A DNA stretch of 62,756 nt, filler included. It is 7 parts of 7 records of this genome, joined end to end, with 100 filler letters (N's around TTAATTAATTAA, not from the genome) between each part and the next. Parts side by side here need not be neighbours in the genome. Positions count along the whole stretch, not along the records: positions 29,198 to 38,590 come from SRR31156797_7915; 6 more parts are not named here. One strand, given 5' to 3'. The notes beneath the pieces were generated by a model that saw only the letters and a program-made list of their open reading frames with translations, made no database searches and had not been told where the DNA came from. Position numbers and translations under genes: made by a program. Numbering within the stretch: the stretch's first letter is position 1; each line of letters begins with the position of its first letter. Below, one piece after another: positions 1 through 62,756 of the stretch.

Positions 1-730
1 TTTTCATCTCTTCAAACTCTTCAGCAGTTAGTTTACCTGGTTTTAGTAAAATTTTATCAGGAACTCCGACTTTTCCAATATCATGAAGAGGCGAAGATTT
101 AAAGATATACTCTATTACATTAGGTTCATTCAATTCAGCAAACTTTTTATTAAATCTTAAATGTTCAGCTAAAATTTTAACATAATATTGAGTTCTTAAG
201 ATATGAGCGCCGGTTTCATTATCACGAGTTTCAGTTAGTGATGCAAGCGTTCTAATAGTAACTTCTTGCGTCCGATTTAATTCTCGTGTTCTCTCCTCAA
301 CTCTTTTTTCAAGCATTAAGTTTTGCTTTTTTACTTCCTCAGTTGCAGTTTTAAGCATTAGATGAGTTTTAACTCTGGCCTTAACTATTGTTGGGTTTAT
401 TGGTTTAGTAATATAATCAACAGCACCAACTTCAAGTCCGTAAGCTTCATCTTCGATCTCACTTTTTGCTGTGATGAAAATAATAGGTATATCACGTGTA
501 TTAATATTTTCCTTTAATTTTCTACAAACCTCATATCCGTCCATTTCAGGCATCATTATATCAAGGAGTATTAAATCAGGCGGCTTGCTTGAAAAAGCTT
601 TCTGTAGCGCTTTCTCCCCGCTTAGAGCAAATGTTCTCTTGTATTCACTCAAAATACCACCAAGCACATCAATGTTTTCAGGAGTATCATCAACTATTAA
701 TATTTTCTGATTTTTAATTCTTTCATCCAT
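1..730 (-). CDS. Response regulator with REC + HD-GYP phosphodiesterase domain (RpfG family), 3' end beyond window
   Basis: Manual translation from ATG at 730: MDERIKNQKILIVDDTPEN...LILLDIMMPEMDG...DYITKP (REC), then ETRDNETGAH and SPLHDIGKVGVPDKILLKPGKLT (HD-GYP). Absent from the ORF track because it runs off the edge. Confidence 0.92.
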   Translation of the reverse strand, partial: MDERIKNQKILIVDDTPENIDVLGGILSEYKRTFALSGEKALQKAFSSKPPDLILLDIMMPEMDGYEVCRKLKENINTRDIPIIFITAKSEIEDEAYGLEVGAVDYITKPINPTIVKARVKTHLMLKTATEEVKKQNLMLEKRVEERTRELNRTQEVTIRTLASLTETRDNETGAHILRTQYYVKILAEHLRFNKKFAELNEPNVIEYIFKSSPLHDIGKVGVPDKILLKPGKLTAEEFEEMK

Positions 731-732
731 AA

Positions 733-3700
733 TTATTCACCCTTTAATAAATTATGTTTTTTAAAAAATATGTTTAATTCAGTAATAGCTTGTTCAAATT
801 CATAATTGTGAACAAAGCTTTTAAGGTTATTCAGATCATTATAGAAAGGCTGCGATTTAACTTTGCTAAGAATCTTTTCAAAGAAATCAAGTGCATCTAT
901 ATCATCTTCGTTTAATAATTTAATTAATTTTTCAAATAAATGTTCAAGTTCTTGCTGGGAATACTCATCAGATGAAGTTAATTGATTTTCTTCTTTTGAG
1001 AGTATTGTTTTAATATCATTGAGAACAACATTAAGTTCTTTATTAACTTCAATTAGAGTTTTTTCAGATTTACCAAAATCATCTTTTAGAGCAACTTCAG
1101 CTTCGAGGCATAAATTATGTAATATATTTGCTGAAATATTTCCTGAGACACCTTTTAATGTGTGAATTATTCGTGTTAATTTATCACTTTCGTTATCATG
1201 AAATAATTTATTTATACTTGCTGTTAACCCTAAATTATTATGATAGAACTTATTAATTAAAGATAGATAAAGAGATTTATTATCCCCAATTCTATGAATT
1301 CCTTCATGTATATCCAGATGAGCATTAAGAGTTAATGTAGAGTTTGGCGAATCAATCAGAATTTCCATATCTGAATCTTTCTTAATCCACTTATGTAATT
1401 TCTTAAATAAGGTATCAGGAATAATTGGCTTTGAGACATAGTCATTCATGCCAGCTTCAATACATTGTTTTTCTACTCCTTTTAATGCATCAGCGGTCAT
1501 TGCGATTATTGGAATTTCAAGTAAATGAAGTTCCTCACGGATTACTTTAGTTGCCTTGTAACCATCTAAAACAGGCATTTGTAAGTCCATTAATATTATA
1601 TCATATTTTGCACTATTAAAGTCAACTAATTTATCAACTGCCTTTTGTCCATTATTCGCAATATCTACCCAGAACCCTTTTTTTTGTAAAATTTCTATTG
1701 CAACTTGTTGATTTATTTCATTATCCTCAACTAATAAAATTTTAGCTCCTTTAATAAATTCGATACTTTCATGTAACTTTTCTTCTTGATTTTTTCTAAA
1801 TTCAGGAGCTTCAATTCCTAAAATATTTATTATGGAGTTAAAAATCGCTGATTGTGTTATTGGTTTAAGAATAATGTCATCAAAACTAGAATTTTTTAAA
1901 TCAATAAAGGATTCCTGAGAATACTTTTCTGTTAAAATAAATTTAGTATCATTATGTAACGGTAAAATTTCTTTGAAAGAATTAATAAACTTCTCTCCTG
2001 ATTTTGCAGAGCACTCTGAAGCAATTAAAACTATTTTATAACTTTTATCTTGAACCTGCTTATAGGCTTTACTTCTGCTATCCGCAATATCAACGTTAAA
2101 TGTGAAGGATTCCAGATATAGTTTAAGGGTTTCGGCAGCAGTAATATTATTATCAACAATTAATGCTGACATATTTCTCAGATCAATTGATGGAAGTATA
2201 TAATCTGTTTTTACTCTATTACTTCTCCTAAATTCTGCTGTAAAGTTAAAACTACTTCCTTCTCCTACTGTACTTTCAGCACTTATCGTTCCGCTCATCA
2301 TTTCAACCAGTTTTTTGGATATGCTTAAGCCAAGGCCGGTTCCGCCGTATTTTCTTGTAGTGGAAGTATCAGCCTGGATAAAAGACTCAAACAAAGTAGC
2401 AAGTTTTTCCTTATCAATACCTATACCGGTATCTTTAATGGAGAACGAGAGAGTAATGTTTTCTTGAGTTTCTTTTTCCAGATCAATGCTAATAAGGACT
2501 TCTCCTTTTTCTGTAAATTTAACAGAGTTACTAACTAAATTGAGTAAAATTTGTCCTAATCTTAAAGAATCTCCAATAAGATATTCCGGTACTTCAGGAC
2601 TTTTTCTGATGATTACTTCAATATCTTTATTTTGAGCCTTAACACTAATTACGTTAGCAAGATTTTCAAGAACTTTATTTAAATTAAACTCAATAGATTC
2701 AAATTCAATTTTTCCAGCCTCAATTTTAGAGAAATCTAATATATCGTTTATGATATTTAGAAGATTATTTGAAGATTGCCTTACTTTTTCAACATAGTCT
2801 TTTTGTTTTTTATTAAGTATAGTTTGTGATAACAAATGAGTTATTCCAAGTATTGCATTCATTGGAGTTCTGATTTCATGACTCATATTTGCGAGAAAAT
2901 GACTTTTTGCTTTATTTGCAAGGTCGGCTTTTTGTTTAGCTTCTTTTAATTTATTCTCAATATTTTTTCTGGCAATTGCATTTGCAAAAATATCCCCGAA
3001 TATCTTTAATACGGCAATATCTTCTTTTGTCCATATTTTTTCCTCTTTTATAGTGTCAAAACCAACAAAACCAAGTAATTCATGACTGTATCTAATAGGG
3101 ACGAATAATTGAGATTTAATATTTTCTTTTAACAATACTTCTCTGACAATTCCTGACTCCTCTTCAAGATTAGCAACACTTGGGATATGGATATTCTTAA
3201 ATGAATTTAGTTGATCCATAAACCAAGGGAAAGGAAATAATCCTTTAAGAGTATCTATTTGAGATTTTACCCCTTCTGCTCTCCACTCATGAGTATTGTA
3301 GATGATTCTTTTATCTGGGGAGATAAGAAAAAGGTAACCTCTGTCAACCCGTGAAAATTCACATATTTTTTTAAGTCCGTATTCAATTTCTGAATCGATC
3401 TCTTTCATAGAGTGAATTATTAAATGTGTTGAGATATCTGCAAATAACTTTTCAAGTTCAGCTTGATGCATTCGCGTTTCTTCAATCTTTTTTTGCTCAG
3501 TGATATCATATATATTCATAACAAAATGAGAAATGATATCTTTTGAATAAATAGGAGAAACATTTATTCTTACCCAGATCTCTTTATTTTCACTTGTATC
3601 TATTTTTTTATCTTTTGTCCAAACGATACCTTTGTTAAGAGTTAATTTAATTTCATCATATGATTTGAGAAAATATGGCTTTTTACCAATAATATCAGTA

Positions 3701-6700
3701 AAATTATATCCTGTTAAAACCGTAAATGATTCATTTGTATATTCAATTTCGAAATCAAAATCAGTTATTAAAACAGCTGAAGGGCTTTGCTCGATTGCTT
3801 GACTTAACTTTAATAAATTTGCTTCAACATTTTTTCTGTTTTTTATCTCTTTTTTTAATCTTTTATTCCAAAAGATTATTGCAATTAGTATTAATATTGA
3901 AAGAGCGATAACAAAACTGATAGTTCGAGTTAGGTATTTTTTTTCATCCTCAATATTTGGATTCTTGTTTAGCCATTTCCTCTCAAGGCCTTCTTTCTCT
4001 AATGGAGAAATATCTGATAAAGCTTTTTCAAAAATTGCAGCATCAATATTAGCGTTTTTCCTAAAACCTAATGCAAGATCATATGTGAAATCGTTAAATT
4101 TATTTTGCGAAAAAACGCGAAGATTGTTCTTCATAAAATAATCAAAAGTAGCTCTGTCAATAAGCATCATGTCAGCTTTATTTTCTTCAATCATTTGTAA
4201 GCCTAGTTCAGCATCATTTATTGAAATAATTGTTAATAAAGGATACTTTCTTACAATTTCACGTTCAATAGAGTATGCTTCAGGTATAATTATTTTTTTG
4301 TTTTTTTGAGATTTGAGAGAAGAAATTTTTTGCTCTCCCTCTTTAGTAATGATCATTAGTTTGGATCTTGAGTAAAATTTTGAGCTTTCAAATTCAGAAG
4401 AATATGTTTTGTTTATAGGAAACTCAGCAATGAAATTCACATTGCTATTGGAATAAACTTCATCATAACTTCCAACTGGAATGAAATTAAAGTTAATATT
4501 TAGCTTAGTTTCAATACTTGTAAGGTAATCAATAATCAATCCTTGGAAGAAGTTATTTTTGTAAAAACTAAAAGGAGGATTATTTTTTAAAATAGCGATA
4601 TTTATAAATGAATTTTTTTGTAACCAGTTTAGTTCATCGAGAGATAAATGAATTTTTTGATTATAAGGTTTTTCATTTAAGAGTTTTGTTAAAATTTCAT
4701 TTTTTTCTTTAAAAGATATTAAGTTTAATTGTTTTTCAATTAAATTTTTTAACGTTTTATCTTTTGACGATGTTAAAAATCCAATATTGATTTCAGGTAA
4801 ACCTTCAATTTTATTAACTGAAATGTTTTGGAACTCATTATCATCTTTTAAATTATTAAGGTAATTATAGTTTTCTATAAATGCATCTGCTTCTTCATTT
4901 AAAACCTGCTCAAATCCCTCTGCAAGAGTAGAAACAGTTTTTAAGTTAATTTCCGGGAAATTATTTGAGATGTAATAGTAGAAATCAGAATCTTTCTCTA
5001 CAACAACTTTTTTCCCGTTTAAGCTGTTGATTGAAATAATATAAGGGTTTAATGCTACTATTGCCGGTTCAGAAATAGTATGTTCAGTAAAGTTAGTATT
5101 ATCTTTATTATCGAATGCAGCATGACTAAGAATTAAATCAATTTCTCCATTTTCGAGTTTGTTATTTAAATTATATTTCTCAATGAATTTATATTCATAT
5201 TTCAAACCAATATTTGCAAGGATTTTTTTGATGAAATTAATAGATGTACCCTGTAAGGCATTATTTCGACTAATGTATTCAAAAGGAAAATAATCTTTGA
5301 GAACTCCTATAGTAATAGATGAATTTTTATTTAGCCAATCTTTTTCTTCGTTTGTAAAATTAGAATAGATACGACCATCCAGGTGAGGTATCCATTTATC
5401 CTCTATTTCGGTTAACTCTTTTTGACTGATACTATTAATCCCGGTATTGATTGTATTTAATAATTGATTATTTTCTGAGTGGACACCGGCAAATAAACTT
5501 TTTGTAAATTTAAATGATTCCAGTTGAAAAAACTCTGTTCCCAGTTTATCAGCAAAAAGTTCTTTTATGATGATCTCGTCATGGAAAATTCCATCAATAG
5601 TATTGTTCAAAAAAGCTCTATGTAGAGAGTTTAAATTACTAAATTCAATTGTTGAGATGTTCGGGAATTGTTTGATTAAGTAATTGGAATTAAAAGTATT
5701 CTCAATAACTCCTAAACGAATATTCTCCAAATCAACAAAATTAGTATAATAATTATTTTTCTTTACAAAAATGCCTACTTCGGTTTTATATATAGGATTA
5801 GATAGTTCAATTTTACTTCTTCCGGAGTCCTGCAAAAGAAATCCTGAATAAATATCAGCTTCAATCCTGCTTAATGCTGAAGGAGTTAAGCCGCTTTGAT
5901 ATGGAGTTAAACGGATTTTTTTTCCTGTTTTCTTAGACCAAATATTCCAGAAATCAACTAAAAAACCTTCAAGGCTGTCTCCTCGGTCAATATTGGAAAA
6001 GGGCTTGTAATCTTCTGGAATAGCAATTGTTAAGATATCATCTGTAGCACCTATTGCTACGAGATTCCATTTATCAATTAAAGCTTTCTTTTCTGAATCG
6101 CTTATTCTATTTAATCCGTTCAAAATTATTTTCGAAAGCTCAATATTGTTATTTTTAATAGCAATATTATGTGCATTTTCAAATAATACTTGTTTAGATG
6201 AATAATAGTATTCGTTTTGTAATTGATGTTTATTTAGATAATAATTTGCTTTTATCTCATCAGAAATAAAAACCATAATTTCATTGTTTTTTAGAGCTTT
6301 CATTAAATTATCATATGAGTTAAAAATTCGAATATTATTTGTATTTGAAAATTCATTTAATAAAAATTTACTGCTAGAACTATCTTTTACTGCTCCAATT
6401 TGAAATGGTAAAAGTGTTTGTAAATCTGTTATGTTTTTTAAAGAGTTGTTAATAAAAATATTATTAGAACTATTAAAAACAGTAGTTAAATAATTAAAAG
6501 TTTGATTATTTTCGCTTAAGTTATTCATTCCAACATAGAGATCAAAGAGATCTTCGTTATTTAAGTTTTTTTCTTTTTTTTCGTTTTGATCAAAAAAATA
6601 AGAAACTGGAATATTTATTTTTTTACTCCAAAGTTCAAATAAATCAATAAACAGTCCATCAGCTTGATCGTTAATATTTTTAAAATAATAAGGAGAGCTT

Positions 6701-6816
6701 GAATTTAAAAATGAAATTCGAATCTCATCTATTTCATTTTTTTGCTTTTGATTTGAATAAGAAAATTGTATAAATAAGCTAAAAAGTATCAATAATAGTA
6801 ATTTAGTATATTTCAT
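733..6816 (-). CDS. Hybrid sensor histidine kinase: about four periplasmic solute-binding (PBPb) repeats, TM, PAS, GAF, HisKA, HATPase, REC, REC, Hpt
   Basis: H-box [16 protein letters not shown]1 and G2 boxes (NLVSNSVKFT, DTGIG, GGTGLGL); REC ILMDLQMP; Hpt IHTLKGVSGNI; repeated P(F/Y)...G...D PBPb openings. ATG at 6816 fits the AAGGAG spacing better than GTG at 6825. Confidence 0.9.
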   Translation of the reverse strand: MKYTKLLLLILFSLFIQFSYSNQKQKNEIDEIRISFLNSSSPYYFKNINDQADGLFIDLFELWSKKINIPVSYFFDQNEKKEKNLNNEDLFDLYVGMNNLSENNQTFNYLTTVFNSSNNIFINNSLKNITDLQTLLPFQIGAVKDSSSSKFLLNEFSNTNNIRIFNSYDNLMKALKNNEIMVFISDEIKANYYLNKHQLQNEYYYSSKQVLFENAHNIAIKNNNIELSKIILNGLNRISDSEKKALIDKWNLVAIGATDDILTIAIPEDYKPFSNIDRGDSLEGFLVDFWNIWSKKTGKKIRLTPYQSGLTPSALSRIEADIYSGFLLQDSGRSKIELSNPIYKTEVGIFVKKNNYYTNFVDLENIRLGVIENTFNSNYLIKQFPNISTIEFSNLNSLHRAFLNNTIDGIFHDEIIIKELFADKLGTEFFQLESFKFTKSLFAGVHSENNQLLNTINTGINSISQKELTEIEDKWIPHLDGRIYSNFTNEEKDWLNKNSSITIGVLKDYFPFEYISRNNALQGTSINFIKKILANIGLKYEYKFIEKYNLNNKLENGEIDLILSHAAFDNKDNTNFTEHTISEPAIVALNPYIISINSLNGKKVVVEKDSDFYYYISNNFPEINLKTVSTLAEGFEQVLNEEADAFIENYNYLNNLKDDNEFQNISVNKIEGLPEINIGFLTSSKDKTLKNLIEKQLNLISFKEKNEILTKLLNEKPYNQKIHLSLDELNWLQKNSFINIAILKNNPPFSFYKNNFFQGLIIDYLTSIETKLNINFNFIPVGSYDEVYSNSNVNFIAEFPINKTYSSEFESSKFYSRSKLMIITKEGEQKISSLKSQKNKKIIIPEAYSIEREIVRKYPLLTIISINDAELGLQMIEENKADMMLIDRATFDYFMKNNLRVFSQNKFNDFTYDLALGFRKNANIDAAIFEKALSDISPLEKEGLERKWLNKNPNIEDEKKYLTRTISFVIALSILILIAIIFWNKRLKKEIKNRKNVEANLLKLSQAIEQSPSAVLITDFDFEIEYTNESFTVLTGYNFTDIIGKKPYFLKSYDEIKLTLNKGIVWTKDKKIDTSENKEIWVRINVSPIYSKDIISHFVMNIYDITEQKKIEETRMHQAELEKLFADISTHLIIHSMKEIDSEIEYGLKKICEFSRVDRGYLFLISPDKRIIYNTHEWRAEGVKSQIDTLKGLFPFPWFMDQLNSFKNIHIPSVANLEEESGIVREVLLKENIKSQLFVPIRYSHELLGFVGFDTIKEEKIWTKEDIAVLKIFGDIFANAIARKNIENKLKEAKQKADLANKAKSHFLANMSHEIRTPMNAILGITHLLSQTILNKKQKDYVEKVRQSSNNLLNIINDILDFSKIEAGKIEFESIEFNLNKVLENLANVISVKAQNKDIEVIIRKSPEVPEYLIGDSLRLGQILLNLVSNSVKFTEKGEVLISIDLEKETQENITLSFSIKDTGIGIDKEKLATLFESFIQADTSTTRKYGGTGLGLSISKKLVEMMSGTISAESTVGEGSSFNFTAEFRRSNRVKTDYILPSIDLRNMSALIVDNNITAAETLKLYLESFTFNVDIADSRSKAYKQVQDKSYKIVLIASECSAKSGEKFINSFKEILPLHNDTKFILTEKYSQESFIDLKNSSFDDIILKPITQSAIFNSIINILGIEAPEFRKNQEEKLHESIEFIKGAKILLVEDNEINQQVAIEILQKKGFWVDIANNGQKAVDKLVDFNSAKYDIILMDLQMPVLDGYKATKVIREELHLLEIPIIAMTADALKGVEKQCIEAGMNDYVSKPIIPDTLFKKLHKWIKKDSDMEILIDSPNSTLTLNAHLDIHEGIHRIGDNKSLYLSLINKFYHNNLGLTASINKLFHDNESDKLTRIIHTLKGVSGNISANILHNLCLEAEVALKDDFGKSEKTLIEVNKELNVVLNDIKTILSKEENQLTSSDEYSQQELEHLFEKLIKLLNEDDIDALDFFEKILSKVKSQPFYNDLNNLKSFVHNYEFEQAITELNIFFKKHNLLKGE

Positions 6817-7139
6817 AGAACTCACGGCTCCTTTAATATGTAGAACACAAATTTTTAAAACCTGCTACTATATTTATATTATATTATTATGGAAAAGTCT
6901 AATAAAACCTTTCTTGAATTTTCTTATTTTTTTAATTGATTTAATTTAAAAAGCTGTAAAAAGTAAAGGAAACGCTAAAATAATGTTGTATAATTAATTA
7001 TAAGTATTTTTTATTATATCATAAAGAGGAGGAGGAGATTAGATTTAAAGTTTTACAAGTGTATTGTATCAACTGTGAAATCTACTAAAAGAGCGCTAGT
7101 GTTGTTAGTTTAACAAAATGATATTAGCGGAGTAAGGGA

Positions 7140-8462
7140 GTGGAAACAATGATGAAAACTTATATTTTGGATACAAATGTATTAATTCATGATCCTAATG
7201 CAATGTTTAACTTTGAAGATAATGAAGTAGTTATACCTATTTATGTAATTGAAGAAATCGATAAATTGAAAAGAGCTGAAGGTGAAAGAGGAAGAAATTC
7301 AAGAGTAACAGCTAGAAATTTAGATGATCTTAGAAAAATGGGAAGTATAAGTGACGGAGTAAAACTTGAATCAGGTGGTTTTATACGTGTAGAAACTCAG
7401 GGAAACATAAATGAACTTCCGGATTTTATGAGAGATGATAAAGTTGATAACAGAATAATAGCAGTTGCAGTTCAGCTTAGTCGTGGAGAAGGAAAAACGA
7501 TTCTTGTAACTAAAGATATAAATATGAGGATAAAAGCTGATGCGCTGAATATTGAAGTTCAGGATTATGAAACTGACAGTGTAGATATTGGTGAATTGTA
7601 TGTTGGATTGAACAAACTTGTGATTGATGAAGAAAGTTACTTCAGGTTTACTAAATCCGGTAAGCTGAAATTTTCTGATGTAATGGATAAAGAGCCGTTT
7701 GCAAATCAGTTCTTTAATTTTACTAATGGAAATAAATCTTTATCAGGGATTTATAATAAAGATAAAAAACGTGTAGAAAAATTTGTTTATGGTGGAAATA
7801 TTGAAGCCTGGGGTATTAGGGCAAGAAACCTTGAGCAAGAATGTGCAATGGAAATGTTAATGGATGAAGGTATAAAAGTTGTAACGTTGGTTGGTAAGGC
7901 CGGGACAGGAAAAACTCTATTGGCACTTGCCGCTGCCTTAGAGCAAGTAGTTGAGAGAAAAATATATAAAAAAATACTGGTAGCAAGACCTGTAGTTCCA
8001 ATGGGAAAAGATATAGGTTATCTGCCAGGTGGTGAAAAAGAAAAATTAAGACCTTGGATGCAGCCGATTTATGATAATTTCGATTTTTTAGCTGAAAATA
8101 AAGATGATGATTCGAGAGCTGGAGAAAAAGTTGTAGCAGGACTTGAAACTCTCGGAATGTTGAAAATAGAAGCACTTACATATATTAGAGGTAGAACAAT
8201 TCCTAAAGGTTTTATTATAATTGATGAGGCGCAAAACCTAACACCTCATGAAATCAAAACAATAGTAACAAGAGCCGGAGAAGATACAAAAATAGTATTT
8301 ACAGGAGATCCTTATCAAATTGATAATCCATATTTAGATTCAAACAGTAATGGTCTAACATACTTAGCAGAAAGATTTAAACATGAAAAAATAGCTGGTC
8401 ATATTACGCTGATGAAAGGTGAAAGATCAGAATTAGCAGAATTAGCAGCAAAATTATTATAA
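7140..8462 (+). CDS. PIN-PhoH family protein (PhoH2/YlaK-like)
   Basis: PIN start ILDTNVLIHD, Walker A GKAGTGKT, YIRGRT, Walker B IIIDEAQN, GDPYQID. Confidence 0.92.
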   Translation: METMMKTYILDTNVLIHDPNAMFNFEDNEVVIPIYVIEEIDKLKRAEGERGRNSRVTARNLDDLRKMGSISDGVKLESGGFIRVETQGNINELPDFMRDDKVDNRIIAVAVQLSRGEGKTILVTKDINMRIKADALNIEVQDYETDSVDIGELYVGLNKLVIDEESYFRFTKSGKLKFSDVMDKEPFANQFFNFTNGNKSLSGIYNKDKKRVEKFVYGGNIEAWGIRARNLEQECAMEMLMDEGIKVVTLVGKAGTGKTLLALAAALEQVVERKIYKKILVARPVVPMGKDIGYLPGGEKEKLRPWMQPIYDNFDFLAENKDDDSRAGEKVVAGLETLGMLKIEALTYIRGRTIPKGFIIIDEAQNLTPHEIKTIVTRAGEDTKIVFTGDPYQIDNPYLDSNSNGLTYLAERFKHEKIAGHITLMKGERSELAELAAKLL

Positions 8463-8482
8463 TTTATAGAAAACTAATTGCG

Positions 8483-8516
8483 ATAGAGAGAGCTTATTCG
8501 GCTTTCTCTATTTTTT
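8483..8516 (+). terminator. Rho-independent terminator after the phoH-like gene
   Basis: ATAGAGAGAGC...GCTTTCTCTAT stem followed by a T-run. Confidence 0.7.
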
Positions 8517-8715
8517 ATTGTAGTCGAAGACTTTTTTTAATCATGCTACTTTTAATAAAAAATAACTGATATATATTAATTGACAAAAAATGTATCGAAA
8601 GGTATAACAATATAAGAGCACGTAAAAAATCAGATGAATTTGCTGATTAAATTTTAAGACAAATAAACTAAAATATATATAATTTGAACTCAAAATTAAC
8701 TTAAGGAGGATATTG

Positions 8716-8991
8716 ATGATCAAAATACTGGCAGTATGTGGGAATGGGATGGGTACCAGTATGGTGATAAAAATGAAAGTACAGAAGATTCTTAAAAAAT
8801 TGGAAATAGCTGCACAAGTTGATTATTCCAGTTTAGAACAAGCTGCTGCTCAAATAGATAACTATAATATAATTTTGGCTTCTGCACATGTAGCGGATGA
8901 ATTTGAATCAAAGGATACAAAAATAATATCACTTGTAAATATTATAGATGAAAAAGAATTAGAAGATAAATTAGTTGGAGCACTTAAATAA
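8716..8991 (+). CDS. PTS EIIB component (ascorbate/galactitol family, UlaB/SgaB-like)
   Basis: Phospho-Cys loop ILAVCGNGMGTS; AGGAGG RBS 6 nt before ATG 8716. Confidence 0.85.
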   Translation: MIKILAVCGNGMGTSMVIKMKVQKILKKLEIAAQVDYSSLEQAAAQIDNYNIILASAHVADEFESKDTKIISLVNIIDEKELEDKLVGALK

Positions 8992-9443
8992 TGGTTATAA
9001 AAAACTCTTTAATTAAAAATAATTCACTTCAAATCATTGATGAAGTTTCATCGTGGGAAGAAGCAATTAAAGTAGCTGTAACTCCTTTAATAGAATCCGG
9101 AGCTGTGGAAAATCGTTACTACGATGCCATGATAGAAGTAACAAAAGATAAAGGGCCTTATTATATAATAGGGGAGAATATAGCGATGCCACACTCAAGA
9201 CCTGAAAACGGTGTCAATGAAACTGCTTTTGCATTTTTGTTATTAAAGAAAGCAATTGACTTTAATGTAGAGGGTTATGAATCAAGAGAAGCAGATATTC
9301 TATTTGTTCTAGCGGCAGAAGAGAGTGGTGAAGATGTTCAGGAAGCAATTACCGAATTGTTGACGCTTGTTGAAAATTCTAAAAAATTAAAAAAGTTACG
9401 TAATTCAACAAAAATAGAGGAAATATTGACTTTGCTTGACTAA
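8991..9443 (+). CDS. PTS EIIA component (UlaC/mannitol-fructose type)
   Basis: SWEEAI, GPYYII and phospho-His motif IAMPHSRP; overlaps the EIIB stop by 1 nt. Confidence 0.85.
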   Translation: MVIKNSLIKNNSLQIIDEVSSWEEAIKVAVTPLIESGAVENRYYDAMIEVTKDKGPYYIIGENIAMPHSRPENGVNETAFAFLLLKKAIDFNVEGYESREADILFVLAAEESGEDVQEAITELLTLVENSKKLKKLRNSTKIEEILTLLD

Positions 9444-9613
9444 AGGGAACTTTAGAAAGTGATAGATTTCATTTGGAAGTCAAAATAAACCTTGAAAATA
9501 AATAACAGCTATTATATAATGATTTGGTATAATGGGATTTTTGTGTTTCCATTTTGATATTAATTATGAGAATAAAATTATAAAATTTTATGAAAGAAAA
9601 GGAGAGGATTCTT

Positions 9614-10041
9614 TTGGGAATTTTTTCAGGTAAAAAGAGATATGCTACGATAAAAGCTGAAGATGCAGTGAAGCAGACTAAGCCCTTAAAGTCATCTAAC
9701 CTATGGGTTAAATGTGATTCGTGCAATGAAATATTATTAAAAAAGGACATTGATAATAATCATAAGAAATGTCCAAACTGTGATTTTTACTTTAATATGA
9801 GTGCAGAAGAAAGAGTAGAGCTTTTAATAGATGAAGGAACATTTACAGAGTATGATGAAGAAATCACATCAAAAAATCCTTTAGATTTCCCTGGATATGA
9901 AGGAAGTCAGGAAAGATCAAAAAACAAAACCGGTTTGAATGAAGGTGTTGTCTCAGGAACAGGACAAATGAACGGAATGGATATCAGTATAGCTGTTATG
10001 GAATTTAAGTTTATGGGTGGAAGTATGGGTTCTGTTGTTGG
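9614..10041 (+). CDS. accD: Acetyl-CoA carboxylase carboxyltransferase beta subunit, truncated by contig end
   Basis: LWVKCDSC...KCPNC Zn finger, NPLDFPGY, FMGGSMGSVV. TTG start after GGAG (ORF-track start 9590 also possible). Confidence 0.92.
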
Positions 10042-10141
10042 NNNNNNNNNNNNNNNNNNNNNNNNNNNNNNNNNNNNNNNNNNNNTTAATTAATTAANNN
10101 NNNNNNNNNNNNNNNNNNNNNNNNNNNNNNNNNNNNNNNNN
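10042..10141. other. Artificial contig linker
   Basis: N44-TTAATTAATTAA-N44, with stops in all six frames; genes cut on both sides. Confidence 0.98.
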
Positions 10142-10786
10142 TATAAGTGCAGCAAATCCCCACCAACCTTTGTGGTTCATTACAAATGAAAAAACACCAT
10201 TTGTATCTGTTTTTACAACTTGTGTGATATGTGCATCAGTAGGAGCTTTAAGATTGTATTCATTGTATAATTCTACTTCTACTTCAACATTTGAAGCTGG
10301 CTTACCATTATATAAAACTTTTCCTTGAAAAAGGTTTCCTGAATATAGTCCAAAAGGCTTTGTTAAAGGTACTATCTCATATTTTAAACCAATTGGTTCA
10401 TCCCAACCATCTTCTAAACCATAAGCAGAAATAATTGATTTTGGTACATGTGAAATAAACTTTCCTTCTGCTGGTTCAAAATAAGGTTTTGGTTGAACAT
10501 AAAACTTATATACACCTGGTCTTTTTATTTCATATGAAGTTTTCCAAGATTTGTGGTCAAACTTAGAAGATTCAGTTAAAGGTAAAACCTCTTTTTTATC
10601 TTCTAAATAGATACCTTCAGGTTTTACCATTGTCATTCCTGTTTGTTCAAATGGATGAATAAACATTGCATCAAAATTAACAATTGATTCCTTTTGCGAT
10701 TTAACATTATCTGTTGAGGGTAAAAATGTTAAAAAATGTGCATTAGCAAATATTGCAGTGATTAACATAAATAATACTTTTTTCAT
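10142..10786 (-). CDS. DUF4198 family periplasmic Ni/Co uptake component, 3' truncated
   Basis: Signal peptide ending ANA-HF, HPFEQ, PYFEPAE, YEIVPLTKPFGLY, GWWGFAAL. Confidence 0.85.
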
Positions 10787-11724
10787 ACTAACTCCTAAAA
10801 AATTTTATACATTATATGTTTTCACTTTTTAATAAAAAGTAAATATTTTTTTCACTTATGTATTTTTAGAACCAAGATAAGGCTTAATCTAAACTATTTT
10901 AAAACGGGAATAATAAAACATATAACAAAATAGATATATAAAACATTTATAATTTATATAAAAATATATATTTCTATATAGAATAAAGTAATTATTTTTT
11001 AATTTTTTTGAAAAAAAGTATTATAAAAAGCACTAAAATCTGTAAACTGAAATTTTTTTTGAAATTTTTTATTTATTATATTTTAATCTTCGTAAGCATA
11101 AAAAAAGACTATTTAACTAGATAAAGAGATGAAAAAAAACAAAAAAACTTTTTTTCATTAAATATATTTTTATATTATATTAATTTTTATTATTCTTAAT
11201 GGTTTAAAGTTAAATTAAGTATTATAAATAGTCAAAGTGTCTATAGATGAGCACTTTTATGTTTTTCAACTAGTTAAATAACGAACATCTATGCATAAAT
11301 TGTTCCTTTGAGATATTTTTTCTGTATAAAATTTTATATTTTTTATTTAATCTTATTAATATCATTTTTAAATATAACATTTTTTGTGTTTTGTATATTT
11401 TCTATTCAAAAAATTATTTTTTCTCCATGAATATTTTATATACAAGTCCACACTTTTTAATTTTTTTTATTACTGCTAAGATTCTTCCCAATAAAACGCA
11501 TATTATTAGCTTATGCAAACATTGTCTATATAAACCTTTAAATTAATTTGTTTAAGTAATAATATTATTTTTATTTCAAATTCTGGTGTTTTATATGAGT
11601 TTTTTTCATATAAAAAAATATGATTACAAGATATACAGTTGTGTAGGATCGAGAAACACATTTTGCTTTTGTGCTCATCTTGTATCAAGTCTCGATTAAT
11701 TAAATATTCACATAAGGAAAAAAA

Positions 11725-12822
11725 ATGACTAAAAACAGAAGAGATTTTATCAAAAAAGCTGGTTTAGCTGGTATCGGTGCAACTGTTGCCGCACCTATTG
11801 TTGCAAGTGCTGATTCAAAGAAAACTTTTAGATGGAAAATGACAAATTGTTACGGTGCAGGTGCACCTTTTTATTCTTCTGGTCCAGGTAGTGCTAGTTA
11901 TTTTTGTAAAAGAATTGAAGAGTTATCTGATGGAAGATTAAGAATCAAACACTATCCAGCAGGTGAACTTATTCCAGCAATGGAAGGTTTCGATGCAGTA
12001 TCAAAAGGTACTATTGAAATGAACTGGGGTAACTCATTTTTCTGGGCAGGGAAAACTTTTGCAGCGCAATACTTTACAGCAGTACCATTTGGTATGAACT
12101 ATCAAGGAACAAATGCTTGGCTTCAATTTGGTGGAGGACAAGAGTTATGGGATGAAGTTTACAAACCTTTTAATGTAATCGGACTTGCAGCAGGAAACAC
12201 TGGTGTTCAAATGACAGGTTGGTTTAAAAAAGAGATTAATTCTGTTGAAGATTTAAAAGGTCTAAGAATGAGAGTTCCAGGACTGGCAGGTAAAGTATTA
12301 GAACAACTTGGTGTTAGTGTTAAACTTCTTCCTGGTGGAGAGATCTTCCCAGCATTAGAAAGAGGTGTTATTGATGCAACTGAGTTTGTTGGACCATTCC
12401 AAGATAGAAGAATGGGATTCCAAAAAGCTGCTAAATATTACTATACAACTGGTTGGGGTGAACCAAGTAATACAAGTGAGTGTTTAATTAATAAAGATGC
12501 ATGGGAATCTTTACCAAAAGATTTACAAGCAATCGTAAGAGCAGTTGCTGCTGAGTGTAACCTTATGGGTCTAGCATGGTCAGAAGCAAATAACTCTGAA
12601 GCTTTAGAAGACTTAGTAAACAACCAAGGTGTAATAGCAAAAACATTACCAGATTCAGTTATAGAGAAATTAAGAGAAGTTACATTTGCAACTTATGACA
12701 AGTTAACAGCAGGTGATCCATTAGTTAAAAAAGTTCACGACAGTTACTTTGCTTTTAAAGCAATGCACGATGATTGGCAAAATAAAAGTGAAGAAGTTGT
12801 GATGACTAAGTTATCATCATGA
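11725..12822 (+). CDS. dctP: TRAP solute-binding protein (DctP, TakP/2-oxoacid-like subfamily), Tat-exported
   Basis: Twin-arginine NRRDFIK; AGNTGVQMTGWF, GLRMRVPGL, PGGEIFPALERGVIDATEFVGP. Confidence 0.9.
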   Translation: MTKNRRDFIKKAGLAGIGATVAAPIVASADSKKTFRWKMTNCYGAGAPFYSSGPGSASYFCKRIEELSDGRLRIKHYPAGELIPAMEGFDAVSKGTIEMNWGNSFFWAGKTFAAQYFTAVPFGMNYQGTNAWLQFGGGQELWDEVYKPFNVIGLAAGNTGVQMTGWFKKEINSVEDLKGLRMRVPGLAGKVLEQLGVSVKLLPGGEIFPALERGVIDATEFVGPFQDRRMGFQKAAKYYYTTGWGEPSNTSECLINKDAWESLPKDLQAIVRAVAAECNLMGLAWSEANNSEALEDLVNNQGVIAKTLPDSVIEKLREVTFATYDKLTAGDPLVKKVHDSYFAFKAMHDDWQNKSEEVVMTKLSS

Positions 12823-13343
12823 TTTTAAGTATTTCAAATAGACTTGATGCGTTTATAAAACGCATCGGTCAAGCTAGTTCTTGGCTTATTTTTATCCTGG
12901 TTCTTATGGTTTCAGGAGATGTTCTTTTTAGGTATTTTTTTCATGTAAGTTCAATTGCTGAACAAGAGCTACAATGGCATATTTTAGCAGCAATTGCAAT
13001 GTTTGGTTCTGCATTTACATTTCAACAAGGTGAACATGTAAGAGTTGATCTTTTTTATCATCACTACAATGATAAAGTAAAAATATGGATGGATATTTTA
13101 ATTCCTTTATTAATAATCATTCCATTTTCTCTATTTATCATCTATTTATCAAGTCAATATGTAATGCAATCTTATGCAACTGGTGAAGTTTCTCCTGACC
13201 CTGGAGGTTTACCATATAGATATTTAGTGAAATCACTTATTCCATTAGGATTTACTTTGATTTTAATTCAAGGGTTAGCAGTTCTATTAAGAGCTATATC
13301 AAAATGTAAAGGGGAAAGTAAGCTATGGATCCGCAAATATTAG
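12819..13343 (+). CDS. dctQ: TRAP small permease
   Basis: 4 TM, ELQWH, HVRVDLFY, SPDPGGL; ATGA overlap with dctP. Confidence 0.9.
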   Translation: MILSISNRLDAFIKRIGQASSWLIFILVLMVSGDVLFRYFFHVSSIAEQELQWHILAAIAMFGSAFTFQQGEHVRVDLFYHHYNDKVKIWMDILIPLLIIIPFSLFIIYLSSQYVMQSYATGEVSPDPGGLPYRYLVKSLIPLGFTLILIQGLAVLLRAISKCKGESKLWIRKY

Positions 13344-14650
13344 CAATTATGATGGTTGTATCCCTTTTTGGACTTATTTTAATTGGAGTTCCTGTAGCTT
13401 TTGCAATTGCTGGAGCTGGTTTATTGTTTGGAGTTATTGGTGTAGATATGAATCTATTCAATCTTCTTCCATCTAGAATTTTTGGCGTTCTTACAAACTA
13501 TACACTTTTAGCTGTACCTTTATTTGTATTTATGGGTATTTTACTTGAAAAGTCTCGTCTAGCAGAAAAGATGTTAGATGTATTAGGTTTATTATCTGGT
13601 AAAAAACCTGGTGGGATGGCTATTGCTATTATTGTAGTTGGTATTTTAATGGGAGCATCAACTGGTATTGTAGGAGCAACTGTTGTAACTTTAACAATGA
13701 TTGCATTACCAACATTATTAAAAAGAAACTATAGTCATAGTGTATCATGTGGAACAATCTGTGCTTCAGGAACATTGGGACAAATATTACCTCCAAGTTT
13801 GGTTCTAATTTTATTAGCTGATATTAGTGGAGAAGCTATTGGTCCTTTATTTGCTGCTGCATTAATGCCGGGATTATTATTAGCAGTTTGTTATATTATT
13901 TATATTGTTTTATTGAGTAAGTTTGCACCTCATCATGTTCCACCTATTGATCAAGAAGAGAGAGAATCTTACTCTAAAAAAGAGTTATGGATTGAATTTT
14001 TTAAATCTGTTGCACCGCCTTTTTTATTGATATTTGCTGTACTTGGTTCTATTATTGGTGGGTTAGCAGCTCCTACAGAAGCAGCTTCTATGGGTGCTAT
14101 TGGTGCATTAGTTATTGTAGGTTTAAGCAAAAGACTAAATTTAGCAATTTTAAAAGAAACTTTATATGAAACTATGAAAGTGACTGGTATGATTATGTTC
14201 GTTCTTATCGCCTCACAAGTTTTCGGACTTAGTTTTAGAGGTTTAGATGGGGATTATTTAGTTGAAGATCTTTTTGCAGCAATACCAGGGGGAATGTGGG
14301 GATCAATTCTATTTATGATGTTAGTTTTATTTGTTTTAGGATTCTTCCTAGAATGGATTGAGATATCATATATTGTATTACCATTAGTATTACCAATATT
14401 CCATGCACTTGATATAAATATGATTTGGTTAGGTATTTTAGTAGCCTTAAACCTTCAATCATCATTTTTAACCCCACCCTTTGGTTGGTCACTCTTTTTC
14501 TTAAAAGGGGTTGCTCCTAAAGAGATAAAAACTATGGAGATATATAAAGGGGTATTGCCATTTATTGCAATTCAAATTGTTGTAATTGCATTAGTGATGA
14601 TATTCCCTGAAATAGCCCTTTGGCTACCAAAAGCAATAGGATGGATGTAA
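13325..14650 (+). CDS. dctM: TRAP large permease
   Basis: GVPVAFA, LAVPLFVFMG, SGTLGQILPPS, PTEAA, SFLTPPFG. Confidence 0.92.
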   Translation: MDPQILAIMMVVSLFGLILIGVPVAFAIAGAGLLFGVIGVDMNLFNLLPSRIFGVLTNYTLLAVPLFVFMGILLEKSRLAEKMLDVLGLLSGKKPGGMAIAIIVVGILMGASTGIVGATVVTLTMIALPTLLKRNYSHSVSCGTICASGTLGQILPPSLVLILLADISGEAIGPLFAAALMPGLLLAVCYIIYIVLLSKFAPHHVPPIDQEERESYSKKELWIEFFKSVAPPFLLIFAVLGSIIGGLAAPTEAASMGAIGALVIVGLSKRLNLAILKETLYETMKVTGMIMFVLIASQVFGLSFRGLDGDYLVEDLFAAIPGGMWGSILFMMLVLFVLGFFLEWIEISYIVLPLVLPIFHALDINMIWLGILVALNLQSSFLTPPFGWSLFFLKGVAPKEIKTMEIYKGVLPFIAIQIVVIALVMIFPEIALWLPKAIGWM

Positions 14651-14651
14651 T

Positions 14652-16247
14652 ATGAATAACTTACCTTTCACTCAAGTTTCAAATAATGGTATGGTGGTTT
14701 CACCTCACCATTGCGCTTCAGACGCTGGACTTGAGATTTTAAAACAAGGGGGAAACGCAATTGAAGCTACAATTGCAGTTGCCTCATCTTTAGCAGTTCA
14801 CTACCCACATATGACGGGGATTGGTGGTGATGCATTTTGGTTAATCTATGACCCTAAAGAGGGTGTTAGTTTTATAGAAGCGTCAGGATACTCAGGCTTT
14901 GATGTAAATATGAGTCAATATCAAGGGCTAGAAACAATACCTTTTAGAGGTAGATTAGCTGCAAATAGTGTAGCTGGTGCTGTTTCTGCTTGGGACTTAG
15001 CATACAAAAAAAGTAAAGATGATTGGAATGGGGAACTTCCAACTTCAAAACTTGTAGAAGAAGCAGTTACTTCTGCTAAAAATGGAATTGTTGTTACTGA
15101 GTCTTTATCTCAAACACTTGAAGAAAAAAAAGATGAGTTAATAGTAGATTCTTATTTTGCAAATATCTATTATCCAAATGGAAATGTTCCACAAAAAGGG
15201 GAAAAGCTTCTTCAAGAAAAACTTGGAAAAACTTTAGAAACACTAGGTCAAAATGGATATGATGATTTTTATAGAGGAAACTTATCAGAAGATATTGCAA
15301 AGGATTTAGAGCAAAGAGATGCATTACTATCAAAAAAAGATTTAAGTGAGCATAATGCTTCTTGGAATAAAGCTTTAGAGATGAAAACAAGTAATGCAAA
15401 ACTTTTTAATGCTTCAGCACCAACTCAAGGTGTGGCTTCACTTATGATTTTAGGTTTATTTGATAGATGGGTAGAAAAACTGCCAGAAAAAGATTCAACA
15501 AATCATGTTCATCTATTAGTTGAAGCAACAAAAATTGCTTTTAAACATAGAGACAAAATGAATACAGCAGCAACTCCTGAAGAGTTACAAGCTTGGCTTG
15601 AACCTGAATATCTTGATAAATTAAGTGAAGATATTGATTTAGACAAAGCAATGCCTTGGGGAGAAAATGCAGCTCCTGGTGATACAACTTGGTTTGGTGT
15701 AATGGATAGTGAAGGTAGAGTTGTAAGTGCTATTCAAAGTATTTACCACGAATTTGGAAGTGGATTAACCCTTCCTGAAACTGGTATTGTTTGGCAAAAT
15801 AGAGGTTGTAGCTTTGCTTTAGATTCAACTCATATTCAAGCTTTAGAGCCACATAAAAAGCCATTTCATACATTAAACCCTGCAATTGCATTATTTGATG
15901 ATGGAAGAGTTATGGCTTATGGAACTATGGGTGGAGATGGTCAACCTCAAACTCAAGCAGCAGTTTTCTCTAGATATGCTTATTATGAAGAGGATTTGCA
16001 AACTTGCATAAATAATCCAAGATGGCTTTTAGGAAGAACTTGGGGTAACTCATCTCAAAGTTTAAAACTTGAATCAAGATTTGATGAAAAGTTAATTGAA
16101 GAACTAAAAGAAAAAGGTCATGATGTTGAAATTTTAGGTGAATTAGATTCTGCTGTTGGTCATGCCGGAGCTTTAGTTTATGATTCATCTAAAACAATAA
16201 AAGGGGCATTTGACCCAAGAAGTGATGGTAAAGCATCAAGTTTTTAA
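14652..16247 (+). CDS. Gamma-glutamyltransferase-family Ntn hydrolase, most like oxamate amidohydrolase HpxW
   Basis: GGNAIEA...YPHMTGIGGD; autoprocessing Thr in GDTTWFGVMD; QSIYHEFGSG, WQNRG, PFHTLNP, MGGDGQPQTQ; no signal peptide. Confidence 0.8.
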   Translation: MNNLPFTQVSNNGMVVSPHHCASDAGLEILKQGGNAIEATIAVASSLAVHYPHMTGIGGDAFWLIYDPKEGVSFIEASGYSGFDVNMSQYQGLETIPFRGRLAANSVAGAVSAWDLAYKKSKDDWNGELPTSKLVEEAVTSAKNGIVVTESLSQTLEEKKDELIVDSYFANIYYPNGNVPQKGEKLLQEKLGKTLETLGQNGYDDFYRGNLSEDIAKDLEQRDALLSKKDLSEHNASWNKALEMKTSNAKLFNASAPTQGVASLMILGLFDRWVEKLPEKDSTNHVHLLVEATKIAFKHRDKMNTAATPEELQAWLEPEYLDKLSEDIDLDKAMPWGENAAPGDTTWFGVMDSEGRVVSAIQSIYHEFGSGLTLPETGIVWQNRGCSFALDSTHIQALEPHKKPFHTLNPAIALFDDGRVMAYGTMGGDGQPQTQAAVFSRYAYYEEDLQTCINNPRWLLGRTWGNSSQSLKLESRFDEKLIEELKEKGHDVEILGELDSAVGHAGALVYDSSKTIKGAFDPRSDGKASSF

Positions 16248-16263
16248 ATAAGGACAAATTTTT

Positions 16264-17070
16264 ATGAATGAATTATTAGTTTTAGTACCTATCTTACTTG
16301 CAAGTGGTGTAGTAGCTGGTTTGCTAGCAGGATTACTTGGTGTTGGTGGAGGAATAGTAATTGTTCCTATGCTTTATCATATATTTATATATATGAATAT
16401 TGATATCTCAATTGCGATGCCTTTATCAATTGGAACATCTTTATCAACTATTGTTGTAACATCTATTATCTCAGCAAGATCTCACCACAAAAAAGGTGGT
16501 ATTGATTGGGATTTATCAAAAAAATGGATTCCATTTGTGATTTTTGGAGTTTTAATTGGAGCATTTTCATCAAAGTTTATTGATGGTACTAATTTAAAAT
16601 TTATGTTTGGTATTTTACTTTTAGTTGTATCAATCAATATGATTATCAGTAGTTTCAAAAGTCTTGTAATAGCTGAATCGCTTCCAGGTAAATTTGGGCA
16701 ATCAATTTTTGCTACACTTCTTGGAGGATTTGCATCACTTTTAGGTATCGGTGGAGGAACATTAATGGTTCCATTATTATCACTATTTTCATTTCCAATT
16801 CATAGAGCTGTTAGTACAGCTTCATTGTTTGGTTTGATTATTAGTGTACCTGCAACTATTGGTTATATTCTTGTTGGTTGGAATGTAGAAAATTTACCTT
16901 TAGCTTCAACAGGATATGTTAACTGGTTGGCATTTATTGTTCTAGTTCCTATGACAATGTTCTTTGCTCCATATGGTGTTAAGCTTGCATATAAACTAAA
17001 TGTAAAACAACTTAAATTAGCTTTTGCTATCTTTTTAGCTTGTGTGGGATTAAAAATGGTATTGGTTTAA
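16264..17070 (+). CDS. TSUP/TauE-SafE family exporter
   Basis: Duplicated GLLGVGGG / SLLGIGGG motifs, about 8 TM. Confidence 0.88.
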   Translation: MNELLVLVPILLASGVVAGLLAGLLGVGGGIVIVPMLYHIFIYMNIDISIAMPLSIGTSLSTIVVTSIISARSHHKKGGIDWDLSKKWIPFVIFGVLIGAFSSKFIDGTNLKFMFGILLLVVSINMIISSFKSLVIAESLPGKFGQSIFATLLGGFASLLGIGGGTLMVPLLSLFSFPIHRAVSTASLFGLIISVPATIGYILVGWNVENLPLASTGYVNWLAFIVLVPMTMFFAPYGVKLAYKLNVKQLKLAFAIFLACVGLKMVLV

Positions 17071-17222
17071 AACCAATACTTCCCACAGAAAAACTCCTCT
17101 TTTATCCACTCATTCATTTTTCACATCAAATTTTACAATATTTATAAATATACTTTTGATATAATATAAATCTATAAAATATAATATTATATAAAAATAT
17201 ATAGAAAAAAGTAGGTAAGTAC

Positions 17223-17819
17223 ATGTCATTCGTAGTTTATAGTATCAAAGGTGGTGTTGGAAAAACAACTTTATCAGTTCAAATTTCTCAAATGTTAGAG
17301 TATACATATGTAACAAATGATTCACACTCTTCAGCTCATAACCTTATGCCAGAAGAAAAAGGATTTTTAGTTTCAAAAGAGGATTATGAAGAGATTCCTT
17401 ATGATGATAATGTTGTTTATGACTTTGGTGGATTTAAAGATGAAAGAATAAAAGATATAATAAAACAAGCAAAAAAAGTATTAATCCCAACTCTAACTTC
17501 TATTGTAGATTTACAAGCAACTCTTGCAACTTTAAAAGATGTTTTAGAGATAAACAAAAATATTGTTATAGCTATAAATAGAGCAAAAAACAATAACAAA
17601 GCAAAAGAGTTAAAAGAGTATTTAAAAGAAGAAATAAAAAAAGAGTTTGATAATCTTGATATTCCTATAATTTTTGTAAGAGAATCTTCTGTATTAGAGG
17701 ATTCACTTTTTGATTGTGAATATATTGAAAACAAAGCTGGGAATAATAGATTTAAAAGACATATATATAGAAATGCAATTGAAGATATGAGCAATATTAA
17801 AAAAATACTAAAGGATTAG
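17223..17819 (+). CDS. Small ParA/MinD-family ATPase (type Ib-like, no HTH)
   Basis: Deviant Walker A SIKGGVGKTT, Walker B VVYDFGG, INR motif; 198 aa. Confidence 0.8.
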   Translation: MSFVVYSIKGGVGKTTLSVQISQMLEYTYVTNDSHSSAHNLMPEEKGFLVSKEDYEEIPYDDNVVYDFGGFKDERIKDIIKQAKKVLIPTLTSIVDLQATLATLKDVLEINKNIVIAINRAKNNNKAKELKEYLKEEIKKEFDNLDIPIIFVRESSVLEDSLFDCEYIENKAGNNRFKRHIYRNAIEDMSNIKKILKD

Positions 17820-17820
17820 T

Positions 17821-18087
17821 ATGAGTTATGCAGATAAACTAAAACAAAACTCTTCTAAAATCAAAACAGATGAAAAGGTTTTAGAAGAGAAAACAAAAAA
17901 AAGAATGGGAAGACCCAAAAAAGCTAAAGAGGAAGTAAGAAACACTGCTATTCCTGTAGCTCTTAGCCAAAAAGAAAAAGATTGGATTGAAGAGCAAGCT
18001 TTGAATATGTCAAAAGAGATAGGAGTAAAAATCACTACCTCTGCTTGGATGAGAATGAGACTTTTGAAAGATATGCCAAGCAATTAA
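17821..18087 (+). CDS. Small basic protein, probable ribbon-helix-helix partner of the ParA
   Basis: Starts 1 nt after the parA stop; KRMGRPKK followed by a strand-helix-helix pattern (AIPVAL-SQKEKDWIEEQA-TTSAWMRMRLL). Confidence 0.6.
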   Translation: MSYADKLKQNSSKIKTDEKVLEEKTKKRMGRPKKAKEEVRNTAIPVALSQKEKDWIEEQALNMSKEIGVKITTSAWMRMRLLKDMPSN

Positions 18088-18498
18088 GAAGATGAAATCT
18101 CTTTAAAAACCTCATCACTAGCTTTGATAGTTGAGTCAATCATCTCATCTGTTAAAGCTGTGCATATAAAACCTGTCTCAAGTTGAGAACCTGCAAAATA
18201 GAAACCTCTATCTAGCATCCCTTTATAAAACTTTTTAAATATTTCAATTTTACTTTTTGTTGCAATTTCATAATTTGTAACTTTTTCATCATTGAAAAAT
18301 ATTCCAAAAATAGAACCTCTTACATCTGTTTGCATAGTTATTCCATATTTGGCTGCATTTTCTTTTAAACCTTGTGTTAATTTTATCGCTTTTTGTTCAA
18401 GCGTTTCAACTAGATTTGGTATTGATTTAAGTTTTTTGATAGAAGCTAAACCTGCACTCATAGCAATAGGATTTCCACTTAAAGTTCCTGCTTGATAA
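18084..18498 (-). CDS. hemL: Glutamate-1-semialdehyde 2,1-aminomutase, C-terminal part
   Basis: YQAGTLSGNPIAMSAG...GSIFGIFF...SQLETGFI; 5' end cut by the linker. Confidence 0.9.
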
Positions 18499-18598
18499 NN
18501 NNNNNNNNNNNNNNNNNNNNNNNNNNNNNNNNNNNNNNNNNNTTAATTAATTAANNNNNNNNNNNNNNNNNNNNNNNNNNNNNNNNNNNNNNNNNNNN
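18499..18598. other. Artificial contig linker
   Basis: N44-TTAATTAATTAA-N44. Confidence 0.98.
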
Positions 18599-18779
18599 GA
18601 TGCGTTGGTTCGCAGATAAGTACCCAGACGTCGAATTGAAGAGTTTGATGTAAGAGTCGTTTATATGACGGTGTTTTAAGACTGATTTAATCTGTTTTTT
18701 ATTGAAAAGAAATAATTAGATGCGTTGGTTTGTAAGAAGTCCTTTTTTATTGAAATTGATAAGAAGGGGCTTTTTTTGT

Positions 18780-19685
18780 ATGGAATGGGAAGAGATTATT
18801 GGAGAGTTTTGTTTAGATATTACTGTCAGAGGATTTTCAAAAATAACAATTAAGAATTATAAATCTAAATTGTCGAACACAGCAAAGTTTTTTAAATCCA
18901 TTAGTGTTTGTCCATCAAATTTGAAAAAAACTCACGTATCTTTGTGGATTTTAGATATGCAAGAAAAGCAAATGCAAGCATCGACAATAAATCTAAGCGT
19001 AAGTCGGATGAAAAAGCTATATGACTATATGTTAAAAGAAAATTATGTTGAGAATAATCCTTTCGAAAGAATTGAAAGATTGAAAGAGCAGACTAAGGTA
19101 ATTTATCCATTGAATGATTTTGAGATTAAGCAAATGTTATCAGCTGCAAGAAATCATAGATACAAATATATAGCACAACGAAATGTTGTGATTCTGATGT
19201 TAATGATTGAATGCGGACTAAGAATTAGCGAAGTTTGCGAAATCACGGACGTGGATATAATGAGTAATCAAATTCTTATTAAAAATTCTAAAAATAATAA
19301 GGATAGAGCAGTGGCGATTAGTCCAATTATAAAAAAAGAGATAATAAAGTATCAGCGTTTAAAGAAGAAAAAGTATGGTTCAATTAAAGGCAATCCGTTT
19401 ATAATCAGTAATAAGTCAAGCAAACTTAACGAAAAAGCAATTTGGCAAATTATGCAAGAAATAAAGAAAGAAATACAAGTAAGGAGTTGTGTAAGATTCT
19501 CAGGACATACATTAAGACATACATATGCGAGTATGCAATTAAGAAATGGTTTAGATATTTATACGCTGAGTCTAAATATGGGACATAGTACAATTCAGAT
19601 GACTCAAAGATATGTTCAGACGTTAAATAGTGAAGATTTTATTGAGAAATCTATTAAAACAAGTACTCTGATGAATTTGAGATGA
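18780..19685 (+). CDS. Tyrosine recombinase/integrase (SAM-like N domain + catalytic domain)
   Basis: CGLRISE (R), SKNNKDR (K), GHTLRH (HxxR), MGH, TQRY (Tyr nucleophile). Likely start MEWEE at 18780. Confidence 0.92.
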   Translation: MEWEEIIGEFCLDITVRGFSKITIKNYKSKLSNTAKFFKSISVCPSNLKKTHVSLWILDMQEKQMQASTINLSVSRMKKLYDYMLKENYVENNPFERIERLKEQTKVIYPLNDFEIKQMLSAARNHRYKYIAQRNVVILMLMIECGLRISEVCEITDVDIMSNQILIKNSKNNKDRAVAISPIIKKEIIKYQRLKKKKYGSIKGNPFIISNKSSKLNEKAIWQIMQEIKKEIQVRSCVRFSGHTLRHTYASMQLRNGLDIYTLSLNMGHSTIQMTQRYVQTLNSEDFIEKSIKTSTLMNLR

Positions 19686-20226
19686 TTCATTCACTGATGC
19701 TACTGGTCAAGAAGTTAAAACAGCTTTCTTAGACTTTGAATTGGACTTCCCAATTAAAGCACAAAAAATGAACTCAGCAGCAGAATTAGAAATTCGTGCG
19801 ATGTCTACTGAAAAATCAGTAATCACACAAGCGTTTATTGATGAAGTATTGGCTAAATCTGCTGAATTGATTGAAAAATCTGACTTGGCTTGGAAAAATT
19901 CTCACACAAACTTGCAAGAGTTTACGAATGACGAATACCAAGCATACATGGAAGATAACGGAGCATACTTCAATGACTTGAAAGCACAATACCTAACTCA
20001 AAAAGATGTTGACTTTGCTCGTAAAGTATTGGAAACTGCTAAAGGAAATAACCAATTCAAAAAAGATGAAGACGGTAATACTTCAGGAACTGAAGTAACA
20101 GAATCTACTGTTGAAGAAACAACAACAGTTCCAGATGAAAAACTTGTAAAAGAAAATACTGCAGTAGCTGATGAATCAGCTATCCCTGCTGAGGATTTAC
20201 TAGGCTTAGGTGATTTATCTATTTAA
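19681..20226 (+). pseudogene. 5'-truncated fragment of an acidic protein (SSB-like acidic tail), function unknown
   Basis: Frame open from 19681 (DDSFTDATGQEVK...) with no ATG or RBS; biased, highly-expressed-type codons; ends ...AEDLLGLGDLSI. Confidence 0.5.
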
Positions 20227-20249
20227 TAATAAGTAATAGAGAGGAAATT

Positions 20250-20300
20250 AAATATACACGAGAAGATAGATTGTTTGTCTAACTTCTCGTGTATATTTTT
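20250..20300 (+). terminator. Strong hairpin terminator
   Basis: AAATATACACGAGAAG...CTTCTCGTGTATATTT 16-bp perfect stem followed by Ts. Confidence 0.8.
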
Positions 20301-20486
20301 GTATAGAATTAAAATTAAATATATGCGATGAATTACCTATACTTAACGAAAAAATTACAAAACGTTGTTTAATAATTAAAGTGAATTTTTAGCGGTGTCA
20401 TTTAAATTAATAGAATTTAAGCGTTTACTTAGATAATATGATATAATTAAATTAAAATCTCATATTATAGTAGGGAGTTATTTCTT

Positions 20487-21800
20487 ATGGAAGAAGTTTT
20501 TGAAGTAATTAATCAAAGTATTGATTATCGGGCTTCATCTTATGTAAATGTAATCCATGAAAAAGAATTAAAACAAGTTTTGCTGAAGGCTATTGAACAA
20601 AAGGGAAAAACTTTAGATGATAATTTATTTGATGAGCTAAACACATTGCATAATATATTTTATTATATATTAGAAAAAAAGTTGTTATCAGTTATAGAAC
20701 TTAACAAACTTATTATAGAAAATATTAGGTTTAACTGTAGCAATATTTTCTTAGAGAGGTCGTCTATAAATATTACAGATGAAAATATTAAATCAGGAAT
20801 TAGAAATATTTCTAGAAAATATAGTTTGAATAACACTCCAACTAATTATCATGATGATTTTTCTGACTCAGGATACAATCTTTTGGATAGAATTTCTTCA
20901 AAAAATTTGAACGAGATATATTTTCCTGTAATAGATTATGATGAAAATAGTGTTCACATAATGGCAAGTGTAAAATTTTTAGATAAGGATGAAAATTCGT
21001 CATTAAGAGTTTGTATTATATATCTGGATAGAAAAACTGGATATACTACTTTCTATGTTAATGGAAAGGTGGGAGGATTTAAAATTAAGAATGATAACAA
21101 CGTCTCTATATCATCAAGTATTGCTTTTTTTAAGCACATTAGAACAATAATAAATAGCTTTTTTTCTTTTGATTTTGTTTCTTATAAGAATAGTTGTTAT
21201 ATAAATAGAGCTAAAATGTTTAACTTTTGTAATAAAATGAATAGCCTAATGATAGGAGATTATTCTGAAGAGTTGAACGCTTCTTTATCTCCTATTTTAA
21301 AAAGACAAATTCGAAAAATATTTAGTGAAATGAATAAAATGAATAGTAAAGTAAAGTTAGACACTGAGAAAACTGAAATGTTAATTAAACGAATTTTTTC
21401 TAATTATTTAGGAGAATTTATTACAACTGGCTACAATGAACGTGATTTGGTAAAAAAAGCGAAAGAAGCAGGTGCAGTATGCTATCCTACTAAGATTAGC
21501 TTCAGAGGACAGCAGTTAGCCCGTGGAAAAGCAACAACAAGAGGTAGAAAATTCCCATTAACATTTGAATCAATTTTTTATAGCTTAAATACTGATATAG
21601 AAATTGCGGGAGAACTAGATGAATTTACTTTAGCTTGGTTTGATACTGATTTTTTTGCCGAACGTTCAGAATTAGAGGTAAGTCAAACAACAATTAAAAT
21701 AACTGAGGAAATATTTTCATTAACTTTAAAAAATTCAAAATATAAGAATAAAGGGATGACCGAGCATATTGAAAGAGAAATTAGAAACGCTATTTATTAA
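20487..21800 (+). CDS. Hypothetical 437-aa protein, first gene of a putative defence operon
   Basis: Long AT-rich ORF with GGGAG RBS and an upstream TGnTATAAT extended -10; no motif recognised; overlaps the SIR2 gene by 32 nt. Confidence 0.8.
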   Translation: MEEVFEVINQSIDYRASSYVNVIHEKELKQVLLKAIEQKGKTLDDNLFDELNTLHNIFYYILEKKLLSVIELNKLIIENIRFNCSNIFLERSSINITDENIKSGIRNISRKYSLNNTPTNYHDDFSDSGYNLLDRISSKNLNEIYFPVIDYDENSVHIMASVKFLDKDENSSLRVCIIYLDRKTGYTTFYVNGKVGGFKIKNDNNVSISSSIAFFKHIRTIINSFFSFDFVSYKNSCYINRAKMFNFCNKMNSLMIGDYSEELNASLSPILKRQIRKIFSEMNKMNSKVKLDTEKTEMLIKRIFSNYLGEFITTGYNERDLVKKAKEAGAVCYPTKISFRGQQLARGKATTRGRKFPLTFESIFYSLNTDIEIAGELDEFTLAWFDTDFFAERSELEVSQTTIKITEEIFSLTLKNSKYKNKGMTEHIEREIRNAIY

Positions 21801-22968
21801 TAATCAAAAATGGAACAAGTTGTTAAATATGACGGCTTTGAATGGAGATAAATACTTTCGGGAAAAACATTATTTGGACTTGATAAAAAAATATATGCCA
21901 AAAGAAGATTCTGTAGAAATTTTTAAAGAATTATTGGGAAAAAAAATGTTTAAAAGAAAATTTTCATATGAATGTGATGATGATATTTATGATGCTGAAC
22001 TGTTAGAAAAAAAGTGTGAAATATGTGGACTTAAAGTTATAGAACATGAATATTTTGAGCTATATTCCCCAAGTTATTTAAGTGAACTCTCAAAAAATAA
22101 TATTCAATTAATTAAAGATTATTATGATTCAGATTCTAAAATTGTTATGGAGGATGTAAGAAGTAATATTGATAGAGTAATTCCATTTGTTGGTTCTGGT
22201 ATAAGTAAAAATGTAGGGATGCCATTATGGTTAGAGCTTTTTAAAAAAGCTAAAGATAAGATATCTGATGAGTATATACCTTACTTTGATTTAGAATATG
22301 AATCAAAAAATATTGATAAAATTATAGAAATGGTCAAAAGAGTACATCCTTTGATTCAGGATGATAAAGATTTAAAAAAAGAAATAATAGCTCCTGAAAT
22401 AAAAAAAACTATTCCTAATGAAATCTTACTGAATTCAATAATACCTGATATATTAAAATTGGATGCAGAATATATTATTACAACAAATTATGATGATTTA
22501 CTTGAAAAAACGAGTTTATTACTATGTTCAGGATATGAAGAATCAAGAGACATTTCTTCATTCCAAGGATTTGAATCTTTGGATGAAACACAATATATAT
22601 TCCATATCCATGGTACTATTAAAAATTATGATTCAATGGTGGTTACTAATGAAGATTATAATAATTTATATGATTCTGAAGAGAAAAAAAGAATCCTTTC
22701 TGGTCTGATAAATAAACATTCTATGTTATTTTTAGGCTTTTCTATGGATGACACATACTTTAGTGATGAATTTGGGAAAATCTGTGAGTCTAATAAAGGG
22801 TATTGCACAAATTATTATGTAATGATTAATGGAGATAGACAGAAAAAAGATGAACTATTGAAGACAACAAACGTAAGGTTTATTAATATTAAATCAACTA
22901 ATTTTGATATTAAAAATCAGTATGAGTTTATGATTGAATATATATTAGGAAATATTTATATAGAGTAG
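21769..22968 (+). CDS. SIR2-like (SIR2_2) NADase-domain protein with N-terminal helical/Zn-ribbon extension
   Basis: PFVGSGIS...MPLWLEL, IITTNYDDLLE, IFHIHG, MLFLGFSMDD; N-terminal YEC...CEICG. Confidence 0.88.
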   Translation: MKEKLETLFINNQKWNKLLNMTALNGDKYFREKHYLDLIKKYMPKEDSVEIFKELLGKKMFKRKFSYECDDDIYDAELLEKKCEICGLKVIEHEYFELYSPSYLSELSKNNIQLIKDYYDSDSKIVMEDVRSNIDRVIPFVGSGISKNVGMPLWLELFKKAKDKISDEYIPYFDLEYESKNIDKIIEMVKRVHPLIQDDKDLKKEIIAPEIKKTIPNEILLNSIIPDILKLDAEYIITTNYDDLLEKTSLLLCSGYEESRDISSFQGFESLDETQYIFHIHGTIKNYDSMVVTNEDYNNLYDSEEKKRILSGLINKHSMLFLGFSMDDTYFSDEFGKICESNKGYCTNYYVMINGDRQKKDELLKTTNVRFINIKSTNFDIKNQYEFMIEYILGNIYIE

Positions 22969-22989
22969 CTAATAAAGTTACTCTTTTTG
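22961..22989 (+). terminator. Terminator closing the SIR2 operon
   Basis: AGAGTAGCT-aataa-AGTTACTCT followed by a T-run, overlapping the stop codon. Confidence 0.65.
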
Positions 22990-23040
22990 TTCTATAAATT
23001 TGCATCCTCCTATTTAAGATGCTATAAAGGTCCTTGTAAG

Positions 23041-23149
23041 GGATACTTTTGTAATTTCTATCCATCACAAAGCCTATTCTATCAATAGCTATGATGTTGA
23101 TTTAGTAAAGATGGATAGATTTATATTACAAGAGATAGAAAGTATCCAT
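23041..23149. repeat. Nested inverted repeats upstream of the second recombinase
   Basis: GGATACTTT/AAAGTATCC, TGTAAT/ATTACA and TCTATCCATC/GATGGATAGA arms. Confidence 0.7.
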
Positions 23150-23175
23150 AAATCATTCATCATGGAGGGAGGAAA

Positions 23176-23748
23176 ATGACACAGAGAAAAATTAATGTCA
23201 AACCAATTAAGTCCAAAGAGGTTCTGAATCAGTTTGCCACGGAATTTTTGAAAAACAAACATGGACAAAGAGATTATACAATTTTCGTGTTTGGTATTTT
23301 TACAGGGCTACGTATTTCAGATATTCTTAATCTGAAAGTTAGTGACGTGAAAGGAAAGCTCAAGGCTGATATTATTGAGAAAAAGACAGGGAAAAAACGC
23401 ACGCTTAATTTAATGCAATTAACAAATCAAATAATTATATACCTTGACGAGGAACACGATGGACAAAGTGAATGGTTATTTCCTAGTCCAAGGGATAATA
23501 CGAAACATTTAGCTACACACCAGTTCTATAAGATTATGCAGAAAACGGCTAATTTCCTTGATTTAGACTATATAGGAACTCATACATTGAGAAAAACCTT
23601 TGGTTATACCTATTATCAGAAAACAAAAGATTTAACTTCACTGATGAAAATTCTAAATCATAGTTCGCAGAGCGTAACTTTACGTTATATTGGTATTGAG
23701 GAAGAGGAGCTTCAGTCAAGTTTAGATAATTTTAATCCATTTCAATAA
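23176..23748 (+). CDS. Small tyrosine recombinase (catalytic domain only, 190 aa)
   Basis: TGLRISD, EKKTGK, GTHTLRKT, LNH, TLRY; GGAGG RBS. Confidence 0.92.
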   Translation: MTQRKINVKPIKSKEVLNQFATEFLKNKHGQRDYTIFVFGIFTGLRISDILNLKVSDVKGKLKADIIEKKTGKKRTLNLMQLTNQIIIYLDEEHDGQSEWLFPSPRDNTKHLATHQFYKIMQKTANFLDLDYIGTHTLRKTFGYTYYQKTKDLTSLMKILNHSSQSVTLRYIGIEEEELQSSLDNFNPFQ

Positions 23749-23764
23749 TAAAAAAGAAGCACAA

Positions 23765-24691
23765 TCAACTAAGACTGTGCTTCTTTTTTTGCGTTCTTTT
23801 AGCAACTGTATTATATTGTTTTCTATTTTCAATGCTTTTTACATATAATGTATCTAACTCTTTGTATTTTTTTCTATCATTTGAAAAAGTAATTTGATTT
23901 GTAGATTTAAAGTGATTAGATAAATAAAAAATGATTCCAAATAGACTATCAATCTTATATAAATTCCATTGTTGTTCTTTTTTTATATAGTAGTAGAAGC
24001 AATCCTCGCTTTGAACATAGATTAAGATGTCATCACGAATAAATTCTGTATTATTCTTCACTCGAAACACACGAAAATCTTTCAATTTTTCTTTAATTTT
24101 AGGTAGTTGTTGCATGGTAGGAATTGCAACAATATCTAAATTATCTAAAGAGGGAGTATGAAACAGTTGATTATCATCACGAATACTAGAGAATTGAAGA
24201 GGTATCTGAACATGATGGTGATTTATAAAATCTAAGAACAACTCTTTGTTCTGATTAGACAAACATTGATTAAACAATTGGAAAGCTTGTGGCTTCTGAC
24301 TGAAATTTTTATGATTATAGATATTTCTTACAGAACTATAAAAAGAAGCAGTCACTTGTTTTTGTTGATTCGTAGCTATTGAAAGTTTATTTGTCCTAAA
24401 CCCTAGTGTTAACATTTTTTGTAAGGCATCAGCTTGCAATTCTAAATGATTTAAATTGTCTAAATCAAATTTTTTAGCATAGTAGAAGTGTTTAGATAAC
24501 TTCTTTTTAGAAACCCATTTATGCTTTTCTAACGTGCTTAAACGAGCTTCTAAGCTAATTCTGTTACATTGTAGTATTTTTTCTAAAGTAGATTCATAAA
24601 TCCCATTAGATGCTATAACTAGTTGTAATAATTCATCACTATCAATCGCTCTTTTGTTGACAATATATTTTTTCAAATTCACTCCCTCCAA
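23765..24691 (-). CDS. Hypothetical 308-aa protein with probable N-terminal winged helix (possible Rep or regulator)
   Basis: GIYESTLEKILQCNRISLEARLSTLEKHKWVSKK resembles a wHTH; lies beside the repeat-rich region. Confidence 0.6.
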   Translation of the reverse strand: MEGVNLKKYIVNKRAIDSDELLQLVIASNGIYESTLEKILQCNRISLEARLSTLEKHKWVSKKKLSKHFYYAKKFDLDNLNHLELQADALQKMLTLGFRTNKLSIATNQQKQVTASFYSSVRNIYNHKNFSQKPQAFQLFNQCLSNQNKELFLDFINHHHVQIPLQFSSIRDDNQLFHTPSLDNLDIVAIPTMQQLPKIKEKLKDFRVFRVKNNTEFIRDDILIYVQSEDCFYYYIKKEQQWNLYKIDSLFGIIFYLSNHFKSTNQITFSNDRKKYKELDTLYVKSIENRKQYNTVAKRTQKKKHSLS

Positions 24692-24907
24692 TAATTTTTT
24701 TGCATATTTTATCAGTAATTTTCTTTCTCAAAAGTATCCATTTTTACGTAGTCAAGAAAGGTTGAAATACTCCAATTTTGTGACCCCTACATAGTGAGCA
24801 ACTACTCAATTCAATTTAAAAATTTTTTTAGGTAGCTGCTGTTTTGAAAAATTCACGGAGGTTTCCATTCGAAATTTGTAAAATTTCATCAAAAATCACC
24901 GAGTTTT

Positions 24908-24942
24908 CAAAAAGTTCTCACAAAAGTTCTCAAAAAGTTATC
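24908..24942 (+). repeat. Three tandem CAAAA(A)GTT(C/A)TC repeats
   Basis: Copies start at 24908, 24921 and 24931. Confidence 0.75.
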
Positions 24943-24967
24943 TTCTACAAAATAAAAATATACTTTA

Positions 24968-25029
24968 TGTAGGGTTAAGGTAGGGATAATGTAAGGTATG
25001 AAAATTGCTGATGTAGGGATAATGTAGGG
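24968..25029 (+). repeat. Helically phased (11-bp period) TGTAGGG-type repeats, iteron- or centromere-like
   Basis: Copies at 24968, 24979, 24990, 25012 and 25023; an inverted copy CCCCTACAT at 24784. Confidence 0.75.
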
Positions 25030-25213
25030 GTAGAAAATTAAGAGAAAAAACAGAGAAATTTCTATTAAGTATCCATCTCGTAATTATCCATTTTCAATTT
25101 ACTTCTATCTATATTATACCATCGTAAAAATGATGATGGAAATTTGAATGACATATCTAGAATTGTTGACAAAGAAAATGGTGAAATGAGAGGAAGGTAT
25201 TTGATTTGGGGAC

Positions 25214-25273
25214 AAGAAAGACGAACAAATAATTCATAACCCAATACACATTATTTGCTCGTCTTAGCTTCTT
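25214..25273 (-). terminator. Hairpin terminator downstream of the surface-protein pair
   Basis: AAGACGAACAAATAA...TTATTTGCTCGTCTT imperfect inverted repeat. Confidence 0.5.
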
Positions 25274-25281
25274 AATTGACT

Positions 25282-25905
25282 TTACTCGTTTATTATTTTA
25301 ACTTGAATGTTATAGGTAGTTTTTCCACCATGAACATTTGTATAAGTAATTTTAATATGATTTATTGCATTAACCTTCATCCTAGCACCTTCACTCAATT
25401 TATAATAACCATTACCGTAAGATACCTCACTAAATCTATAACTAACACCATTTATGTCAATAGTGGTGCTTCTATTTTGGTTGTTTCCAAAACCTTTGTC
25501 TATGGCTTCCTGTTTAACGCCAACGTTATTGTCTGAAATAGCATCTATCAATACATAACCATCTTCTATAATAGGCATACTAACACTACTCAATTTCTTC
25601 AAATTAATTGTTCTCATACCTGTATTATCAGGTGTCCAAATATCTGGACCGGCATATACGTTTTGAAACCAAATACCTATATAACCTTTAACTTCAAATG
25701 AATTATGAAACTTCCCTACACAGTTACCTTCACTACCATCTAATAAATTAGTATCTTCACCAACTTGTTCAAAACTATCACAGTAAATATTTGCCAAACT
25801 TGGCTTAAGAGTATCTTTAAATAATAGGTAACTTATGAAAACAAAAATACCAAATATTACGATTGCTACGACTACAAAAAGTCCTTGTGAACTCCCATCT
25901 GCCAT
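25282..25905 (-). CDS. Membrane-anchored, pilin-like surface protein, paralogue 1
   Basis: ATG 25905 after GGAGG; MADGSSQGLFVVVAIVIFGIFVFISYLLFKD, then a beta-rich C-terminal domain. Confidence 0.75.
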   Translation of the reverse strand: MADGSSQGLFVVVAIVIFGIFVFISYLLFKDTLKPSLANIYCDSFEQVGEDTNLLDGSEGNCVGKFHNSFEVKGYIGIWFQNVYAGPDIWTPDNTGMRTINLKKLSSVSMPIIEDGYVLIDAISDNNVGVKQEAIDKGFGNNQNRSTTIDINGVSYRFSEVSYGNGYYKLSEGARMKVNAINHIKITYTNVHGGKTTYNIQVKIINE

Positions 25906-26035
25906 TATTAACCTCCTTTCCCTGTATAAAGACAATTGCAGTAATTGTTTTTTTTTATCTGTATAATCATTTCTATATGCTAATTTTGTTGCACCAAATA
26001 AAACGGCTCTTCATTAACCCAAAAAAATCATTGAT

Positions 26036-26575
26036 TTATATTTTGGTTCCTGACGAGTTGATACTATAAGTCTCAGGTCTACTAGACTCATATTCCTGAG
26101 CATTTAATATACCAATAAAATCAAACTGATAGATTTCGTTTGGCTTTAAGTTTATTGTTTTTTCTAATTCAGTTGAATAGATTGAATTTATGTCAGTTGT
26201 ATGTATATTTCCGATAAATAAACCTCTACCCTCAGCAGTAAATTTTACTTTATATGATAATTCCTTGTCTGTCAGATTTTTGATTGTCACATTGATATTC
26301 TCAGATAGCCTAGGGAAAGTAGGGCTATCAAAATCCAATTTGTTAAAATTGAAATTCAAGTCGCTGATTTCAATGGATATTTCAGAATTTATTGTGGGAT
26401 TGTCAGTTACCATATTTATTAAATTATTCTCGGCTTGCTCTAAACCATCCTTAAAAATTCCTGATAAATTAGGACTTATAATGTCCCTAAACAGCAAATA
26501 ACTCAAGAATACAAAAATACCGAATATTACGATTGCTACAACTACAAATAGTCCTTGTGAGCTTCCATTAGTCAT
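26036..26575 (-). CDS. Membrane-anchored, pilin-like surface protein, paralogue 2
   Basis: MTNGSSQGLFVVVAIVIFGIFVFLSYLLFRD, then an unrelated Ig-like C-terminus; AGGAGG RBS. Confidence 0.75.
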   Translation of the reverse strand: MTNGSSQGLFVVVAIVIFGIFVFLSYLLFRDIISPNLSGIFKDGLEQAENNLINMVTDNPTINSEISIEISDLNFNFNKLDFDSPTFPRLSENINVTIKNLTDKELSYKVKFTAEGRGLFIGNIHTTDINSIYSTELEKTINLKPNEIYQFDFIGILNAQEYESSRPETYSINSSGTKI

Positions 26576-26921
26576 TAAAAATACCTCCTTTGTGTTATTT
26601 TATCACCTCTTTATTATATCGAATCTGAGTGTTTTTACAAATTTTTAGTGTATAGAAATGCTTTGTATAATTCGATAAATAAGCAATTAATGCTTTGTTT
26701 AAGGGGATATAATAGAAAAGTAAAGGTATGATTCATTTTATAGACAATCGTTATATTTGATGAGATAATATAATTACCTTGACGAAAACCATTTATAATG
26801 ACCTCTAAATCTTTAAGTGTTTTTCAATTACCTTGACTATTCCCCAGTTAGTCAGGGGATTTTTGTATTTAAAATTATTTATTTAAACTAAACTAAGAAA
26901 AAGGAAAGGAGGAAACCATTT

Positions 26922-27488
26922 ATGACAAGAACTATTGGTTATATACGCACAAGTAAAAACACACAAGACCTAGGATTGGAAGTACAACGAAAAGCATTAG
27001 AACGATTTGAGCCAGATGAATTATTTTCTGAACAAATCAGTGGGCGAAAAGAAAATCGAACAGAACTAGAGAAAGCGTTGAATTGCTTGGAAAAAGGTGA
27101 CACTTTACTTATTTACAATTTATCAAGGTTGAGTCGTTCCTCGAAACAATTAGTAAATTTAATGTCTGAACTGAATGAGCAGGAGATTTATCTGAAAAGT
27201 ATCCAAGAATCCATCGATACCAGAACAGCGAGCGGACGCTTGTTCTTTACCGTTTTAGCAGGTATTGCAGAGTTTGAAGCGGAAAGTATTAGTTTACGAA
27301 CAAAAGAAGCGTTGGCTAACTCGGATAAACGACTAGGCAGACCACCGATTAAGAAAAATAAATGCAAAAAAATTATTATTTTGTATCAAGAAAATAAGTT
27401 ATCGCTAAAAGAAATTGCAAAAAAATGTGGTGTATCTGAGAAAACGGTTTACAATATTGCTAAAAAAGAAGGTCTTTCAAGAAAATGA
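26922..27488 (+). CDS. Serine recombinase (resolvase/invertase family) with C-terminal HTH
   Basis: IGYIRTS (catalytic Ser), SG...R, LSRLSRS, IAEFE, GRPP, LKEIAKKCGVSEKTVY. Confidence 0.92.
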   Translation: MTRTIGYIRTSKNTQDLGLEVQRKALERFEPDELFSEQISGRKENRTELEKALNCLEKGDTLLIYNLSRLSRSSKQLVNLMSELNEQEIYLKSIQESIDTRTASGRLFFTVLAGIAEFEAESISLRTKEALANSDKRLGRPPIKKNKCKKIIILYQENKLSLKEIAKKCGVSEKTVYNIAKKEGLSRK

Positions 27489-27706
27489 GACTTGATAAAT
27501 TATCAATCTAAGGGTAACATTATTAGAGGGAAGCAAGGTTTTACCGGCAATAATTCAACGTTTTTTACCGATACTAAATTAAAAAAATAATTTACATAAA
27601 GAAGACGATTGTATCAACATTTTTGAAGTTGATTCGATGGTCTTATTTTGTTGTGGCAAAAACGTTGATTTATTACCTCGCATGAGAGTGAGAAAGGATT
27701 GGTTTT

Positions 27707-28801
27707 GTGGGACTAAGTAAACGTGCAAAGATTGGTATAGGAATAATAGGAGCAGTTTTAATTTCTAGCTGGGGAGTTTACACCTATGTTCAAAAACAAA
27801 AAGAATTGAAAAGAGAGCTAACAATTGAAGAAACAAGAGATTTAAGACCGTTTTCTGCAGTAGATAAAACTTATTCAAATGAAGAAGGTCAATTAGTGAT
27901 GACATTTAAGTTTGAAAAAGATTACATTGATGAAAACAAACGACAGAAAATGGAATATTATCTATACAATTCTCAAAATGATGAATTGACTAAGCTACCA
28001 TTAGATTTAGAAGACAAAGTTGAATATACCATTGATTTAAAAGAAGCTATTCGACCAGAAATCATGAAATTCGTTAATACAGGAGATGGTCAATATCCGT
28101 ATGACCCCTATAGATTTCAAGAATTGTTGAGGAACGAATTTGTGGACGAGCACCTTTATTGGATAGCTACTCCTAAAGATTATATAGAGAAATATACTAT
28201 TGATAAATACAATAAGTTTGCAAAAGAAAATAGTTTTTTTACCACTAGTTCTGATATTGCTTTTGAATTGGATTTAACAGAGCAAAACAAAGATTCGTAT
28301 AGAGGCGGTTACTCAACAATCAGTGAATATGTTTCAAGTTTAATTACGAATGACTTATCACCGCAAGATTTTGCCTATTTAGTAACAAAAGTGAGAGGAA
28401 ATGTTCCAAGAAAAGTAGAAATTTTAAATGCAACTCCCTTTGAAGGTCAATATTCTGCAATATTAAAAAAGGGCTATTTCGCTAGAGGAAATTATGAATT
28501 TAGAAGAACAGGATATGTAGTCCCAGAAGATTTTGGCTTGCCAACATACAGTCCGATGAGTTTGTATATGCAAACGTATAGTGTTTCTGAAAGTGAAGAA
28601 GAAGCTTTAGCAGGAGATATATCAGAATGGAATCAACAAATTATTGATGACAAAGAAAAGTATGAAAAAGAATCTGACTTGATATTCTTTGATAAAAAGA
28701 TTCAAAAGTTAGGAAAAATTGAAAATGCTCTATTTACTTTTCGTATAAATGATGAATTAGGACAGTGGTTGGAAATTACAACCGATGATGCAGATGAATA
28801 G
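27707..28801 (+). CDS. Hypothetical N-terminally anchored extracellular protein, 364 aa
   Basis: Basic N-terminus and single TM (IGIGIIGAVLISSWGVYTY); AAAGGA RBS. Confidence 0.7.
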   Translation: MGLSKRAKIGIGIIGAVLISSWGVYTYVQKQKELKRELTIEETRDLRPFSAVDKTYSNEEGQLVMTFKFEKDYIDENKRQKMEYYLYNSQNDELTKLPLDLEDKVEYTIDLKEAIRPEIMKFVNTGDGQYPYDPYRFQELLRNEFVDEHLYWIATPKDYIEKYTIDKYNKFAKENSFFTTSSDIAFELDLTEQNKDSYRGGYSTISEYVSSLITNDLSPQDFAYLVTKVRGNVPRKVEILNATPFEGQYSAILKKGYFARGNYEFRRTGYVVPEDFGLPTYSPMSLYMQTYSVSESEEEALAGDISEWNQQIIDDKEKYEKESDLIFFDKKIQKLGKIENALFTFRINDELGQWLEITTDDADE

Positions 28802-29030
28802 TTTGGCAACGAAAAAATATGTTATTCATAAAGTGAAAAGGACTTTTTATAAAGCGAATGTAACGATTCCACAGTTGGTTGTAAACAGCATAGCTAATGA
28901 ATTGTATAAAGAATTTGTCAAATGCTCAGAAAGTGAGCAACAATCTTTGTTGGATTCTGGTGAACTAGTAAAATTACTTTGGGATAAACATGTAGTGACT
29001 AAAGAAAAAGAATTGTTAGAAGAGATATGA
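28794..29030 (+). CDS. Small hypothetical protein
   Basis: ORF overlapping the previous stop; plausible composition; start uncertain (28785, 28788 or 28794). Confidence 0.55.
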   Translation: MNSLATKKYVIHKVKRTFYKANVTIPQLVVNSIANELYKEFVKCSESEQQSLLDSGELVKLLWDKHVVTKEKELLEEI

Positions 29031-29097
29031 GTAAAATCATGTCTCTTTTTTTCTCGAAATTCATGTCAAAAACCACTTAAAAAATGACCCTTAAAAA

Positions 29098-29197
29098 NNN
29101 NNNNNNNNNNNNNNNNNNNNNNNNNNNNNNNNNNNNNNNNNTTAATTAATTAANNNNNNNNNNNNNNNNNNNNNNNNNNNNNNNNNNNNNNNNNNNN
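29098..29197. other. Artificial contig linker
   Basis: N44-TTAATTAATTAA-N44. Confidence 0.98.
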
Positions 29198-29241
29198 TCG
29201 AACTTGGAAAAAACTCCTCATTTCTGGCCAGACACTAACTG

Positions 29242-30258
29242 GTGTCTATAAGGAATGGCGGCGTCGATTTGAAACCAATAGGAATCATAGCCAACCCCTC
29301 GTCGGGCAAGGACATCCGTCGTCTGGTCGCTCACGGGTCCGTCTTTGACAATAATGAGAAAGTCAATATTGTCAGGCGACTGCTGGCGGCCATGGACTGT
29401 CTGGGCGTGAAAAAAGTATATATCATGCCGGAAAGCTACCAGATCGGGCCCCGGGCGAAAGACGAACTGGACCTTTCATTGGATGTGTCATTTCTGGACA
29501 TGGAAGTAAACGGGGATCAGGACGATTCAACCAGGGCGGCCGGAATAATGGCCGAGTTGGGCGTGGCCTGCATAATAACTCTGGGCGGTGACGGCACCAA
29601 CCGGGTTGTGGCCAAGGCCTGTGGAGACGCGCCCCTGATTCCCATTTCAACCGGCACTAATAATGTCTTCCCGCAAATGGTTGAAGGAACCCTGGCCGGC
29701 ATGGCCGCTTCCGCAATTGCTTCCGGGGCGGTATCCGTACAGGGAGCTTCCCGGCGCGTACCAAGGTTGGAAATCCACAGGGGTGAAGAACTTGTGGACA
29801 TTGCATTGGTGGACCTCGTTGTTGCAGATGACGGCTTCACCGGGTCCCGGGCCATATGGGAAGTATCGTCCTTAAGAGAAATCTTCCTGACCCGGGCTCA
29901 GCCGGCCAACATAGGTTTTTCATCCATAGGAGGCCAGCTATGCCCGCTGCCGTCAGATTCGGGCAAGGCCCTGCATTTGAAAGTCGGCCCGAAAGGCTGT
30001 CTGGTCCGGGCGCCCATTGCTCCGGGACTGTTATGCAGCCTGCCCGTGGCCGATCACAGGGTCTTTGAAAGCGGGGAAGACATTCCCCTGTCCAATACGC
30101 CTTGCATGATCGCTCTTGACGGCGAACGGGAAATGAACGTGCAGGCGGGCGACAGGCTTTCCATAAGGCTTAATCCGGACGGGCCGGTTGTGCTGGATAT
30201 TGAAAAAATTTTGGAAAAAGCCGCCGAAAAAGGATTCTTTGTCGTGGATGGAGAATGA
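29242..30258 (+). CDS. acoX: Acetoin catabolism protein X (ATP-NAD kinase/AcoX family)
   Basis: GIIANPSSGKDIRRLVA, LGGDGTNR, STGTNNVFP, ALDGERE. Confidence 0.88.
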   Translation: MSIRNGGVDLKPIGIIANPSSGKDIRRLVAHGSVFDNNEKVNIVRRLLAAMDCLGVKKVYIMPESYQIGPRAKDELDLSLDVSFLDMEVNGDQDDSTRAAGIMAELGVACIITLGGDGTNRVVAKACGDAPLIPISTGTNNVFPQMVEGTLAGMAASAIASGAVSVQGASRRVPRLEIHRGEELVDIALVDLVVADDGFTGSRAIWEVSSLREIFLTRAQPANIGFSSIGGQLCPLPSDSGKALHLKVGPKGCLVRAPIAPGLLCSLPVADHRVFESGEDIPLSNTPCMIALDGEREMNVQAGDRLSIRLNPDGPVVLDIEKILEKAAEKGFFVVDGE

Positions 30259-30360
30259 AATATCGGCCGGATATACGAGAATAACCCTGATTAATTCAGT
30301 TGGATTTGTTGTTTAACACTATCGGCTTTATGAGCCGCTCAAATTAGAAGGAGAAAAGTG

Positions 30361-31341
30361 ATGAAACTGGAAAAGGAACAGTTGCTGAAACTTTACACAA
30401 ACCTGGTCCGCACGCGCATGTTTGACCAGGCAGCCGTAAAGTGGCTGGCCGCCGGTAAACTCCTGTCATTTTACCACCCCGCCTTCGGAGGTGAAGCGCC
30501 CGGCGTTGGGGGTACAACCTTTTTGAATGACGACGACGTTGTATATCCTCACTTGAGAGGTCACGGCTTGCCCCACCTGATCGGCAAGGGCTGTTCACCC
30601 AAAACTTACATGGCCGAACACTGCGGGCGTGTTACCGGATCGGCTAACGGACTTGGCGGCGTGCACGCCGAGTACCCGGATAAGGGCATCATGGGCGGAG
30701 GAGGAACAATCGGTTCCGGCTTCCCGGTCAGCGCCGGCTGGGGCGTTGCCGCCAAAAAGAACGGAAGAGGCCAGGTCGTGGTCTGCTTTTTCGGCGACGG
30801 AACGTCCAACAGGGGCACCTTCCATGAAGCCGCCAACATGGCCGCGGTCTGGAAGCTCCCAATTGTATGGGTATGTGAAAACAACGGCATCGCCCAGTAC
30901 GTGCCTATTAAAGACGCCTACCCCCTTGACGACCTGGCCAGCCTGGCCGCCGGTTACGGTATGCCCGGTGTTGTTGTGGACGGTCAGGATGTAGTTGCCG
31001 TGGCCGAAGCGGTTATGGCCGCGGTGGAACGCGCCCGCGATGGAAAGGGGCCTTCCTTTATCGAATGCAAAACATCCCGTTTCAGCGCCCACGGCGTGGG
31101 CAATCCGGACAAGATTCACGGCGTCCAGAGGGACCCGGCCGAAATCGAGGAGTTGAAAAAGCGGGACCCCATCGAAATCCTTAAAAAGAGGCTGCTTGAG
31201 CAGGGAATCCTTAAGGAAGAAGATGTTGAACGAATCGACGCGGAAGCGAAAGCCGAAGTTGATGATACCGAAAAGTTCATCGATGAAAGCCCGTTCCCGG
31301 ACGATCCGAGCATGTTGGACCGGGCCTTGTACGCGGATTAA
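30361..31341 (+). CDS. TPP-dependent dehydrogenase E1 alpha (AcoA/PdhA family)
   Basis: TPP motif FFGDG...WVCENN, VDGQDV, GPSFIE, RDPI. Confidence 0.9.
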   Translation: MKLEKEQLLKLYTNLVRTRMFDQAAVKWLAAGKLLSFYHPAFGGEAPGVGGTTFLNDDDVVYPHLRGHGLPHLIGKGCSPKTYMAEHCGRVTGSANGLGGVHAEYPDKGIMGGGGTIGSGFPVSAGWGVAAKKNGRGQVVVCFFGDGTSNRGTFHEAANMAAVWKLPIVWVCENNGIAQYVPIKDAYPLDDLASLAAGYGMPGVVVDGQDVVAVAEAVMAAVERARDGKGPSFIECKTSRFSAHGVGNPDKIHGVQRDPAEIEELKKRDPIEILKKRLLEQGILKEEDVERIDAEAKAEVDDTEKFIDESPFPDDPSMLDRALYAD

Positions 31342-31356
31342 GAAGGGAGTTTTACA

Positions 31357-32319
31357 ATGAGAGAAATAATGTACCTGCAGGCCGTAAAAGAGGCCTTGGC
31401 TGAAGAAATGGAAAGGGATGAATCCGTATTCCTGATCGGGGAAGGCGTGCAGACCGGCACTTTCGGCACTACCACCGGGCTGGTCGATCAATTCGGCCCC
31501 GAGAGGATCATGGACGCCCCCCTGGCGGAAACCGCCATTGCCGGCGTGGCCGTGGGAGCGGCTTTAATGGGATACCGGCCGGTGGCCGACCTGATGTTCG
31601 CGGATTTCATGTATTGTTGCGCGGACGAAGTATTGCTCAAGGCTTCCCAATGGCGTCTCATCCAGGGCGGAACCCAGAGCGTGCCCTGTGTATTTCTGGG
31701 CGCCATCGGCGGATACCGCAAGTTGGGCAACGAGCATTCACAGTGTCCTTTTTCATTAGTTCTTCACACTCCCGGCCTCAAGCTGGCCGTCCCTTCCAAC
31801 CCGTACGACGCCAAGGGCCTGTTAAAAACCGCTATACGGGACAATAACCCCGTGGTCTTTTTCTTCCACAAGGGTCTGCTGGGGTTGACCGGCGAAGTGC
31901 CCGACGAGGAATATACGGTCCCGTTCGGCAAGGCCGACATAAAAAGGGAAGGGACCGACGTCACTGTGTTGGCGACGTCATTCATGGTTTTCTGGGCCAT
32001 GGCCGCGGCCGAGCACCTTAAGGACAAGATTAGCGTCGAAGTCATAGATCCCAGAACATTGGAACCGTTCGATCTGGAAACCGTGGTTGAATCGGTCAAG
32101 AAAACCAACAGGCTGGTCATAATAGACGAAGACACAGAACGGTGCGGCTTTGCCGGCGAACTGGGCATGCAGATCATGGAACATGCATTTGATTATCTGG
32201 ATGCGCCGGTCAAGAGAGTATGTTCGGCCAACTATCCCATTCCCGGCGGCGTGATGGAAAAATACGTGCTTCCTCAACCGGAGCAGATCATCGCGGCCAT
32301 TGAAGAGGTCATGGAATAG
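31357..32319 (+). CDS. Dehydrogenase E1 beta (AcoB/PdhB family)
   Basis: DAPLAE, RPVADLMFADF, HSQ, DAKGLL, IDPRTL. Confidence 0.9.
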   Translation: MREIMYLQAVKEALAEEMERDESVFLIGEGVQTGTFGTTTGLVDQFGPERIMDAPLAETAIAGVAVGAALMGYRPVADLMFADFMYCCADEVLLKASQWRLIQGGTQSVPCVFLGAIGGYRKLGNEHSQCPFSLVLHTPGLKLAVPSNPYDAKGLLKTAIRDNNPVVFFFHKGLLGLTGEVPDEEYTVPFGKADIKREGTDVTVLATSFMVFWAMAAAEHLKDKISVEVIDPRTLEPFDLETVVESVKKTNRLVIIDEDTERCGFAGELGMQIMEHAFDYLDAPVKRVCSANYPIPGGVMEKYVLPQPEQIIAAIEEVME

Positions 32320-32457
32320 AATATCCATTTCCGCGGAATCGAATTGTTATTGGGCCTGTTTATATAAAAAGAACAACGGATGCAATGCAACCAGGTCCGG
32401 CCCTTGGCCGGCCCTGGTCGGGCCCATTCTTTGCTCATTCAAAAGGAGAATTTTCAG

Positions 32458-33711
32458 ATGGCGAACGAAATTGTAATCCCCAAGCTGGGAATGACCATGG
32501 CCAGCGCCAAAGTCGCCGAATGGGTCGCCAAGGAAGGCGATTGGGTCGAAGAAAACCAGATCGTGCTGGTCATTGAAACGGAAAAGGTAACCTATGAAGT
32601 CGAAGCCCTGTCTTCCGGATACCTGCATATAATAGCCGCGCCGGAAACCGTGGCCGCCGTGGGCGAAGCTGTTGGCCTGCTCGCCGGTGACAAGGAAGAA
32701 CTTGAAGAACTGCAAAAACAGCAGCCTGCTCCAGCCGGGACCCCTGTTTCCACAGAAGATACGGCGCCAAAGGAAGCTGCGGCTGAAAAAGCCGCTCCCG
32801 CAGCCGGCGAACGGGTTAAAATATCTCCTCTGGCTAAAAAAATCGCCGGGGAACACGGCCTCGACTACTCGAGAATAAAGGGTTCGGGACCCGGAGGCCG
32901 GATTAAAAAAGTTGACGTGGAAAAAGCGTTGGCCGATAAGGCGTCCGCACCCGCGACCGTCGCACCGGTGGACGACGGGTTTGACGTTGTGGACGGCAAA
33001 AGGGTCAAGGCCGTGCTTCCGCTCACCGGTATCAGGGGCGTTATTGCCGATCACATGCAGCGCAGCCTGGCCGGATCCGCCCAGCTTACAACCATGGGCG
33101 AAATCGAAGTCGGGGCCATGGTCAAACTTCGGGAATCCTATAAGGCCAGGGAAGCTTCCATCGGCCTCCGCATATCTTATACCGATATCCTGGTGTATAT
33201 CCTGGCCAGGGCGCTCAAGGACAATCCGATCATGAATTCCAGCCTGGTCGACGGCGAGATCAAGCTATGGGAAGATATCAATATCGGCGTGGCCGTCTCC
33301 CTGCCCTGGCAGGAATGGGACGCCGGCCTGGTTGTGCCCGTGATTTACAACGCGGACAAGCTTTCCCTGTTGGAAATAAGTAAAAAGTTGAAAGAGCTCA
33401 GGGAAAAGGCCGTATCCGGAACCCTGGCCCTTGATGAGATCACCGGCGGCACATTCACTATTTCCAACGTTGGCGGATTCGGCAAGGGATACTTCTTTAA
33501 CACGCCGATCATCAACCAGCCCCAGTCAGCCATTTTGGGCGTCGGCCCCATTCTTGACCGGCCGGTGGTGGAAGACGGAGAAATCGTGGTCCAATCGCTG
33601 ATGAATATCAGCCTCACTTTCGACCACCGTATAATAAACGGAGCTCCCATAGGTAAATTCTTGGGGCGCGTGGCCGAGTTCGCCGCCGATCCCGGTATGC
33701 TGCTGTTATAA
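32458..33711 (+). CDS. Dihydrolipoamide acyltransferase E2 (lipoyl, E3-binding and catalytic domains)
   Basis: Start MANEIVIPKLG after AAGGAG; lipoyl Lys in IETEKV; GSGPGGRI; GGTFTISN; FDHRIING. Confidence 0.92.
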   Translation: MANEIVIPKLGMTMASAKVAEWVAKEGDWVEENQIVLVIETEKVTYEVEALSSGYLHIIAAPETVAAVGEAVGLLAGDKEELEELQKQQPAPAGTPVSTEDTAPKEAAAEKAAPAAGERVKISPLAKKIAGEHGLDYSRIKGSGPGGRIKKVDVEKALADKASAPATVAPVDDGFDVVDGKRVKAVLPLTGIRGVIADHMQRSLAGSAQLTTMGEIEVGAMVKLRESYKAREASIGLRISYTDILVYILARALKDNPIMNSSLVDGEIKLWEDINIGVAVSLPWQEWDAGLVVPVIYNADKLSLLEISKKLKELREKAVSGTLALDEITGGTFTISNVGGFGKGYFFNTPIINQPQSAILGVGPILDRPVVEDGEIVVQSLMNISLTFDHRIINGAPIGKFLGRVAEFAADPGMLLL

Positions 33712-33800
33712 AAAATACATGTAAACCCTGCCCGGCGAATATTGCCAGAGGCAGGGTTAGATATGTTTAAATCAGAATATGAAATCATCGAGGTGTATAT

Positions 33801-35171
33801 ATGTATGATGTCGTTGTAATCGGCGGCGGACCGGGAGGTTATGCAGCCGGAATCCGCGTCTCCCAACTGGGAGGCAAGGCGGCCCTGGTTGAAGCCGGCG
33901 ATCTTGGAGGCACGTGCGTCAATCACGGATGCATCCCTTCCAAGGTGTGGATGCACGCGGCCGATCTTATGCGGCGAATTCGCGGTTCCGAGGATTTCGG
34001 GATAAAGACTACCATAGATAAGGTTGATCTCCAGGCGGTGGTTGACCGTAAAAACGGCGTGGGCGCCGACATCCGCACCGGCATGGAAGCCCTTTTGGCT
34101 AATAATGGAGTGGAACTTATCCGGGGGCGGGGAGTGGTTAAGGGCCCCGGTAAAGTGGAAGCTGATGGAAAAATATTAGAAACAAAAAATATTATTCTGG
34201 CTTCGGGCAGCAGCCTCCATATTCCTGATATCCCAGGCCTTTCAGAAAACTCCTTAACCAGCGACCAGGTTCTCAATAACACTGAAACGCCCGGTTCCGT
34301 CCTCATCTGGGGCGCCGGGCCCATTGAAGTTGAGATAGCAGGTTTTCTGAATGTTTTCGGGGCCAAGGTCTTTTTGGCGACCGATGCCCCCCGAATACTG
34401 CCCATGGAAGATCATGACGCCAGTCAGAGAATAACCCAGGCCCTGAAAGAACAAGGCCTGGAAATCATGACCAGGGCGTCGCTTGCTTCAGTTCAAAAAA
34501 AGAATGGATCTTGTGAAGCGGTTTTTAGCGCTCCGAAAGAACAAACCCTGGAAGTGGAACAGGTTGTTGTTGCTTCCAGGAAGCCCAATACAAAAGGCCT
34601 GGGCCTTGAACAGGCCGGAGTAAAGCTGAATGAAGACGGCGGCGTGGACGTTTCCGCTAAACTTGAAACATCCGTCCCCGGCATATACGCCATCGGCGAT
34701 GTCACTGGAGGATGGATGCTCAGCCATGCCGCTTCGGCCATGGCTGTAACCGCGGCCCAGAACATAATGGGCCAGCCCTGCGAATTCGCCTTTAATCAGG
34801 TTTCCAGGGGCTTGTGGACTTTTCCCGAAGCAGCCGCCGTGGGATTGTCCGAGGAAGAAGCCGAAAAACAAGGTTATGACGTGGAAGTCGGCGACTTCCC
34901 TTACGCCATTAACGGCCTGGCCATGTCCAGGGGCGAGATCGCCGGTTCGGTCAAGATAGTGACCGAATCTCAATACGGCGAAATTCTGGGCGTGCATATC
35001 GTTGGATCCGGCGCCACCGAGCTTATTGGAGAAGCGGCGCTGGCCATCCATCTGGAATGCACTGCCGAAGAACTGGCTCAAAATATCCGTGTGCACCCCA
35101 CTTTTTCCGAAGCAGTGGTCGATGCGGCCCGGGACGCCATGGGTTGGGCTTTGTACCTGCCTAAAAGATAA
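33801..35171 (+). CDS. lpdA: Dihydrolipoamide dehydrogenase E3 with atypical NAD-binding motif
   Basis: FAD motif GGGPGG, redox disulfide GGTCVNHGCIPSK, HPTFSE; second Rossmann motif reads GAGPIEVE. Confidence 0.9.
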   Translation: MYDVVVIGGGPGGYAAGIRVSQLGGKAALVEAGDLGGTCVNHGCIPSKVWMHAADLMRRIRGSEDFGIKTTIDKVDLQAVVDRKNGVGADIRTGMEALLANNGVELIRGRGVVKGPGKVEADGKILETKNIILASGSSLHIPDIPGLSENSLTSDQVLNNTETPGSVLIWGAGPIEVEIAGFLNVFGAKVFLATDAPRILPMEDHDASQRITQALKEQGLEIMTRASLASVQKKNGSCEAVFSAPKEQTLEVEQVVVASRKPNTKGLGLEQAGVKLNEDGGVDVSAKLETSVPGIYAIGDVTGGWMLSHAASAMAVTAAQNIMGQPCEFAFNQVSRGLWTFPEAAAVGLSEEEAEKQGYDVEVGDFPYAINGLAMSRGEIAGSVKIVTESQYGEILGVHIVGSGATELIGEAALAIHLECTAEELAQNIRVHPTFSEAVVDAARDAMGWALYLPKR

Positions 35172-35190
35172 AACGCCGGAAAAGATCGAA

Positions 35191-35216
35191 AACCCGGACA
35201 GACTTCTGTCCGGGTT
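35191..35216. terminator. Perfect hairpin between lpd and the cytochrome gene (terminator or mRNA stabiliser)
   Basis: AACCCGGACAGA-CT-TCTGTCCGGGTT, with no clear U-tail. Confidence 0.5.
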
Positions 35217-35226
35217 CAATTGAATT

Positions 35227-36912
35227 ATGAAATATAAAATCGCTTTAATTGTCGCTGTACTTGCGTTAGTGCTTTTTCATTGTTCACCCGCAATGTCTTC
35301 CTGGCTGATCGACCCGGAGAGTTTTCATGTTTCCGTGCACGGGGCCTTGTCCTGCGCGGATTGTCATGAAGATATACCCGATAAGGAAAGCCACCCGGAC
35401 CCGAACGCGGTCAAGGGAAAAAAGGGAAAGGAATTTAATCCGGACAGATGCGCGGCTTGTCATGATGATGTGGATACCATGCTTGATGATGGCGTTCACG
35501 GCGGAAGAAAAATTGAAACAGCAGCACAGATTAACAACTGCTTAAAGTGTCATGACCCTCACTATGAATTGGCGAAAGAGCAGGACAATAAAGAATTCGA
35601 CCCCATGGCTCCGCCGGAGAGCCAATGCGCCGTCTGTCATGAACTGCAGACCAAAACTCCGGCCCTGGCCGGCGAAGACGCACAGTGTCTGGCCTGCCAC
35701 TCTTCAGGCCTGACCAAGGGCATAGGCCGGGATCAAATCTGCGCGACTTGTCATGAATCAAAGGGAAACTTTGTAAATCGGGAAACAAAACCTCCTGTTC
35801 CACATTTTTCTTTTTCAGAAATTGATTCTTCCGACCATAAGGATCTGTCTTGTCTGGATTGCCATTTAAAGGCCGCGCAATACAATCACGATCGGCAGGT
35901 TCCTGTGAACTGCCTGGCCTGTCATGACCGACACGGCGAGAGGCAGGCCCATGATGCACATTTGGGGATTTCCTGCGCGCGCTGTCATATTCCCGGAGCC
36001 CCGCCATTTTCCAATCCGGCTGATGGGCGACTTAATATTCATGGATTTGGAGAAGATGAGGCGGACAATGGCTGTATGCGTTGTCATCACCAGGGAAACG
36101 ATCTTGGCGCATCATCGGTTGCGCTGCCGGCCAAGAGCGTCATATGCATGCCTTGTCATTCTGCTTCCCTGACTGTTGGCGACGGCGTTTCATTAACCGC
36201 TCTGATTATTTTTGGAATAGGTTTGCTTTTTTCCGGCATGGTCTGGTTTTCCGGTTCGGCCGTGGAAAGCAGCGGCAAAAAGCGGGCGTCGTTCCTGAGA
36301 GCAATTCCCTCGGCTTTAAAGTCGGTTTTACTGGACGCCTTACTGCAGCGCAGGTTGTTCAAACGTTCAAAAGCACGTTGGCTGATACATGCTCTCATTT
36401 TCTGGCCATTTGTATTCAGATTCCTGTGGGGGCTTACAGCGCTTTTGGGAACGGCTTTGGCGCCGGACCTTGCGGGCGTCTGGAACATGATAGATAAAAA
36501 TAATCCCCTTGGCGGATTCCTGTTCGACCTTTCCGGAATTCTAGTGTTGATCGGCGCCGGGGCCGCTGTTTTGCGAGGGTTGTTATCATCTCGAAAAACC
36601 ATTCCCGGCTTGCCGGGCAAGGATTTCCTCGCCCTGATTCTGCTCGGCGGCATGATGGCTACGGGCTTCATTGTCGAAGGCATGAGGATTGCCATGACAG
36701 GCTTCCCGGCTGGCTCGGAATGCGCCTTTATCGGCCGGTCAATTGGTTTTGTTTTGTCAGACATTGAAGGATTAACCGATATCTACGCCTGGTTCTGGTA
36801 TGGTCATGCGGTTTTTGTGGGCCTTTTTGTCGCCTGGCTGCCTTTCAGCCGCATGTTTCACATTATTACGGCGCCGATTGTGGCCGCGATAAATGCATCG
36901 GATAAGCATTAG
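35227..36912 (+). CDS. Multiheme cytochrome c (11 CxxCH) fused to a NarI/HdrE/DsrM-like membrane cytochrome b domain
   Basis: Signal peptide; 11 CxxCH motifs counted; C-terminal TM region with WLIHALIFW, WYGH and LPFSRMFHI. Confidence 0.85.
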   Translation: MKYKIALIVAVLALVLFHCSPAMSSWLIDPESFHVSVHGALSCADCHEDIPDKESHPDPNAVKGKKGKEFNPDRCAACHDDVDTMLDDGVHGGRKIETAAQINNCLKCHDPHYELAKEQDNKEFDPMAPPESQCAVCHELQTKTPALAGEDAQCLACHSSGLTKGIGRDQICATCHESKGNFVNRETKPPVPHFSFSEIDSSDHKDLSCLDCHLKAAQYNHDRQVPVNCLACHDRHGERQAHDAHLGISCARCHIPGAPPFSNPADGRLNIHGFGEDEADNGCMRCHHQGNDLGASSVALPAKSVICMPCHSASLTVGDGVSLTALIIFGIGLLFSGMVWFSGSAVESSGKKRASFLRAIPSALKSVLLDALLQRRLFKRSKARWLIHALIFWPFVFRFLWGLTALLGTALAPDLAGVWNMIDKNNPLGGFLFDLSGILVLIGAGAAVLRGLLSSRKTIPGLPGKDFLALILLGGMMATGFIVEGMRIAMTGFPAGSECAFIGRSIGFVLSDIEGLTDIYAWFWYGHAVFVGLFVAWLPFSRMFHIITAPIVAAINASDKH

Positions 36913-36924
36913 GAGAAATATACA

Positions 36925-37347
36925 ATGGAAATACAAGGATATGTTCTGCCCGATGATCTGTATTACGATCGGGATCATTACTGGATAAAGGAAGAAGGCG
37001 ATTTGCTGGTCATGGGAATGAATGACTTTGCTCAAAAACTGGCCGGTGAAATTGTATACGTGCAACTGCCTTTTGAAGGTAAAAAGCTCACGGCTGGAAA
37101 AAAGTTTGCCGCGGTGGAATCCGGCAAGTGGGTCGGCAAGGTCTTTGCCCCTGTTTCAGGCGAGATCGTGGAGTCGAACGTTGCTCTTGAAGGCCAACCC
37201 GGCCTGATCAATCAGGATTGCTACGGCAGCGGCTGGATGTATAAGCTGCGGCCGAACGACATTTCCGATCTGGGAAACCTGATTCAAGGCGCCGAAGCAG
37301 TGGAAAAGTGGCTTCTATCTGAGATAGAAAAGCACAACGCAAGTTAA
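36925..37347 (+). CDS. GcvH-like lipoyl carrier protein
   Basis: DLYY..DHYW, GMNDFAQ, lipoyl-Lys in VESGKWVG, APVSGEI, YGSGW; no gcvT or gcvP nearby. Confidence 0.88.
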   Translation: MEIQGYVLPDDLYYDRDHYWIKEEGDLLVMGMNDFAQKLAGEIVYVQLPFEGKKLTAGKKFAAVESGKWVGKVFAPVSGEIVESNVALEGQPGLINQDCYGSGWMYKLRPNDISDLGNLIQGAEAVEKWLLSEIEKHNAS

Positions 37348-37349
37348 AA

Positions 37350-38537
37350 GTGGCTGTCAAGGATTATAAAAGAAGACAACTGCTGGAAATGGACGCATGC
37401 ACAAACTGCGGGATGTGTGTGGAAGTTTGCCCGGCAGTGGAAGCTTCCAGCGACGGGCGGCTGTCCGGAGTTTACAGGATTGACGGTTTGCGGCGCCTAC
37501 TGCGACGCCGCTCCGGGTTGCTATCCCGTTTTGTGAAAAACGAAGATTTGTCCGAAAAAATGACCGATTTCGGCCGGACTGTTTTCTCCTGCACCTTGTG
37601 CGCGAATTGCCAGGAAGTTTGTCCGGTCGGACTGGGACTGAAAGACATGTGGTGTTCAGCCCGGGCCGACATTGTTCATGAAGAATCAGGGCCGCAAAAG
37701 ATAACCATGATCCGTGACAACCTGTTATCAAGCCGCAACGTGTTTGATGAGGAAAACGAAGAAAGAGCGGAATGGGTTGAAGATCTTCGCGATCCGCCGG
37801 ACGACGGATATGTCCGGGAGCGGGCGGAAGTGGTTTATTTTACCGGCTGCGTAGCATCCTTCTTTCCCCTGGCCCAGAAAATACCCATGAACCTGGCCGA
37901 AATTTTCGAAATGTGCGATGTGGATTTCACATTGCTGGGCGAAGATGAATGGTGCTGCGGCTTCCCCCTTTTGGGCGCGGGACTGAAAGAATACATGCAG
38001 GAATTCATTGACCACAACATGAATGCGGTCAGGTCAAGAGGCGCCCGAAAAATAGTCTTCGCCTGCCCGTCCTGTTACCAGATGTGGAAAGAACATTATC
38101 CGCCGGAATTTGAAATAGCACACGCTACAGAATTTCTGAAGGATTTGATACAAAAACGTCAATTGGATGCACCCGGGTTGAATCTGAAAGTGACTTACCA
38201 TGACCCCTGCGACCTTGGCCGGGGCGCCCGCGTGTTTGACGCACCCAGGCAGGTTATTCGCTCCCTGCCCGGTGTCGAACTTGTGGAATTGCCTGGAAAC
38301 CGCGAAAACTGCCGGTGCTGCGGCGGAGGCGGCAACCTGGAAATGATCGACCCCGATCTTTCCAGGGAAATAACCAGGCTTAAAATTGAGGACGTCCTTT
38401 CAACGGGCGCTCAGGCCGTGGTCACCGGCTGCCAGCAGTGCGTGCGCACCATGACCGGTTATGTCCGCAAGAATAATACGCCCATTGAAGTAATGGATAT
38501 TACCCAGCTGGTTCATAGCGCCCTGAAAGGCAAGTAA
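37350..38537 (+). CDS. HdrD/GlpC-like Fe-S oxidoreductase (two [4Fe-4S] motifs + two CCG domains)
   Basis: CTNCGMCVEVCP, CTLCANCQEVCP, EWCCG...CPSC, YHDPC...CCGGGG...CQQC. Confidence 0.9.
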   Translation: MAVKDYKRRQLLEMDACTNCGMCVEVCPAVEASSDGRLSGVYRIDGLRRLLRRRSGLLSRFVKNEDLSEKMTDFGRTVFSCTLCANCQEVCPVGLGLKDMWCSARADIVHEESGPQKITMIRDNLLSSRNVFDEENEERAEWVEDLRDPPDDGYVRERAEVVYFTGCVASFFPLAQKIPMNLAEIFEMCDVDFTLLGEDEWCCGFPLLGAGLKEYMQEFIDHNMNAVRSRGARKIVFACPSCYQMWKEHYPPEFEIAHATEFLKDLIQKRQLDAPGLNLKVTYHDPCDLGRGARVFDAPRQVIRSLPGVELVELPGNRENCRCCGGGGNLEMIDPDLSREITRLKIEDVLSTGAQAVVTGCQQCVRTMTGYVRKNNTPIEVMDITQLVHSALKGK

Positions 38538-38590
38538 GGCGCCGCTAGCAAACCACCCCCAAAAAGCTATATGGCCCAATCTCTGCGTCA

Positions 38591-38690
38591 NNNNNNNNNN
38601 NNNNNNNNNNNNNNNNNNNNNNNNNNNNNNNNNNTTAATTAATTAANNNNNNNNNNNNNNNNNNNNNNNNNNNNNNNNNNNNNNNNNNNN
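38591..38690. other. Artificial contig linker
   Basis: N44-TTAATTAATTAA-N44. Confidence 0.98.
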
Positions 38691-39348
38691 CCACCATGGT
38701 CTCGCCGATGGCCCGGGACATGCCAAGGATGACCGCCGTGCAGATACCGGAGATGGAGGCGGGCAGAATCACCCGGACAATGGTCTCAAGATGGGTGGCG
38801 CCCAGGGCGAAGGACGCCTCCTTCAAGGCCTGGGGCACACTGAAGATGGCATCCTCGGACACGCTGCAGATGGTGGGGATGGACATGAAGGCCAGCATCA
38901 GGGAGGCGTTGAACAGGTTGAGCCCCACCGGGATGTCAAACGCCTTCTGGATAAAGGGGGCCACCACCACCATGCCGAAAAATCCGATCACCACCGACGG
39001 CATGGAGGCCATGAGCTCCACCACGGGCTTGACGATCTCGGCCGTTCGTCTCGATGCGATCTCCGCAAGAAAAACCGCCGTCATCACCCCCAGGGGGATG
39101 GACACCACGCCGGAAAGCAGGGTGACAAGGAAAGAGCCCACGATCAACGGAAAAATGCCAAAATCCGCCGGTTCCGAGGTGGGGTACCAATAGATCCCGA
39201 AAACAAACTCCCTGAACGACACATGCTTGAGTATGGGCAGCCCCTCAAACACGAGAAACGCCATGATCAGGAAGAGGGCTGTGATGGAAAAAAGCGCGAT
39301 CGCCATGAAGCTGAAGTTCACTATTTTCTCAATGGTTTGCTGTTTCAA
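38691..39348 (-). CDS. pstC: Phosphate ABC permease, 3' truncated
   Basis: WYPT...FGIFPLIVGS, ELMASMPSVVIG, EASFALGAT, SRAIGETM. Confidence 0.92.
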
Positions 39349-39450
39349 GATTCACATTCCGCAATTAATAAAGTCCTGGAAAGAACACAACCGGGAGGCA
39401 GGGTCGGCAAGCGCTCCCCTCCCCCCGGACGTTCTGCCGGTCAATGGTAT

Positions 39451-40266
39451 TTAGTATACCGGGATACTGCCGGCCTCTTCCACCAGCTGTTGCCCCTTTT
39501 TAGACAACAGGTAGTTCATGAAATCGGCGGTCCGTCCCTTAAGCCATCCGTTGGTGAACATGAACAGGGGGCGGGAGATGGAATACTGGCCGGTCCGGGT
39601 GGTCTCCGGGGTGCCCGGCACCCGGTCCACGCTCAAGGTTTTGACCTCGTCGTTGACATAGCCAAGGGCGATGTAGCCAATGGCCCCCGGGGTGCTTGCC
39701 ACGGCCTGGACAAGGCCGCCGTTGGAGGGAACGGTCAGGGCACTGGGGATTACCCGGGCCTTTTTCATCACAAGCTTTTCCCACACCTCAAAGGTGCCGG
39801 AAGAGGTGTCCCTGGAGATGACAACAATTTTAGCATCGGCCCCGCCGAGCGCTTTCCAGTTTTTGACCTTACCCAGGTAGATGTTTTTCAGCTGATCCAT
39901 GGTGAGATCGTTCACCGGGTTACCCGGATTCACCACCGGTACGATACAGTCCAAAGCGATTCTGTGGGGAACGGGATACACCCCCTTGGAAGTGGCGAGC
40001 TTGATCTCCTTTGACTTGATAAAGCGGGAAGCGTTGCCGATATCGGCGGTGCCGTCCACAATGGCTTTGATGCCGTTGCTGGATCCGCCCCCGGAAAGCG
40101 AGATCTTCACGTCCGGATGCAGTTTCATATAGGATTCCGCCACTTTCTGGGCAATGGGAAGAACGGTTGTGGAGCCTTTCAGGACCAGCTCTTCGGCAAG
40201 GCCCGGAGCCGCAGCCATTACCGTCATACAAACAGCGGCAACCATCAATTTGATACGGTTTTTCAT
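39451..40266 (-). CDS. pstS: Phosphate-binding protein
   Basis: Signal peptide, GSTTVLP, GGGSSNG, ASR, SRDTSSGT, SRPLF; ATG 40266 after GAGGAG. Confidence 0.92.
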   Translation of the reverse strand: MKNRIKLMVAAVCMTVMAAAPGLAEELVLKGSTTVLPIAQKVAESYMKLHPDVKISLSGGGSSNGIKAIVDGTADIGNASRFIKSKEIKLATSKGVYPVPHRIALDCIVPVVNPGNPVNDLTMDQLKNIYLGKVKNWKALGGADAKIVVISRDTSSGTFEVWEKLVMKKARVIPSALTVPSNGGLVQAVASTPGAIGYIALGYVNDEVKTLSVDRVPGTPETTRTGQYSISRPLFMFTNGWLKGRTADFMNYLLSKKGQQLVEEAGSIPVY

Positions 40267-40399
40267 CTTTTCTCCTCTTGGTTTTACAGTTGGTTTATCG
40301 CTCATCGCATATGAATGGTGCCCCATCGTCTTTTTATTTCAGGTATGGCAGGCATCAATTCGAGTGCGAACATCCATTGAATTCAATAGAATGAATCCT

Positions 40400-40437
40400 A
40401 CGTGAAGATTGTTAGCAAACCGTTAGGAAAATGTGGG
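40400..40437 (-). promoter_or_regulatory. Candidate Pho-box-like direct repeats upstream of pstS
   Basis: Minus-strand CCCAC/CTAAC/CTAAC units at 11-bp period (plus-strand 40433, 40422, 40411). Confidence 0.4.
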
Positions 40438-40444
40438 GGAATGA

Positions 40445-40885
40445 TTAAATCACAGGAGAGAGTCGTTTTTCGAGAATCAGTCGATTGCCTTTTCGGTTAT
40501 ATCCGCAGGAAGAGAAGTAGGCGGTCATGATGACAAGGCCCCGGCCGTGGTCTTCATGGTCATCCGGGGGGCGCTGGCGCGCCTTTTGCCAGTCAAACCC
40601 CTCCCCCTGGTCCTCGATCTCCATCCGGATGGAGCGGTCCTGGTCGATTTTCAGGAAAAACGTCACCCGCTTGCTGGGATCGAGGGCGTTGCCGTGGCGC
40701 ACGGCATTGGTGAGGGCTTCCCGCATCACAAGGTTGATGGCGAAAAAATGCTCCTCCATCTCCCGGAAGCCCTGCTTCAGGAAACCGGTCACCTCTTCGC
40801 AGGTGCGGTCGATATTTTCCAGGGTGGAACTGAAGGTGACCCTGACGGATTCCTCGGTAACAAAACGATCAAATATGTGGGACAT
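40445..40885 (-). CDS. Anti-sigma factor/Ser kinase (RsbW-like HATPase_c_2)
   Basis: EALTNAVRHGN, DQGEGFD, HGRGL, GN. Confidence 0.88.
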   Translation of the reverse strand: MSHIFDRFVTEESVRVTFSSTLENIDRTCEEVTGFLKQGFREMEEHFFAINLVMREALTNAVRHGNALDPSKRVTFFLKIDQDRSIRMEIEDQGEGFDWQKARQRPPDDHEDHGRGLVIMTAYFSSCGYNRKGNRLILEKRLSPVI

Positions 40886-40888
40886 TGT

Positions 40889-42010
40889 TCATACCTCCAC
40901 GCAGAGTACAACAACATCATCCTCGGGCCCTTCGCCCTCCCCAAAAATCGTTTCCATCAGGGAGACGGGGGCATCGCCATAGGGCACGTCCCGGATCTGC
41001 TTGAACTTTTCAAGCAGGCTTTCGGCGCCGGTGGCCCAGGTGACCTTCTGCCGGACCGACTCCACCAAACCGTCCGAATAGATGAAAAGCCGGTCCCCCG
41101 GGTTCACCCGGATCCGGTGGATGCCGAACCGGGCATCCTTGAACATCCCCAGGATATCCCCCTCCACCCGTATCACCTCGGGATCCTTGTCCTTGGGGAC
41201 ATGGACCACCGGCGGATGGCCCGCGCTGATGATGCACAGGTTGCCCGTGCTCCGGTTCAGCCAGACATAACAGGCGGTGAGGTACTTGCCGTCCGTGAGG
41301 ATCTCCACCAGCACGTCGTTGATCATCTTCATGCTCTCCTGGGGCGAGTACACCGGATTGCAGTTCTGGGCCAGCAACGCCTTGATGGAAGCGGTCATAT
41401 AACTGGTTTTGATATCGTGGCCCGAAAAATCGGCCACAAAATAACCGGTAATCTGGTCCGAGATGTTCAGGATATCATAGAAATCGCCCCCGGCCTCCTC
41501 AAGGGCCTTGTAATAAACCCCGAACCGTGCGTTTGGGAACTCATCGGCAGGGGGCATCATGGCGTTCTGGGCTTCGGTGATCTGCCTGAGTTTCCGGGCC
41601 TGGTCCGCGATCAGGGAGTTGGTGGCAATGGAGAGCTTGAGGTGGATCCCGACCCGGGCAAGCACCTCGAGGGGGTGAAACGGCTTGGTAATATAATCCA
41701 CGGCCCCGAGATCAAACCCCTTCAATTTTGAATCGATCTCACTCTTTCCAGTGAGGAAGATCACGGGGATCGCCCCTGTGGCGGGATTTTCCTTCAAATA
41801 ACGGATCACCTCAAACCCGTCCTCCCCCGGCATCTGGATATCCAGCAGGATGAGATCGGGCTTTTCCCACACACTGAGCTCCCTGGCACTGGGCCCGTTG
41901 CTGGCCGAGATCACCCGATACCCCTCCTTGACCAGAGCGCTTTCCATGAGCTTGAGGTTCACCGGGTTGTCATCAACAGCCAGGACGGTAAAGGGCTGAT
42001 TTCCTTCCAT
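40889..42010 (-). CDS. Response regulator REC + SpoIIE/PP2C phosphatase (RsbU-like)
   Basis: REC (VDD, LLDIQMP, TKP); GGDFYD, ADFSGH, SAGHPP, YSDGL, EDD. Confidence 0.9.
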   Translation of the reverse strand: MEGNQPFTVLAVDDNPVNLKLMESALVKEGYRVISASNGPSARELSVWEKPDLILLDIQMPGEDGFEVIRYLKENPATGAIPVIFLTGKSEIDSKLKGFDLGAVDYITKPFHPLEVLARVGIHLKLSIATNSLIADQARKLRQITEAQNAMMPPADEFPNARFGVYYKALEEAGGDFYDILNISDQITGYFVADFSGHDIKTSYMTASIKALLAQNCNPVYSPQESMKMINDVLVEILTDGKYLTACYVWLNRSTGNLCIISAGHPPVVHVPKDKDPEVIRVEGDILGMFKDARFGIHRIRVNPGDRLFIYSDGLVESVRQKVTWATGAESLLEKFKQIRDVPYGDAPVSLMETIFGEGEGPEDDVVVLCVEV

Positions 42011-42016
42011 GGTCGC

Positions 42017-42337
42017 TTACCTCCCGGCCATGGCCATATTAATGGCGTCAAGCCCCTGGCGCAGGGCATCCGCCTTTGCGTTAATGGGATCGAACTCCCC
42101 CTGGCCGGCCAGGGTTTCCATCTCTAACGCGATGGCGGCGATCTCGGCAAACCCGAGATTGCCGGCCGCGCCCTTGATGGAGTGGGCCGCATTGGCAACG
42201 GATTCCCCGCTGCCCTGGGCAAGGCCCTCTTCAAGGACGGCAAGATCCGACAGGGAGGTGGTCACCAGGAGTTCTGCCAGCTCACGAAAATCCTCCTCGC
42301 CAATGCCAAGGTTTGAAGCCATTGCCTTAAAATCCAT
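42017..42337 (-). CDS. Stand-alone Hpt phosphotransfer protein
   Basis: AAHSIKGAAGNLG. Confidence 0.88.
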   Translation of the reverse strand: MDFKAMASNLGIGEEDFRELAELLVTTSLSDLAVLEEGLAQGSGESVANAAHSIKGAAGNLGFAEIAAIALEMETLAGQGEFDPINAKADALRQGLDAINMAMAGR

Positions 42338-42487
42338 GGGATCTCCTGTAATTGATGGGATTTATATCTTAGAGATGCCCTCATTTTATAGCCGTTCCCC
42401 CGGGGAAGTCAATTGATTTTGCAACTATTCAACGTTGTTCCGGGGGACACCCTCCGGAAATTAAAAAAGCCTTTTTAAACAAAGACC

Positions 42488-42524
42488 TTGACCTCAACCA
42501 ACACGACAATTACAATAAACGTGT
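42488..42524 (+). promoter_or_regulatory. Sigma70 promoter overlapped by a palindromic operator
   Basis: TTGACC (42488)-17 nt-TACAAT (42511); ACACG-N14-CGTGT at 42501-42524. Confidence 0.65.
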
Positions 42525-42548
42525 CACTAAAACAGAGGAGGCCGAACC

Positions 42549-43622
42549 ATGTCATCACCCGGACAAAAAACAATGGATCAAACCCATATCATTTCAACCC
42601 TGGACGAAAACCACTGCCTAGATACAATTCAGCTCGACACCCTTGAGCGATCCTACCGGGACTGGGCGAAAGCATCGGCCCGGTCAGACGTACGCCGGTC
42701 CAGGATGCGGATCCTGCTGCTGTTTTTGCTGATCCGCTATACGGGAGCCAGGCTCAACGAAATCCTTTCCATCAATCCATTGGAGGATATCGACCTGAGC
42801 CGGCACCATGTTTCCCTGAAAAGCAGCCAGGCAAAAAGCGGATTGGGTGTGAGAACCGTCCCCATCCCCCAGGCCCTGTCCAGTGAAATCCACGGCATGC
42901 TGTCCGACCCGGGCTTTTTGGAATCAATCAAGCTCAAATTTGGCATCGATCCCGGGTTTGTACGGCGTAAATTTTACGAGCGCTCCGAATCCTGCGGTTT
43001 CGGCAGAAAACTGGGGGGCCCGGAGATGATCCGGAAAGCCCGGGGGGTGGAGCTGCTGCAAAGCAATATGCCCTTGCCTGCGGTGCAAAGCCTGTTGGGC
43101 CATTCGACCCCCAGCCTCACCAAATCAATGGTCCCGTTTTCTGAAAAAGAGATCCAGCGGCTGACCCAGCTGTTCATGGAACAGGAATTTGACCGCAAAA
43201 CCAGCGCCCGGAACTCGTTTTACGGTAAAATCAAGGCGATTCAAGCCAGCGACATCTTATCCATGATAGAGATCATCACCCTGGACGGATTTACCGTAAC
43301 CGCCACCATCACCAACAACAGCCTCCGGCAACTGGGCCTGAAAACAGGGGGACTTGTCACCGCCGAAGTCAAAACCACCTGGGTGATATTGCAGAAACGC
43401 GACGAAGCAGCCCTGTCCTGCACCGCCGAAAATCAGTTCAAAGGGACGGTCACCCGGGCCACCCGGGGCGAGTTCAACACAGAGTATGTCGTCCGCATAT
43501 CGGATGTAACAGAGCTGTGCACCATTGTCACAACAGCAAGCGCCCGCCAATTGGACCTGAAACAGGGAGATCCCGTCTGGGCGCTGTTCAACAGCTTTAC
43601 CGTGGTTCTCCATGCGGGATAA
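42549..43622 (+). CDS. tunR: TunR-family molybdate/tungstate-responsive regulator (inactive XerC-like domain + two TOBE domains)
   Basis: YTGARLNE and LLGH retained, but no HxxR His or Tyr nucleophile; TSARN and TAENQF TOBE openings. Confidence 0.8.
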   Translation: MSSPGQKTMDQTHIISTLDENHCLDTIQLDTLERSYRDWAKASARSDVRRSRMRILLLFLLIRYTGARLNEILSINPLEDIDLSRHHVSLKSSQAKSGLGVRTVPIPQALSSEIHGMLSDPGFLESIKLKFGIDPGFVRRKFYERSESCGFGRKLGGPEMIRKARGVELLQSNMPLPAVQSLLGHSTPSLTKSMVPFSEKEIQRLTQLFMEQEFDRKTSARNSFYGKIKAIQASDILSMIEIITLDGFTVTATITNNSLRQLGLKTGGLVTAEVKTTWVILQKRDEAALSCTAENQFKGTVTRATRGEFNTEYVVRISDVTELCTIVTTASARQLDLKQGDPVWALFNSFTVVLHAG

Positions 43623-43659
43623 CGATTTAATGAAAACCAACCAATAGCAGAGGAGACCC

Positions 43660-44418
43660 ATGGGTATCTCAACCGTTCTTTTCATCGCCATTTTTTTCAT
43701 ATCCCTGGTACTGACAATGGTCGGACTGGGAGGCGGCCTCGTCTTTTCCCCCCTTTTTGTCATCCTGGGATTTGCCAAATCCCAGGCAGCCGCAACCTCA
43801 CTGTTTCTCAACCTGGTGGCCGCGTCCTCCGCCGCATACACCTATTCCCGAAAAAAGATGGTGGATTTTTCCCTCGCCATCCCCCTGATCATTTCATCGG
43901 CCCTGGCCGCCCCCATGGGCTCATACTTCAATGTGCGCATCGATCTCAAGCCCTTTCTGATTCTCCTTGCCGTGGTGCTCGCCCTGGCAGGGTGCCGCAT
44001 GCTGATATCCCCCCCCGCCGTTGTCGAGCCGGGCACCATGGCCCCGGCAAAAAAATGCATCAGCGGGGCTGCCATCGGCGCCCTGATCGGCCTGATGAGC
44101 GGACTGCTCGGAATCGGCGGCGGGGTGTTTGTTGTCCCCCTTTTGATTTACGCCATCAAGACACCCACCAAAATCGCGGCCGCATCGTCAACCTTCATTG
44201 TCTGCTTTTCCTCTTTGACCGGATTTCTGGGCTATGCCTCCATGGCGGAGATCGACTGGCTGTTCATCCTGCCTGCGGCCGTTGCCTCCTTTGCGGGCGG
44301 ACAAGCCGGGGCAAGGCTCATGAGCAAGGGGCTCAAGGGCAGAAGCATCAGGGTCATCTTCAGCATCATCCTGTTCCTTCTATGTATCAAGCTGGGCTAT
44401 CAGTCCATGTTTTTATAG
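43660..44418 (+). CDS. TSUP/TauE-SafE family transporter
   Basis: MVGLGGG and LLGIGGG repeats, about 8 TM. Confidence 0.88.
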   Translation: MGISTVLFIAIFFISLVLTMVGLGGGLVFSPLFVILGFAKSQAAATSLFLNLVAASSAAYTYSRKKMVDFSLAIPLIISSALAAPMGSYFNVRIDLKPFLILLAVVLALAGCRMLISPPAVVEPGTMAPAKKCISGAAIGALIGLMSGLLGIGGGVFVVPLLIYAIKTPTKIAAASSTFIVCFSSLTGFLGYASMAEIDWLFILPAAVASFAGGQAGARLMSKGLKGRSIRVIFSIILFLLCIKLGYQSMFL

Positions 44419-44456
44419 AGTCCCCCAAAAACCCTGGAGGGCCCGCGTTCCCAGGT

Positions 44457-45779
44457 TCAGGGCGCCAGGCTTTCGCCGATGGTGCCGGTAACCGCCCGGA
44501 GGCTGTACCACGCCCGACGAAGGGCCACCAGGGAAAGGGCCAGGTTGCCCTCGGCCGTTGTCAGCTCCTTCTGGGCCTCGTTGAGGCGAACCAGGGAGGC
44601 CTGGCCCGACAGGTACTCCTGTTCCACCAGATCCCGGTTTTCCCTGACCAGCCGGGCCCGCTCCCGCTGCAACCGCAGCTGGTTCTGGGCGGTCACCACG
44701 GCCAGGCAGGCGGTTCTCACACCGCCCACCACATCGATCTCAAGGCTCCTCAAGCGGTTTTCCGCCTCTGATTTGACGGCCAGGGCTTCCCCCACCCCGG
44801 CCCGTGTCTCCCCGCCCCGGAACAACGGGCAGGAGATCCCGAGAGCAACGCTGTCGCCGATGTCACCGGATTGGAACCGCCCCTCCCCGGTTCGCCGGGC
44901 GGCAACGGATCCGGTCAGGGTGATGGTGGGCCAGTACCCCGATTTTGCCGCGTCCAGGTTTTCCCGGGCGATTTCAACGACCCGTTCCATGGCATTGATG
45001 TCCGGCCGGTTTGAAAGGGCCCGCCGGGACAATTCGCCCGGGTCGGGACGATCCATTTCCGTCCCCTTTTCCGGGGTGAGTTCGGCGGGCTCAAACAGCT
45101 CCCCATGGGGATCATCCGCGCCCAGGAGTCTGGCCAGGGTTGCCAGGGCCACCCTGTATGCGTTCTCTGCGGATTCAATATTGCTCTGGGCGCTGTTCAC
45201 CTTAATCTGAAAGTTGAGAAGATCGCTCAAGGACCCGGTCCCGGCCTTTTCCTTGAGCCCCGCGTCCACGGCCTGGCGCTGGTTGAAATCCTTATCCGCC
45301 TGGGCAATGGCCTTGTCTTTCAGGGCAAGCTGGGCCTTGAAATAGGTCTCTGCAACGGCGGAAAGCAGGTTACGCGCCACATTGGCACGGTCAAAGGCCG
45401 CCTGGTCCGCGGCCAGCAAAGCGGCGGTGTGACGATGGCGGGTCTCAAAGCCTGAAAACAGGGTCCATTGGGCCAGAAGCCCCGCATCATAATTCTCCTC
45501 CCGCTGGTCGGTACCGCCGGGCGCATGGGCAAAGGCGTTGTCCGACATACGGTCGCTCCGGGCAGTGCCCGTGGCCGTCAGGGTGGGAAAAAAAACGGCC
45601 CGGGCCTGTTTCACCCGCTCCCGGGCCTGGCGGACCCGTGCCTGGGCCGCCTGGATGGAAGGGTTGTCGGCAACGGCGATCTCAAAGGCCTGGTCCAGGG
45701 TGATGGTTTGGCAGGCAGCGGACGGGGCGCCCGCCAGGATAAGCGCAACGGCAAGGACGACGGCACGGGCCCGTGTCAT
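44457..45779 (-). CDS. TolC-family outer membrane efflux protein
   Basis: Signal peptide, TLDQA...NP, two FPTL/WPTI and W.LF.G/PLFRGG repeats. Confidence 0.88.
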   Translation of the reverse strand: MTRARAVVLAVALILAGAPSAACQTITLDQAFEIAVADNPSIQAAQARVRQARERVKQARAVFFPTLTATGTARSDRMSDNAFAHAPGGTDQREENYDAGLLAQWTLFSGFETRHRHTAALLAADQAAFDRANVARNLLSAVAETYFKAQLALKDKAIAQADKDFNQRQAVDAGLKEKAGTGSLSDLLNFQIKVNSAQSNIESAENAYRVALATLARLLGADDPHGELFEPAELTPEKGTEMDRPDPGELSRRALSNRPDINAMERVVEIARENLDAAKSGYWPTITLTGSVAARRTGEGRFQSGDIGDSVALGISCPLFRGGETRAGVGEALAVKSEAENRLRSLEIDVVGGVRTACLAVVTAQNQLRLQRERARLVRENRDLVEQEYLSGQASLVRLNEAQKELTTAEGNLALSLVALRRAWYSLRAVTGTIGESLAP

Positions 45780-46282
45780 GACATCGCCGCCGGTTCAAGA
45801 TCCGGGACGCCCCGGCGCCGGGGTTCCACATCAATCCTCAAGGGCCCCCGCCGCACCCGGTGGAAAAGGAGCCTGAAATCGTTCAGGATCACAAAAAGGC
45901 TGGGAACCAGCACCAAGGTGAGGATGGTGGCAAAGGCGACACCGGCGGCAAGCTCCCTGCCCGTATACTTCCGGCCCAGGGTGCGGATGCGGATCTCCTT
46001 GATCACGGGCTTTTCCGCATCCGCGGGAAAGGTGGAGATGACGTTGATGTTGGCCCGGACAGCGTCCAGAAGCTCCCGGGTGTCATACCCCTTGTCCACC
46101 TCGATCATGGCTGTGGCAATACTTTCGCCGGACCGGTTGCCCACCCGGCTCTTCTCAAACAGCCCCTTGACCCGGGCATATTCGGCGGCGGCAAGAACCC
46201 TGAAAACCATTTTCCGGTATCGGGCTGCTTCTTTTCTATTCGGCCCCCCATCCCTGGGAATATCGTGGGCGCCTGTTTCCAT
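45776..46282 (-). pseudogene. Internally deleted AcrB-type RND remnant (possibly with a piece of membrane-fusion protein)
   Basis: A 168-aa ORF joins an AcrB-like N-terminal piece (…STFPADAEKPVI) to the final TM (GVAFATILTLVLVPSLF); abuts tolC. Confidence 0.65.
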
Positions 46283-46290
46283 TGTCGGCG

Positions 46291-47178
46291 TCAGGACCCG
46301 GGCGGTTTGAACAAGGCTTCAAGCCGGTCCGCGCTCCCGGAATCAAGCTCCCCCCCTTCCCTTGCGATCTTCAGGGTGTATTGGCCAAGAAGCCGGTAGA
46401 GATCGGCATATTCCGGCCGCACCTTTTCGATATCGGCCATATGCCGCGCCACGATCTCCCCGTCCCCCCGGGCCACGGGTCCGGTAAGGGCGGCCACGGT
46501 GCCCCGGTTCCCGATATTGGAAAGGGTGCCCAGGATCAGGGGCGAAAGGATCTCGTAGGCCCTGGCCTCGGACAGCTCGGCCTCCCTGAGCAGATCGATG
46601 GCAAAGCGCTCCAGGGTGACAAGATAGTTGGAGGCCACCACGGCGGCCGCATGGTAGAGGGTCTTGGCACGGGTGGGAATGGTGAAGGACACCCCGCCCA
46701 GGGCCTCGATCATCCGGGTACCCAGCTCGACGGCCGGCCCGTCCCCCTCCACGGAGATGTTGATCCCCTTGAACGGGGAGGCCTGGCCCGGCTCGTAGGG
46801 GGCAAAGCTCTGGAGGGGATGGATGGAGCCTGTGGGCACCCCGGCCGTGCCCTCCTTGGGGAGGATGCCCGAGGACAAGGCGCCGCTGCAATGGAACACC
46901 ACGCTGCCGGACCCAAGGGCCTTTTGGGCGACAAGGCCGGCAAACACCCCCTCAATGGCGCCATCCGGGGTGGTGATAAAAAGTATATTGCCGTTTTTCG
47001 CGGCATCCGCGGGTGTGTCAAACACCTGGCCGGCCCCTGCGAGCCGGGCCGTGTTTTGGGCCGATGCGAGGCTGCGGCTGGCAACGCCTGCCAACGGAAA
47101 TCCCGCCCGGGTGAGAAACACGGCCAGGGCCGTTCCCACCCGGCCGCAACCGATGATGGAGATCGAAGGTGTCGTCAT
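46291..47178 (-). CDS. panG: Rossmann + DUF2520 protein, PanG-type ketopantoate reductase
   Basis: GCGRVG, HCSG, SIHPLQSF, YHAAAVVASN, LTGPVARGD; directly after panB. Confidence 0.75.
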   Translation of the reverse strand: MTTPSISIIGCGRVGTALAVFLTRAGFPLAGVASRSLASAQNTARLAGAGQVFDTPADAAKNGNILFITTPDGAIEGVFAGLVAQKALGSGSVVFHCSGALSSGILPKEGTAGVPTGSIHPLQSFAPYEPGQASPFKGINISVEGDGPAVELGTRMIEALGGVSFTIPTRAKTLYHAAAVVASNYLVTLERFAIDLLREAELSEARAYEILSPLILGTLSNIGNRGTVAALTGPVARGDGEIVARHMADIEKVRPEYADLYRLLGQYTLKIAREGGELDSGSADRLEALFKPPGS

Positions 47179-47853
47179 TTATTTATACCCATGCTCCTCT
47201 GCGGGAAAGGTCTGGTTATTCACTTCGTCCCTGTAGCCCTCGATCCCCGCGATGGCGGCTTTCCGAAGCTCGGCGAACTGTTTCACAAATTTCGGCAGGT
47301 GCCTGTCATGGAGGCCGAGCATGTCATGGAGTACGAGGATCTGGCCGTCGCAGTCCACACCTGCGCCAATGCCGATGGTGGGAATGGTGAGCTTTTCCGT
47401 AATCTTGGCCGCAATATCCGAGGGGATGCCTTCCAGCACCACGGAAAACGCGCCCGCCTCCTGGACCTGAATGGCATCGGCAAGGAGCCGTTCCTCGTTG
47501 CGCTGCACCTTGAAACCGCCCATCTGGTGCACACTCTGGGGGGTGAGCCCGATATGGGCCTGGACCGGAATGCCGGCCCTGGCAATGGCATGGATCACCT
47601 CGCACACATCGGCCCCGCCTTCAAGCTTGACGGCGGATGCGTTGGCCTCCTTGAGGAACCGGCCGGCATTGTCAACGGCCGTGTCAATGGAACTCTGGTA
47701 GGACATGAAGGGCATGTCCCCCACCACCATGGCCCGGGTGCAGGCCCGGGTCACCATGGCGGTGTGGTAGAGAATCTCATCCATGGTCACGGGCAGGGTG
47801 GTCTCCTTGCCCTGGATCACCATGCCAAGGGAATCCCCCACAAGAATCATGTC
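47179..47853 (-). CDS. panB: 3-methyl-2-oxobutanoate hydroxymethyltransferase, 5' truncated
   Basis: LVGDSLG, DMPF, KLEGG, HIGLTPQ, IGIGAG, GQILV. Confidence 0.95.
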
Positions 47854-47953
47854 NNNNNNNNNNNNNNNNNNNNNNNNNNNNNNNNNNNNNNNNNNNNTTA
47901 ATTAATTAANNNNNNNNNNNNNNNNNNNNNNNNNNNNNNNNNNNNNNNNNNNN
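47854..47953. other. Artificial contig linker
   Basis: N44-TTAATTAATTAA-N44. Confidence 0.98.
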
Positions 47954-48692
47954 CAATCCCCTGGCCGGCATGATGCAGACCGCGTGGGTCATGGCAAATC
48001 GCCTGGACAGCAAAATGCATATACCCGCCAACATAAAGGCTGCCCAGCAGGCCGGCACATCTATTGAAGCCATCAACAACTTCATGGAGGCCCGGGGCAT
48101 ATTGCGCATGATTACGAACATCATTGAATCGGGCCGGCGGGTGGCTGAGATCGTAGACAACATGCTCAGTTTTGCCAGAAAAAGCGACGCAAGGCTCGCC
48201 CTCCATGACATGGCGGACCTTCTGAACAAAAGCCTGGAACTTGCGACCACGGACTATGATCTCAAAAAGCACTACGACTTCAAGAAAATCGAAATCAAAA
48301 AAGAATACGAAAAAGACCTCCCCCCAGTTCCCTGTGAGGGAGCCAAGATCCAGCAGGTGCTGCTCAACATCCTGCGCAACGGCGCCCAGGCCATGCAGGA
48401 GTCGGGCATCTTGTCCCCCCTGTTCATCGTCCGGGCATACCTTAAACCGAAGCGAAAAATGGTGTGCCTGGAAATCGAGGACAACGGCCCCGGCATGACC
48501 GAGGCGACCCGCAAACGGGTCTTCGAGCCTTTTTACACCACCAAGGCCGTGGGATTGGGCACCGGTCTCGGGCTTTCGGTCTCCTATTTCATCATCACCG
48601 AAAATCACGGGGGCGAAATGGCCGTTGAATCCCGGCCCGGGGCCGGAACAAAATTCATCATCCTCCTGCCTTTGGAAAGAAGGCAGGCATAG
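47954..48692 (+). CDS. NtrB-like sensor histidine kinase, C-terminal part
   Basis: NPLAGM, QQVLLNILRNG, DNGPG, FEPFYTTK, GTGLGL. Confidence 0.9.
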
Positions 48693-48718
48693 GCCATGAT
48701 GCCTGATGCCGGAAACAT

Positions 48719-50542
48719 ATGACGACAAACCAAAAAAGCGAAATAAGAACAATGGGAAACAGCGAACTCGTTTTTGCCGAAGAGGATGCCAATGGTTCGC
48801 CCCAGGAGCTCTCTTCAGATCCCTGGAAAATAATGATCATCGACGATGAGCCGGATATCCACGATATAACGGCCATGGTTCTTGGCGACTTCACCTTTGA
48901 CAACAGGGGCATTACGTTCCTCAACGCCTATTCCGGCAGCCAGGCCGTGGATCTTCTGGAAAGGAACCCGGATACGGCCCTGCTCCTGGTGGACGTGGTC
49001 ATGGAGACCGAGAGCGCCGGCCTCGACCTGGTCCATCATGTCAGGGAAACCATGAAAAACCATGTGGTCCAGATCGCCATCCGCACGGGCCAGCCCGGCC
49101 AGGCACCCGAATCGGATGTGGCGTCCCGCTACCAGATCGACACCTATAACGCCAAAACCGAAATGACGGCCCCAAAGCTCATCTCCCTTGTCACCATTGC
49201 CCTTCGAACATACCGGCTCTCACACGCCCTTGAGCAGGAACTTGAAAAACGCAGAAGAGCGGAGCTCAAACTGCAGCGGCTCAACCAGGAGCTGGAAGAA
49301 CTCAATCGAACCCTGGAAAAACGGGTGGAAAAACGAACCCTGGCGCTTAAGGAGTCCAACCGCAAGATCCGGATCATGGCCGAAAAAGCGGAACAGGCCA
49401 ACCTGGCAAAAAGCGAGTTCCTGGCAAACATGAGCCACGAGATCCGCACCCCAATGAACGGAATCATCGGCATGGCGACCATACTGCTCCAGGAGAATCT
49501 CACCCCCCTACAGAAGGAATATACCGAGGTAATTTCCAGCTCGGCAGACGCGCTTCTGGCCATCATCAACGACATCCTGGATTTTTCCAAAATCGAAGCC
49601 GGCGAAATGCGGCTCGAAAAGCGGCGCTTTTCACCGTCCCACACCCTTAAAAGCGTCATGGCGCTCCTGAAGGTAAAGGCGGATGAAAAGAAACTCAGCC
49701 TCACCACCCGGATCGCTGAAGACGTTCCCGAATTCCTTGTGGGAGACGAAGGCAAGGTTCGACAGATTCTCATCAACCTTGCCGGCAATGCTGTCAAATT
49801 TACCAGCCGGGGGAGTGTAAGCATCCGGGCCTCCGCCAGGGAGCACCGGGAGGAAACAACCGTGCTGGCCTTTGAGGTTAAGGACACCGGCCCCGGTATC
49901 CCGGAAGAGTTCCAGGGAAATATCTTTGATAAATTTTCCCAGGCAGACACCTCCGTCACCAGGACCTTTGGCGGCACAGGCCTGGGTCTTGCCATCTCAA
50001 AACACCTTGCCGAGATGATGAACGGAAAGATCGGGGTGGAGAGCCAACCGGGAAAAGGATCCCTCTTCTGGGTGCTCCTTGAACTTGACAACGATGAAGA
50101 AACAACAGACGGCCCGGAGAAGCCCGGGGATCCGGACAAGGTCCCGGAGCGCCCCGGCGTGGACCCGGAAACGGTTCGCATCCTCCTTGCCGAAGACAAC
50201 CCGGTCAACCAGAAGATCGCACTTATCATGCTCAAGCAACACGGTTTTTCCGCAACGGTGGCGAACAACGGCGAAGAGGTGCTGGAACGGTTGAAACAAG
50301 AGCCCTACGACCTCATTCTCATGGATATTCAGATGCCGGTTCTGGACGGAATCGAAACGGCCAGGATCATCCGGGACCCGAACTCGGAGGTCTCGTGCAA
50401 AACCATTCCCATCATTGCCATGACAGCCCATGCCATGAAAAATGACCAGATGCGTTGCCTTGCCGCCGGCATGAACTCCTACCTTGCCAAGCCCATCAAT
50501 GCGAAGAAGCTTATCACCATGATCCAGAACGTCCTTCAATAA
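48719..50542 (+). CDS. Cytoplasmic hybrid kinase REC-HisKA-HATPase-REC
   Basis: IDDE...[33 protein letters not shown]. Confidence 0.9.
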
Positions 50543-50714
50543 ACGGGATCAACAAAGCTATCGCCGTCCCCCTTAAGCAAAGCATACTTTCGCAAATCAA
50601 CAAAAACTGCGACATTACTATTAAATCCAACTCAAAATATAGTAAAAAATAAATGTTTAGTTATTTAATTACTACTATTGACATATTTTCAACAATCGGA
50701 TACCACACTAACAG

Positions 50715-50740
50715 CCGTTGTGCCAACATTGACACAACGG
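50715..50740. promoter_or_regulatory. ModE-box-like palindrome
   Basis: CCGTTGTGCCAA-CA-TTGACACAACGG (11/12 arm match), upstream of a ModE-type gene. Confidence 0.6.
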
Positions 50741-50824
50741 GTCAATTAATTGTCATCCCCGATATCCGGAGAACTGGATTGGCCCCTTTTCCGAATATCC
50801 TGGAAAATTTCAAGAGAAATGCCA

Positions 50825-51199
50825 ATGACGGAAAAAAAAACAGAGCAGCTATTCATACGCTCAAAAATCTGGATCGAGGACGAAGGCGGAAAAGTCGTGT
50901 TCGGACTGGGAAGGCTGAAGATCCTCGAGGCTATCCACAGGCTCGGCTCCCTCAAGGCTGCGGCCAAAGAATTAAAAATGAGTTACCGGGCACTCTGGGG
51001 CAGAATCAAGGCCACGGAAGAACGCCTTGGATTTCCCCTGATTGTCTGCAGCAAAGGCGGCGCCTCCGGCGGGGGATCACAGCTGATGCCGTTTGCCCTG
51101 GAACTTGTTGAACAGTTCAGGCAGCTCCATAAAAATGTGGTGATTCAGTCAGATGAACTTTTTGAAAAAGGACGCGGATACCGCAAACATACCATATGA
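50825..51199 (+). CDS. ModE-type winged-helix regulator lacking TOBE domains
   Basis: KIWIE...FGLGR..ILEAI...GSL..AAKELKMSYR..W, GG..GGGS.L. Confidence 0.85.
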   Translation: MTEKKTEQLFIRSKIWIEDEGGKVVFGLGRLKILEAIHRLGSLKAAAKELKMSYRALWGRIKATEERLGFPLIVCSKGGASGGGSQLMPFALELVEQFRQLHKNVVIQSDELFEKGRGYRKHTI

Positions 51200-51873
51200 A
51201 AAATCCCATTGAAGAATCAAAGTCCGGACGCCCCTCTGACCTGGCCCCATGGTGCCGGGACCACAAAGGAACGGTCTATACGTTTGAGGAATATCTTGAT
51301 TTTATCAACGCCTTCCACGGATATCCCGCCCCCGGCCTGATCATCGGCGGCAAAATGGTTGATGTCGCCCTTGGACAGATTCCCAAGGGGATCCTGTTCG
51401 ATGCCATCAGTGAAACCTCCTACTGTCTTCCCGATGCCGTACAGATGCTGACCCTATGCACCATCGGAAACGCATGGCTTAAGGTTGCCGACCTGGGACG
51501 GTTTGCCCTGACCCTTTATGATAAATATGACGGAACCGGGGTTCGGGTTTTCCTGGACCCCGCCAAAATGAAACCCTGGCAGGAAATCATGACCTGGTTT
51601 TATAAACTCAAGCCCAAACCCGACCAGGACACGCCGCTTCTGCGGGAACAGATCAGAAAAGCGGGGTCGGATCTTCTTTCCATCCGGGAAGTTCAGGTGC
51701 ACCCCCGTTTTCTTGAAAAAAGGGAAAAAGGAAAAACCATTGACTGTCCCAGGTGCGGAGAAGCCTTCCCCGGTAAACACGGCGCCATTTGCAGGGGATG
51801 CCAGGGTGACGCCCCGTATATTGGCGGGCCGAAACCGGTCCCAGCACCGGTTAAAGCCCCTGGTGAAAGGTAA
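51196..51873 (+). CDS. FmdE/FwdE-family protein with C-terminal Zn finger
   Basis: FHGYPAPG, CLPDAVQ..T.CT.GN, CPRCGE...CRGC; ATGA coupling to the upstream gene. Confidence 0.85.
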   Translation: MKNPIEESKSGRPSDLAPWCRDHKGTVYTFEEYLDFINAFHGYPAPGLIIGGKMVDVALGQIPKGILFDAISETSYCLPDAVQMLTLCTIGNAWLKVADLGRFALTLYDKYDGTGVRVFLDPAKMKPWQEIMTWFYKLKPKPDQDTPLLREQIRKAGSDLLSIREVQVHPRFLEKREKGKTIDCPRCGEAFPGKHGAICRGCQGDAPYIGGPKPVPAPVKAPGER

Positions 51874-51898
51874 TCCGCCCTGCCCGGTGACAATCAAA

Positions 51899-51932
51899 CG
51901 TAATCCGTGTCCGTAACCGTACACGGATTACC
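51899..51932. terminator. Hairpin between convergent fmdE-like and fdhE genes
   Basis: GTAATCCGTGT...ACACGGATTAC. Confidence 0.55.
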
Positions 51933-51972
51933 CGTCATTGCAATGATCTGCCATCTCCGCCAGCGAGAAATG

Positions 51973-52887
51973 TTATTTCAATGAATTCCAAGGCGTTGAA
52001 GCAAGGGGCGCGTATCCTTTCTGCTGGGCAAGCATATCCAGGGGAATCATTCCCATGGCTGCCACATCCATGTTGACCGGATCAATCCGTTCGCGAAGAT
52101 CAATGGTCAGCAGATAAGAACGGCACTCGTTGCACACATCCACACGTTCACCGGCCTTTACCGGACTGTTCCGGTCAAAAAAATATTCATGCCTGGTGTG
52201 ATCGCTGTCATTGCACCTGGGACAGGTATGCCGGTTGAATCTCCATTCATGACTGCAATTGGCGCATTGCAGCCAGCGCTTTCCTCCTTCACCGGCAAGC
52301 CCGGCAACGGCGGCATGGGACCCGCAGATGGGACAATAGCCGTGGAGCCATTGATGTCCCTCCGTCAACGGGGCAAACACCTCTGCCTGCATCTCCATGA
52401 ACGGCTTGACCAGTTGTCCCAGCACAAACTGAAAGACCTGAAAAAATGCGCCCGTTTGCTCCGCCTGTTTTTCCAGGATCGCCTGCTGATCATTCACAAA
52501 GGCCCGGACGCATTCCCGGGTATCGATCACATGGGCGGCAAATCCTCGTTCTATCTTTTCAAGGTCTTCCCGGATGCCCGCAAAGGCGCTTTTCATGGGG
52601 GGTAAAAGGCACGGGATCACCCCTTCGAAATCATCCTGAAAATCGACCATCCCGATACTCGCAAATAAAGGCTCTCCCTGGGCAAAACCGGCAGCATCAA
52701 AGTCAAACGATTCCCCTTTGACACTTTCGGGCAAGGGGTTTTCTTCCTTGAAGGCGGCTTTTGCAAGCAGCAGGGGACCGAATGCCGTCACGATGTTATC
52801 CAACTCCGGTCTAGCCCCGGCCAGGTTTTTCAGGGCTTTTTCGATCCCCCCGACGGACCGGTCATGCCTGATACGTTCTTTACTCAT
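51973..52887 (-). CDS. fdhE: Formate dehydrogenase accessory protein
   Basis: CPICG, CANC..EW...R..CPRC, CNECRSY, LD..AQQKGY. Confidence 0.9.
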   Translation of the reverse strand: MSKERIRHDRSVGGIEKALKNLAGARPELDNIVTAFGPLLLAKAAFKEENPLPESVKGESFDFDAAGFAQGEPLFASIGMVDFQDDFEGVIPCLLPPMKSAFAGIREDLEKIERGFAAHVIDTRECVRAFVNDQQAILEKQAEQTGAFFQVFQFVLGQLVKPFMEMQAEVFAPLTEGHQWLHGYCPICGSHAAVAGLAGEGGKRWLQCANCSHEWRFNRHTCPRCNDSDHTRHEYFFDRNSPVKAGERVDVCNECRSYLLTIDLRERIDPVNMDVAAMGMIPLDMLAQQKGYAPLASTPWNSLK

Positions 52888-52979
52888 AGTTCAATTCCTT
52901 TTGCAGGAAAGGCCGCGCCACAAACCGGGGAGCGGCCTTTTACGGGATGCAGGCGGTTCACCCGCATCCCTTGCGGTAA

Positions 52980-53575
52980 TTATGCTTTTGACGTTGCTGC
53001 CCGGAGGGGCGCAGCAAGTTTTGCCAGAAACTCTTTCCGGCTCAAGGGACCTGGAACCGGCCTTGCGTCGGCGACCACATAATCATGGTAATGCTCGGGT
53101 TCATCCGTGATCAGATAGATCACATTGACCGAGTCCTCATCCACAAGCCGGGCCTTTGGGAATTCCTTTTTGACCACTTCAAGCCGCTCCCGGGCAAGCT
53201 TGAGCATCTCCTCCCGGTCACCGAAATTCATGGTGCCGGTGGGACAGGTTGCCACACACATGGGCAAAAGACCGTTACGCACCCGGCCATGGCACATGTC
53301 GCATTTGACGATGGCGCCCGTGGCGCTGTTCCTTCGGGGAATATCATAGGGGCAGGATTCACGGATCTCTTCAAAGGCCGACTGGGACAACTGCTTAGTC
53401 AACTCCGTGTAAATGATGGCCCCTGTCCCCTGGTCCTGGACCACCGCACCCTCGATGTAGTCATCCGCAATGTACTTGCAGGGGGGCTCGATGCAGTGGC
53501 GGCACTGGTCCGGGAAGAAATTCCAGACAACATGGTTCCGGTCGTTTTCCTGGCAATGCTCGTTGAAACGGACCA
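52980..53575 (-). CDS. fdhB: Formate dehydrogenase Fe-S (beta) subunit, 5' truncated
   Basis: WNFFPDQCRHCIEPPC upstream of the track ORF; CPYDIPR, KCDMC..R...G..P.C...CPTG. Confidence 0.85.
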
Positions 53576-53675
53576 NNNNNNNNNNNNNNNNNNNNNNNNN
53601 NNNNNNNNNNNNNNNNNNNTTAATTAATTAANNNNNNNNNNNNNNNNNNNNNNNNNNNNNNNNNNNNNNNNNNNN
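53576..53675. other. Artificial contig linker
   Basis: N44-TTAATTAATTAA-N44. Confidence 0.98.
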
Positions 53676-54420
53676 GACCGATGTTTCCATGGCTGGTGGC
53701 ATGATTATCCAAAATTTTGATATGGATGTGAAAAACAAGGGGGAATCTGTTTACGCCGGCACCACTAATTTTGGATTTTTTACGTCTGATGCCTTATCCA
53801 AACAAGTGGGAGTCCGGGAACCCGAGGCATTTTTGACCATTGAAAAAAATAGTCGACCATCTGACATCGTACTTGAAGATCATGCGCCCTTAACCCCGGA
53901 AGATCAAACTATCGGACCCAATACCGGAATGCCGGGAAAAGCCTTGAGAATGATAGACAAAATTACCTGCCTTGATTTAAAAGCCGGGCTGCACGGCCAG
54001 GGACTGATTCAGGGTGAAAAACAAGTGGACCCCGATGAGTGGTTCTTCCATGCCCATTTTTATCAGGACCCGGTCTGCCCGGGGTCGTTAGGCGTAGAAT
54101 CATTCCTCCAGTTGATCCGATTGTTCATGATCAAAAAATTCAATCTTAACCCGGAACTATTTGCCCCGGCAATTGTAGAAAACCATGAACACGAATGGAT
54201 ATACCGGGGACAGATCATCCAGTCGAACACAAACATCATTGTCCAGGCCCACATCAGTGCGTGCACCATGGACGAAACAGGTTGCCGGGCAACGGCTGAC
54301 GGTACACTGTGTGTAGATGGCATCTGTATATATGAAATGAAAAATTTTTGTTTTACTTTGCAGGCACTACCCGTTGAAACAAAAATAAAAAAAGAAAAAA
54401 AACTATCCAACAAATCCTGA
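53676..54420 (+). CDS. C-terminal FabA-like dehydratase domains of a PfaC-type iterative fatty acid/PUFA synthase
   Basis: AGGMIIQNF...GTTNFGFF pseudo-domain, then LRMID and EWFFHAHFYQDPVCPGSLG. Confidence 0.85.
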
Positions 54421-54454
54421 CAGGCCTTAAAGCACTTGCCCCATTTTGTTATAT

Positions 54455-54488
54455 CCGGGAGCGTGGGCGTTCCGCCCGCGCTCCCAGG
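54455..54488. repeat. GC-rich REP-like hairpin or terminator
   Basis: GGGAGCGTGGGCG-TTC-CGCCCGCGCTCCC within AT-rich surroundings. Confidence 0.6.
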
Positions 54489-54586
54489 TTAAGGCTTTTC
54501 GGGTCATAGGTTCTATGATTTTTCTTACTTCTATTGGTTTAAACCACAAAAACAACACATGAACAAGGAGTGGCTTCAACTTTTCA

Positions 54587-56917
54587 ATGATAAGAAGAAT
54601 GTGTAAAAAATGCTTTTCCAGAACAATACACCTGATAATGTCTCATCATATTATAAGTATTATTTTGTCAATTTTTGTGGCCATACCTTTTCTGATTCGG
54701 ATTCCTGATATCAAAATCGCCGATAATGTGGATTACTTCGCCACTGACAGCGATGCGAATGTTGCTTTTTATAAAAAGATGAAAACCGTTTTTGGCAATG
54801 ATGAATTCTTTGTCATCGCTTTTAAAAAAGAGAACCTGTTTACAAAAAACAATTTAGAATTACTGAATACGCTAACTGAAACACTCTCCAATATCACTGG
54901 AATACGGCAAGTTAAAAGCCTGTCCAATGTGACTGATACTATTTGCCATGAAAATACCATTGTTGTTAACAAATTTCTCAAAACTATACCTGATGATGCA
55001 AGTTTACTGGAAGAATTAAAACAAAAGGCGATTAAAAATCCCTTGTATCTGAAAAACCTGTTATCTCCGGATGGAAAAACAGCTGCCATTGTTATTTTTA
55101 TTCAGGACAAATTGGAAAATTCTAACTCTCGTAAAAAAATAATAGCAAGGGCCCAGGCCGTCCTTGAAACCAATAAGAAAGATCTTGGGAAATATTATAT
55201 TTCAGGATGGCCTGTTACCAATGTGGTACTTGCCCAATATATGAAAAAAGATCTTGCCGCATTTATTCCTATTACATATGGATGTATTATTTTTGCAGTG
55301 TTTGCATTTTTCAGAAATCTTCGGTTAACAATTGTCGCCATCGTAAACACATCTCTTTGTATGGGATGCACTATGGGGTTATTTCCTATATTCGGGTTTA
55401 CATTAAATAATGTGACCACAATTGTCCCACCAGTCGTCATAGCGTTGTCCTTGTGCGATACTGTCCACATTTTCTCCGGTCTGAGAGACTCCAAATTTGA
55501 AAAATACCAGGACAGGATAAAAAGATATCAAAAAACGCTCATAAAATTAGCAGCGCCATGTTTTTTAACGACATTAACAACCTTTATCGGGTTTTTATCA
55601 TTATATTTCAATGAGATTCCTCCTATCAAGGAATTTTCTCTTATTGCGGCAACCGGTATTGTATTTGAACTTTTTTTCGCATTCACATTTTTACCGGCAT
55701 TTATGCTTGTTTTTGACCAGGAAAAAATGATTTTATCCCATGGTCGTTTTTTTTCAAATACATGGGATACCACCAAGTGTGTCACATGGTTTTCAAATTT
55801 TCTTTATAAATATTGCCGGTTGATTTTCCTGACTGGCATCGTGATAATTTTCATATCCCTATGGCTGTCCACAAAGATTGTGGTAGATACGAACCTTTTA
55901 TATTACTTTAAACCTGACAATCCTGTACGGTACGCAGCAGAATTTATAGAAAGGGAGCTATCCGGAATCAATACGATTGATATCTCTTTTCAAATTGATG
56001 GGAATCAGCCATTTAAACAGCCTGCCAATTTAGAAATCATCCAATCTATCCAGAACGAAATAAAAAAAATCAAAGGAGTTGATAATACAATTTCCTTAGT
56101 AGACTTTCTCAAGGATATAAATAAAGCTTTCCACAATGAAGATCCCCATTTTCACCAAATCCCTGAAACCAGGTCTCTTATATCTCAATTACTATTGATT
56201 ACTGATTCAGAAGATATTAGGCATTTTATCAATACGTCTTTTGATCACGCCCGGATGTCTATTCGAACCTCCGAACACTCAACCAGAAATCAGGAGGTCC
56301 TCCTCGGACAAATCAAAAAAAGTATCAAAAGCATTGATAACCAGGGGATTACAATCACGCTTTCCGGTATTGTTCTTCAGGAAGTTAATATTATAAATGC
56401 ACTGGTAAAAGGACAGATTAACAGCCTTCTTGTTTCAGTAATCATTATAATGGGGATCATGATAGTGGTTTTAAGGCCACTGTCTTTATGGTTTTTAAGC
56501 CTATTGCCCAATATATTCCCACTTGCATTGAATTTCGGTATCATGGGTTTATTCAATATCCCTTTGAATACAGCAACAGCTCTCATTGCTTCTGTTGCCA
56601 TCTGTATTGCAGTAGATGACACCATTCATTTTTTGACAGAATTTAAAGTCAATATAGACAATAAAATGGACACTCAGCATGCTATTGAAAAAACGCTTTT
56701 CATAAAAGGCCGAGCAATTGTACTTTCGTCGCTGATTCTTGGACTTGGATTCGGTGTCATGGTGTTTAGTAAATTTGTACCAACCGTTAATTTCGGTGTA
56801 TTAAGTTCCTTAATCATGCTTACAGCTCTTATTGGTGATTTGCTGTTTTTGCCCGCAACTGCACTTGTATTTTCATCCACATTCAGCAGCAGAAAGGTTT
56901 TTTCTGAGATATCATGA
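54587..56917 (+). CDS. MMPL/RND-family lipid transporter
   Basis: Two 1+5 TM repeats; LSLCDTVH and IAVDDTIHF; TTLTTFIGFLSL. Confidence 0.88.
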   Translation: MIRRMCKKCFSRTIHLIMSHHIISIILSIFVAIPFLIRIPDIKIADNVDYFATDSDANVAFYKKMKTVFGNDEFFVIAFKKENLFTKNNLELLNTLTETLSNITGIRQVKSLSNVTDTICHENTIVVNKFLKTIPDDASLLEELKQKAIKNPLYLKNLLSPDGKTAAIVIFIQDKLENSNSRKKIIARAQAVLETNKKDLGKYYISGWPVTNVVLAQYMKKDLAAFIPITYGCIIFAVFAFFRNLRLTIVAIVNTSLCMGCTMGLFPIFGFTLNNVTTIVPPVVIALSLCDTVHIFSGLRDSKFEKYQDRIKRYQKTLIKLAAPCFLTTLTTFIGFLSLYFNEIPPIKEFSLIAATGIVFELFFAFTFLPAFMLVFDQEKMILSHGRFFSNTWDTTKCVTWFSNFLYKYCRLIFLTGIVIIFISLWLSTKIVVDTNLLYYFKPDNPVRYAAEFIERELSGINTIDISFQIDGNQPFKQPANLEIIQSIQNEIKKIKGVDNTISLVDFLKDINKAFHNEDPHFHQIPETRSLISQLLLITDSEDIRHFINTSFDHARMSIRTSEHSTRNQEVLLGQIKKSIKSIDNQGITITLSGIVLQEVNIINALVKGQINSLLVSVIIIMGIMIVVLRPLSLWFLSLLPNIFPLALNFGIMGLFNIPLNTATALIASVAICIAVDDTIHFLTEFKVNIDNKMDTQHAIEKTLFIKGRAIVLSSLILGLGFGVMVFSKFVPTVNFGVLSSLIMLTALIGDLLFLPATALVFSSTFSSRKVFSEIS

Positions 56918-58047
56918 CACAACAGATTTTTGTATTCAGTGATGTTCATTATGCAAGGAATTGGGATACAATTGATGCATGTCTAAAACAGCATCGTCAT
57001 AATGAAAATTATTTAAATCCCAACCGGGAATTAAAACGGTTTATTGATTTGGCCAACCAGACCCCCAACGTTGAAGCGGTCATTAACAACGGGGATGCTG
57101 TTGATTATCACTTCTGTGATTATACACCGTTATCAGGTCTGATTCTGCACAGGCAGATTCCCAACCGCCCCTCTAATCTGAACCTGTTTAACCGAGAGAT
57201 ACAACAGTTGCAAAAAAAATATATCAGCGTTCCCGGAAATCATGAATGTCGGACAGAAGCCTATAATTATTCTATTTGGGGAACTGACCATATCCATGTC
57301 CCCAAAAAAATATTAAAAAAATACAGACATCGGATCGGGCATCAGGCCTTTAGGGGGCCTTGGGAGCTATCTACCATAATGGTCAACGCGAAACGGCTTA
57401 GCTCTCATTCAAAGCGTGCCTCCATTTTGAAAAAAAGAGACATAAGACTGTCACAATATCATTGTATTTTTCTTGACAGTGGAAGTGATGCGTTTGTTAG
57501 ATCTGCCAATCTTCTTAAATACTTTAAACAACTTTTGCAAACCCGTACAATATCTTATGATTCTGACGGGTTGAAACAATCAGGTCTGGATTTTTTGACC
57601 CGAACTCTATCAAAAACAGCTGCGAATGACATTTTGATTTTTCAGCATGCCCCCTTGATCAATTCACGGGAAAGTAAAATCGGAAAATCATATCGCCTCT
57701 CCATAAATAGATTTGACGAACTGAGGCGTAGACAGAAAATTAATTATAGTACAATATTTAACGGTGGCGGGCGGTTGCTGAAAATCCTTCGGGATTCAGA
57801 TAAAAATATCGTTATTATTTCCTCCCATATTCACCAGGCAAAATATTTTTTAATCGATAAAAAAAGCTTAAAGGTTATGGAAGTGTCAAATGGTGAATTC
57901 AACAAATATAAAAATACCCAAGGAAAAATAAAGCATCTTACAACGATGCCCTTAGGGGTGGTGAATCTAAAAGACGGTGGCCGAAAAACAGGATTTTTAA
58001 AAATTTCCCCCAATGGATTTGAGGAAAAGGTGTTTAATAAGTTTTAA
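56914..58047 (+). CDS. Calcineurin-like metallophosphoesterase
   Basis: FSDVH, NNGDAVD, PGNHE, FQHAP, SSHIH; ATGA coupling to the MMPL gene. Confidence 0.8.
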   Translation: MTQQIFVFSDVHYARNWDTIDACLKQHRHNENYLNPNRELKRFIDLANQTPNVEAVINNGDAVDYHFCDYTPLSGLILHRQIPNRPSNLNLFNREIQQLQKKYISVPGNHECRTEAYNYSIWGTDHIHVPKKILKKYRHRIGHQAFRGPWELSTIMVNAKRLSSHSKRASILKKRDIRLSQYHCIFLDSGSDAFVRSANLLKYFKQLLQTRTISYDSDGLKQSGLDFLTRTLSKTAANDILIFQHAPLINSRESKIGKSYRLSINRFDELRRRQKINYSTIFNGGGRLLKILRDSDKNIVIISSHIHQAKYFLIDKKSLKVMEVSNGEFNKYKNTQGKIKHLTTMPLGVVNLKDGGRKTGFLKISPNGFEEKVFNKF

Positions 58048-58168
58048 TATAAAGCACACTACTCACAATATAAGTTTTATAGGTTGAGGTTGACATGTGT
58101 ACTGGCTTGCAGGATATTTGTTTAAAATCTAATCACCCGGGAAAATAAAGATCTTTAGGAAAAAATGA

Positions 58169-61100
58169 ATGACAGGAAAAAAAAGTCGGATAGCAATTGG
58201 CCTGGATATAGGTTCCTTATTTGTGAAACTGGTCATCCTTGAGAACAACAAAAGACCAATTCGATTTAAAAGTATTGCCCATCAAGGAAATATTTTTCAA
58301 GCCACAAGGTCGCTGGCACTGGAAAACAGGCAGTACTTCCAATCATCTTCGATCTGCCTTATTGGAAAACATGCCGGGCAAATCGCAAAATTCATGGGAA
58401 TTCAACCGGAGAGTCAGACTTCGGCCATCATTCATGTGATCAGGCAACAATTTAATGATATTCGGCAGATTATCGATATAGGTGCCACCTCTCTTTCCCT
58501 TATCGAACTGGATGAATCCGGTACACTTATCAATTACCAGACCAATACCCTTTGTGCTGCCGGGACAGGATCGTTTTTAGACGAACAGGCTGTTCGCCTC
58601 GGAATTGACCTTACAGGCTCATCAACCATTCCCTTTGTGGAAAATCCCCCACAAATGGCCACCCGCTGCGCTGTCTTTGCTAAAAGCGATCTAATCCACC
58701 GTCAGCAGGAGGGATGCAGTACTTTGGAAATGTGGAGCGGCATCTGCAAAAGTATTGCAGGAACGATTATCGCAACATTGTTTAAAGGTAGAAAACCTCT
58801 GGGCCGTACGGTTGTTATTGGCGGGGTTGCCAGAAATAACAACATGATGAAATGGTTAGGCCGCCAATTCGATAAAGGAATGATGGTAAGCGCTGATCAT
58901 CCCCAGGAAACCGGGGCCTGGGGTGCTGCTTTAATGGCAGAGCCCATGGAAGGATTTATCGACTGGAATCAGTGCATCCAAGTCTCCACTGGGAAAATGA
59001 AACAACGTCGGCCGCCCTTAATGCTACAACGGTCTCAATATCCTTCTTTCTGCGTAGAAACGGCATATGTTGATAATTATCAAAACGAGATTCGCATTAC
59101 CAAATGGCCGGAACAAAGAAAACTGAAAGGCTTTATTGGAATTGATGTGGGATCTACATCAACCAAACTGCTGATGATCAATCAAAACGAAGAAGTGATT
59201 CTGGATATATACAGAAAAACCGATGGCAACCCTATCAAAGCAACGAAGCATCTTTTAAGAACCCTACAGCATCTGGTAACGGATAAAAATTGTTCCATTG
59301 AAATCTTGGGAGCAGGCACAACCGGTTCCGGGCGAAAACTGATCGGGTCAATTATTAAAGCAGATTCAATAATCAACGAGATTACAGCCCATTTAAAGGG
59401 GGCAATGAAAATTGACCCTAAGATCGATACCATTTTTGAAATCGGCGGTCAGGATTCAAAATATATTCATGCGGTTAATGGGACTCTTCACAATGCAAAT
59501 ATGAATTATGTATGTGCAGCCGGAACAGGTTCCTTTATTGAAGAGGTAAGCAAAAAGACAGGGATTGATCTTCAATCCATGGGCGATAAAGTGATTGGGG
59601 TTGAAGCACCCATCACCTCTGACAGATGCACGGTCTTTATGGACCAGGATATAAGTAATCTGCTTAGACAGGGCTATACACCTCGGGAAGTCGCAGGAGG
59701 GATCCTTTATTCTGTGGCGCAAAACTATCTCACCAAGGTAGTAGGAAATCGTTATTATTCAAGAAAAAAAATTTTCTTCCAGGGAGCTACCGCAAGAAAT
59801 AAAGGGTTGGTTGCTGTTTTTGAAAACCTTTTAGATGTTGAAATTGTTGTATCTGAATACTGCCACGCTATGGGGAGCTTAGGCGCTGCTCTTATGGCTA
59901 AGCATAAAATTGAAAAAGAGAAGGTTGCAACCCGGTTTACGGGTCTTTATTTTTCCGAACAAAATACAAAAGTGAGATCTGAAACCTGTAATTTATGTTC
60001 CAATCACTGCCGTATAACGATTGCAAACATCGGTCATGGTAAAAAGGTTCAAAGTTGGGGATACCTCTGTGGCAGGGCTCCCCATGACAAACAGGCCAAA
60101 AAAAATAAAGGATTCCGTTTCTTCAAACAACGTGAATATCTCTGGAAAACCATCGGCGGTGAAAACCGGCTTCCAGATAATGCACCGGTTATATATTACC
60201 CACGAGCTCTCTTAAGCTTCAGCCACTATCCATTCTGGAGATCCTTTTTTTCTGGGCTTGGATACAGGCTTGTTCTTTCAAAAAAGACAGACCATCAGAT
60301 ACATCAACTTGCAACGGACTGGGTAGGGGGAGACTATTGTCATCCCGTCAAACTTGCACATGGGCATACTCGTTATCTGTTGGAAACTAAAAAAGAGGAT
60401 TTTATTTTCATTCCAAGCAGTATAAGTGATGAAAGCGAACAAAAAAAAACCAGTCAATCCTTTTTCTGCCCATATAATATGGCACTTCCTGCACTAATCT
60501 CTTCAGCTACTCAAATAAATGGTCAGGATGAAACGCGGTTGCTCATTGCTACAATTGATTTTCGCTGGGATGCAAAGACAGCAGTTAACAGATTAACTGT
60601 AGAGCTTGGAGAAAAACTTAAAAAAAGCAAAAAAGATATAAGCCGGGCCTTTGGCGCTGCCTTGAAAATAAAAAAACGGTTTGAACAAACCATCAGTGCC
60701 GCTGGGAAACAAGCCTTGGGGGAGAGCTATCTTTTAAAGAAACCTGCTGTTGTTATTCTTGGAAGACCCTATAATATTTTTGATTCCGGTGCCAATCTGG
60801 CTTTACCTGAGAAATTGGCCAATCTTGGATTTACTGTTCTCCCACTTGATTTTTTAAATCTTGAGGCGGTAGATATAGGCAAAGAATTTTATAACATGTA
60901 TTGGAATTTTGGCAAAAAAATTCTGGAGGCAGCACGGATTATTGCCTGCACCCCCAATCTTTATGCTGTTTATCTTAACAATTTTGGTTGTGGTCCGGAC
61001 TCATTTATTCAGACATATGTAGAAAAAATCATGGGAAATAAGCCGATGTTGATGCTGGAACTTGATGGGCACGGGGCTGATGTCGGATACATGACACGCA

Positions 61101-62359
61101 TAGAAGCTTTTGCCGATGTATTGGCCGTCAATAAAATAAAACAAGTTCCAAGATATACAATTAATCGACCTGAACCATTCCTGGATTCCATCGAAAATAA
61201 AACACTTTGGTTCCCCCCAATGGGAGAACCGCATCCCAGGTTCGCAGCTGCTGTATTTCAAAACGCTGGACAAAAAGCCAAAGCATTACCCAATGAAAAG
61301 CCCCATTCTTTTTTAGCAGGCCGGGCACTGACCCGTGGTGGTGAATGTGCCCCCTGCCCAGCTACCCTTGGGACATTTATTTCAACGATCAGGGAAAAGA
61401 AAAGTAATCCTGAAAAACAGGCATTGTTCATGCCGACGGCCACCGGCCCCTGTCGTTTCGGACAGTATAGCTTGTTGGATAGAATCGCTTTAAACAAAAT
61501 AGGATGGGAGCAGGTTTCCATTGTATCGTTAACAAGTGAAAATTCATATCAGTTCAAAGATAAAAAATTACGTATGAAAATCTGGCTGAGCATAATCATT
61601 GCAGATATTTTATTTAAAATGCGATGCCGTATAAAGCCTTATGAAAAAAATATAGGTCAGACTGAGGAAGTCTATCACAAAAATATTAATCGTTTGGTAG
61701 ATTCATTCAAAAATGGCGCCAATATCAAGCATAGAATCAGGGCTGTAAGGGAAGATTTTCTTTCAATACCAACCGCTAAAATATGGAAGCCATTGGTGGG
61801 GATTGTTGGTGAAATTTATGTAAGGAATAATCGTTTCATTAATAATGACCTCGTCCGAAAAATTGAAAACGCCGGTGGAGAAGCCTGGCTCACCCCAATC
61901 TCTGAATGGATTCAGTATATAACTTTTATGGAATCATTGCATAAAAGGAACACCAACGATGAAACATTGTATAAAATAAATAATTTTTTTCAATATCAGT
62001 ATCTACACAGGCATGAGTTGTATTGGACCCGGCAGGTAAATCCGATTCTGAATGATCGGCTTGAGCCGAATATTAAAAAAACAGTTGAAGAAGGATCGAA
62101 ATTTTTACCTATTGATTTCAGTGGTGAGGCAATCATTACTTTGGGCAGGGCCATTCAGTTTTTAGAAAACGGTGCTGATCTCGTTGTCAATTGTGCACCT
62201 TTTGGCTGTATGCCGGGCACAATTACATCGGGTATATTTGAGGCAATACAGAAACAGGTTGCATCACCGGTGGTCAACCTTTTTTTTGATGGTGAAGATA
62301 ATGACACCCAAATATTAGATGTATATCTGGCAAATTTAAATAAAATACGCCCGAATTGA
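58169..62359 (+). CDS. Fused CoA-activase (two ASKHA ATPase domains) + DUF2229/dehydratase-like protein, PlsA/Ger (plasmalogen/ether-lipid) architecture
   Basis: Two copies of GxDxGS...DIG/EIGGQD...CAAGTGSF...RCxVF; C-terminal half with YCHPVK, FCPY, FGCGPDS, GPCRFGQY and PFGCMPG; 1396 aa. Confidence 0.82.
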   Translation: MTGKKSRIAIGLDIGSLFVKLVILENNKRPIRFKSIAHQGNIFQATRSLALENRQYFQSSSICLIGKHAGQIAKFMGIQPESQTSAIIHVIRQQFNDIRQIIDIGATSLSLIELDESGTLINYQTNTLCAAGTGSFLDEQAVRLGIDLTGSSTIPFVENPPQMATRCAVFAKSDLIHRQQEGCSTLEMWSGICKSIAGTIIATLFKGRKPLGRTVVIGGVARNNNMMKWLGRQFDKGMMVSADHPQETGAWGAALMAEPMEGFIDWNQCIQVSTGKMKQRRPPLMLQRSQYPSFCVETAYVDNYQNEIRITKWPEQRKLKGFIGIDVGSTSTKLLMINQNEEVILDIYRKTDGNPIKATKHLLRTLQHLVTDKNCSIEILGAGTTGSGRKLIGSIIKADSIINEITAHLKGAMKIDPKIDTIFEIGGQDSKYIHAVNGTLHNANMNYVCAAGTGSFIEEVSKKTGIDLQSMGDKVIGVEAPITSDRCTVFMDQDISNLLRQGYTPREVAGGILYSVAQNYLTKVVGNRYYSRKKIFFQGATARNKGLVAVFENLLDVEIVVSEYCHAMGSLGAALMAKHKIEKEKVATRFTGLYFSEQNTKVRSETCNLCSNHCRITIANIGHGKKVQSWGYLCGRAPHDKQAKKNKGFRFFKQREYLWKTIGGENRLPDNAPVIYYPRALLSFSHYPFWRSFFSGLGYRLVLSKKTDHQIHQLATDWVGGDYCHPVKLAHGHTRYLLETKKEDFIFIPSSISDESEQKKTSQSFFCPYNMALPALISSATQINGQDETRLLIATIDFRWDAKTAVNRLTVELGEKLKKSKKDISRAFGAALKIKKRFEQTISAAGKQALGESYLLKKPAVVILGRPYNIFDSGANLALPEKLANLGFTVLPLDFLNLEAVDIGKEFYNMYWNFGKKILEAARIIACTPNLYAVYLNNFGCGPDSFIQTYVEKIMGNKPMLMLELDGHGADVGYMTRIEAFADVLAVNKIKQVPRYTINRPEPFLDSIENKTLWFPPMGEPHPRFAAAVFQNAGQKAKALPNEKPHSFLAGRALTRGGECAPCPATLGTFISTIREKKSNPEKQALFMPTATGPCRFGQYSLLDRIALNKIGWEQVSIVSLTSENSYQFKDKKLRMKIWLSIIIADILFKMRCRIKPYEKNIGQTEEVYHKNINRLVDSFKNGANIKHRIRAVREDFLSIPTAKIWKPLVGIVGEIYVRNNRFINNDLVRKIENAGGEAWLTPISEWIQYITFMESLHKRNTNDETLYKINNFFQYQYLHRHELYWTRQVNPILNDRLEPNIKKTVEEGSKFLPIDFSGEAIITLGRAIQFLENGADLVVNCAPFGCMPGTITSGIFEAIQKQVASPVVNLFFDGEDNDTQILDVYLANLNKIRPN

Positions 62360-62403
62360 TCTATTTTATTCATAGATATTTTTTATTACTATCATTTATC
62401 TTC

Positions 62404-62656
62404 TCAGGCACCTCTTGCGGGTTTGGTCACCACCGTCATTTCAGCCGCCTTCTTCCGAAAAGCGTCAAGAAGGGGCTTTTTGCCCGGAGCGGATAGGTGC
62501 TCGGTGACAAATGCCTCCAGCTTTTTATTGCCCCCTGCCCTAATCCCGCCTCCGCTGCCGTGGCGGGCCACAGATTCAGCATAGGCGGCGAGAATCGCCT
62601 CCTTTGTCTGGTCATCGGCTTGCCAGTATCCCTTGCGGATGGACTCCAGGAAGATC
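62404..62656 (-). pseudogene. C-terminal fragment of a CobN/Mg-chelatase-like protein
   Basis: FLESIRKGYWQAD...YAESVARHG; higher GC than flanks; no real start. Confidence 0.6.
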
Positions 62657-62725
62657 AATTCTTTTGATTATCTTAGCACGCTGTTGGCCAATGCTGCTGA
62701 ACTGAAAGATAATCCCTCTCGTTGG
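62657..62725 (+). mobile_element. Short fragment resembling an IS66 transposase C-terminus
   Basis: Translates to NSFDYLSTLLANAAELKDNPSRW, resembling the NPFDYL...P..W(LPW) tail. Confidence 0.45.
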
Positions 62726-62756
62726 ATCAGGGCCAACGCAAGTAAATATTCCGAAG

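Follow-up and report, generated by a model that had tools for sequence, protein, structure and literature searches.

Bacterial immune systems repeatedly employ SIR2 NADases to kill, and for each system that uses one the question is what senses the infection. In the lambda Rex system RexB is a membrane ion-channel protein, while the yeast proteins IML3 and CHL4, discussed below for their fold, correspond to human CENP-L and CENP-N. Excerpts of PMC11077077 describe one DNA-binding fold shared by lambda RexA, RdgC and yeast IML3/CHL4. For GAPS4, predictions show GAPS4b as a ring encircling dsDNA, with helical domains on which the PD-(D/E)xK subunit docks; DNA damage triggers the system (excerpts of PMC13748975). 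Azaca, in the available part of its description, consists of ZacA (DUF6361), the PLD-like nuclease ZacB and the SF2 helicase ZacC, which has a Walker A motif (10.1101/2025.07.10.664194).

The window analysed here was the whole stretch of 62,756 nt, of which positions 18,599–29,097 came from SRR31156797_7907. This part contained a real, conserved two-gene cassette of Gram-positive bacteria (Table 1). It is most likely an anti-phage system not yet described, with a DNA-clamp-like protein controlling an enzyme that destroys NAD. ORF calls agreed with the initial annotation on two overlapping genes, gene 1 with an ATG start and gene 2 with a TTG start, and on their overlap of 32 nt; in alignment A2, the TTG codon was at the same position as the starts of the gene 2 homologues. 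The pair had also been placed between two tyrosine recombinases, and both flanks indeed matched Phage_integrase; both recombinases are outside the system. In locus L019, which contained DNA 88% identical to the window copy, the homologue of the right-flank recombinase was split into ORFs of 111 aa and 76 aa. The 161-aa ORF upstream of gene 1 had no family match in Pfam, PADLOC, NCBIfam or PHROGs, was absent from the other SIR2-type loci, and is a truncated remnant of a larger gene and not a conserved third component. PADLOC gave no match in the four flanking ORFs (the three listed in Table 1 and that at 23765-24691), and megablast against plasmids gave no match for the operon (20300-23100) or for 17100-29200.

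The hairpin downstream of the 161-aa ORF probably terminates that ORF and insulates the operon. Of the promoter claimed for the operon, the extended -10 element TGATATAAT was located; the pattern occurred 7 times in the window versus 3.76 expected, with 5 of 100 shuffles reaching 7, and a general promoter scan showed no enrichment (20 found versus 27.1 expected), so that the promoter is plausible and not statistically compelling. The claimed terminator was recovered as a 9-bp stem and T run at the end of gene 2 (dG -10.1, z -2.84, 3 of 200 shuffles folding as well), and a terminator scan found 3 terminator-like sites versus 0.6 expected. The operon is very AT-rich in absolute terms (24.8 to 27.2% GC), as described previously, but not distinct in composition, because the whole 1-29 kb of the window has 22 to 36% GC. 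Three RNA-library runs from two studies each yielded one contig of ~3 kb bridging both genes, the contigs being ~95% alike; these were not used as expression evidence because such contigs do not show transcription.

Table 1. Features of the two-gene operon and its flanks; positions count along the window.
Feature	Positions	Strand	Basis or remark
Tyrosine recombinase, left flank, 321 aa	18720..19685	+	Pfam Phage_integrase 1.6e-26 and SAM-like N-terminal domains
161-aa ORF upstream of gene 1	19741..20226	+	79% identity to C-terminal 161 aa of 423-aa L019 ORF
Strong hairpin, then T run	20250..20298	+	dG -26.6 kcal/mol, z -6.83, 0/200 shuffles fold as well
Extended -10 element TGATATAAT, candidate promoter	20439..20447	+	Sequence read; consensus-level match only; 40 nt 5′ of ATG
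Shine-Dalgarno-like AGGGAG	20472..20477	+	Sequence read; 9 nt 5′ of ATG
Gene 1, 437-aa protein, unnamed family, RdgC-like body (predicted)	20487..21800	+	Proposed sensor or scaffold
Gene 1 N-terminal helical bundle, ~aa 16-83, acidic	20532..20735	+	Extension absent from RdgC; proposed docking or variable surface
Gene 1 basic low-confidence loop, aa 339-357	21501..21557	+	Between conserved YPTxISF and PLxF motifs
Gene 2, winged-helix-like and zinc-binding module fused to SIR2 NADase-type domain, 399 aa	21769..22968	+	
Gene 2 N-terminal module, aa 1-103, proposed adaptor	21769..22077	+	Predicted secondary structure and invariant zinc ligands
Gene 2 zinc ligands	C69 21973-21975, C83 22015-22017, C86 22024-22026, H93 22045-22047	+	
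Gene 2 SIR2 domain, aa 133-399	22165..22965	+	Invariant columns; aligned to ThsA, KomC, FAM118B
Gene 2 catalytic-type residues	N240 22486-22488, D242 22492-22494, H281 22609-22611	+	
Terminator-like hairpin over gene 2 stop codon, then T run	22962..22994	+	9-bp stem (22962-22984), 3 GC pairs
Short tyrosine recombinase, right flank, 190 aa	23176..23748	+	Pfam Phage_integrase 1.3e-23

The module was described initially as self-contained, and it proved to be conserved far beyond the window: a survey of homologues found both genes together, and overlapping, in 10 of 10 SIR2-type loci, the window included. In the nine others the overlap was 32 to 41 nt except in L009, where it was 68 nt by ORF call and ~32 nt if counted from the Met aligned with the other loci. 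An overlapping gene 2 relative followed the gene 1 relative in nine of the ten loci scanned in addition to the window, and the pairing of gene 1 with SIR2 held down to 24% gene 1 identity. When the flanks of the 10 SIR2-type loci were compared all against all, only gene 1 and gene 2 were common to all. Among 21 Bacillus plasmid records, 18 of the 20 listed were annotated as 'hypothetical protein | SIR2 family protein' and two as 'hypothetical protein (x2)'. Matches were found in 1 of 401, 3 of 401, 5 of 93 and 2 of 19 genomes, the maximum in a genus being 5 of 93; the pair is rare yet conserved in Bacilli, and sporadic. The gene 1 family comprised 58 members, with neighbourhoods seen for a minority of them. 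No gene 1 relatives were detected in the phage collection (tblastn) or in IMG/VR, the divergent family member P0098 gave nothing in tblastn against plasmids, and fused sensor-effector forms sought among longer proteins were not found, a search that counts as weak evidence. Loci were located on mobile elements and in a prophage. Against a role in defence, L008, L009 and L016 have ordinary metabolic or transporter genes as neighbours and no obvious defence genes, and none of the four flank proteins in the window had a PADLOC match.

Neighbours of gene 1 homologues were surveyed for swapped effectors, as the initial annotation had suggested, and 2-TM or Mrr-type proteins were found in place of SIR2. 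Overlapping genes follow the gene 1 relatives in L018, L025, L026 and L027 (duplicated as L028), the distant relative in L018 matching the family with an hhalign probability of 97.5% (E 8e-12). In three distinct loci (one of them duplicated), a helical protein with a CxxC...CxxC zinc ribbon is encoded by a separate gene, followed by a gene for a 2-TM protein; in one locus, L026, zinc-ribbon protein and Mrr-type nuclease domain form a single fusion, and the Atlas assigned this domain to Mrr_cat at a level that 'meets the bar for a name' (features 0.92, structure TM 0.82). L027 and L028 are directly 3′ of prophage tail endopeptidase, holin and endolysin genes, L025 adjoins a large serine recombinase and an IS transposase, and L018 is near an integrase. 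We propose that in these relatives the sensor-adaptor chassis drives other effectors, either a 2-TM protein or an Mrr-type PD-(D/E)xK nuclease. The roles assigned earlier, with gene 1 as sensor or scaffold and the zinc module as adaptor, gain from the separate or Mrr-fused zinc-ribbon proteins but not from module homology: hhalign showed no significant similarity between the SIR2-fused N-terminal module and the stand-alone zinc-ribbon proteins (E 0.012, probability 3.5%), and the idea of a same adaptor therefore rests on position and architecture. The alternative effectors (NADase, membrane protein, nuclease) provide an experimental handle on one sensor with different outputs.

Gene 2 contains the four SIR2 motifs that had been reported as intact (GSGIS, TTNYD, HIHG, FLGFS), and N240, D242 and H281, like C69, C83, C86 and H93, were invariant in the 19 sequences of alignment A2. 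The SIR2 domain is intact and of the defence type, the closest structures and profiles being the defence NADases DSR2, ThsA and KomC together with FAM118B. Pfam matched SIR2_2 (PF13289, 7e-23, residues 236-372 of 399), PADLOC matched LmuA (SIR2 part only), ThsA and Dsr1, Foldseek matched DSR2, ThsA, KomC and FAM118B (from 1.7e-11), and the A2 profile matched SeThsA (7uxt, 1.4e-19); the alignment to ThsA, KomC and FAM118B spans the GAG, TTNYD and HGD motifs. In the AlphaFold2 model of gene 2 (pLDDT 86.4), the N-terminal secondary structure is ordered H13-24, H32-42, H48-57, E61-69, E72-76, E94-101. Of the wHTH/Zn module proposed for this region, the zinc site stands, with the C-CxxC-H ligands invariant also in 10 diverse partner proteins (alignment A5); the winged-helix-like label is taken only from the order of secondary-structure elements in the model, and Pfam gave the module no match at E<=10 apart from noise. 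Some gene 2 homologues are labelled 'NAD-dependent protein deacylase' by NCBI, and RdgC modulates RecA (excerpts of PMC11077077), both of which would suit a housekeeping or regulatory pair, namely an RdgC-like recombination regulator with a sirtuin deacylase or ADP-ribosyltransferase acting on DNA-repair proteins. Such a role is very improbable, as gene 2 belongs to SIR2_2 and is nearest to defence NADases and FAM118B, not CobB-type deacylases, the pair is scattered, reaching no more than 5 of 93 genomes in any genus, and relatives have a membrane protein or Mrr-type nuclease instead of SIR2, with one locus in a prophage.

Because gene 1 had no match in Pfam, PADLOC or NCBIfam, it is without a Walker-type ATPase, TIR or PIWI match, as had been read from its sequence. 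PHROGs also gave nothing, and Pfam and PADLOC scans of 54 gene 1 family members gave isolated noise matches, none consistent. Matches of gene 1 to Csm2 (E 0.008 to 0.011) fell on a coiled-coil stretch and were rejected as noise, as was an ArgoMid match in one of the 54 family members (E 0.069). The predicted structure is confident overall (pLDDT 84.7), and its predicted fold is RdgC-like, with a DNA clamp as the best fold match. Sequence identity to RdgC is 9 to 10% at an rmsd of ~5 Å, Pfam gave no RdgC match, sequence and profile searches against PDB chains gave noise only, and Foldseek against the PDB found nothing at E<=0.001; the top BFVD structure matches, to phage 'exonuclease' and RdgC proteins, were weak, and none reached E<=0.001.

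The partner family encoded by gene 1 has no name in any library scanned. The PADLOC-DB edition used dates from 2023 and the Pfam set scanned lacks PF26110, which leaves a small probability that the system has been described and named elsewhere; against this, neither protein has a model in NCBIfam release 20 (June 2026), no PADLOC model matched consistently among the 54 family members, and every source that names gene 1 relatives calls them 'hypothetical protein'. A literature search outside preprint supplements and subscription journals, in which RexA and SIR2 papers among those listed were considered by title or start of abstract, found no paper on this pair, and none was found for the accessions of both L003 and both L004 proteins.

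Two regions of gene 1 bear on what it may recognise. The loop at aa 339-357 is flanked by invariant alignment columns, is of low confidence (pLDDT <50 at residues 342-358) and strongly basic (net charge +7 over aa 336-360), and was Ser/Thr/Lys/Arg/Gly-rich with a net charge of +2 to +7 in 14 of 14 family members sampled; it is a candidate DNA-contacting or trigger loop. The N-terminal 85 residues had the lowest conservation of the four regions in alignment A3 (0.32 versus 0.35, 0.36 and 0.48), as expected for a surface in an arms race. The latter would agree with a defence pair whose trigger is a conserved phage protein, bound by gene 1 via the variable N-terminal bundle or the body and thereby releasing SIR2, in the way DSR2 recognises the tail tube; DSR2 in complex with phage tail tube protein is among the closest SIR2 structures, and kinetochore subunits that bind proteins have an RdgC-like fold too. 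A protein trigger is nevertheless considered unlikely, given that the best fold match of gene 1 is a DNA clamp, that the basic loop is itself conserved and lies in the conserved C-terminal half, and that the functional analogues RexA and GAPS4b act on DNA (excerpts of PMC11077077 and PMC13748975).

For the preferred reading, an abortive-infection type anti-phage system of two genes in which an RdgC-like sensor controls a SIR2 NADase, we consider the chances slightly better than even. Gene 1 would be the sensor or scaffold, its RdgC-like DNA-clamp fold extended by a helical bundle at the N-terminus, and gene 2 the SIR2 NADase effector, tethered to the sensor via the winged-helix-like zinc-binding adaptor. 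The complex would be inactive in the resting cell. During infection, the sensor would recognise abnormal DNA, for example ends, damage, or intermediates of phage replication or recombination, and a conformational change in the sensor would release or assemble the SIR2 domain, which would hydrolyse NAD+ and halt the infected cell before phage release. We infer DNA binding by gene 1, DNA as the trigger, NAD+ depletion and phage protection. If validated, the pair would be a further defence system of Enterococcus, Bacillus and related genera, with a bearing on phage therapy against enterococci.

Complex modelling, which the initial annotation had also proposed, was performed without alignments and gave an ipSAE of 0.50 (runs 0.48, 0.50, 0.50) versus 0.00 for the best control; runs agreed in >=95% of contacts, with a partner pLDDT of >=80. 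In calibration, 51 of 78 solved complexes and 2 of 108 mismatched pairs reached the mark; with a score <=0.60, only 5 of the 78 did so, as did all 4 passing mismatches (of 180). A score of 0.50 falls where a pass is wrong more often than right, except for pairings already likely beforehand. The model lends weak support to a gene 1-gene 2 complex. A complex would also be expected of a toxin-antitoxin-like addiction module, in which gene 1 is a stoichiometric inhibitor of a SIR2 toxin and the pair stabilises its element with no phage sensing; here, an upstream partner overlaps a downstream toxic enzyme, a gene order that suggests translational coupling, and the pair occurs on plasmids and between recombinases. 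Gene 1, at 437 aa and with a DNA-clamp-like fold, is nonetheless unlike small labile antitoxins, and the three-gene variant with a separate adaptor is unlike a simple two-part pair. L009 and L016, from related genomes, share chromosomal genes on both flanks, which argues against a purely mobile addiction module, and we regard a role of this kind as improbable. Toxin-antitoxin-like and defence roles are not mutually exclusive.

Membership in Thoeris, DSR, SIR2-HerA, SPARSA, Lamassu, Kongming and Azaca was considered and rejected, as the required partners or domains were not found. The earlier claim from the sequence that Thoeris, DSR, SIR2-HerA and short-pAgo systems do not fit agrees with PADLOC and Pfam, which showed none of their partners. 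For Thoeris, no TIR match (ThsB) was found in gene 1 or the four flanking ORFs by Pfam or PADLOC; ThsA has a C-terminal SLOG or Macro domain, whereas gene 2 ends with SIR2, and the ThsA profile aligned to gene 2 over SIR2 only (residues 139-393, profile positions 24-260 of 478). DSR1 and DSR2 are single large proteins (~1000 aa or longer) in which SIR2 comes first and a long sensor region makes up the C-terminal part, whereas gene 2 is 399 aa, matches positions 23-210 of the 1227-position Dsr1 profile, and has a separate conserved partner gene. For SIR2-HerA, no ATPase match was found in gene 1 by Pfam, NCBIfam or PADLOC and none was consistent in the 54 family members; for SPARSA, Pfam and PADLOC gave no Argonaute (MID/PIWI) or APAZ match in gene 1 or gene 2. 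LmuA of Lamassu (ABC-3C) was the best PADLOC match of gene 2 (2.4e-30), over profile positions 14-256 of 433 only and without the LmuA C-terminal domain, and gene 1 had no SMC-like (LmuB) match in Pfam or PADLOC. KomC of Kongming resembles gene 2 in the SIR2 domain only; Kongming has komA and komB beside komC, whereas this cassette consists of two genes, with no third one conserved across the 10 loci. The distant SIR2 proteins P0039 and P0040 carry the CTD8 of ABC-3C systems, which gene 2 does not. The suggested link to Azaca was dropped: Pfam and PADLOC detected neither DUF6361 nor a PLD or helicase domain in gene 1, gene 2 or 54 gene 1 relatives.

The SIR2 defence effectors (ThsA, DSR1/DSR2, KomC and SIR2-type LmuA) share with gene 2 the Gly-rich loop, the TTNYD-type Asn/Asp and the HG motifs, and the shared output is expected to be NAD+ depletion; the N-terminal zinc module and the gene 1 partner are specific to this family. 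Like the pair described here, RexA/RexB is a two-gene module of prophages or mobile elements, with an RdgC-like, DNA-binding sensor in RexA and an RdgC-like predicted fold in gene 1, and with an effector that stops the infected cell, as is proposed here. A small membrane protein is the last gene also in the three-gene relatives (2-TM) but not in the window, where the effector is a soluble SIR2 NADase-type protein with a zinc-binding adaptor. Gene 1 is larger than RexA, with the extra N-terminal bundle, has no sequence link to it, and did not have RexA among the best 50 structural matches listed. GAPS4 is also a two-gene system with one non-enzymatic subunit, its other subunit, GAPS4a, being of the HGxD-SxK PD-(D/E)xK type, and the L026 relative carries an Mrr-type PD-(D/E)xK domain; here the order is sensor then effector, and the effector is SIR2 with a zinc-ribbon module. 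GAPS4b_N clusters were among the Atlas feature neighbours of gene 1 (0.90, 6 of 30 matches), a lead only, and PADLOC gave no consistent match for gene 1 or its family, the Pfam set scanned being one without PF26110 (GAPS4b_N). RdgC is a recombination-associated protein with base, centre and tip domains that forms a DNA-encircling dimer; gene 1 differs from it in the added bundle at the N-terminus and in its constant pairing with an effector gene.

The predicted fold links the gene 1 family to DNA clamps and to lambda RexA, the oldest known phage-exclusion sensor. A broader and more doubtful possibility is that RdgC-fold proteins are a general class of immune sensors of DNA state, with RexA, GAPS4b and the gene 1 family as branches of one lineage wired via a zinc-ribbon adaptor to at least three killing modules (SIR2 NADase, 2-TM and Mrr-type); the window would then hold the NAD+-depleting branch, and the family would be a new defence system of Bacillota with a natural effector-swap series. 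By analogy, the mode of action proposed for the pair is that of a modular sensor-adaptor-effector system like Rex or GAPS4, but one that would deplete NAD+.

The two overlapping ORFs claimed in the initial annotation, gene 1 (a proposed sensor or scaffold) and gene 2 (a winged-helix-like/zinc module fused to SIR2), were both found, sharing 32 nt, and the tyrosine recombinases said to flank them were confirmed with Pfam. Homologues of gene 2 begin at the position aligned with its TTG start. A terminator-like hairpin was located where the operon was said to carry its own terminator. For the proposed promoter, an exact extended -10 element is present and is plausible in that role, but the pattern occurred 7 times in the window versus 3.76 expected, and a general promoter scan of the window was without enrichment. 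The operon, described as very AT-rich, has a GC content of 25 to 27%, but the window is similarly poor in GC over a large part of its first 29 kb.

Coordinates of the operon, its putative signals and the flanking recombinase genes
Feature	Position	Strand	Details
Tyrosine recombinase ORF	18720-19685		flank of operon; Pfam
Strong hairpin	20250-20298		upstream of operon; dG -26.6, z -6.8
Extended -10	20439-20447		exact; TGATATAAT; upstream of gene 1
AGGGAG	9 nt 5′ of gene 1 ATG		
Gene 1	20487-21800	+	437-aa ORF
Gene 2	21769-22968	+	399-aa ORF; TTG start
Terminator-like hairpin	overlapping gene 2 stop codon		
Tyrosine recombinase ORF	23176-23748		flank of operon; Pfam

GC content across the window formed a mosaic of ~22 to 36% up to ~29 kb, 47 to 64% at 29-54 kb (peak 63.8% at 45-46 kb) and 36 to 43% to the end; the high-GC block opens with an NAD-kinase-like gene and a 2-oxoacid dehydrogenase E1/E2 set, and may reflect either chimeric assembly or insertion of a large foreign segment. 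Positions 733-17070 encode a 2030-aa hybrid sensor kinase (three solute-binding domains, PAS, HisKA, receiver, Hpt), a PhoH-PIN protein, a TRAP transporter, a gamma-glutamyltranspeptidase and a TauE exporter, and this gene content looks unlike that of the adjoining Enterococcus-type island. At 17223-18461, genes for a ParA-like ATPase (198 aa) and an 88-aa product precede a minus-strand 125-aa ORF without a Pfam match; by eye this ORF resembles the 3′-terminal part of an aminotransferase-type gene, so a gene may have been truncated at the border of the island. Two neighbouring minus-strand ORFs of 217 and 179 aa (25282-25935 and 26036-26575) are almost the same over an N-terminal segment that includes a hydrophobic helix, and matched nothing in Pfam or PHROGs.

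Residues 236-372 of gene 2 were identified as SIR2_2 (Pfam, 7e-23), and PADLOC matched the protein to LmuA (2.4e-30, SIR2 part only), ThsA and Dsr1. Its AlphaFold2 model (pLDDT 86.4) resembles DSR2, ThsA, KomC and FAM118B in structure search (from 1.7e-11), and a profile of 19 homologues matched SeThsA at 1.4e-19, spanning the Gly-rich loop, TTNYD and HG motifs; N240, D242 and H281 are invariant in these homologues. That gene 2 is a housekeeping sirtuin is an unlikely rival reading. The first 103 residues, to which no Pfam model matched, are predicted to follow the winged-helix order (helix-strand-helix-helix-strand-strand) and contain C69, C83, C86 and H93, all four invariant in the 19 homologues and in 10 far more diverse partner proteins.

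Gene 1 matched no model in Pfam, NCBIfam (June 2026), PADLOC or PHROGs, and no consistent match was obtained in Pfam or PADLOC for any of 54 family members; its relatives are "hypothetical" in every source giving them a name. The family is small, with 14 clusters in a word-based search and 58 representatives at E≤0.001 among 1.84 billion in a profile search, nearly all of ~430 aa. Where a source is named, members belong to Enterococcus, Brochothrix, Paenibacillus, Bacillus and Priestia, and one partial sequence to Lacticaseibacillus. The AlphaFold2 model of gene 1 is confident (pLDDT 84.7, pTM 0.84); Foldseek against the PDB returned nothing at E≤0.001, and the top, weak rows against a viral structure library were phage 'exonuclease' and RdgC proteins. 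As a lead, its Atlas neighbours include GAPS4b_N clusters (score 0.90). CENP-L and CENP-N correspond to IML3 and CHL4. One DNA-binding fold is described as common to lambda RexA, RdgC and IML3/CHL4 in PMC11077077. On the basis of the AlphaFold2 model and the fold comparisons, gene 1 is interpreted as a predicted RdgC-like body preceded by an acidic helical bundle at the N-terminus (aa 16-83); among four regions compared, this bundle is the least conserved. Within the conserved C-terminal half lies a low-confidence, strongly basic loop (+7; aa 339-357, window 21501-21557). This loop is disordered, rich in Ser, Thr, Lys, Arg and Gly, lies between invariant YPT..ISF and P..F motifs and is present in all family clades despite sequence drift; candidate roles are those of a DNA finger, a modification site or a cleavage site.

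Homologues of the two genes occur together. With custom HMMs, a gene-2 relative was detected directly downstream of and overlapping the gene-1 relative in 9/10 fetched loci, and the window is arranged alike. When flanking ORFs were compared all-against-all, only genes 1 and 2 were common to all 10 SIR2-type loci (the window and these nine). With tblastn, 21 plasmids of the Bacillus cereus group were found to carry gene-1 relatives (24 to 31% identity); among the 20 rows listed, the gene-1 match carried 'hypothetical protein | SIR2 family protein' in 18 and 'hypothetical protein (x2)' in two, and both plasmids inspected closely had the same overlapping pair. Gene-1 and gene-2 homologues lay on contigs of equal length in six cases, and genome searches supplied additional loci. 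The pair is sporadic, being present in 1/401 genomes of an order sample and 3/401 of a class sample, and in 5/93 and 2/19 genomes of two genera sampled. A toxin-antitoxin-like addiction module is a rival, less likely reading of the pair.

Window positions 19678-24647, comprising a remnant ORF, both system genes, a short integrase and a 308-aa ORF, are 82 to 88% identical in DNA to positions 4807-9850 of L019, a locus on a chromosome from the genus of genome G001. The remnant is the upstream 161-aa ORF, derived from a 423-aa gene intact in L019, where it is the short integrase that is broken up, into two ORFs. In L001 (Enterococcus sp. ZJ1622; 8285-9880, 14443-18270), the pair follows rplM-rpsI and an unassigned 531-aa ORF; because a C-5 cytosine DNA methylase and an unassigned 814-aa ORF lie downstream, the surroundings may be a small defence island. 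Positions 20300-23100 or close relatives were found in 18 public runs belonging to 13 studies, with metagenomes of bird, gut and wastewater origin among them, and in three RNA-seq libraries a ~3-kb contig, ~95% alike, runs across both genes, which is no proof of transcription.

Modelling of the complex, as proposed in the initial annotation, gave an ipSAE of 0.50 versus 0.00 for the best control, with at least 95% of contacts agreeing between runs and a partner pLDDT of at least 80, but in the tool's calibration this score band was reached by only 5/78 solved complexes and by all four passing mismatches. The prediction weakly suggests that the two proteins form a complex.

Putative swapped effectors, which the initial annotation proposed to look for next to gene-1 homologues, were of two kinds. 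The sole locus without a SIR2 partner among the 10 fetched, L018, has a gene-1 relative that is distant but matches the family by hhalign (probability 97.5%, E 8e-12). Next come an overlapping gene, whose 176-aa product combines a zinc ribbon with a helical N-terminus, and a third gene for a 195-aa 2-TM protein, its two hydrophobic helices lying at the N-terminus. A search with this relative added three further genomes (4/401, counting the query's own): L025 has the same three-gene set, and L027 and L028 are a duplicated region of one genome, both with this set as well. At L026, the zinc-ribbon protein continues into a fused C-terminal domain, which the Atlas assigns to Mrr_cat (features 0.92, structure TM 0.82, 'meets the bar for a name'). 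Relatedness among the four zinc-ribbon proteins is clear; against the N-terminus of gene 2 they are collinear, including the zinc ligands, yet not significantly similar (E 0.012, probability 3.5%). Immediately upstream of both L027 and L028 are a prophage tail endopeptidase, holin and GH25 endolysin; L025 has a large serine recombinase and an IS transposase as neighbours, and an integrase is near L018. The duplicated sets (L027 5409-7702; L028 5149-7442) are ~60 kb apart on a single contig.

The evidence best supports reading the pair as a sensor-adaptor-effector abortive-infection system, for which we infer DNA sensing, NADase activity and protection. The RdgC-like gene 1 protein would read an abnormal DNA state and its signal would pass via the zinc-binding module of gene 2 to switch on SIR2, which would then deplete NAD+. 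In a rival, less likely reading, the trigger would be a phage protein.

Less probably, the pair is a system already named. As the initial annotation had placed it, the pair falls outside Thoeris, DSR, SIR2-HerA and short-pAgo systems, lacking the membership features of each. It was rejected as Thoeris, DSR, SIR2-HerA, SPARSA, Lamassu or Kongming, whose defining features it lacks, and as Azaca, whose defining parts, as given in the Azaca preprint, are absent; the suggested Azaca-type kinship was not supported. The same comparison neither placed the pair with Rex, GAPS4 or the RdgC fold nor set it apart from them. The literature searched, with the listed papers on RexA and SIR2 judged by title or opening of the abstract, held no description of this pair, and preprint supplements and subscription journals, which lay outside the search, may list the family as one of their candidates. 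Four protein accession numbers had no mention in the literature searched, and a modularity-network preprint named SIR2 once, with RdgC and RexA absent. We rate the pair as a putative abortive-infection system based on SIR2, in which the sensor family is new and effectors form a natural swap series. For GAPS4, PMC13748975 proposes that a PD-(D/E)xK nuclease docks on a ring that encircles DNA, a comparable scheme in which that nuclease is the effector, whereas here it would be SIR2. Rex works in the same manner with a membrane protein as effector.

Follow-up and report, generated by a model that had tools for sequence, protein, structure and literature searches.

The window, the whole 62,756-nucleotide stretch of DNA that was analysed, consists of seven contigs joined by artificial N44-TTAATTAATTAA-N44 linkers, and all of the genes described here lie on one of them (SRR31156797_7915; positions 29198-38590, 9,393 bp whole, GC 0.535). 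The true 5' end of this contig was revealed by the unstranded joining linker at 29098-29197, with N runs at 29098-29141 and 29154-29197 and the linker proper at 29142-29153, where the GC content jumped from 0.29 to 0.535. The true 3' end, 53 nt past the hdrD-like stop codon, is marked by a second unstranded linker at 38591-38690. Because the window was assembled by artificial joining, nothing outside 29198-38590 is a genuine neighbour. An earlier sequence-only reading of this DNA had overlooked the joining.

ORF calls, Pfam and NCBIfam profiles and motifs bore out the eight same-strand ORFs that had been described from the sequence, with their coordinates and families; all lie on the plus strand, and the intergenic gaps from acoX through the CCG gene were 99, 15, 60, 89, 55, 12 and 2 nt, the last two lying within the trio of genes discussed below. 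The first ORF (29242-30258) encodes an AcoX-like protein of 338 residues with a NAD-kinase/DAG-kinase fold (Pfam NAD_kinase, E 5.4e-10) and a GTG start; it is complete, as an in-frame TAA lies two codons upstream, and its promoter region was lost, since the contig begins 44 nt upstream. It is followed by the E1 alpha subunit of a TPP-dependent dehydrogenase (30358-31341; Pfam E1_dh, E 4.7e-68), for which the best NCBIfam model was PDH_E1_alph_y, with 263 bits where the cut-off is 393.85, and by E1 beta (31357-32319; Transket_pyr and Transketolase_C; NF006667 at 321.4 bits against a cut-off of 321). The E2 dihydrolipoyl acyltransferase (32380-33711; Biotin_lipoyl, E3_binding and 2-oxoacid_dh) was found to contain a single lipoyl domain (ETEK, K69), an E3-binding domain and a catalytic domain. 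The E3 dihydrolipoyl dehydrogenase (33801-35171; TIGR01350 at 430.7 bits against a cut-off of 408.8) has the redox-active motif CVNHGC.

The 55-nt spacer between E3 and the cytochrome gene contained a stable hairpin (35190-35217, plus strand; dG -21.8 kcal/mol, z -3.77), and none of 200 shuffled sequences folded equally well. The hairpin had been proposed, near 35191, as a possible separator of two transcripts; its existence was confirmed, but no U-tract was found 3' of it on the plus (coding) strand, and the terminator scan found it to be terminator-like on the minus strand only. Lacking a coding-strand U-tract, it is therefore a poor terminator.

Downstream of the hairpin, the gene at 35227-36912 encodes a fusion of two domains. 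The first (residues 1-312, 35227-36162) comprises a signal peptide, the hydrophobic segment 1-28 resembling one, and a periplasmic 11-heme c domain with Cytochrome_C7 and c3 Pfam matches. It contains exactly 11 CxxCH motifs between residues 43 and 311, as had been counted earlier, and all 11 were conserved without exception in the 26 family members compared. The second (residues 313-561, 36163-36912) is a NarI/HdrE/EtfD-like five-helix membrane domain, as judged from Pfam, Foldseek and topology; five hydrophobic helices were predicted after the N-terminal segment, with positive-inside loops. The claimed likeness to NarI was weaker by sequence (20.4 bits for Nitrate_red_gam, whose gathering score is 22.9) and was backed by the fold. 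A structure model that was confident in the membrane part only (pLDDT 70-90) matched NarI chains with probabilities of 0.95-0.97 and M. smegmatis EtfD with a probability of 1.00, all at E > 0.001. Three histidines of this domain were invariant, H388 and H545 on the cytoplasmic side and H527 on the periplasmic side; with no others invariant, a pair of bis-His hemes b for electron transfer across the membrane is not assured.

The next gene (36925-37347) encodes a GcvH-type lipoyl carrier of 140 residues (GCV_H, E 9.6e-40), whose lipoyl lysine is K68 in the motif ESGK (codon 37126-37128). K68 was invariant in 41 of 41 GcvH-type sequences, and this protein is better conserved than its partners, its mean column identity being 77% against 53% in the cytochrome fusion. 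The last gene (37350-38537) encodes an HdrD-type cytoplasmic Fe-S protein (CCG, E 1.6e-30) with two ferredoxin-type 4Fe-4S motifs and two complete CCG motifs, at residues 167-242 (37848-38075) and 287-364 (38208-38441). In 29 of 29 HdrD-type sequences, the eight ferredoxin cysteines and the CCG cysteines C167, C202, C203, C239, C242, C287, C323, C324, C361 and C364 were invariant. Both proteins were predicted to be soluble, and no transmembrane segment was found in the HdrD-type protein.

Among species-representative genomes, 219 relatives of the fusion protein were identified, and neighbourhoods anchored on the fusion gene only were kept for 80 of them (139 were left out), with up to 10 kb on each side. 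The trio proved to be a genuinely conserved unit: in 39 of the 42 loci having at least 6 kb downstream, homologues of GcvH (60-72% identical) and HdrD (55-67% identical) were present beside the fusion gene, and hdrD lay directly 3' of gcvH in 44 of 47 loci, with a median gap of 83 nt. The pair was missing from three of the 42 well-covered loci, which weighs against a self-contained module; a HisRS-like gene followed the fusion gene at L009 and L035, and L041 was without gcvH. Recurrent neighbours were TRAP transporters, GntR/FCD regulators, LarA-like racemases, GlcD-like oxidases, acetoin-reductase-like SDRs and E1/E2/E3. As the finding lies on one contig, the absence of gcvT and gcvP seen there is valid for 9.4 kb only; it was upheld across the 80 loci, where neither these genes nor ETF were found among 23 annotated recurrent clusters and 184 further ORFs of at least 250 residues.

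The loci fell into three classes, namely 14 E-type, 43 GlcD-type and 23 other, and the E-type and GlcD-type never overlapped. GlcD-type loci were marked by a GlcD-like FAD oxidase, by the CCG partner belonging to it or by both, and a LarA-like racemase was frequently present as well; E3 was absent from all 43, and their gcvH was present without an E2 for lipoylation. In 13 of the 14 E-type loci, the module was immediately preceded by E3, at a distance of no more than 350 nt in nine, and the link requires at least three gains or losses on a quickly built HdrD tree. Two loci had an acoX homologue closely upstream of the fusion gene without E1/E2/E3 between, directly adjacent at L012 and with an SDR gene between at L039. 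The sequence-only reading had linked the trio to this complex and presented it as a membrane-bound oxidoreductase that re-oxidises lipoyl dithiols and passes electrons to the periplasm. The conserved trio, the H protein and the CCG motifs stand, but a role mainly as the accessory of this complex does not, as E1/E2/E3 were present at only 14 of 80 loci. That reading would have been set aside had the trio usually been found with lactate or glycolate dehydrogenases and unlinked to the complex. The former company was indeed found, at 43 of 80 loci, but the trio cannot be called unlinked to the complex, because the link recurs and needs at least three changes on the HdrD tree.

These data bear on a mere chance juxtaposition, in which an aco-like operon stops at the hairpin and the trio is unrelated to it, with an ordinary glycine-cleavage H protein whose gcvT and gcvP lie elsewhere. 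The strong hairpin between E3 and the fusion gene would suit this explanation, as would the trio relatives, most of which are without E1/E2/E3, and a contig of only 9.4 kb leaves room for gcvT and gcvP elsewhere in the genome. The H protein itself scored above the NF002270 cut-off (137.1 against 117 bits), and its nearest structures were canonical GcvH; yet it narrowly missed the gcvH equivalog model TIGR00527 (112.6 against 115.85 bits). Since the complex-then-module order recurs in at least three places of the HdrD tree, gcvT and gcvP are missing from all 80 neighbourhoods of up to 10 kb on each side and the hairpin has no plus-strand U-tract, we regard chance juxtaposition as very improbable.

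Lipoylation genes were a further frequent companion. Among the 38 loci covered for 8 kb or more downstream, Lpl-type lipoate ligase genes were present in 25 and LipS1-like plus LipS2-like genes in nine, eight of which also had a GGR/LipT-like flavoprotein; the LipS1-like (218 against 230) and LipS2-like (214.6 against 270) scores fell narrowly below the NCBI cut-offs. At L059, an Lpl-radical-SAM fusion lay directly upstream of the cytochrome fusion gene. Together with the invariance of K68, the nearby ligase genes support an H protein that appears to be set up for lipoylation. No lipoylation gene was found on the 9.4-kb contig, which ends 53 nt after hdrD, and this weighs against the module.

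In Bacillus subtilis, GcvH acts in the LipM-GcvH-LipL lipoyl-relay route. By analogy, the H protein could be a lipoyl-relay or cofactor-assembly protein for E2 instead of an electron carrier, with the HdrD-like protein and the fusion forming an EtfD/EMO- or Dld-like wire that would take electrons straight from flavoproteins, such as E3 or the GlcD-like enzyme, to quinone or cytochromes. The clustering of Lpl, LipS1/S2-like and LipT-like genes with gcvH is consistent with this, and EtfD, whose donor is a flavoprotein, was the top structural and sequence match of both module proteins. However, gcvH is tied to hdrD and not to ligase and synthase genes, which many loci lack (no Lpl in 13 of 38 loci), and the GlcD-type loci have gcvH with no E2 to lipoylate. 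Among the annotated neighbours, no LipL-type amidotransferase-like cluster recurred, which is negative evidence only. We also compared predicted complexes: GcvH on HdrD gave a median ipSAE of 0.56, and the best of three controls gave 0.00, with 91% or more of contacts shared between runs and a partner pLDDT of 88 or higher. Of 80 solved complexes, 58 attained the ipSAE mark, as did 2 of 110 mismatched pairs; a value of 0.60 or less was given by only seven of those 80 and by both passing mismatches. The prediction thus lends weak support to the H protein as an HdrD partner, and the weakness of this support counts in favour of a lipoyl relay; on the whole, we consider the relay unlikely, though the least improbable of the alternatives.

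The reading that we prefer, at a probability of roughly 0.5, is that the trio at 35227-38537 forms a membrane redox module complete in itself, which would act as a general lipoyl-protein:cytochrome/quinone oxidoreductase for several dehydrogenases. In sulfate-reducer-like bacteria, this conserved trio probably connects cytoplasmic enzymes with a membrane cytochrome that extends into the periplasm, a lipoyl protein acting as the electron shuttle; no published description of it was found in the literature. The cytoplasmic HdrD-type subunit would carry two cubane and two Hdr-type noncubane CCG clusters and dock on the NarI-like heme-b domain, itself fused to the 11 periplasmic c-type hemes, and its thiol/disulfide substrate would be the dedicated, co-encoded lipoylated GcvH-type protein. 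Cytoplasmic dehydrogenases would reduce the lipoyl disulfide of the H protein. On this contig, the donor would be the acetoin- or 2-oxoacid-type E1/E2/E3 complex, most simply through E3; in most relatives it would be a 2-hydroxyacid dehydrogenase of the GlcD-like kind, equipped with a CCG subunit of its own. E3 is the natural enzyme for H-protein lipoamide, and its position abutting the module is explained no less well by E3 loading the H protein than by the bypass of NADH proposed earlier. The HdrD-type subunit would then re-oxidise the dihydrolipoyl-H protein at its CCG clusters, and electrons would pass through the cubane clusters to heme b across the membrane and on to multiheme c and/or menaquinone.

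The potentials of lipoamide and pyruvate/lactate are about -290 and -190 mV, respectively. Reduction of lipoyl-H by a GlcD-type enzyme would be about 100 mV uphill, and the majority context therefore fits a dehydrogenase-lipoyl-HdrD chain poorly, unless the membrane potential pulls the flow or electrons enter otherwise; a route without a lipoyl intermediate, as in the relay explanation, would be easier there. Electrons might instead run in reverse, from a pool of periplasmic cytochrome c supplied by hydrogen, formate or extracellular donors, or from menaquinol, through the 11-heme and heme-b domains and the HdrD-type protein to lipoyl-H, E3 and NAD+. In keeping with this, E3 borders the module in all but one of the 14 E-type loci, but it is absent from all 43 GlcD-type loci, and the recurrent neighbours are catabolic and would yield rather than consume reducing equivalents. 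A genomic proposal for Pelobacter carbinolicus (PMC3543383) has a membrane complex reducing a GcvH-like carrier, 'LarG', with dihydrolipoamide dehydrogenase then reducing NAD. The characterised relatives with catalytic CCG clusters are likewise reductases, namely HdrDE and, with DsrC-trisulfide, DsrMK (PMC10861901). Reduction of lipoamide from menaquinol, placed at about -70 mV in the same source, would be strongly uphill, and in EtfD and EMO, whose architecture is the closest to have been solved, electrons flow from the cytoplasm to quinone. We therefore regard reverse flow as improbable, slightly more so than the lipoyl relay.

In architecture, the trio belongs to the HdrDE/DsrMK/Tmc/EMO-EtfD class. 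For the preferred module, EtfD and EMO offer a precedent for direction, as in both of them electrons pass from a cytoplasmic protein carrier to menaquinone; EtfD reduces quinone but has a single heme b (PMC13083937). The accompanying lipoylation genes are of the same kind as those that mark LbpA in the sHdr system (PMC10332631). DsrK, TmcB and HmcF contain only one CCG motif (PMC10861901), whereas the HdrD-type protein contains two. The latter matched the soluble part of the M. smegmatis EtfD chain at E 2.7e-36, and alignment to EtfD and HdrB revealed C-C-G and Ser241 where EtfD has C-T-G (Thr539) and His583. In EtfD, C-T-G and the capping His583 render the clusters non-catalytic (PMC13083937). 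The HdrD-type protein, with the extra motif-1 cysteine and without the capping histidine, keeps features that EtfD lost as a pure relay, which argues against a simple wire; it retains both of the catalytic CCG motifs of Hdr type that were lost by the electron-relay EtfD.

The window consists of seven contigs divided by six linkers of the form N44-TTAATTAATTAA-N44 (10042-10141, 18499-18598, 29098-29197, 38591-38690, 47854-47953 and 53576-53675). The GC contents of the contigs, in order, were 0.29, 0.31, 0.29, 0.535, 0.586, 0.537 and 0.40, a spread that suggests a mixed or poorly binned draft assembly. The gene set described here fills exactly one contig (29198-38590; 9,393 bp; GC 0.535). Genes flanking this interval were ruled out as real neighbours because they lie on other contigs behind the artificial linkers, and Pfam scans of the flanks were uninformative on the finding for the same reason.

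Several features were observed on the other contigs. A 29%-GC contig encodes, on the minus strand (733-6825), a 2,030-aa hybrid sensor kinase with three SBP_bac_3 stretches, a PAS domain, HisKA/HATPase domains, two receivers and an Hpt domain. Two phage-integrase-family genes (18720-19685 and 23176-23748) flank two ORFs; a 437-aa ORF without a known family (20487-21800) overlaps the gene for a SIR2_2-domain protein (21769-22968), and the region 18720-23748 may be a defence island. A resolvase gene was located at 26922-27488. On another high-GC contig, an FmdE-like gene (51196-51873) stands beside an FdhE-like gene (51973-52887, minus strand) and a Fer4_11 protein gene (52980-53444, minus strand), the last being 132 nt from the end of its contig; the region 51196-53444 resembles a portion of an accessory cluster for formate dehydrogenase or formylmethanofuran dehydrogenase. 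A 1,396-aa protein of the CoA-enzyme activase type (58169-62359, plus strand) fuses BcrAD/BadFG-type ATPase domains to DUF2229; ahead of its gene lie those for an MMPL/RND-like transporter (54587-56917) and a metallophosphoesterase (56914-58047).

The eight ORFs that the sequence-only reading had placed on one strand of the 9,393-bp contig were all found, with successive gaps of 99, 15, 60, 89, 55, 12 and 2 nt, and family searches bore out the domains it had assigned to them. The first ORF, acoX, is complete, an in-frame stop lying two codons before it, and encodes an AcoX-like protein of the NAD-kinase fold. It is followed by the E1 alpha and E1 beta subunits of a TPP-dependent dehydrogenase, an E2 with lipoyl (motif ETEK), E3-binding and catalytic domains, and an E3 dihydrolipoyl dehydrogenase (gene end at 35171) that carries the redox-active motif CVNHGC and passed the TIGR01350 cut-off (430.7 against 408.8 bits). 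The order and domains of these genes fit an acetoin dehydrogenase system (acoXABCL), the substrate being a prediction; the best curated models for E1 and E2 were those of PDH or OGDH, at or under their cut-offs, and acetoin-reductase-like SDR and Zn-ADH genes were present in related loci. The remaining three ORFs encode a 561-aa fusion protein in which 11 CxxCH motifs precede a membrane domain (35227-36912), a 140-aa GCV_H protein with its lipoyl lysine, K68, within ESGK (36925-37347), and a 395-aa HdrD-like protein with two ferredoxin motifs and two CCG domains (37350-38537); the contig ends 53 nt past the last stop codon. A search of the contig against Rfam gave no match at E values up to 0.1, and therefore no riboswitch or known RNA was recognized; a promoter and terminator scan gave counts no higher than those of shuffles (7 versus 6.6 and 16 versus 13.7, respectively).

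The topology of the fusion protein follows the NarI pattern, with a signal peptide, a periplasmic heme-c domain, five transmembrane helices (N-out, C-in) and positively charged cytoplasmic loops; no membrane segments were found in the H protein or the HdrD-like protein. The Pfam family Nitrate_red_gam scored 20.4 bits, below its gathering score of 22.9, and a sequence search of the PDB with the fusion protein gave no match below E 0.03. The AlphaFold model of the whole protein had a mean pLDDT of 54.7 and was confident in the membrane domain alone; the heme domain fell below 50, and the model therefore says nothing on heme packing. Foldseek matched the membrane domain to Mycobacterium smegmatis EtfD with a probability of 1.00 and then to NarI chains (0.95-0.97), with E-values that were all above 0.001 and, for the NarI chains, above 0.1. 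All 11 heme motifs were invariant among 26 aligned members of the fusion family, as were three membrane-domain histidines only, namely H388 and the pair H527/H545, which are 18 residues apart; H388 and H545 are at the cytoplasmic face and H527 is at the periplasmic face. NarI-type proteins have four heme-ligand histidines, two in TM2 and two in TM5. The invariant Arg398, 10 residues past H388, is at about the position that we take to be that of the second TM2 heme ligand of NarI, and Met486 and Met490 at the periplasmic end of TM4 are nearly invariant. With three invariant histidines only, two bis-His hemes b are therefore not assured, and these residues, together with Arg398 and Met486/Met490, indicate that a periplasmic-side heme b, if present, may have unusual ligation.

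Both ferredoxin motifs of the HdrD-like protein (C17/C20/C23/C27 and C81/C84/C87/C91) were intact, and its CCG motifs (C167..C202-C203..C239xxC242 and C287..C323-C324..C361xxC364) were complete with the extra bridging cysteines, as expected of HdrD; all eight ferredoxin cysteines and all ten CCG-motif cysteines were invariant in 29 of 29 sequences. None of the curated NCBIfam models for Hdr, DsrK, TmcB and HmcF came near its cut-off (DsrK 86.9 against 400, TmcB 89.9 against 735, HmcF 64.8 against 750), and the family is large and carries generic names only. According to the available part of PMC10861901, DsrK, TmcB and HmcF keep one CCG motif plus a conserved cysteine in T/GECGH; the scores and the two full CCG motifs thus ruled out these three as assignments. 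The best PDB sequence match, far above HdrB, was the soluble part of the EtfD chain (residues 409-745, E 2.7e-36). A residue-level alignment placed C-C-G where EtfD has C-T-G, and Ser241 at the position of EtfD His583. The module was rejected as an EtfD/EMO on its two genes, its CCG and Ser in place of CTG and His, and the lack of any ETF family among the annotated neighbours. Because of these residues, and of two CCG motifs against one in DsrK/TmcB/HmcF, we class the HdrD-like protein, on its sequence, as HdrD/HdrB type, apparently built for disulfide chemistry. An alternative is that the H protein is a lipoyl-relay or assembly protein only and that flavoproteins feed the HdrD-like/cytochrome pair directly, in the manner of EtfD. 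The closeness to EtfD in both subunits leads to this reading, but the retained C-C-G and Ser241 speak against it, and we regard it as doubtful.

To place the module in a wider context, relatives were sought by one scan of species-representative genomes with the 26-member fusion-protein alignment, which returned 219 fusion-protein relatives. In a database search, the fusion protein had one close relative (91% identity), all others being 45% identical or less, and these proteins are named merely "nitrate reductase gamma subunit" or "CXXCH cytochrome". The only close relatives were P0001 (91% identity) and P0121 (97% identity), the longest contig of each being 8,498 bp. When stand-alone forms of the membrane domain were sought, 117 shorter matches emerged, mostly on contigs of only about 1-3 kb and probably truncated; a few (for example P0241, P0248, P0269 and P0295) were on contigs longer than 15 kb. 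Locus statistics cover 80 of the 219 relatives, nearly all from Desulfobacterota/Thermodesulfobacteriota MAGs; synteny was anchored on the fusion gene alone, and gene presence was counted by tblastn with the proteins of the window.

The trio is a conserved module. Homologues of GcvH (60-72% identity) and HdrD (55-67% identity) adjoin the fusion gene on the same strand; where the downstream DNA reached 6 kb or more, all loci but L009, L035 and L041 had both (39 of 42), and in 44 of 47 loci hdrD came immediately after gcvH (median gap 83 nt). Conservation is highest in the H protein, which has a mean column identity of 77% and carries K68 in all 41 of the 41 sequences. A histidyl-tRNA-synthetase-like gene (cluster 28) was observed next after the fusion gene in loci L005, L009, L024 and L035. 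No gcvH or hdrD was found in the DNA of these four loci, which extends 9-10 kb downstream in L009 and L035, and the fusion protein can therefore occur apart from its usual partners.

Genes for lipoylation recur around the module. The expected link to lipoate ligases was recovered, as an LplA/B-type ligase gene was found after hdrD or elsewhere in 25 of the 38 loci with at least 8 kb downstream. In 9 of these 38 loci, LipS1-like and LipS2-like genes, both just under the NCBI cut-offs (218 against 230 and 214.6 against 270), stand beside a longer Lpl gene with a DUF116 domain, and a geranylgeranyl-reductase-family flavoprotein was also present in 8 of the 9. In two loci, another gene separates E3 from the module and immediately precedes the fusion gene: an Lpl-ligase/radical-SAM fusion (L059:8319-9950) in one and a radical-SAM gene (L042:9030-10010) in the other. 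The contig of the window, ending where it does past hdrD, contains no lipoylation genes. The H protein was over the GcvH family cut-off for NF002270 (137.1 against 117) and just under that for TIGR00527 (112.6 against 115.85). GcvT, GcvP and ETF were found neither among the 23 annotated recurrent neighbour clusters of the 80 loci nor among 184 other ORF representatives of at least 250 aa (97 scanned at E up to 1e-12 and 87 at E up to 1e-25). The absence of gcvT and gcvP claimed by the sequence-only reading, being drawn from a single contig, is therefore valid within its 9.4 kb; it extends to the 80 loci and is not a genome-wide statement. That the trio stands beside the E1/E2/E3 genes by chance and contains an ordinary glycine-cleavage H protein, as the family scores of that protein might be taken to say, is very improbable when set beside the recurrent gene order and the neighbourhoods of the 80 loci. 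Families of TusA, DsrE, rhodanese and sHdr genes were likewise absent among the annotated neighbours of the 80 loci, and HdrA/MvhD-like ORFs occurred in L076 and L077 only, several kb away.

Neighbouring ORFs were clustered, the cluster representatives were annotated, and context classes were assigned by tblastn. The proposed linkage of the trio to E1/E2/E3 held in part: 14 of 80 loci (E-type) share with the window an upstream set of E1 alpha, E1 beta, E2 and E3, and the majority of loci are without them. In 13 of the 14 E-type loci the module is immediately preceded by E3, which is at most 350 nt away in nine. In L013 (1668-6879), the fusion gene begins 85 nt past a set of E1 alpha, E1 beta and E2 and no E3 intervenes, and the locus has 418 nt of DNA past the set; it is the sole E-type locus in which the module might replace E3. 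The hairpin that had been noted between E3 and the fusion gene as a possible boundary is real (35190-35217, -21.8 kcal/mol, z -3.77); the coding strand 3' of it reads TTCAATTGAATT, with no U-tract, and the terminator scan scored it as terminator-like solely on the opposite strand. That E3 also stands immediately ahead of the fusion gene elsewhere among the genomes speaks against a hard operon boundary there. In a quick maximum-likelihood tree of the HdrD-like protein, with SH-aLRT support only, most E-type modules formed one supported clade, with the copy of the window and that of L016 outside it, and well-supported branches forced at least three gains or losses of the E link.

The commonest context was a different one. 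A GlcD-like FAD oxidase (496 bits; glcD cut-off, 568) and/or its CCG partner stands beside the fusion gene at 43 of the 80 loci (GlcD-type), the partner being about 28% identical to the HdrD-like protein of the window. Both genes lie between the fusion gene and gcvH in most of these loci; in L021, L023, L027 and L028, the GlcD-like gene and gcvH are upstream of the fusion gene. A LarA-like racemase gene was found upstream in 18 of the 61 loci with at least 1.5 kb upstream, accompanied in GlcD-type loci by TRAP transporters and GntR/FCD regulators. The two classes showed zero overlap among the 80 loci. The remaining 23 loci showed neither set over the DNA covered, many being short or cut at a contig end, and in some of them (L012, L034 and L039) the fusion gene is immediately preceded by an AcoX-like and/or an acetoin-reductase-like SDR gene. 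Of the 29 loci in which each flank reached 6 kb or more, 20 were GlcD-type, five E-type and three neither, and one was GlcD-type without gcvH.

Two side observations concern these neighbourhoods. A second pair of GlcD-like and HdrD-like genes was seen upstream of the fusion gene in L001, L041, L056, L057, L062, L064, L078 and L079, the former 40-45% identical to the main GlcD-like representative and the latter 38-45% identical to the HdrD-like protein of the window; some loci thus encode three CCG proteins. In L017, the fusion-gcvH-hdrD set is preceded at a distance of about 1 kb by a pair of acyl-CoA dehydrogenase genes (6598-8957), with no ETF gene in the locus; EtfD, the nearest solved relative, serves acyl-CoA dehydrogenases via ETF (PMC13083937, in its available part).

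The module most likely acts at the membrane as a lipoyl-protein oxidoreductase. After lipoylation by the co-encoded ligases, the H protein would be the thiol/disulfide substrate of the HdrD-type subunit, which would sit on the heme-b domain, itself continuous with the 11-heme periplasmic wire. A prediction of the HdrD-GcvH complex points weakly to such a contact, with a median ipSAE of 0.56 against 0.00 for the best of three controls, contacts that agreed by at least 91% between runs and partner pLDDT of at least 88. The ipSAE mark was reached by 58 of 80 solved complexes and by 2 of 110 mismatched pairs, and scores of up to 0.60 belonged to 7 of the 80 solved complexes and to both mismatches. 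E3 naturally acts on the lipoamide of the H protein, as the L protein of glycine cleavage. The E1/E2/E3 enzymes on the contig of the window would yield dihydrolipoyl groups, which E3 would equilibrate with the H protein; the HdrD-type subunit would then oxidize the dihydrolipoyl-H protein and pass electrons outward to the cytochrome domain and/or menaquinone. We favour this outward direction, as inferred by analogy, because the neighbours are catabolic and EtfD/EMO offer a precedent for the architecture. The same parts could run in reverse, from the periplasm or menaquinol through the lipoyl-H protein and E3 to NADH, a direction that the E3 gene would accommodate; given the catabolic neighbours, we consider it improbable.

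Because the midpoint potentials are about -190 mV for lactate/pyruvate and about -290 mV for lipoamide, the GlcD-type context fits a simple dehydrogenase-to-lipoyl chain poorly. A broader reading, to which we give roughly one chance in four, is that a lipoylated H-type protein serves as a diffusible two-electron carrier of anaerobic respiration, in which a protein-bound lipoamide pool collects electrons from several cytoplasmic dehydrogenases and delivers them through the Hdr-type subunit to the 11-heme periplasmic wire. Acetoin/2-oxoacid complexes would enter via E3, and GlcD-type 2-hydroxyacid dehydrogenases via their own CCG subunit. The membrane potential would aid export, NAD(H) and possibly the quinone pool would be bypassed, and the device would be comparable to the reverse redox loop of EMO but with disulfide chemistry. 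If true, this carrier reading would name a physiological thiol/disulfide partner of an HdrD-like membrane complex in Desulfobacterota.

Sulfate reducers and syntrophs commonly have HdrD-like CCG proteins that sit on membrane cytochromes (in Tmc, Hmc and many sets without a name), and for most such sets the cytoplasmic thiol/disulfide partner is unassigned or merely assumed to be DsrC. Here, the operon itself encodes a candidate partner, a lipoyl protein with its own maturation genes, in a module spread over at least 219 species-level genomes; the labels that annotation gives its genes ("GcvH", "nitrate reductase gamma subunit" or "heterodisulfide reductase subunit D") mislead. Should the H protein prove to be the substrate, lipoate would have a second respiratory role beyond sHdr-LbpA, electrons from acetoin, 2-oxoacids and 2-hydroxyacids would have a route to periplasmic cytochromes, and the three proteins would form a tractable system pairing Hdr-type noncubane clusters with a protein-bound cyclic disulfide. 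A full-text literature search of incomplete coverage found no description of a GcvH, HdrD and multiheme/NarI gene set; the available part of the D. multivorans paper does not mention GcvH or lipoate, and that of the paper on ANME-partner sulfate reducers does not mention GcvH, HdrD or NarI.

Upon comparison with known systems, HdrDE of Methanosarcina is alike in having a cytoplasmic subunit with two ferredoxin-type clusters and two complete CCG motifs, and also in its NarI-like cytochrome b and its thiol/disulfide substrate, both of which are putative for the module; HdrDE has been overlaid with EtfD (available part of PMC13083937). HdrD belongs to a methanogen context, whereas the HdrD-like loci are those of bacterial Desulfobacterota MAGs, the membrane subunit has an additional 11-heme c domain in the periplasm, a protein-bound lipoyl disulfide takes the place of CoM-S-S-CoB as the putative substrate, the likely direction is oxidation, and no NCBIfam Hdr model reached its cut-off. 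DsrMK(JOP), TmcABCD and HmcABCDEF are likewise transmembrane complexes that connect electrons of the periplasm or the quinone pool with an HdrD-like subunit in the cytoplasm, whose target is the sulfur redox centre borne by the protein DsrC, and Tmc and Hmc also have multiheme c subunits (as described in the available sections of PMC10861901). Unlike these, the module has two CCG motifs rather than one in its HdrD-like protein, heme-c and heme-b domains in one polypeptide, and a lipoyl protein rather than DsrC as the co-encoded carrier.

EtfD of mycobacteria and EMO of Syntrophus are the closest solved relatives of both the HdrD-like protein and the membrane domain, and they share the path from a soluble cytoplasmic protein carrier to the membrane. 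In the accessible text of PMC13083937, EtfD is a single chain with a NarI/HdrE-like membrane domain and an HdrD-like domain that carries electrons to menaquinone, with ETF as the donor and four Fe-S clusters and one heme b as the path, and its CCG clusters are non-catalytic, the extra cysteine having given way to Thr539 and the second cluster being capped by His583. The EMO of Syntrophus has an equivalent role; it contains three hemes b and works as a reverse redox loop driven by the pmf (bioRxiv 10.64898/2026.08.18.745454, available part). The module, in contrast, is split over two genes with an N-terminal 11-heme c domain added, appears to keep the catalytic Hdr-type CCG state, and would use GcvH rather than ETF as its carrier, there being no ETF genes in the 80 loci.

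The nearest published ideas are sHdr-LbpA and the LarG hypothesis. The sHdr system also joins an Hdr-like CCG enzyme to a dedicated GcvH-homologous lipoate-binding protein, and an Lpl/LipS1/LipS2/LipT-like maturation set occurs in some module loci; in sHdr sulfur oxidizers, lipS1-slpl(AB)-lipT-lipS2 matures LbpA (PMC10332631, in the part available). The module differs in having neighbours without HdrA, HdrB, HdrC or TusA/DsrE/rhodanese (apart from the distant HdrA/MvhD-like ORFs of two loci), in being membrane-bound with cytochromes rather than cytoplasmic, in an H protein closest to canonical GcvH, and in hosts that are Desulfobacterota-type anaerobes, not sulfur oxidizers. LarG of Pelobacter carbinolicus is a GcvH-like lipoyl protein that Aklujkar et al. 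(2012) proposed to carry electrons, by means of its disulfide, between dihydrolipoamide dehydrogenase/NAD and a cytochrome complex of the membrane (PMC3543383); in the available text, this is a genomic speculation without synteny statistics, and the complex is Act (alternative complex III-like), with no HdrD-like partner. The likeness lies in a GcvH-like lipoyl protein that would link membrane cytochromes to dihydrolipoamide dehydrogenase. Judged from gene content, what is new relative to HdrDE, DsrMK, Tmc and EMO-type complexes is a predicted dedicated lipoyl-protein partner together with a fused multiheme domain.
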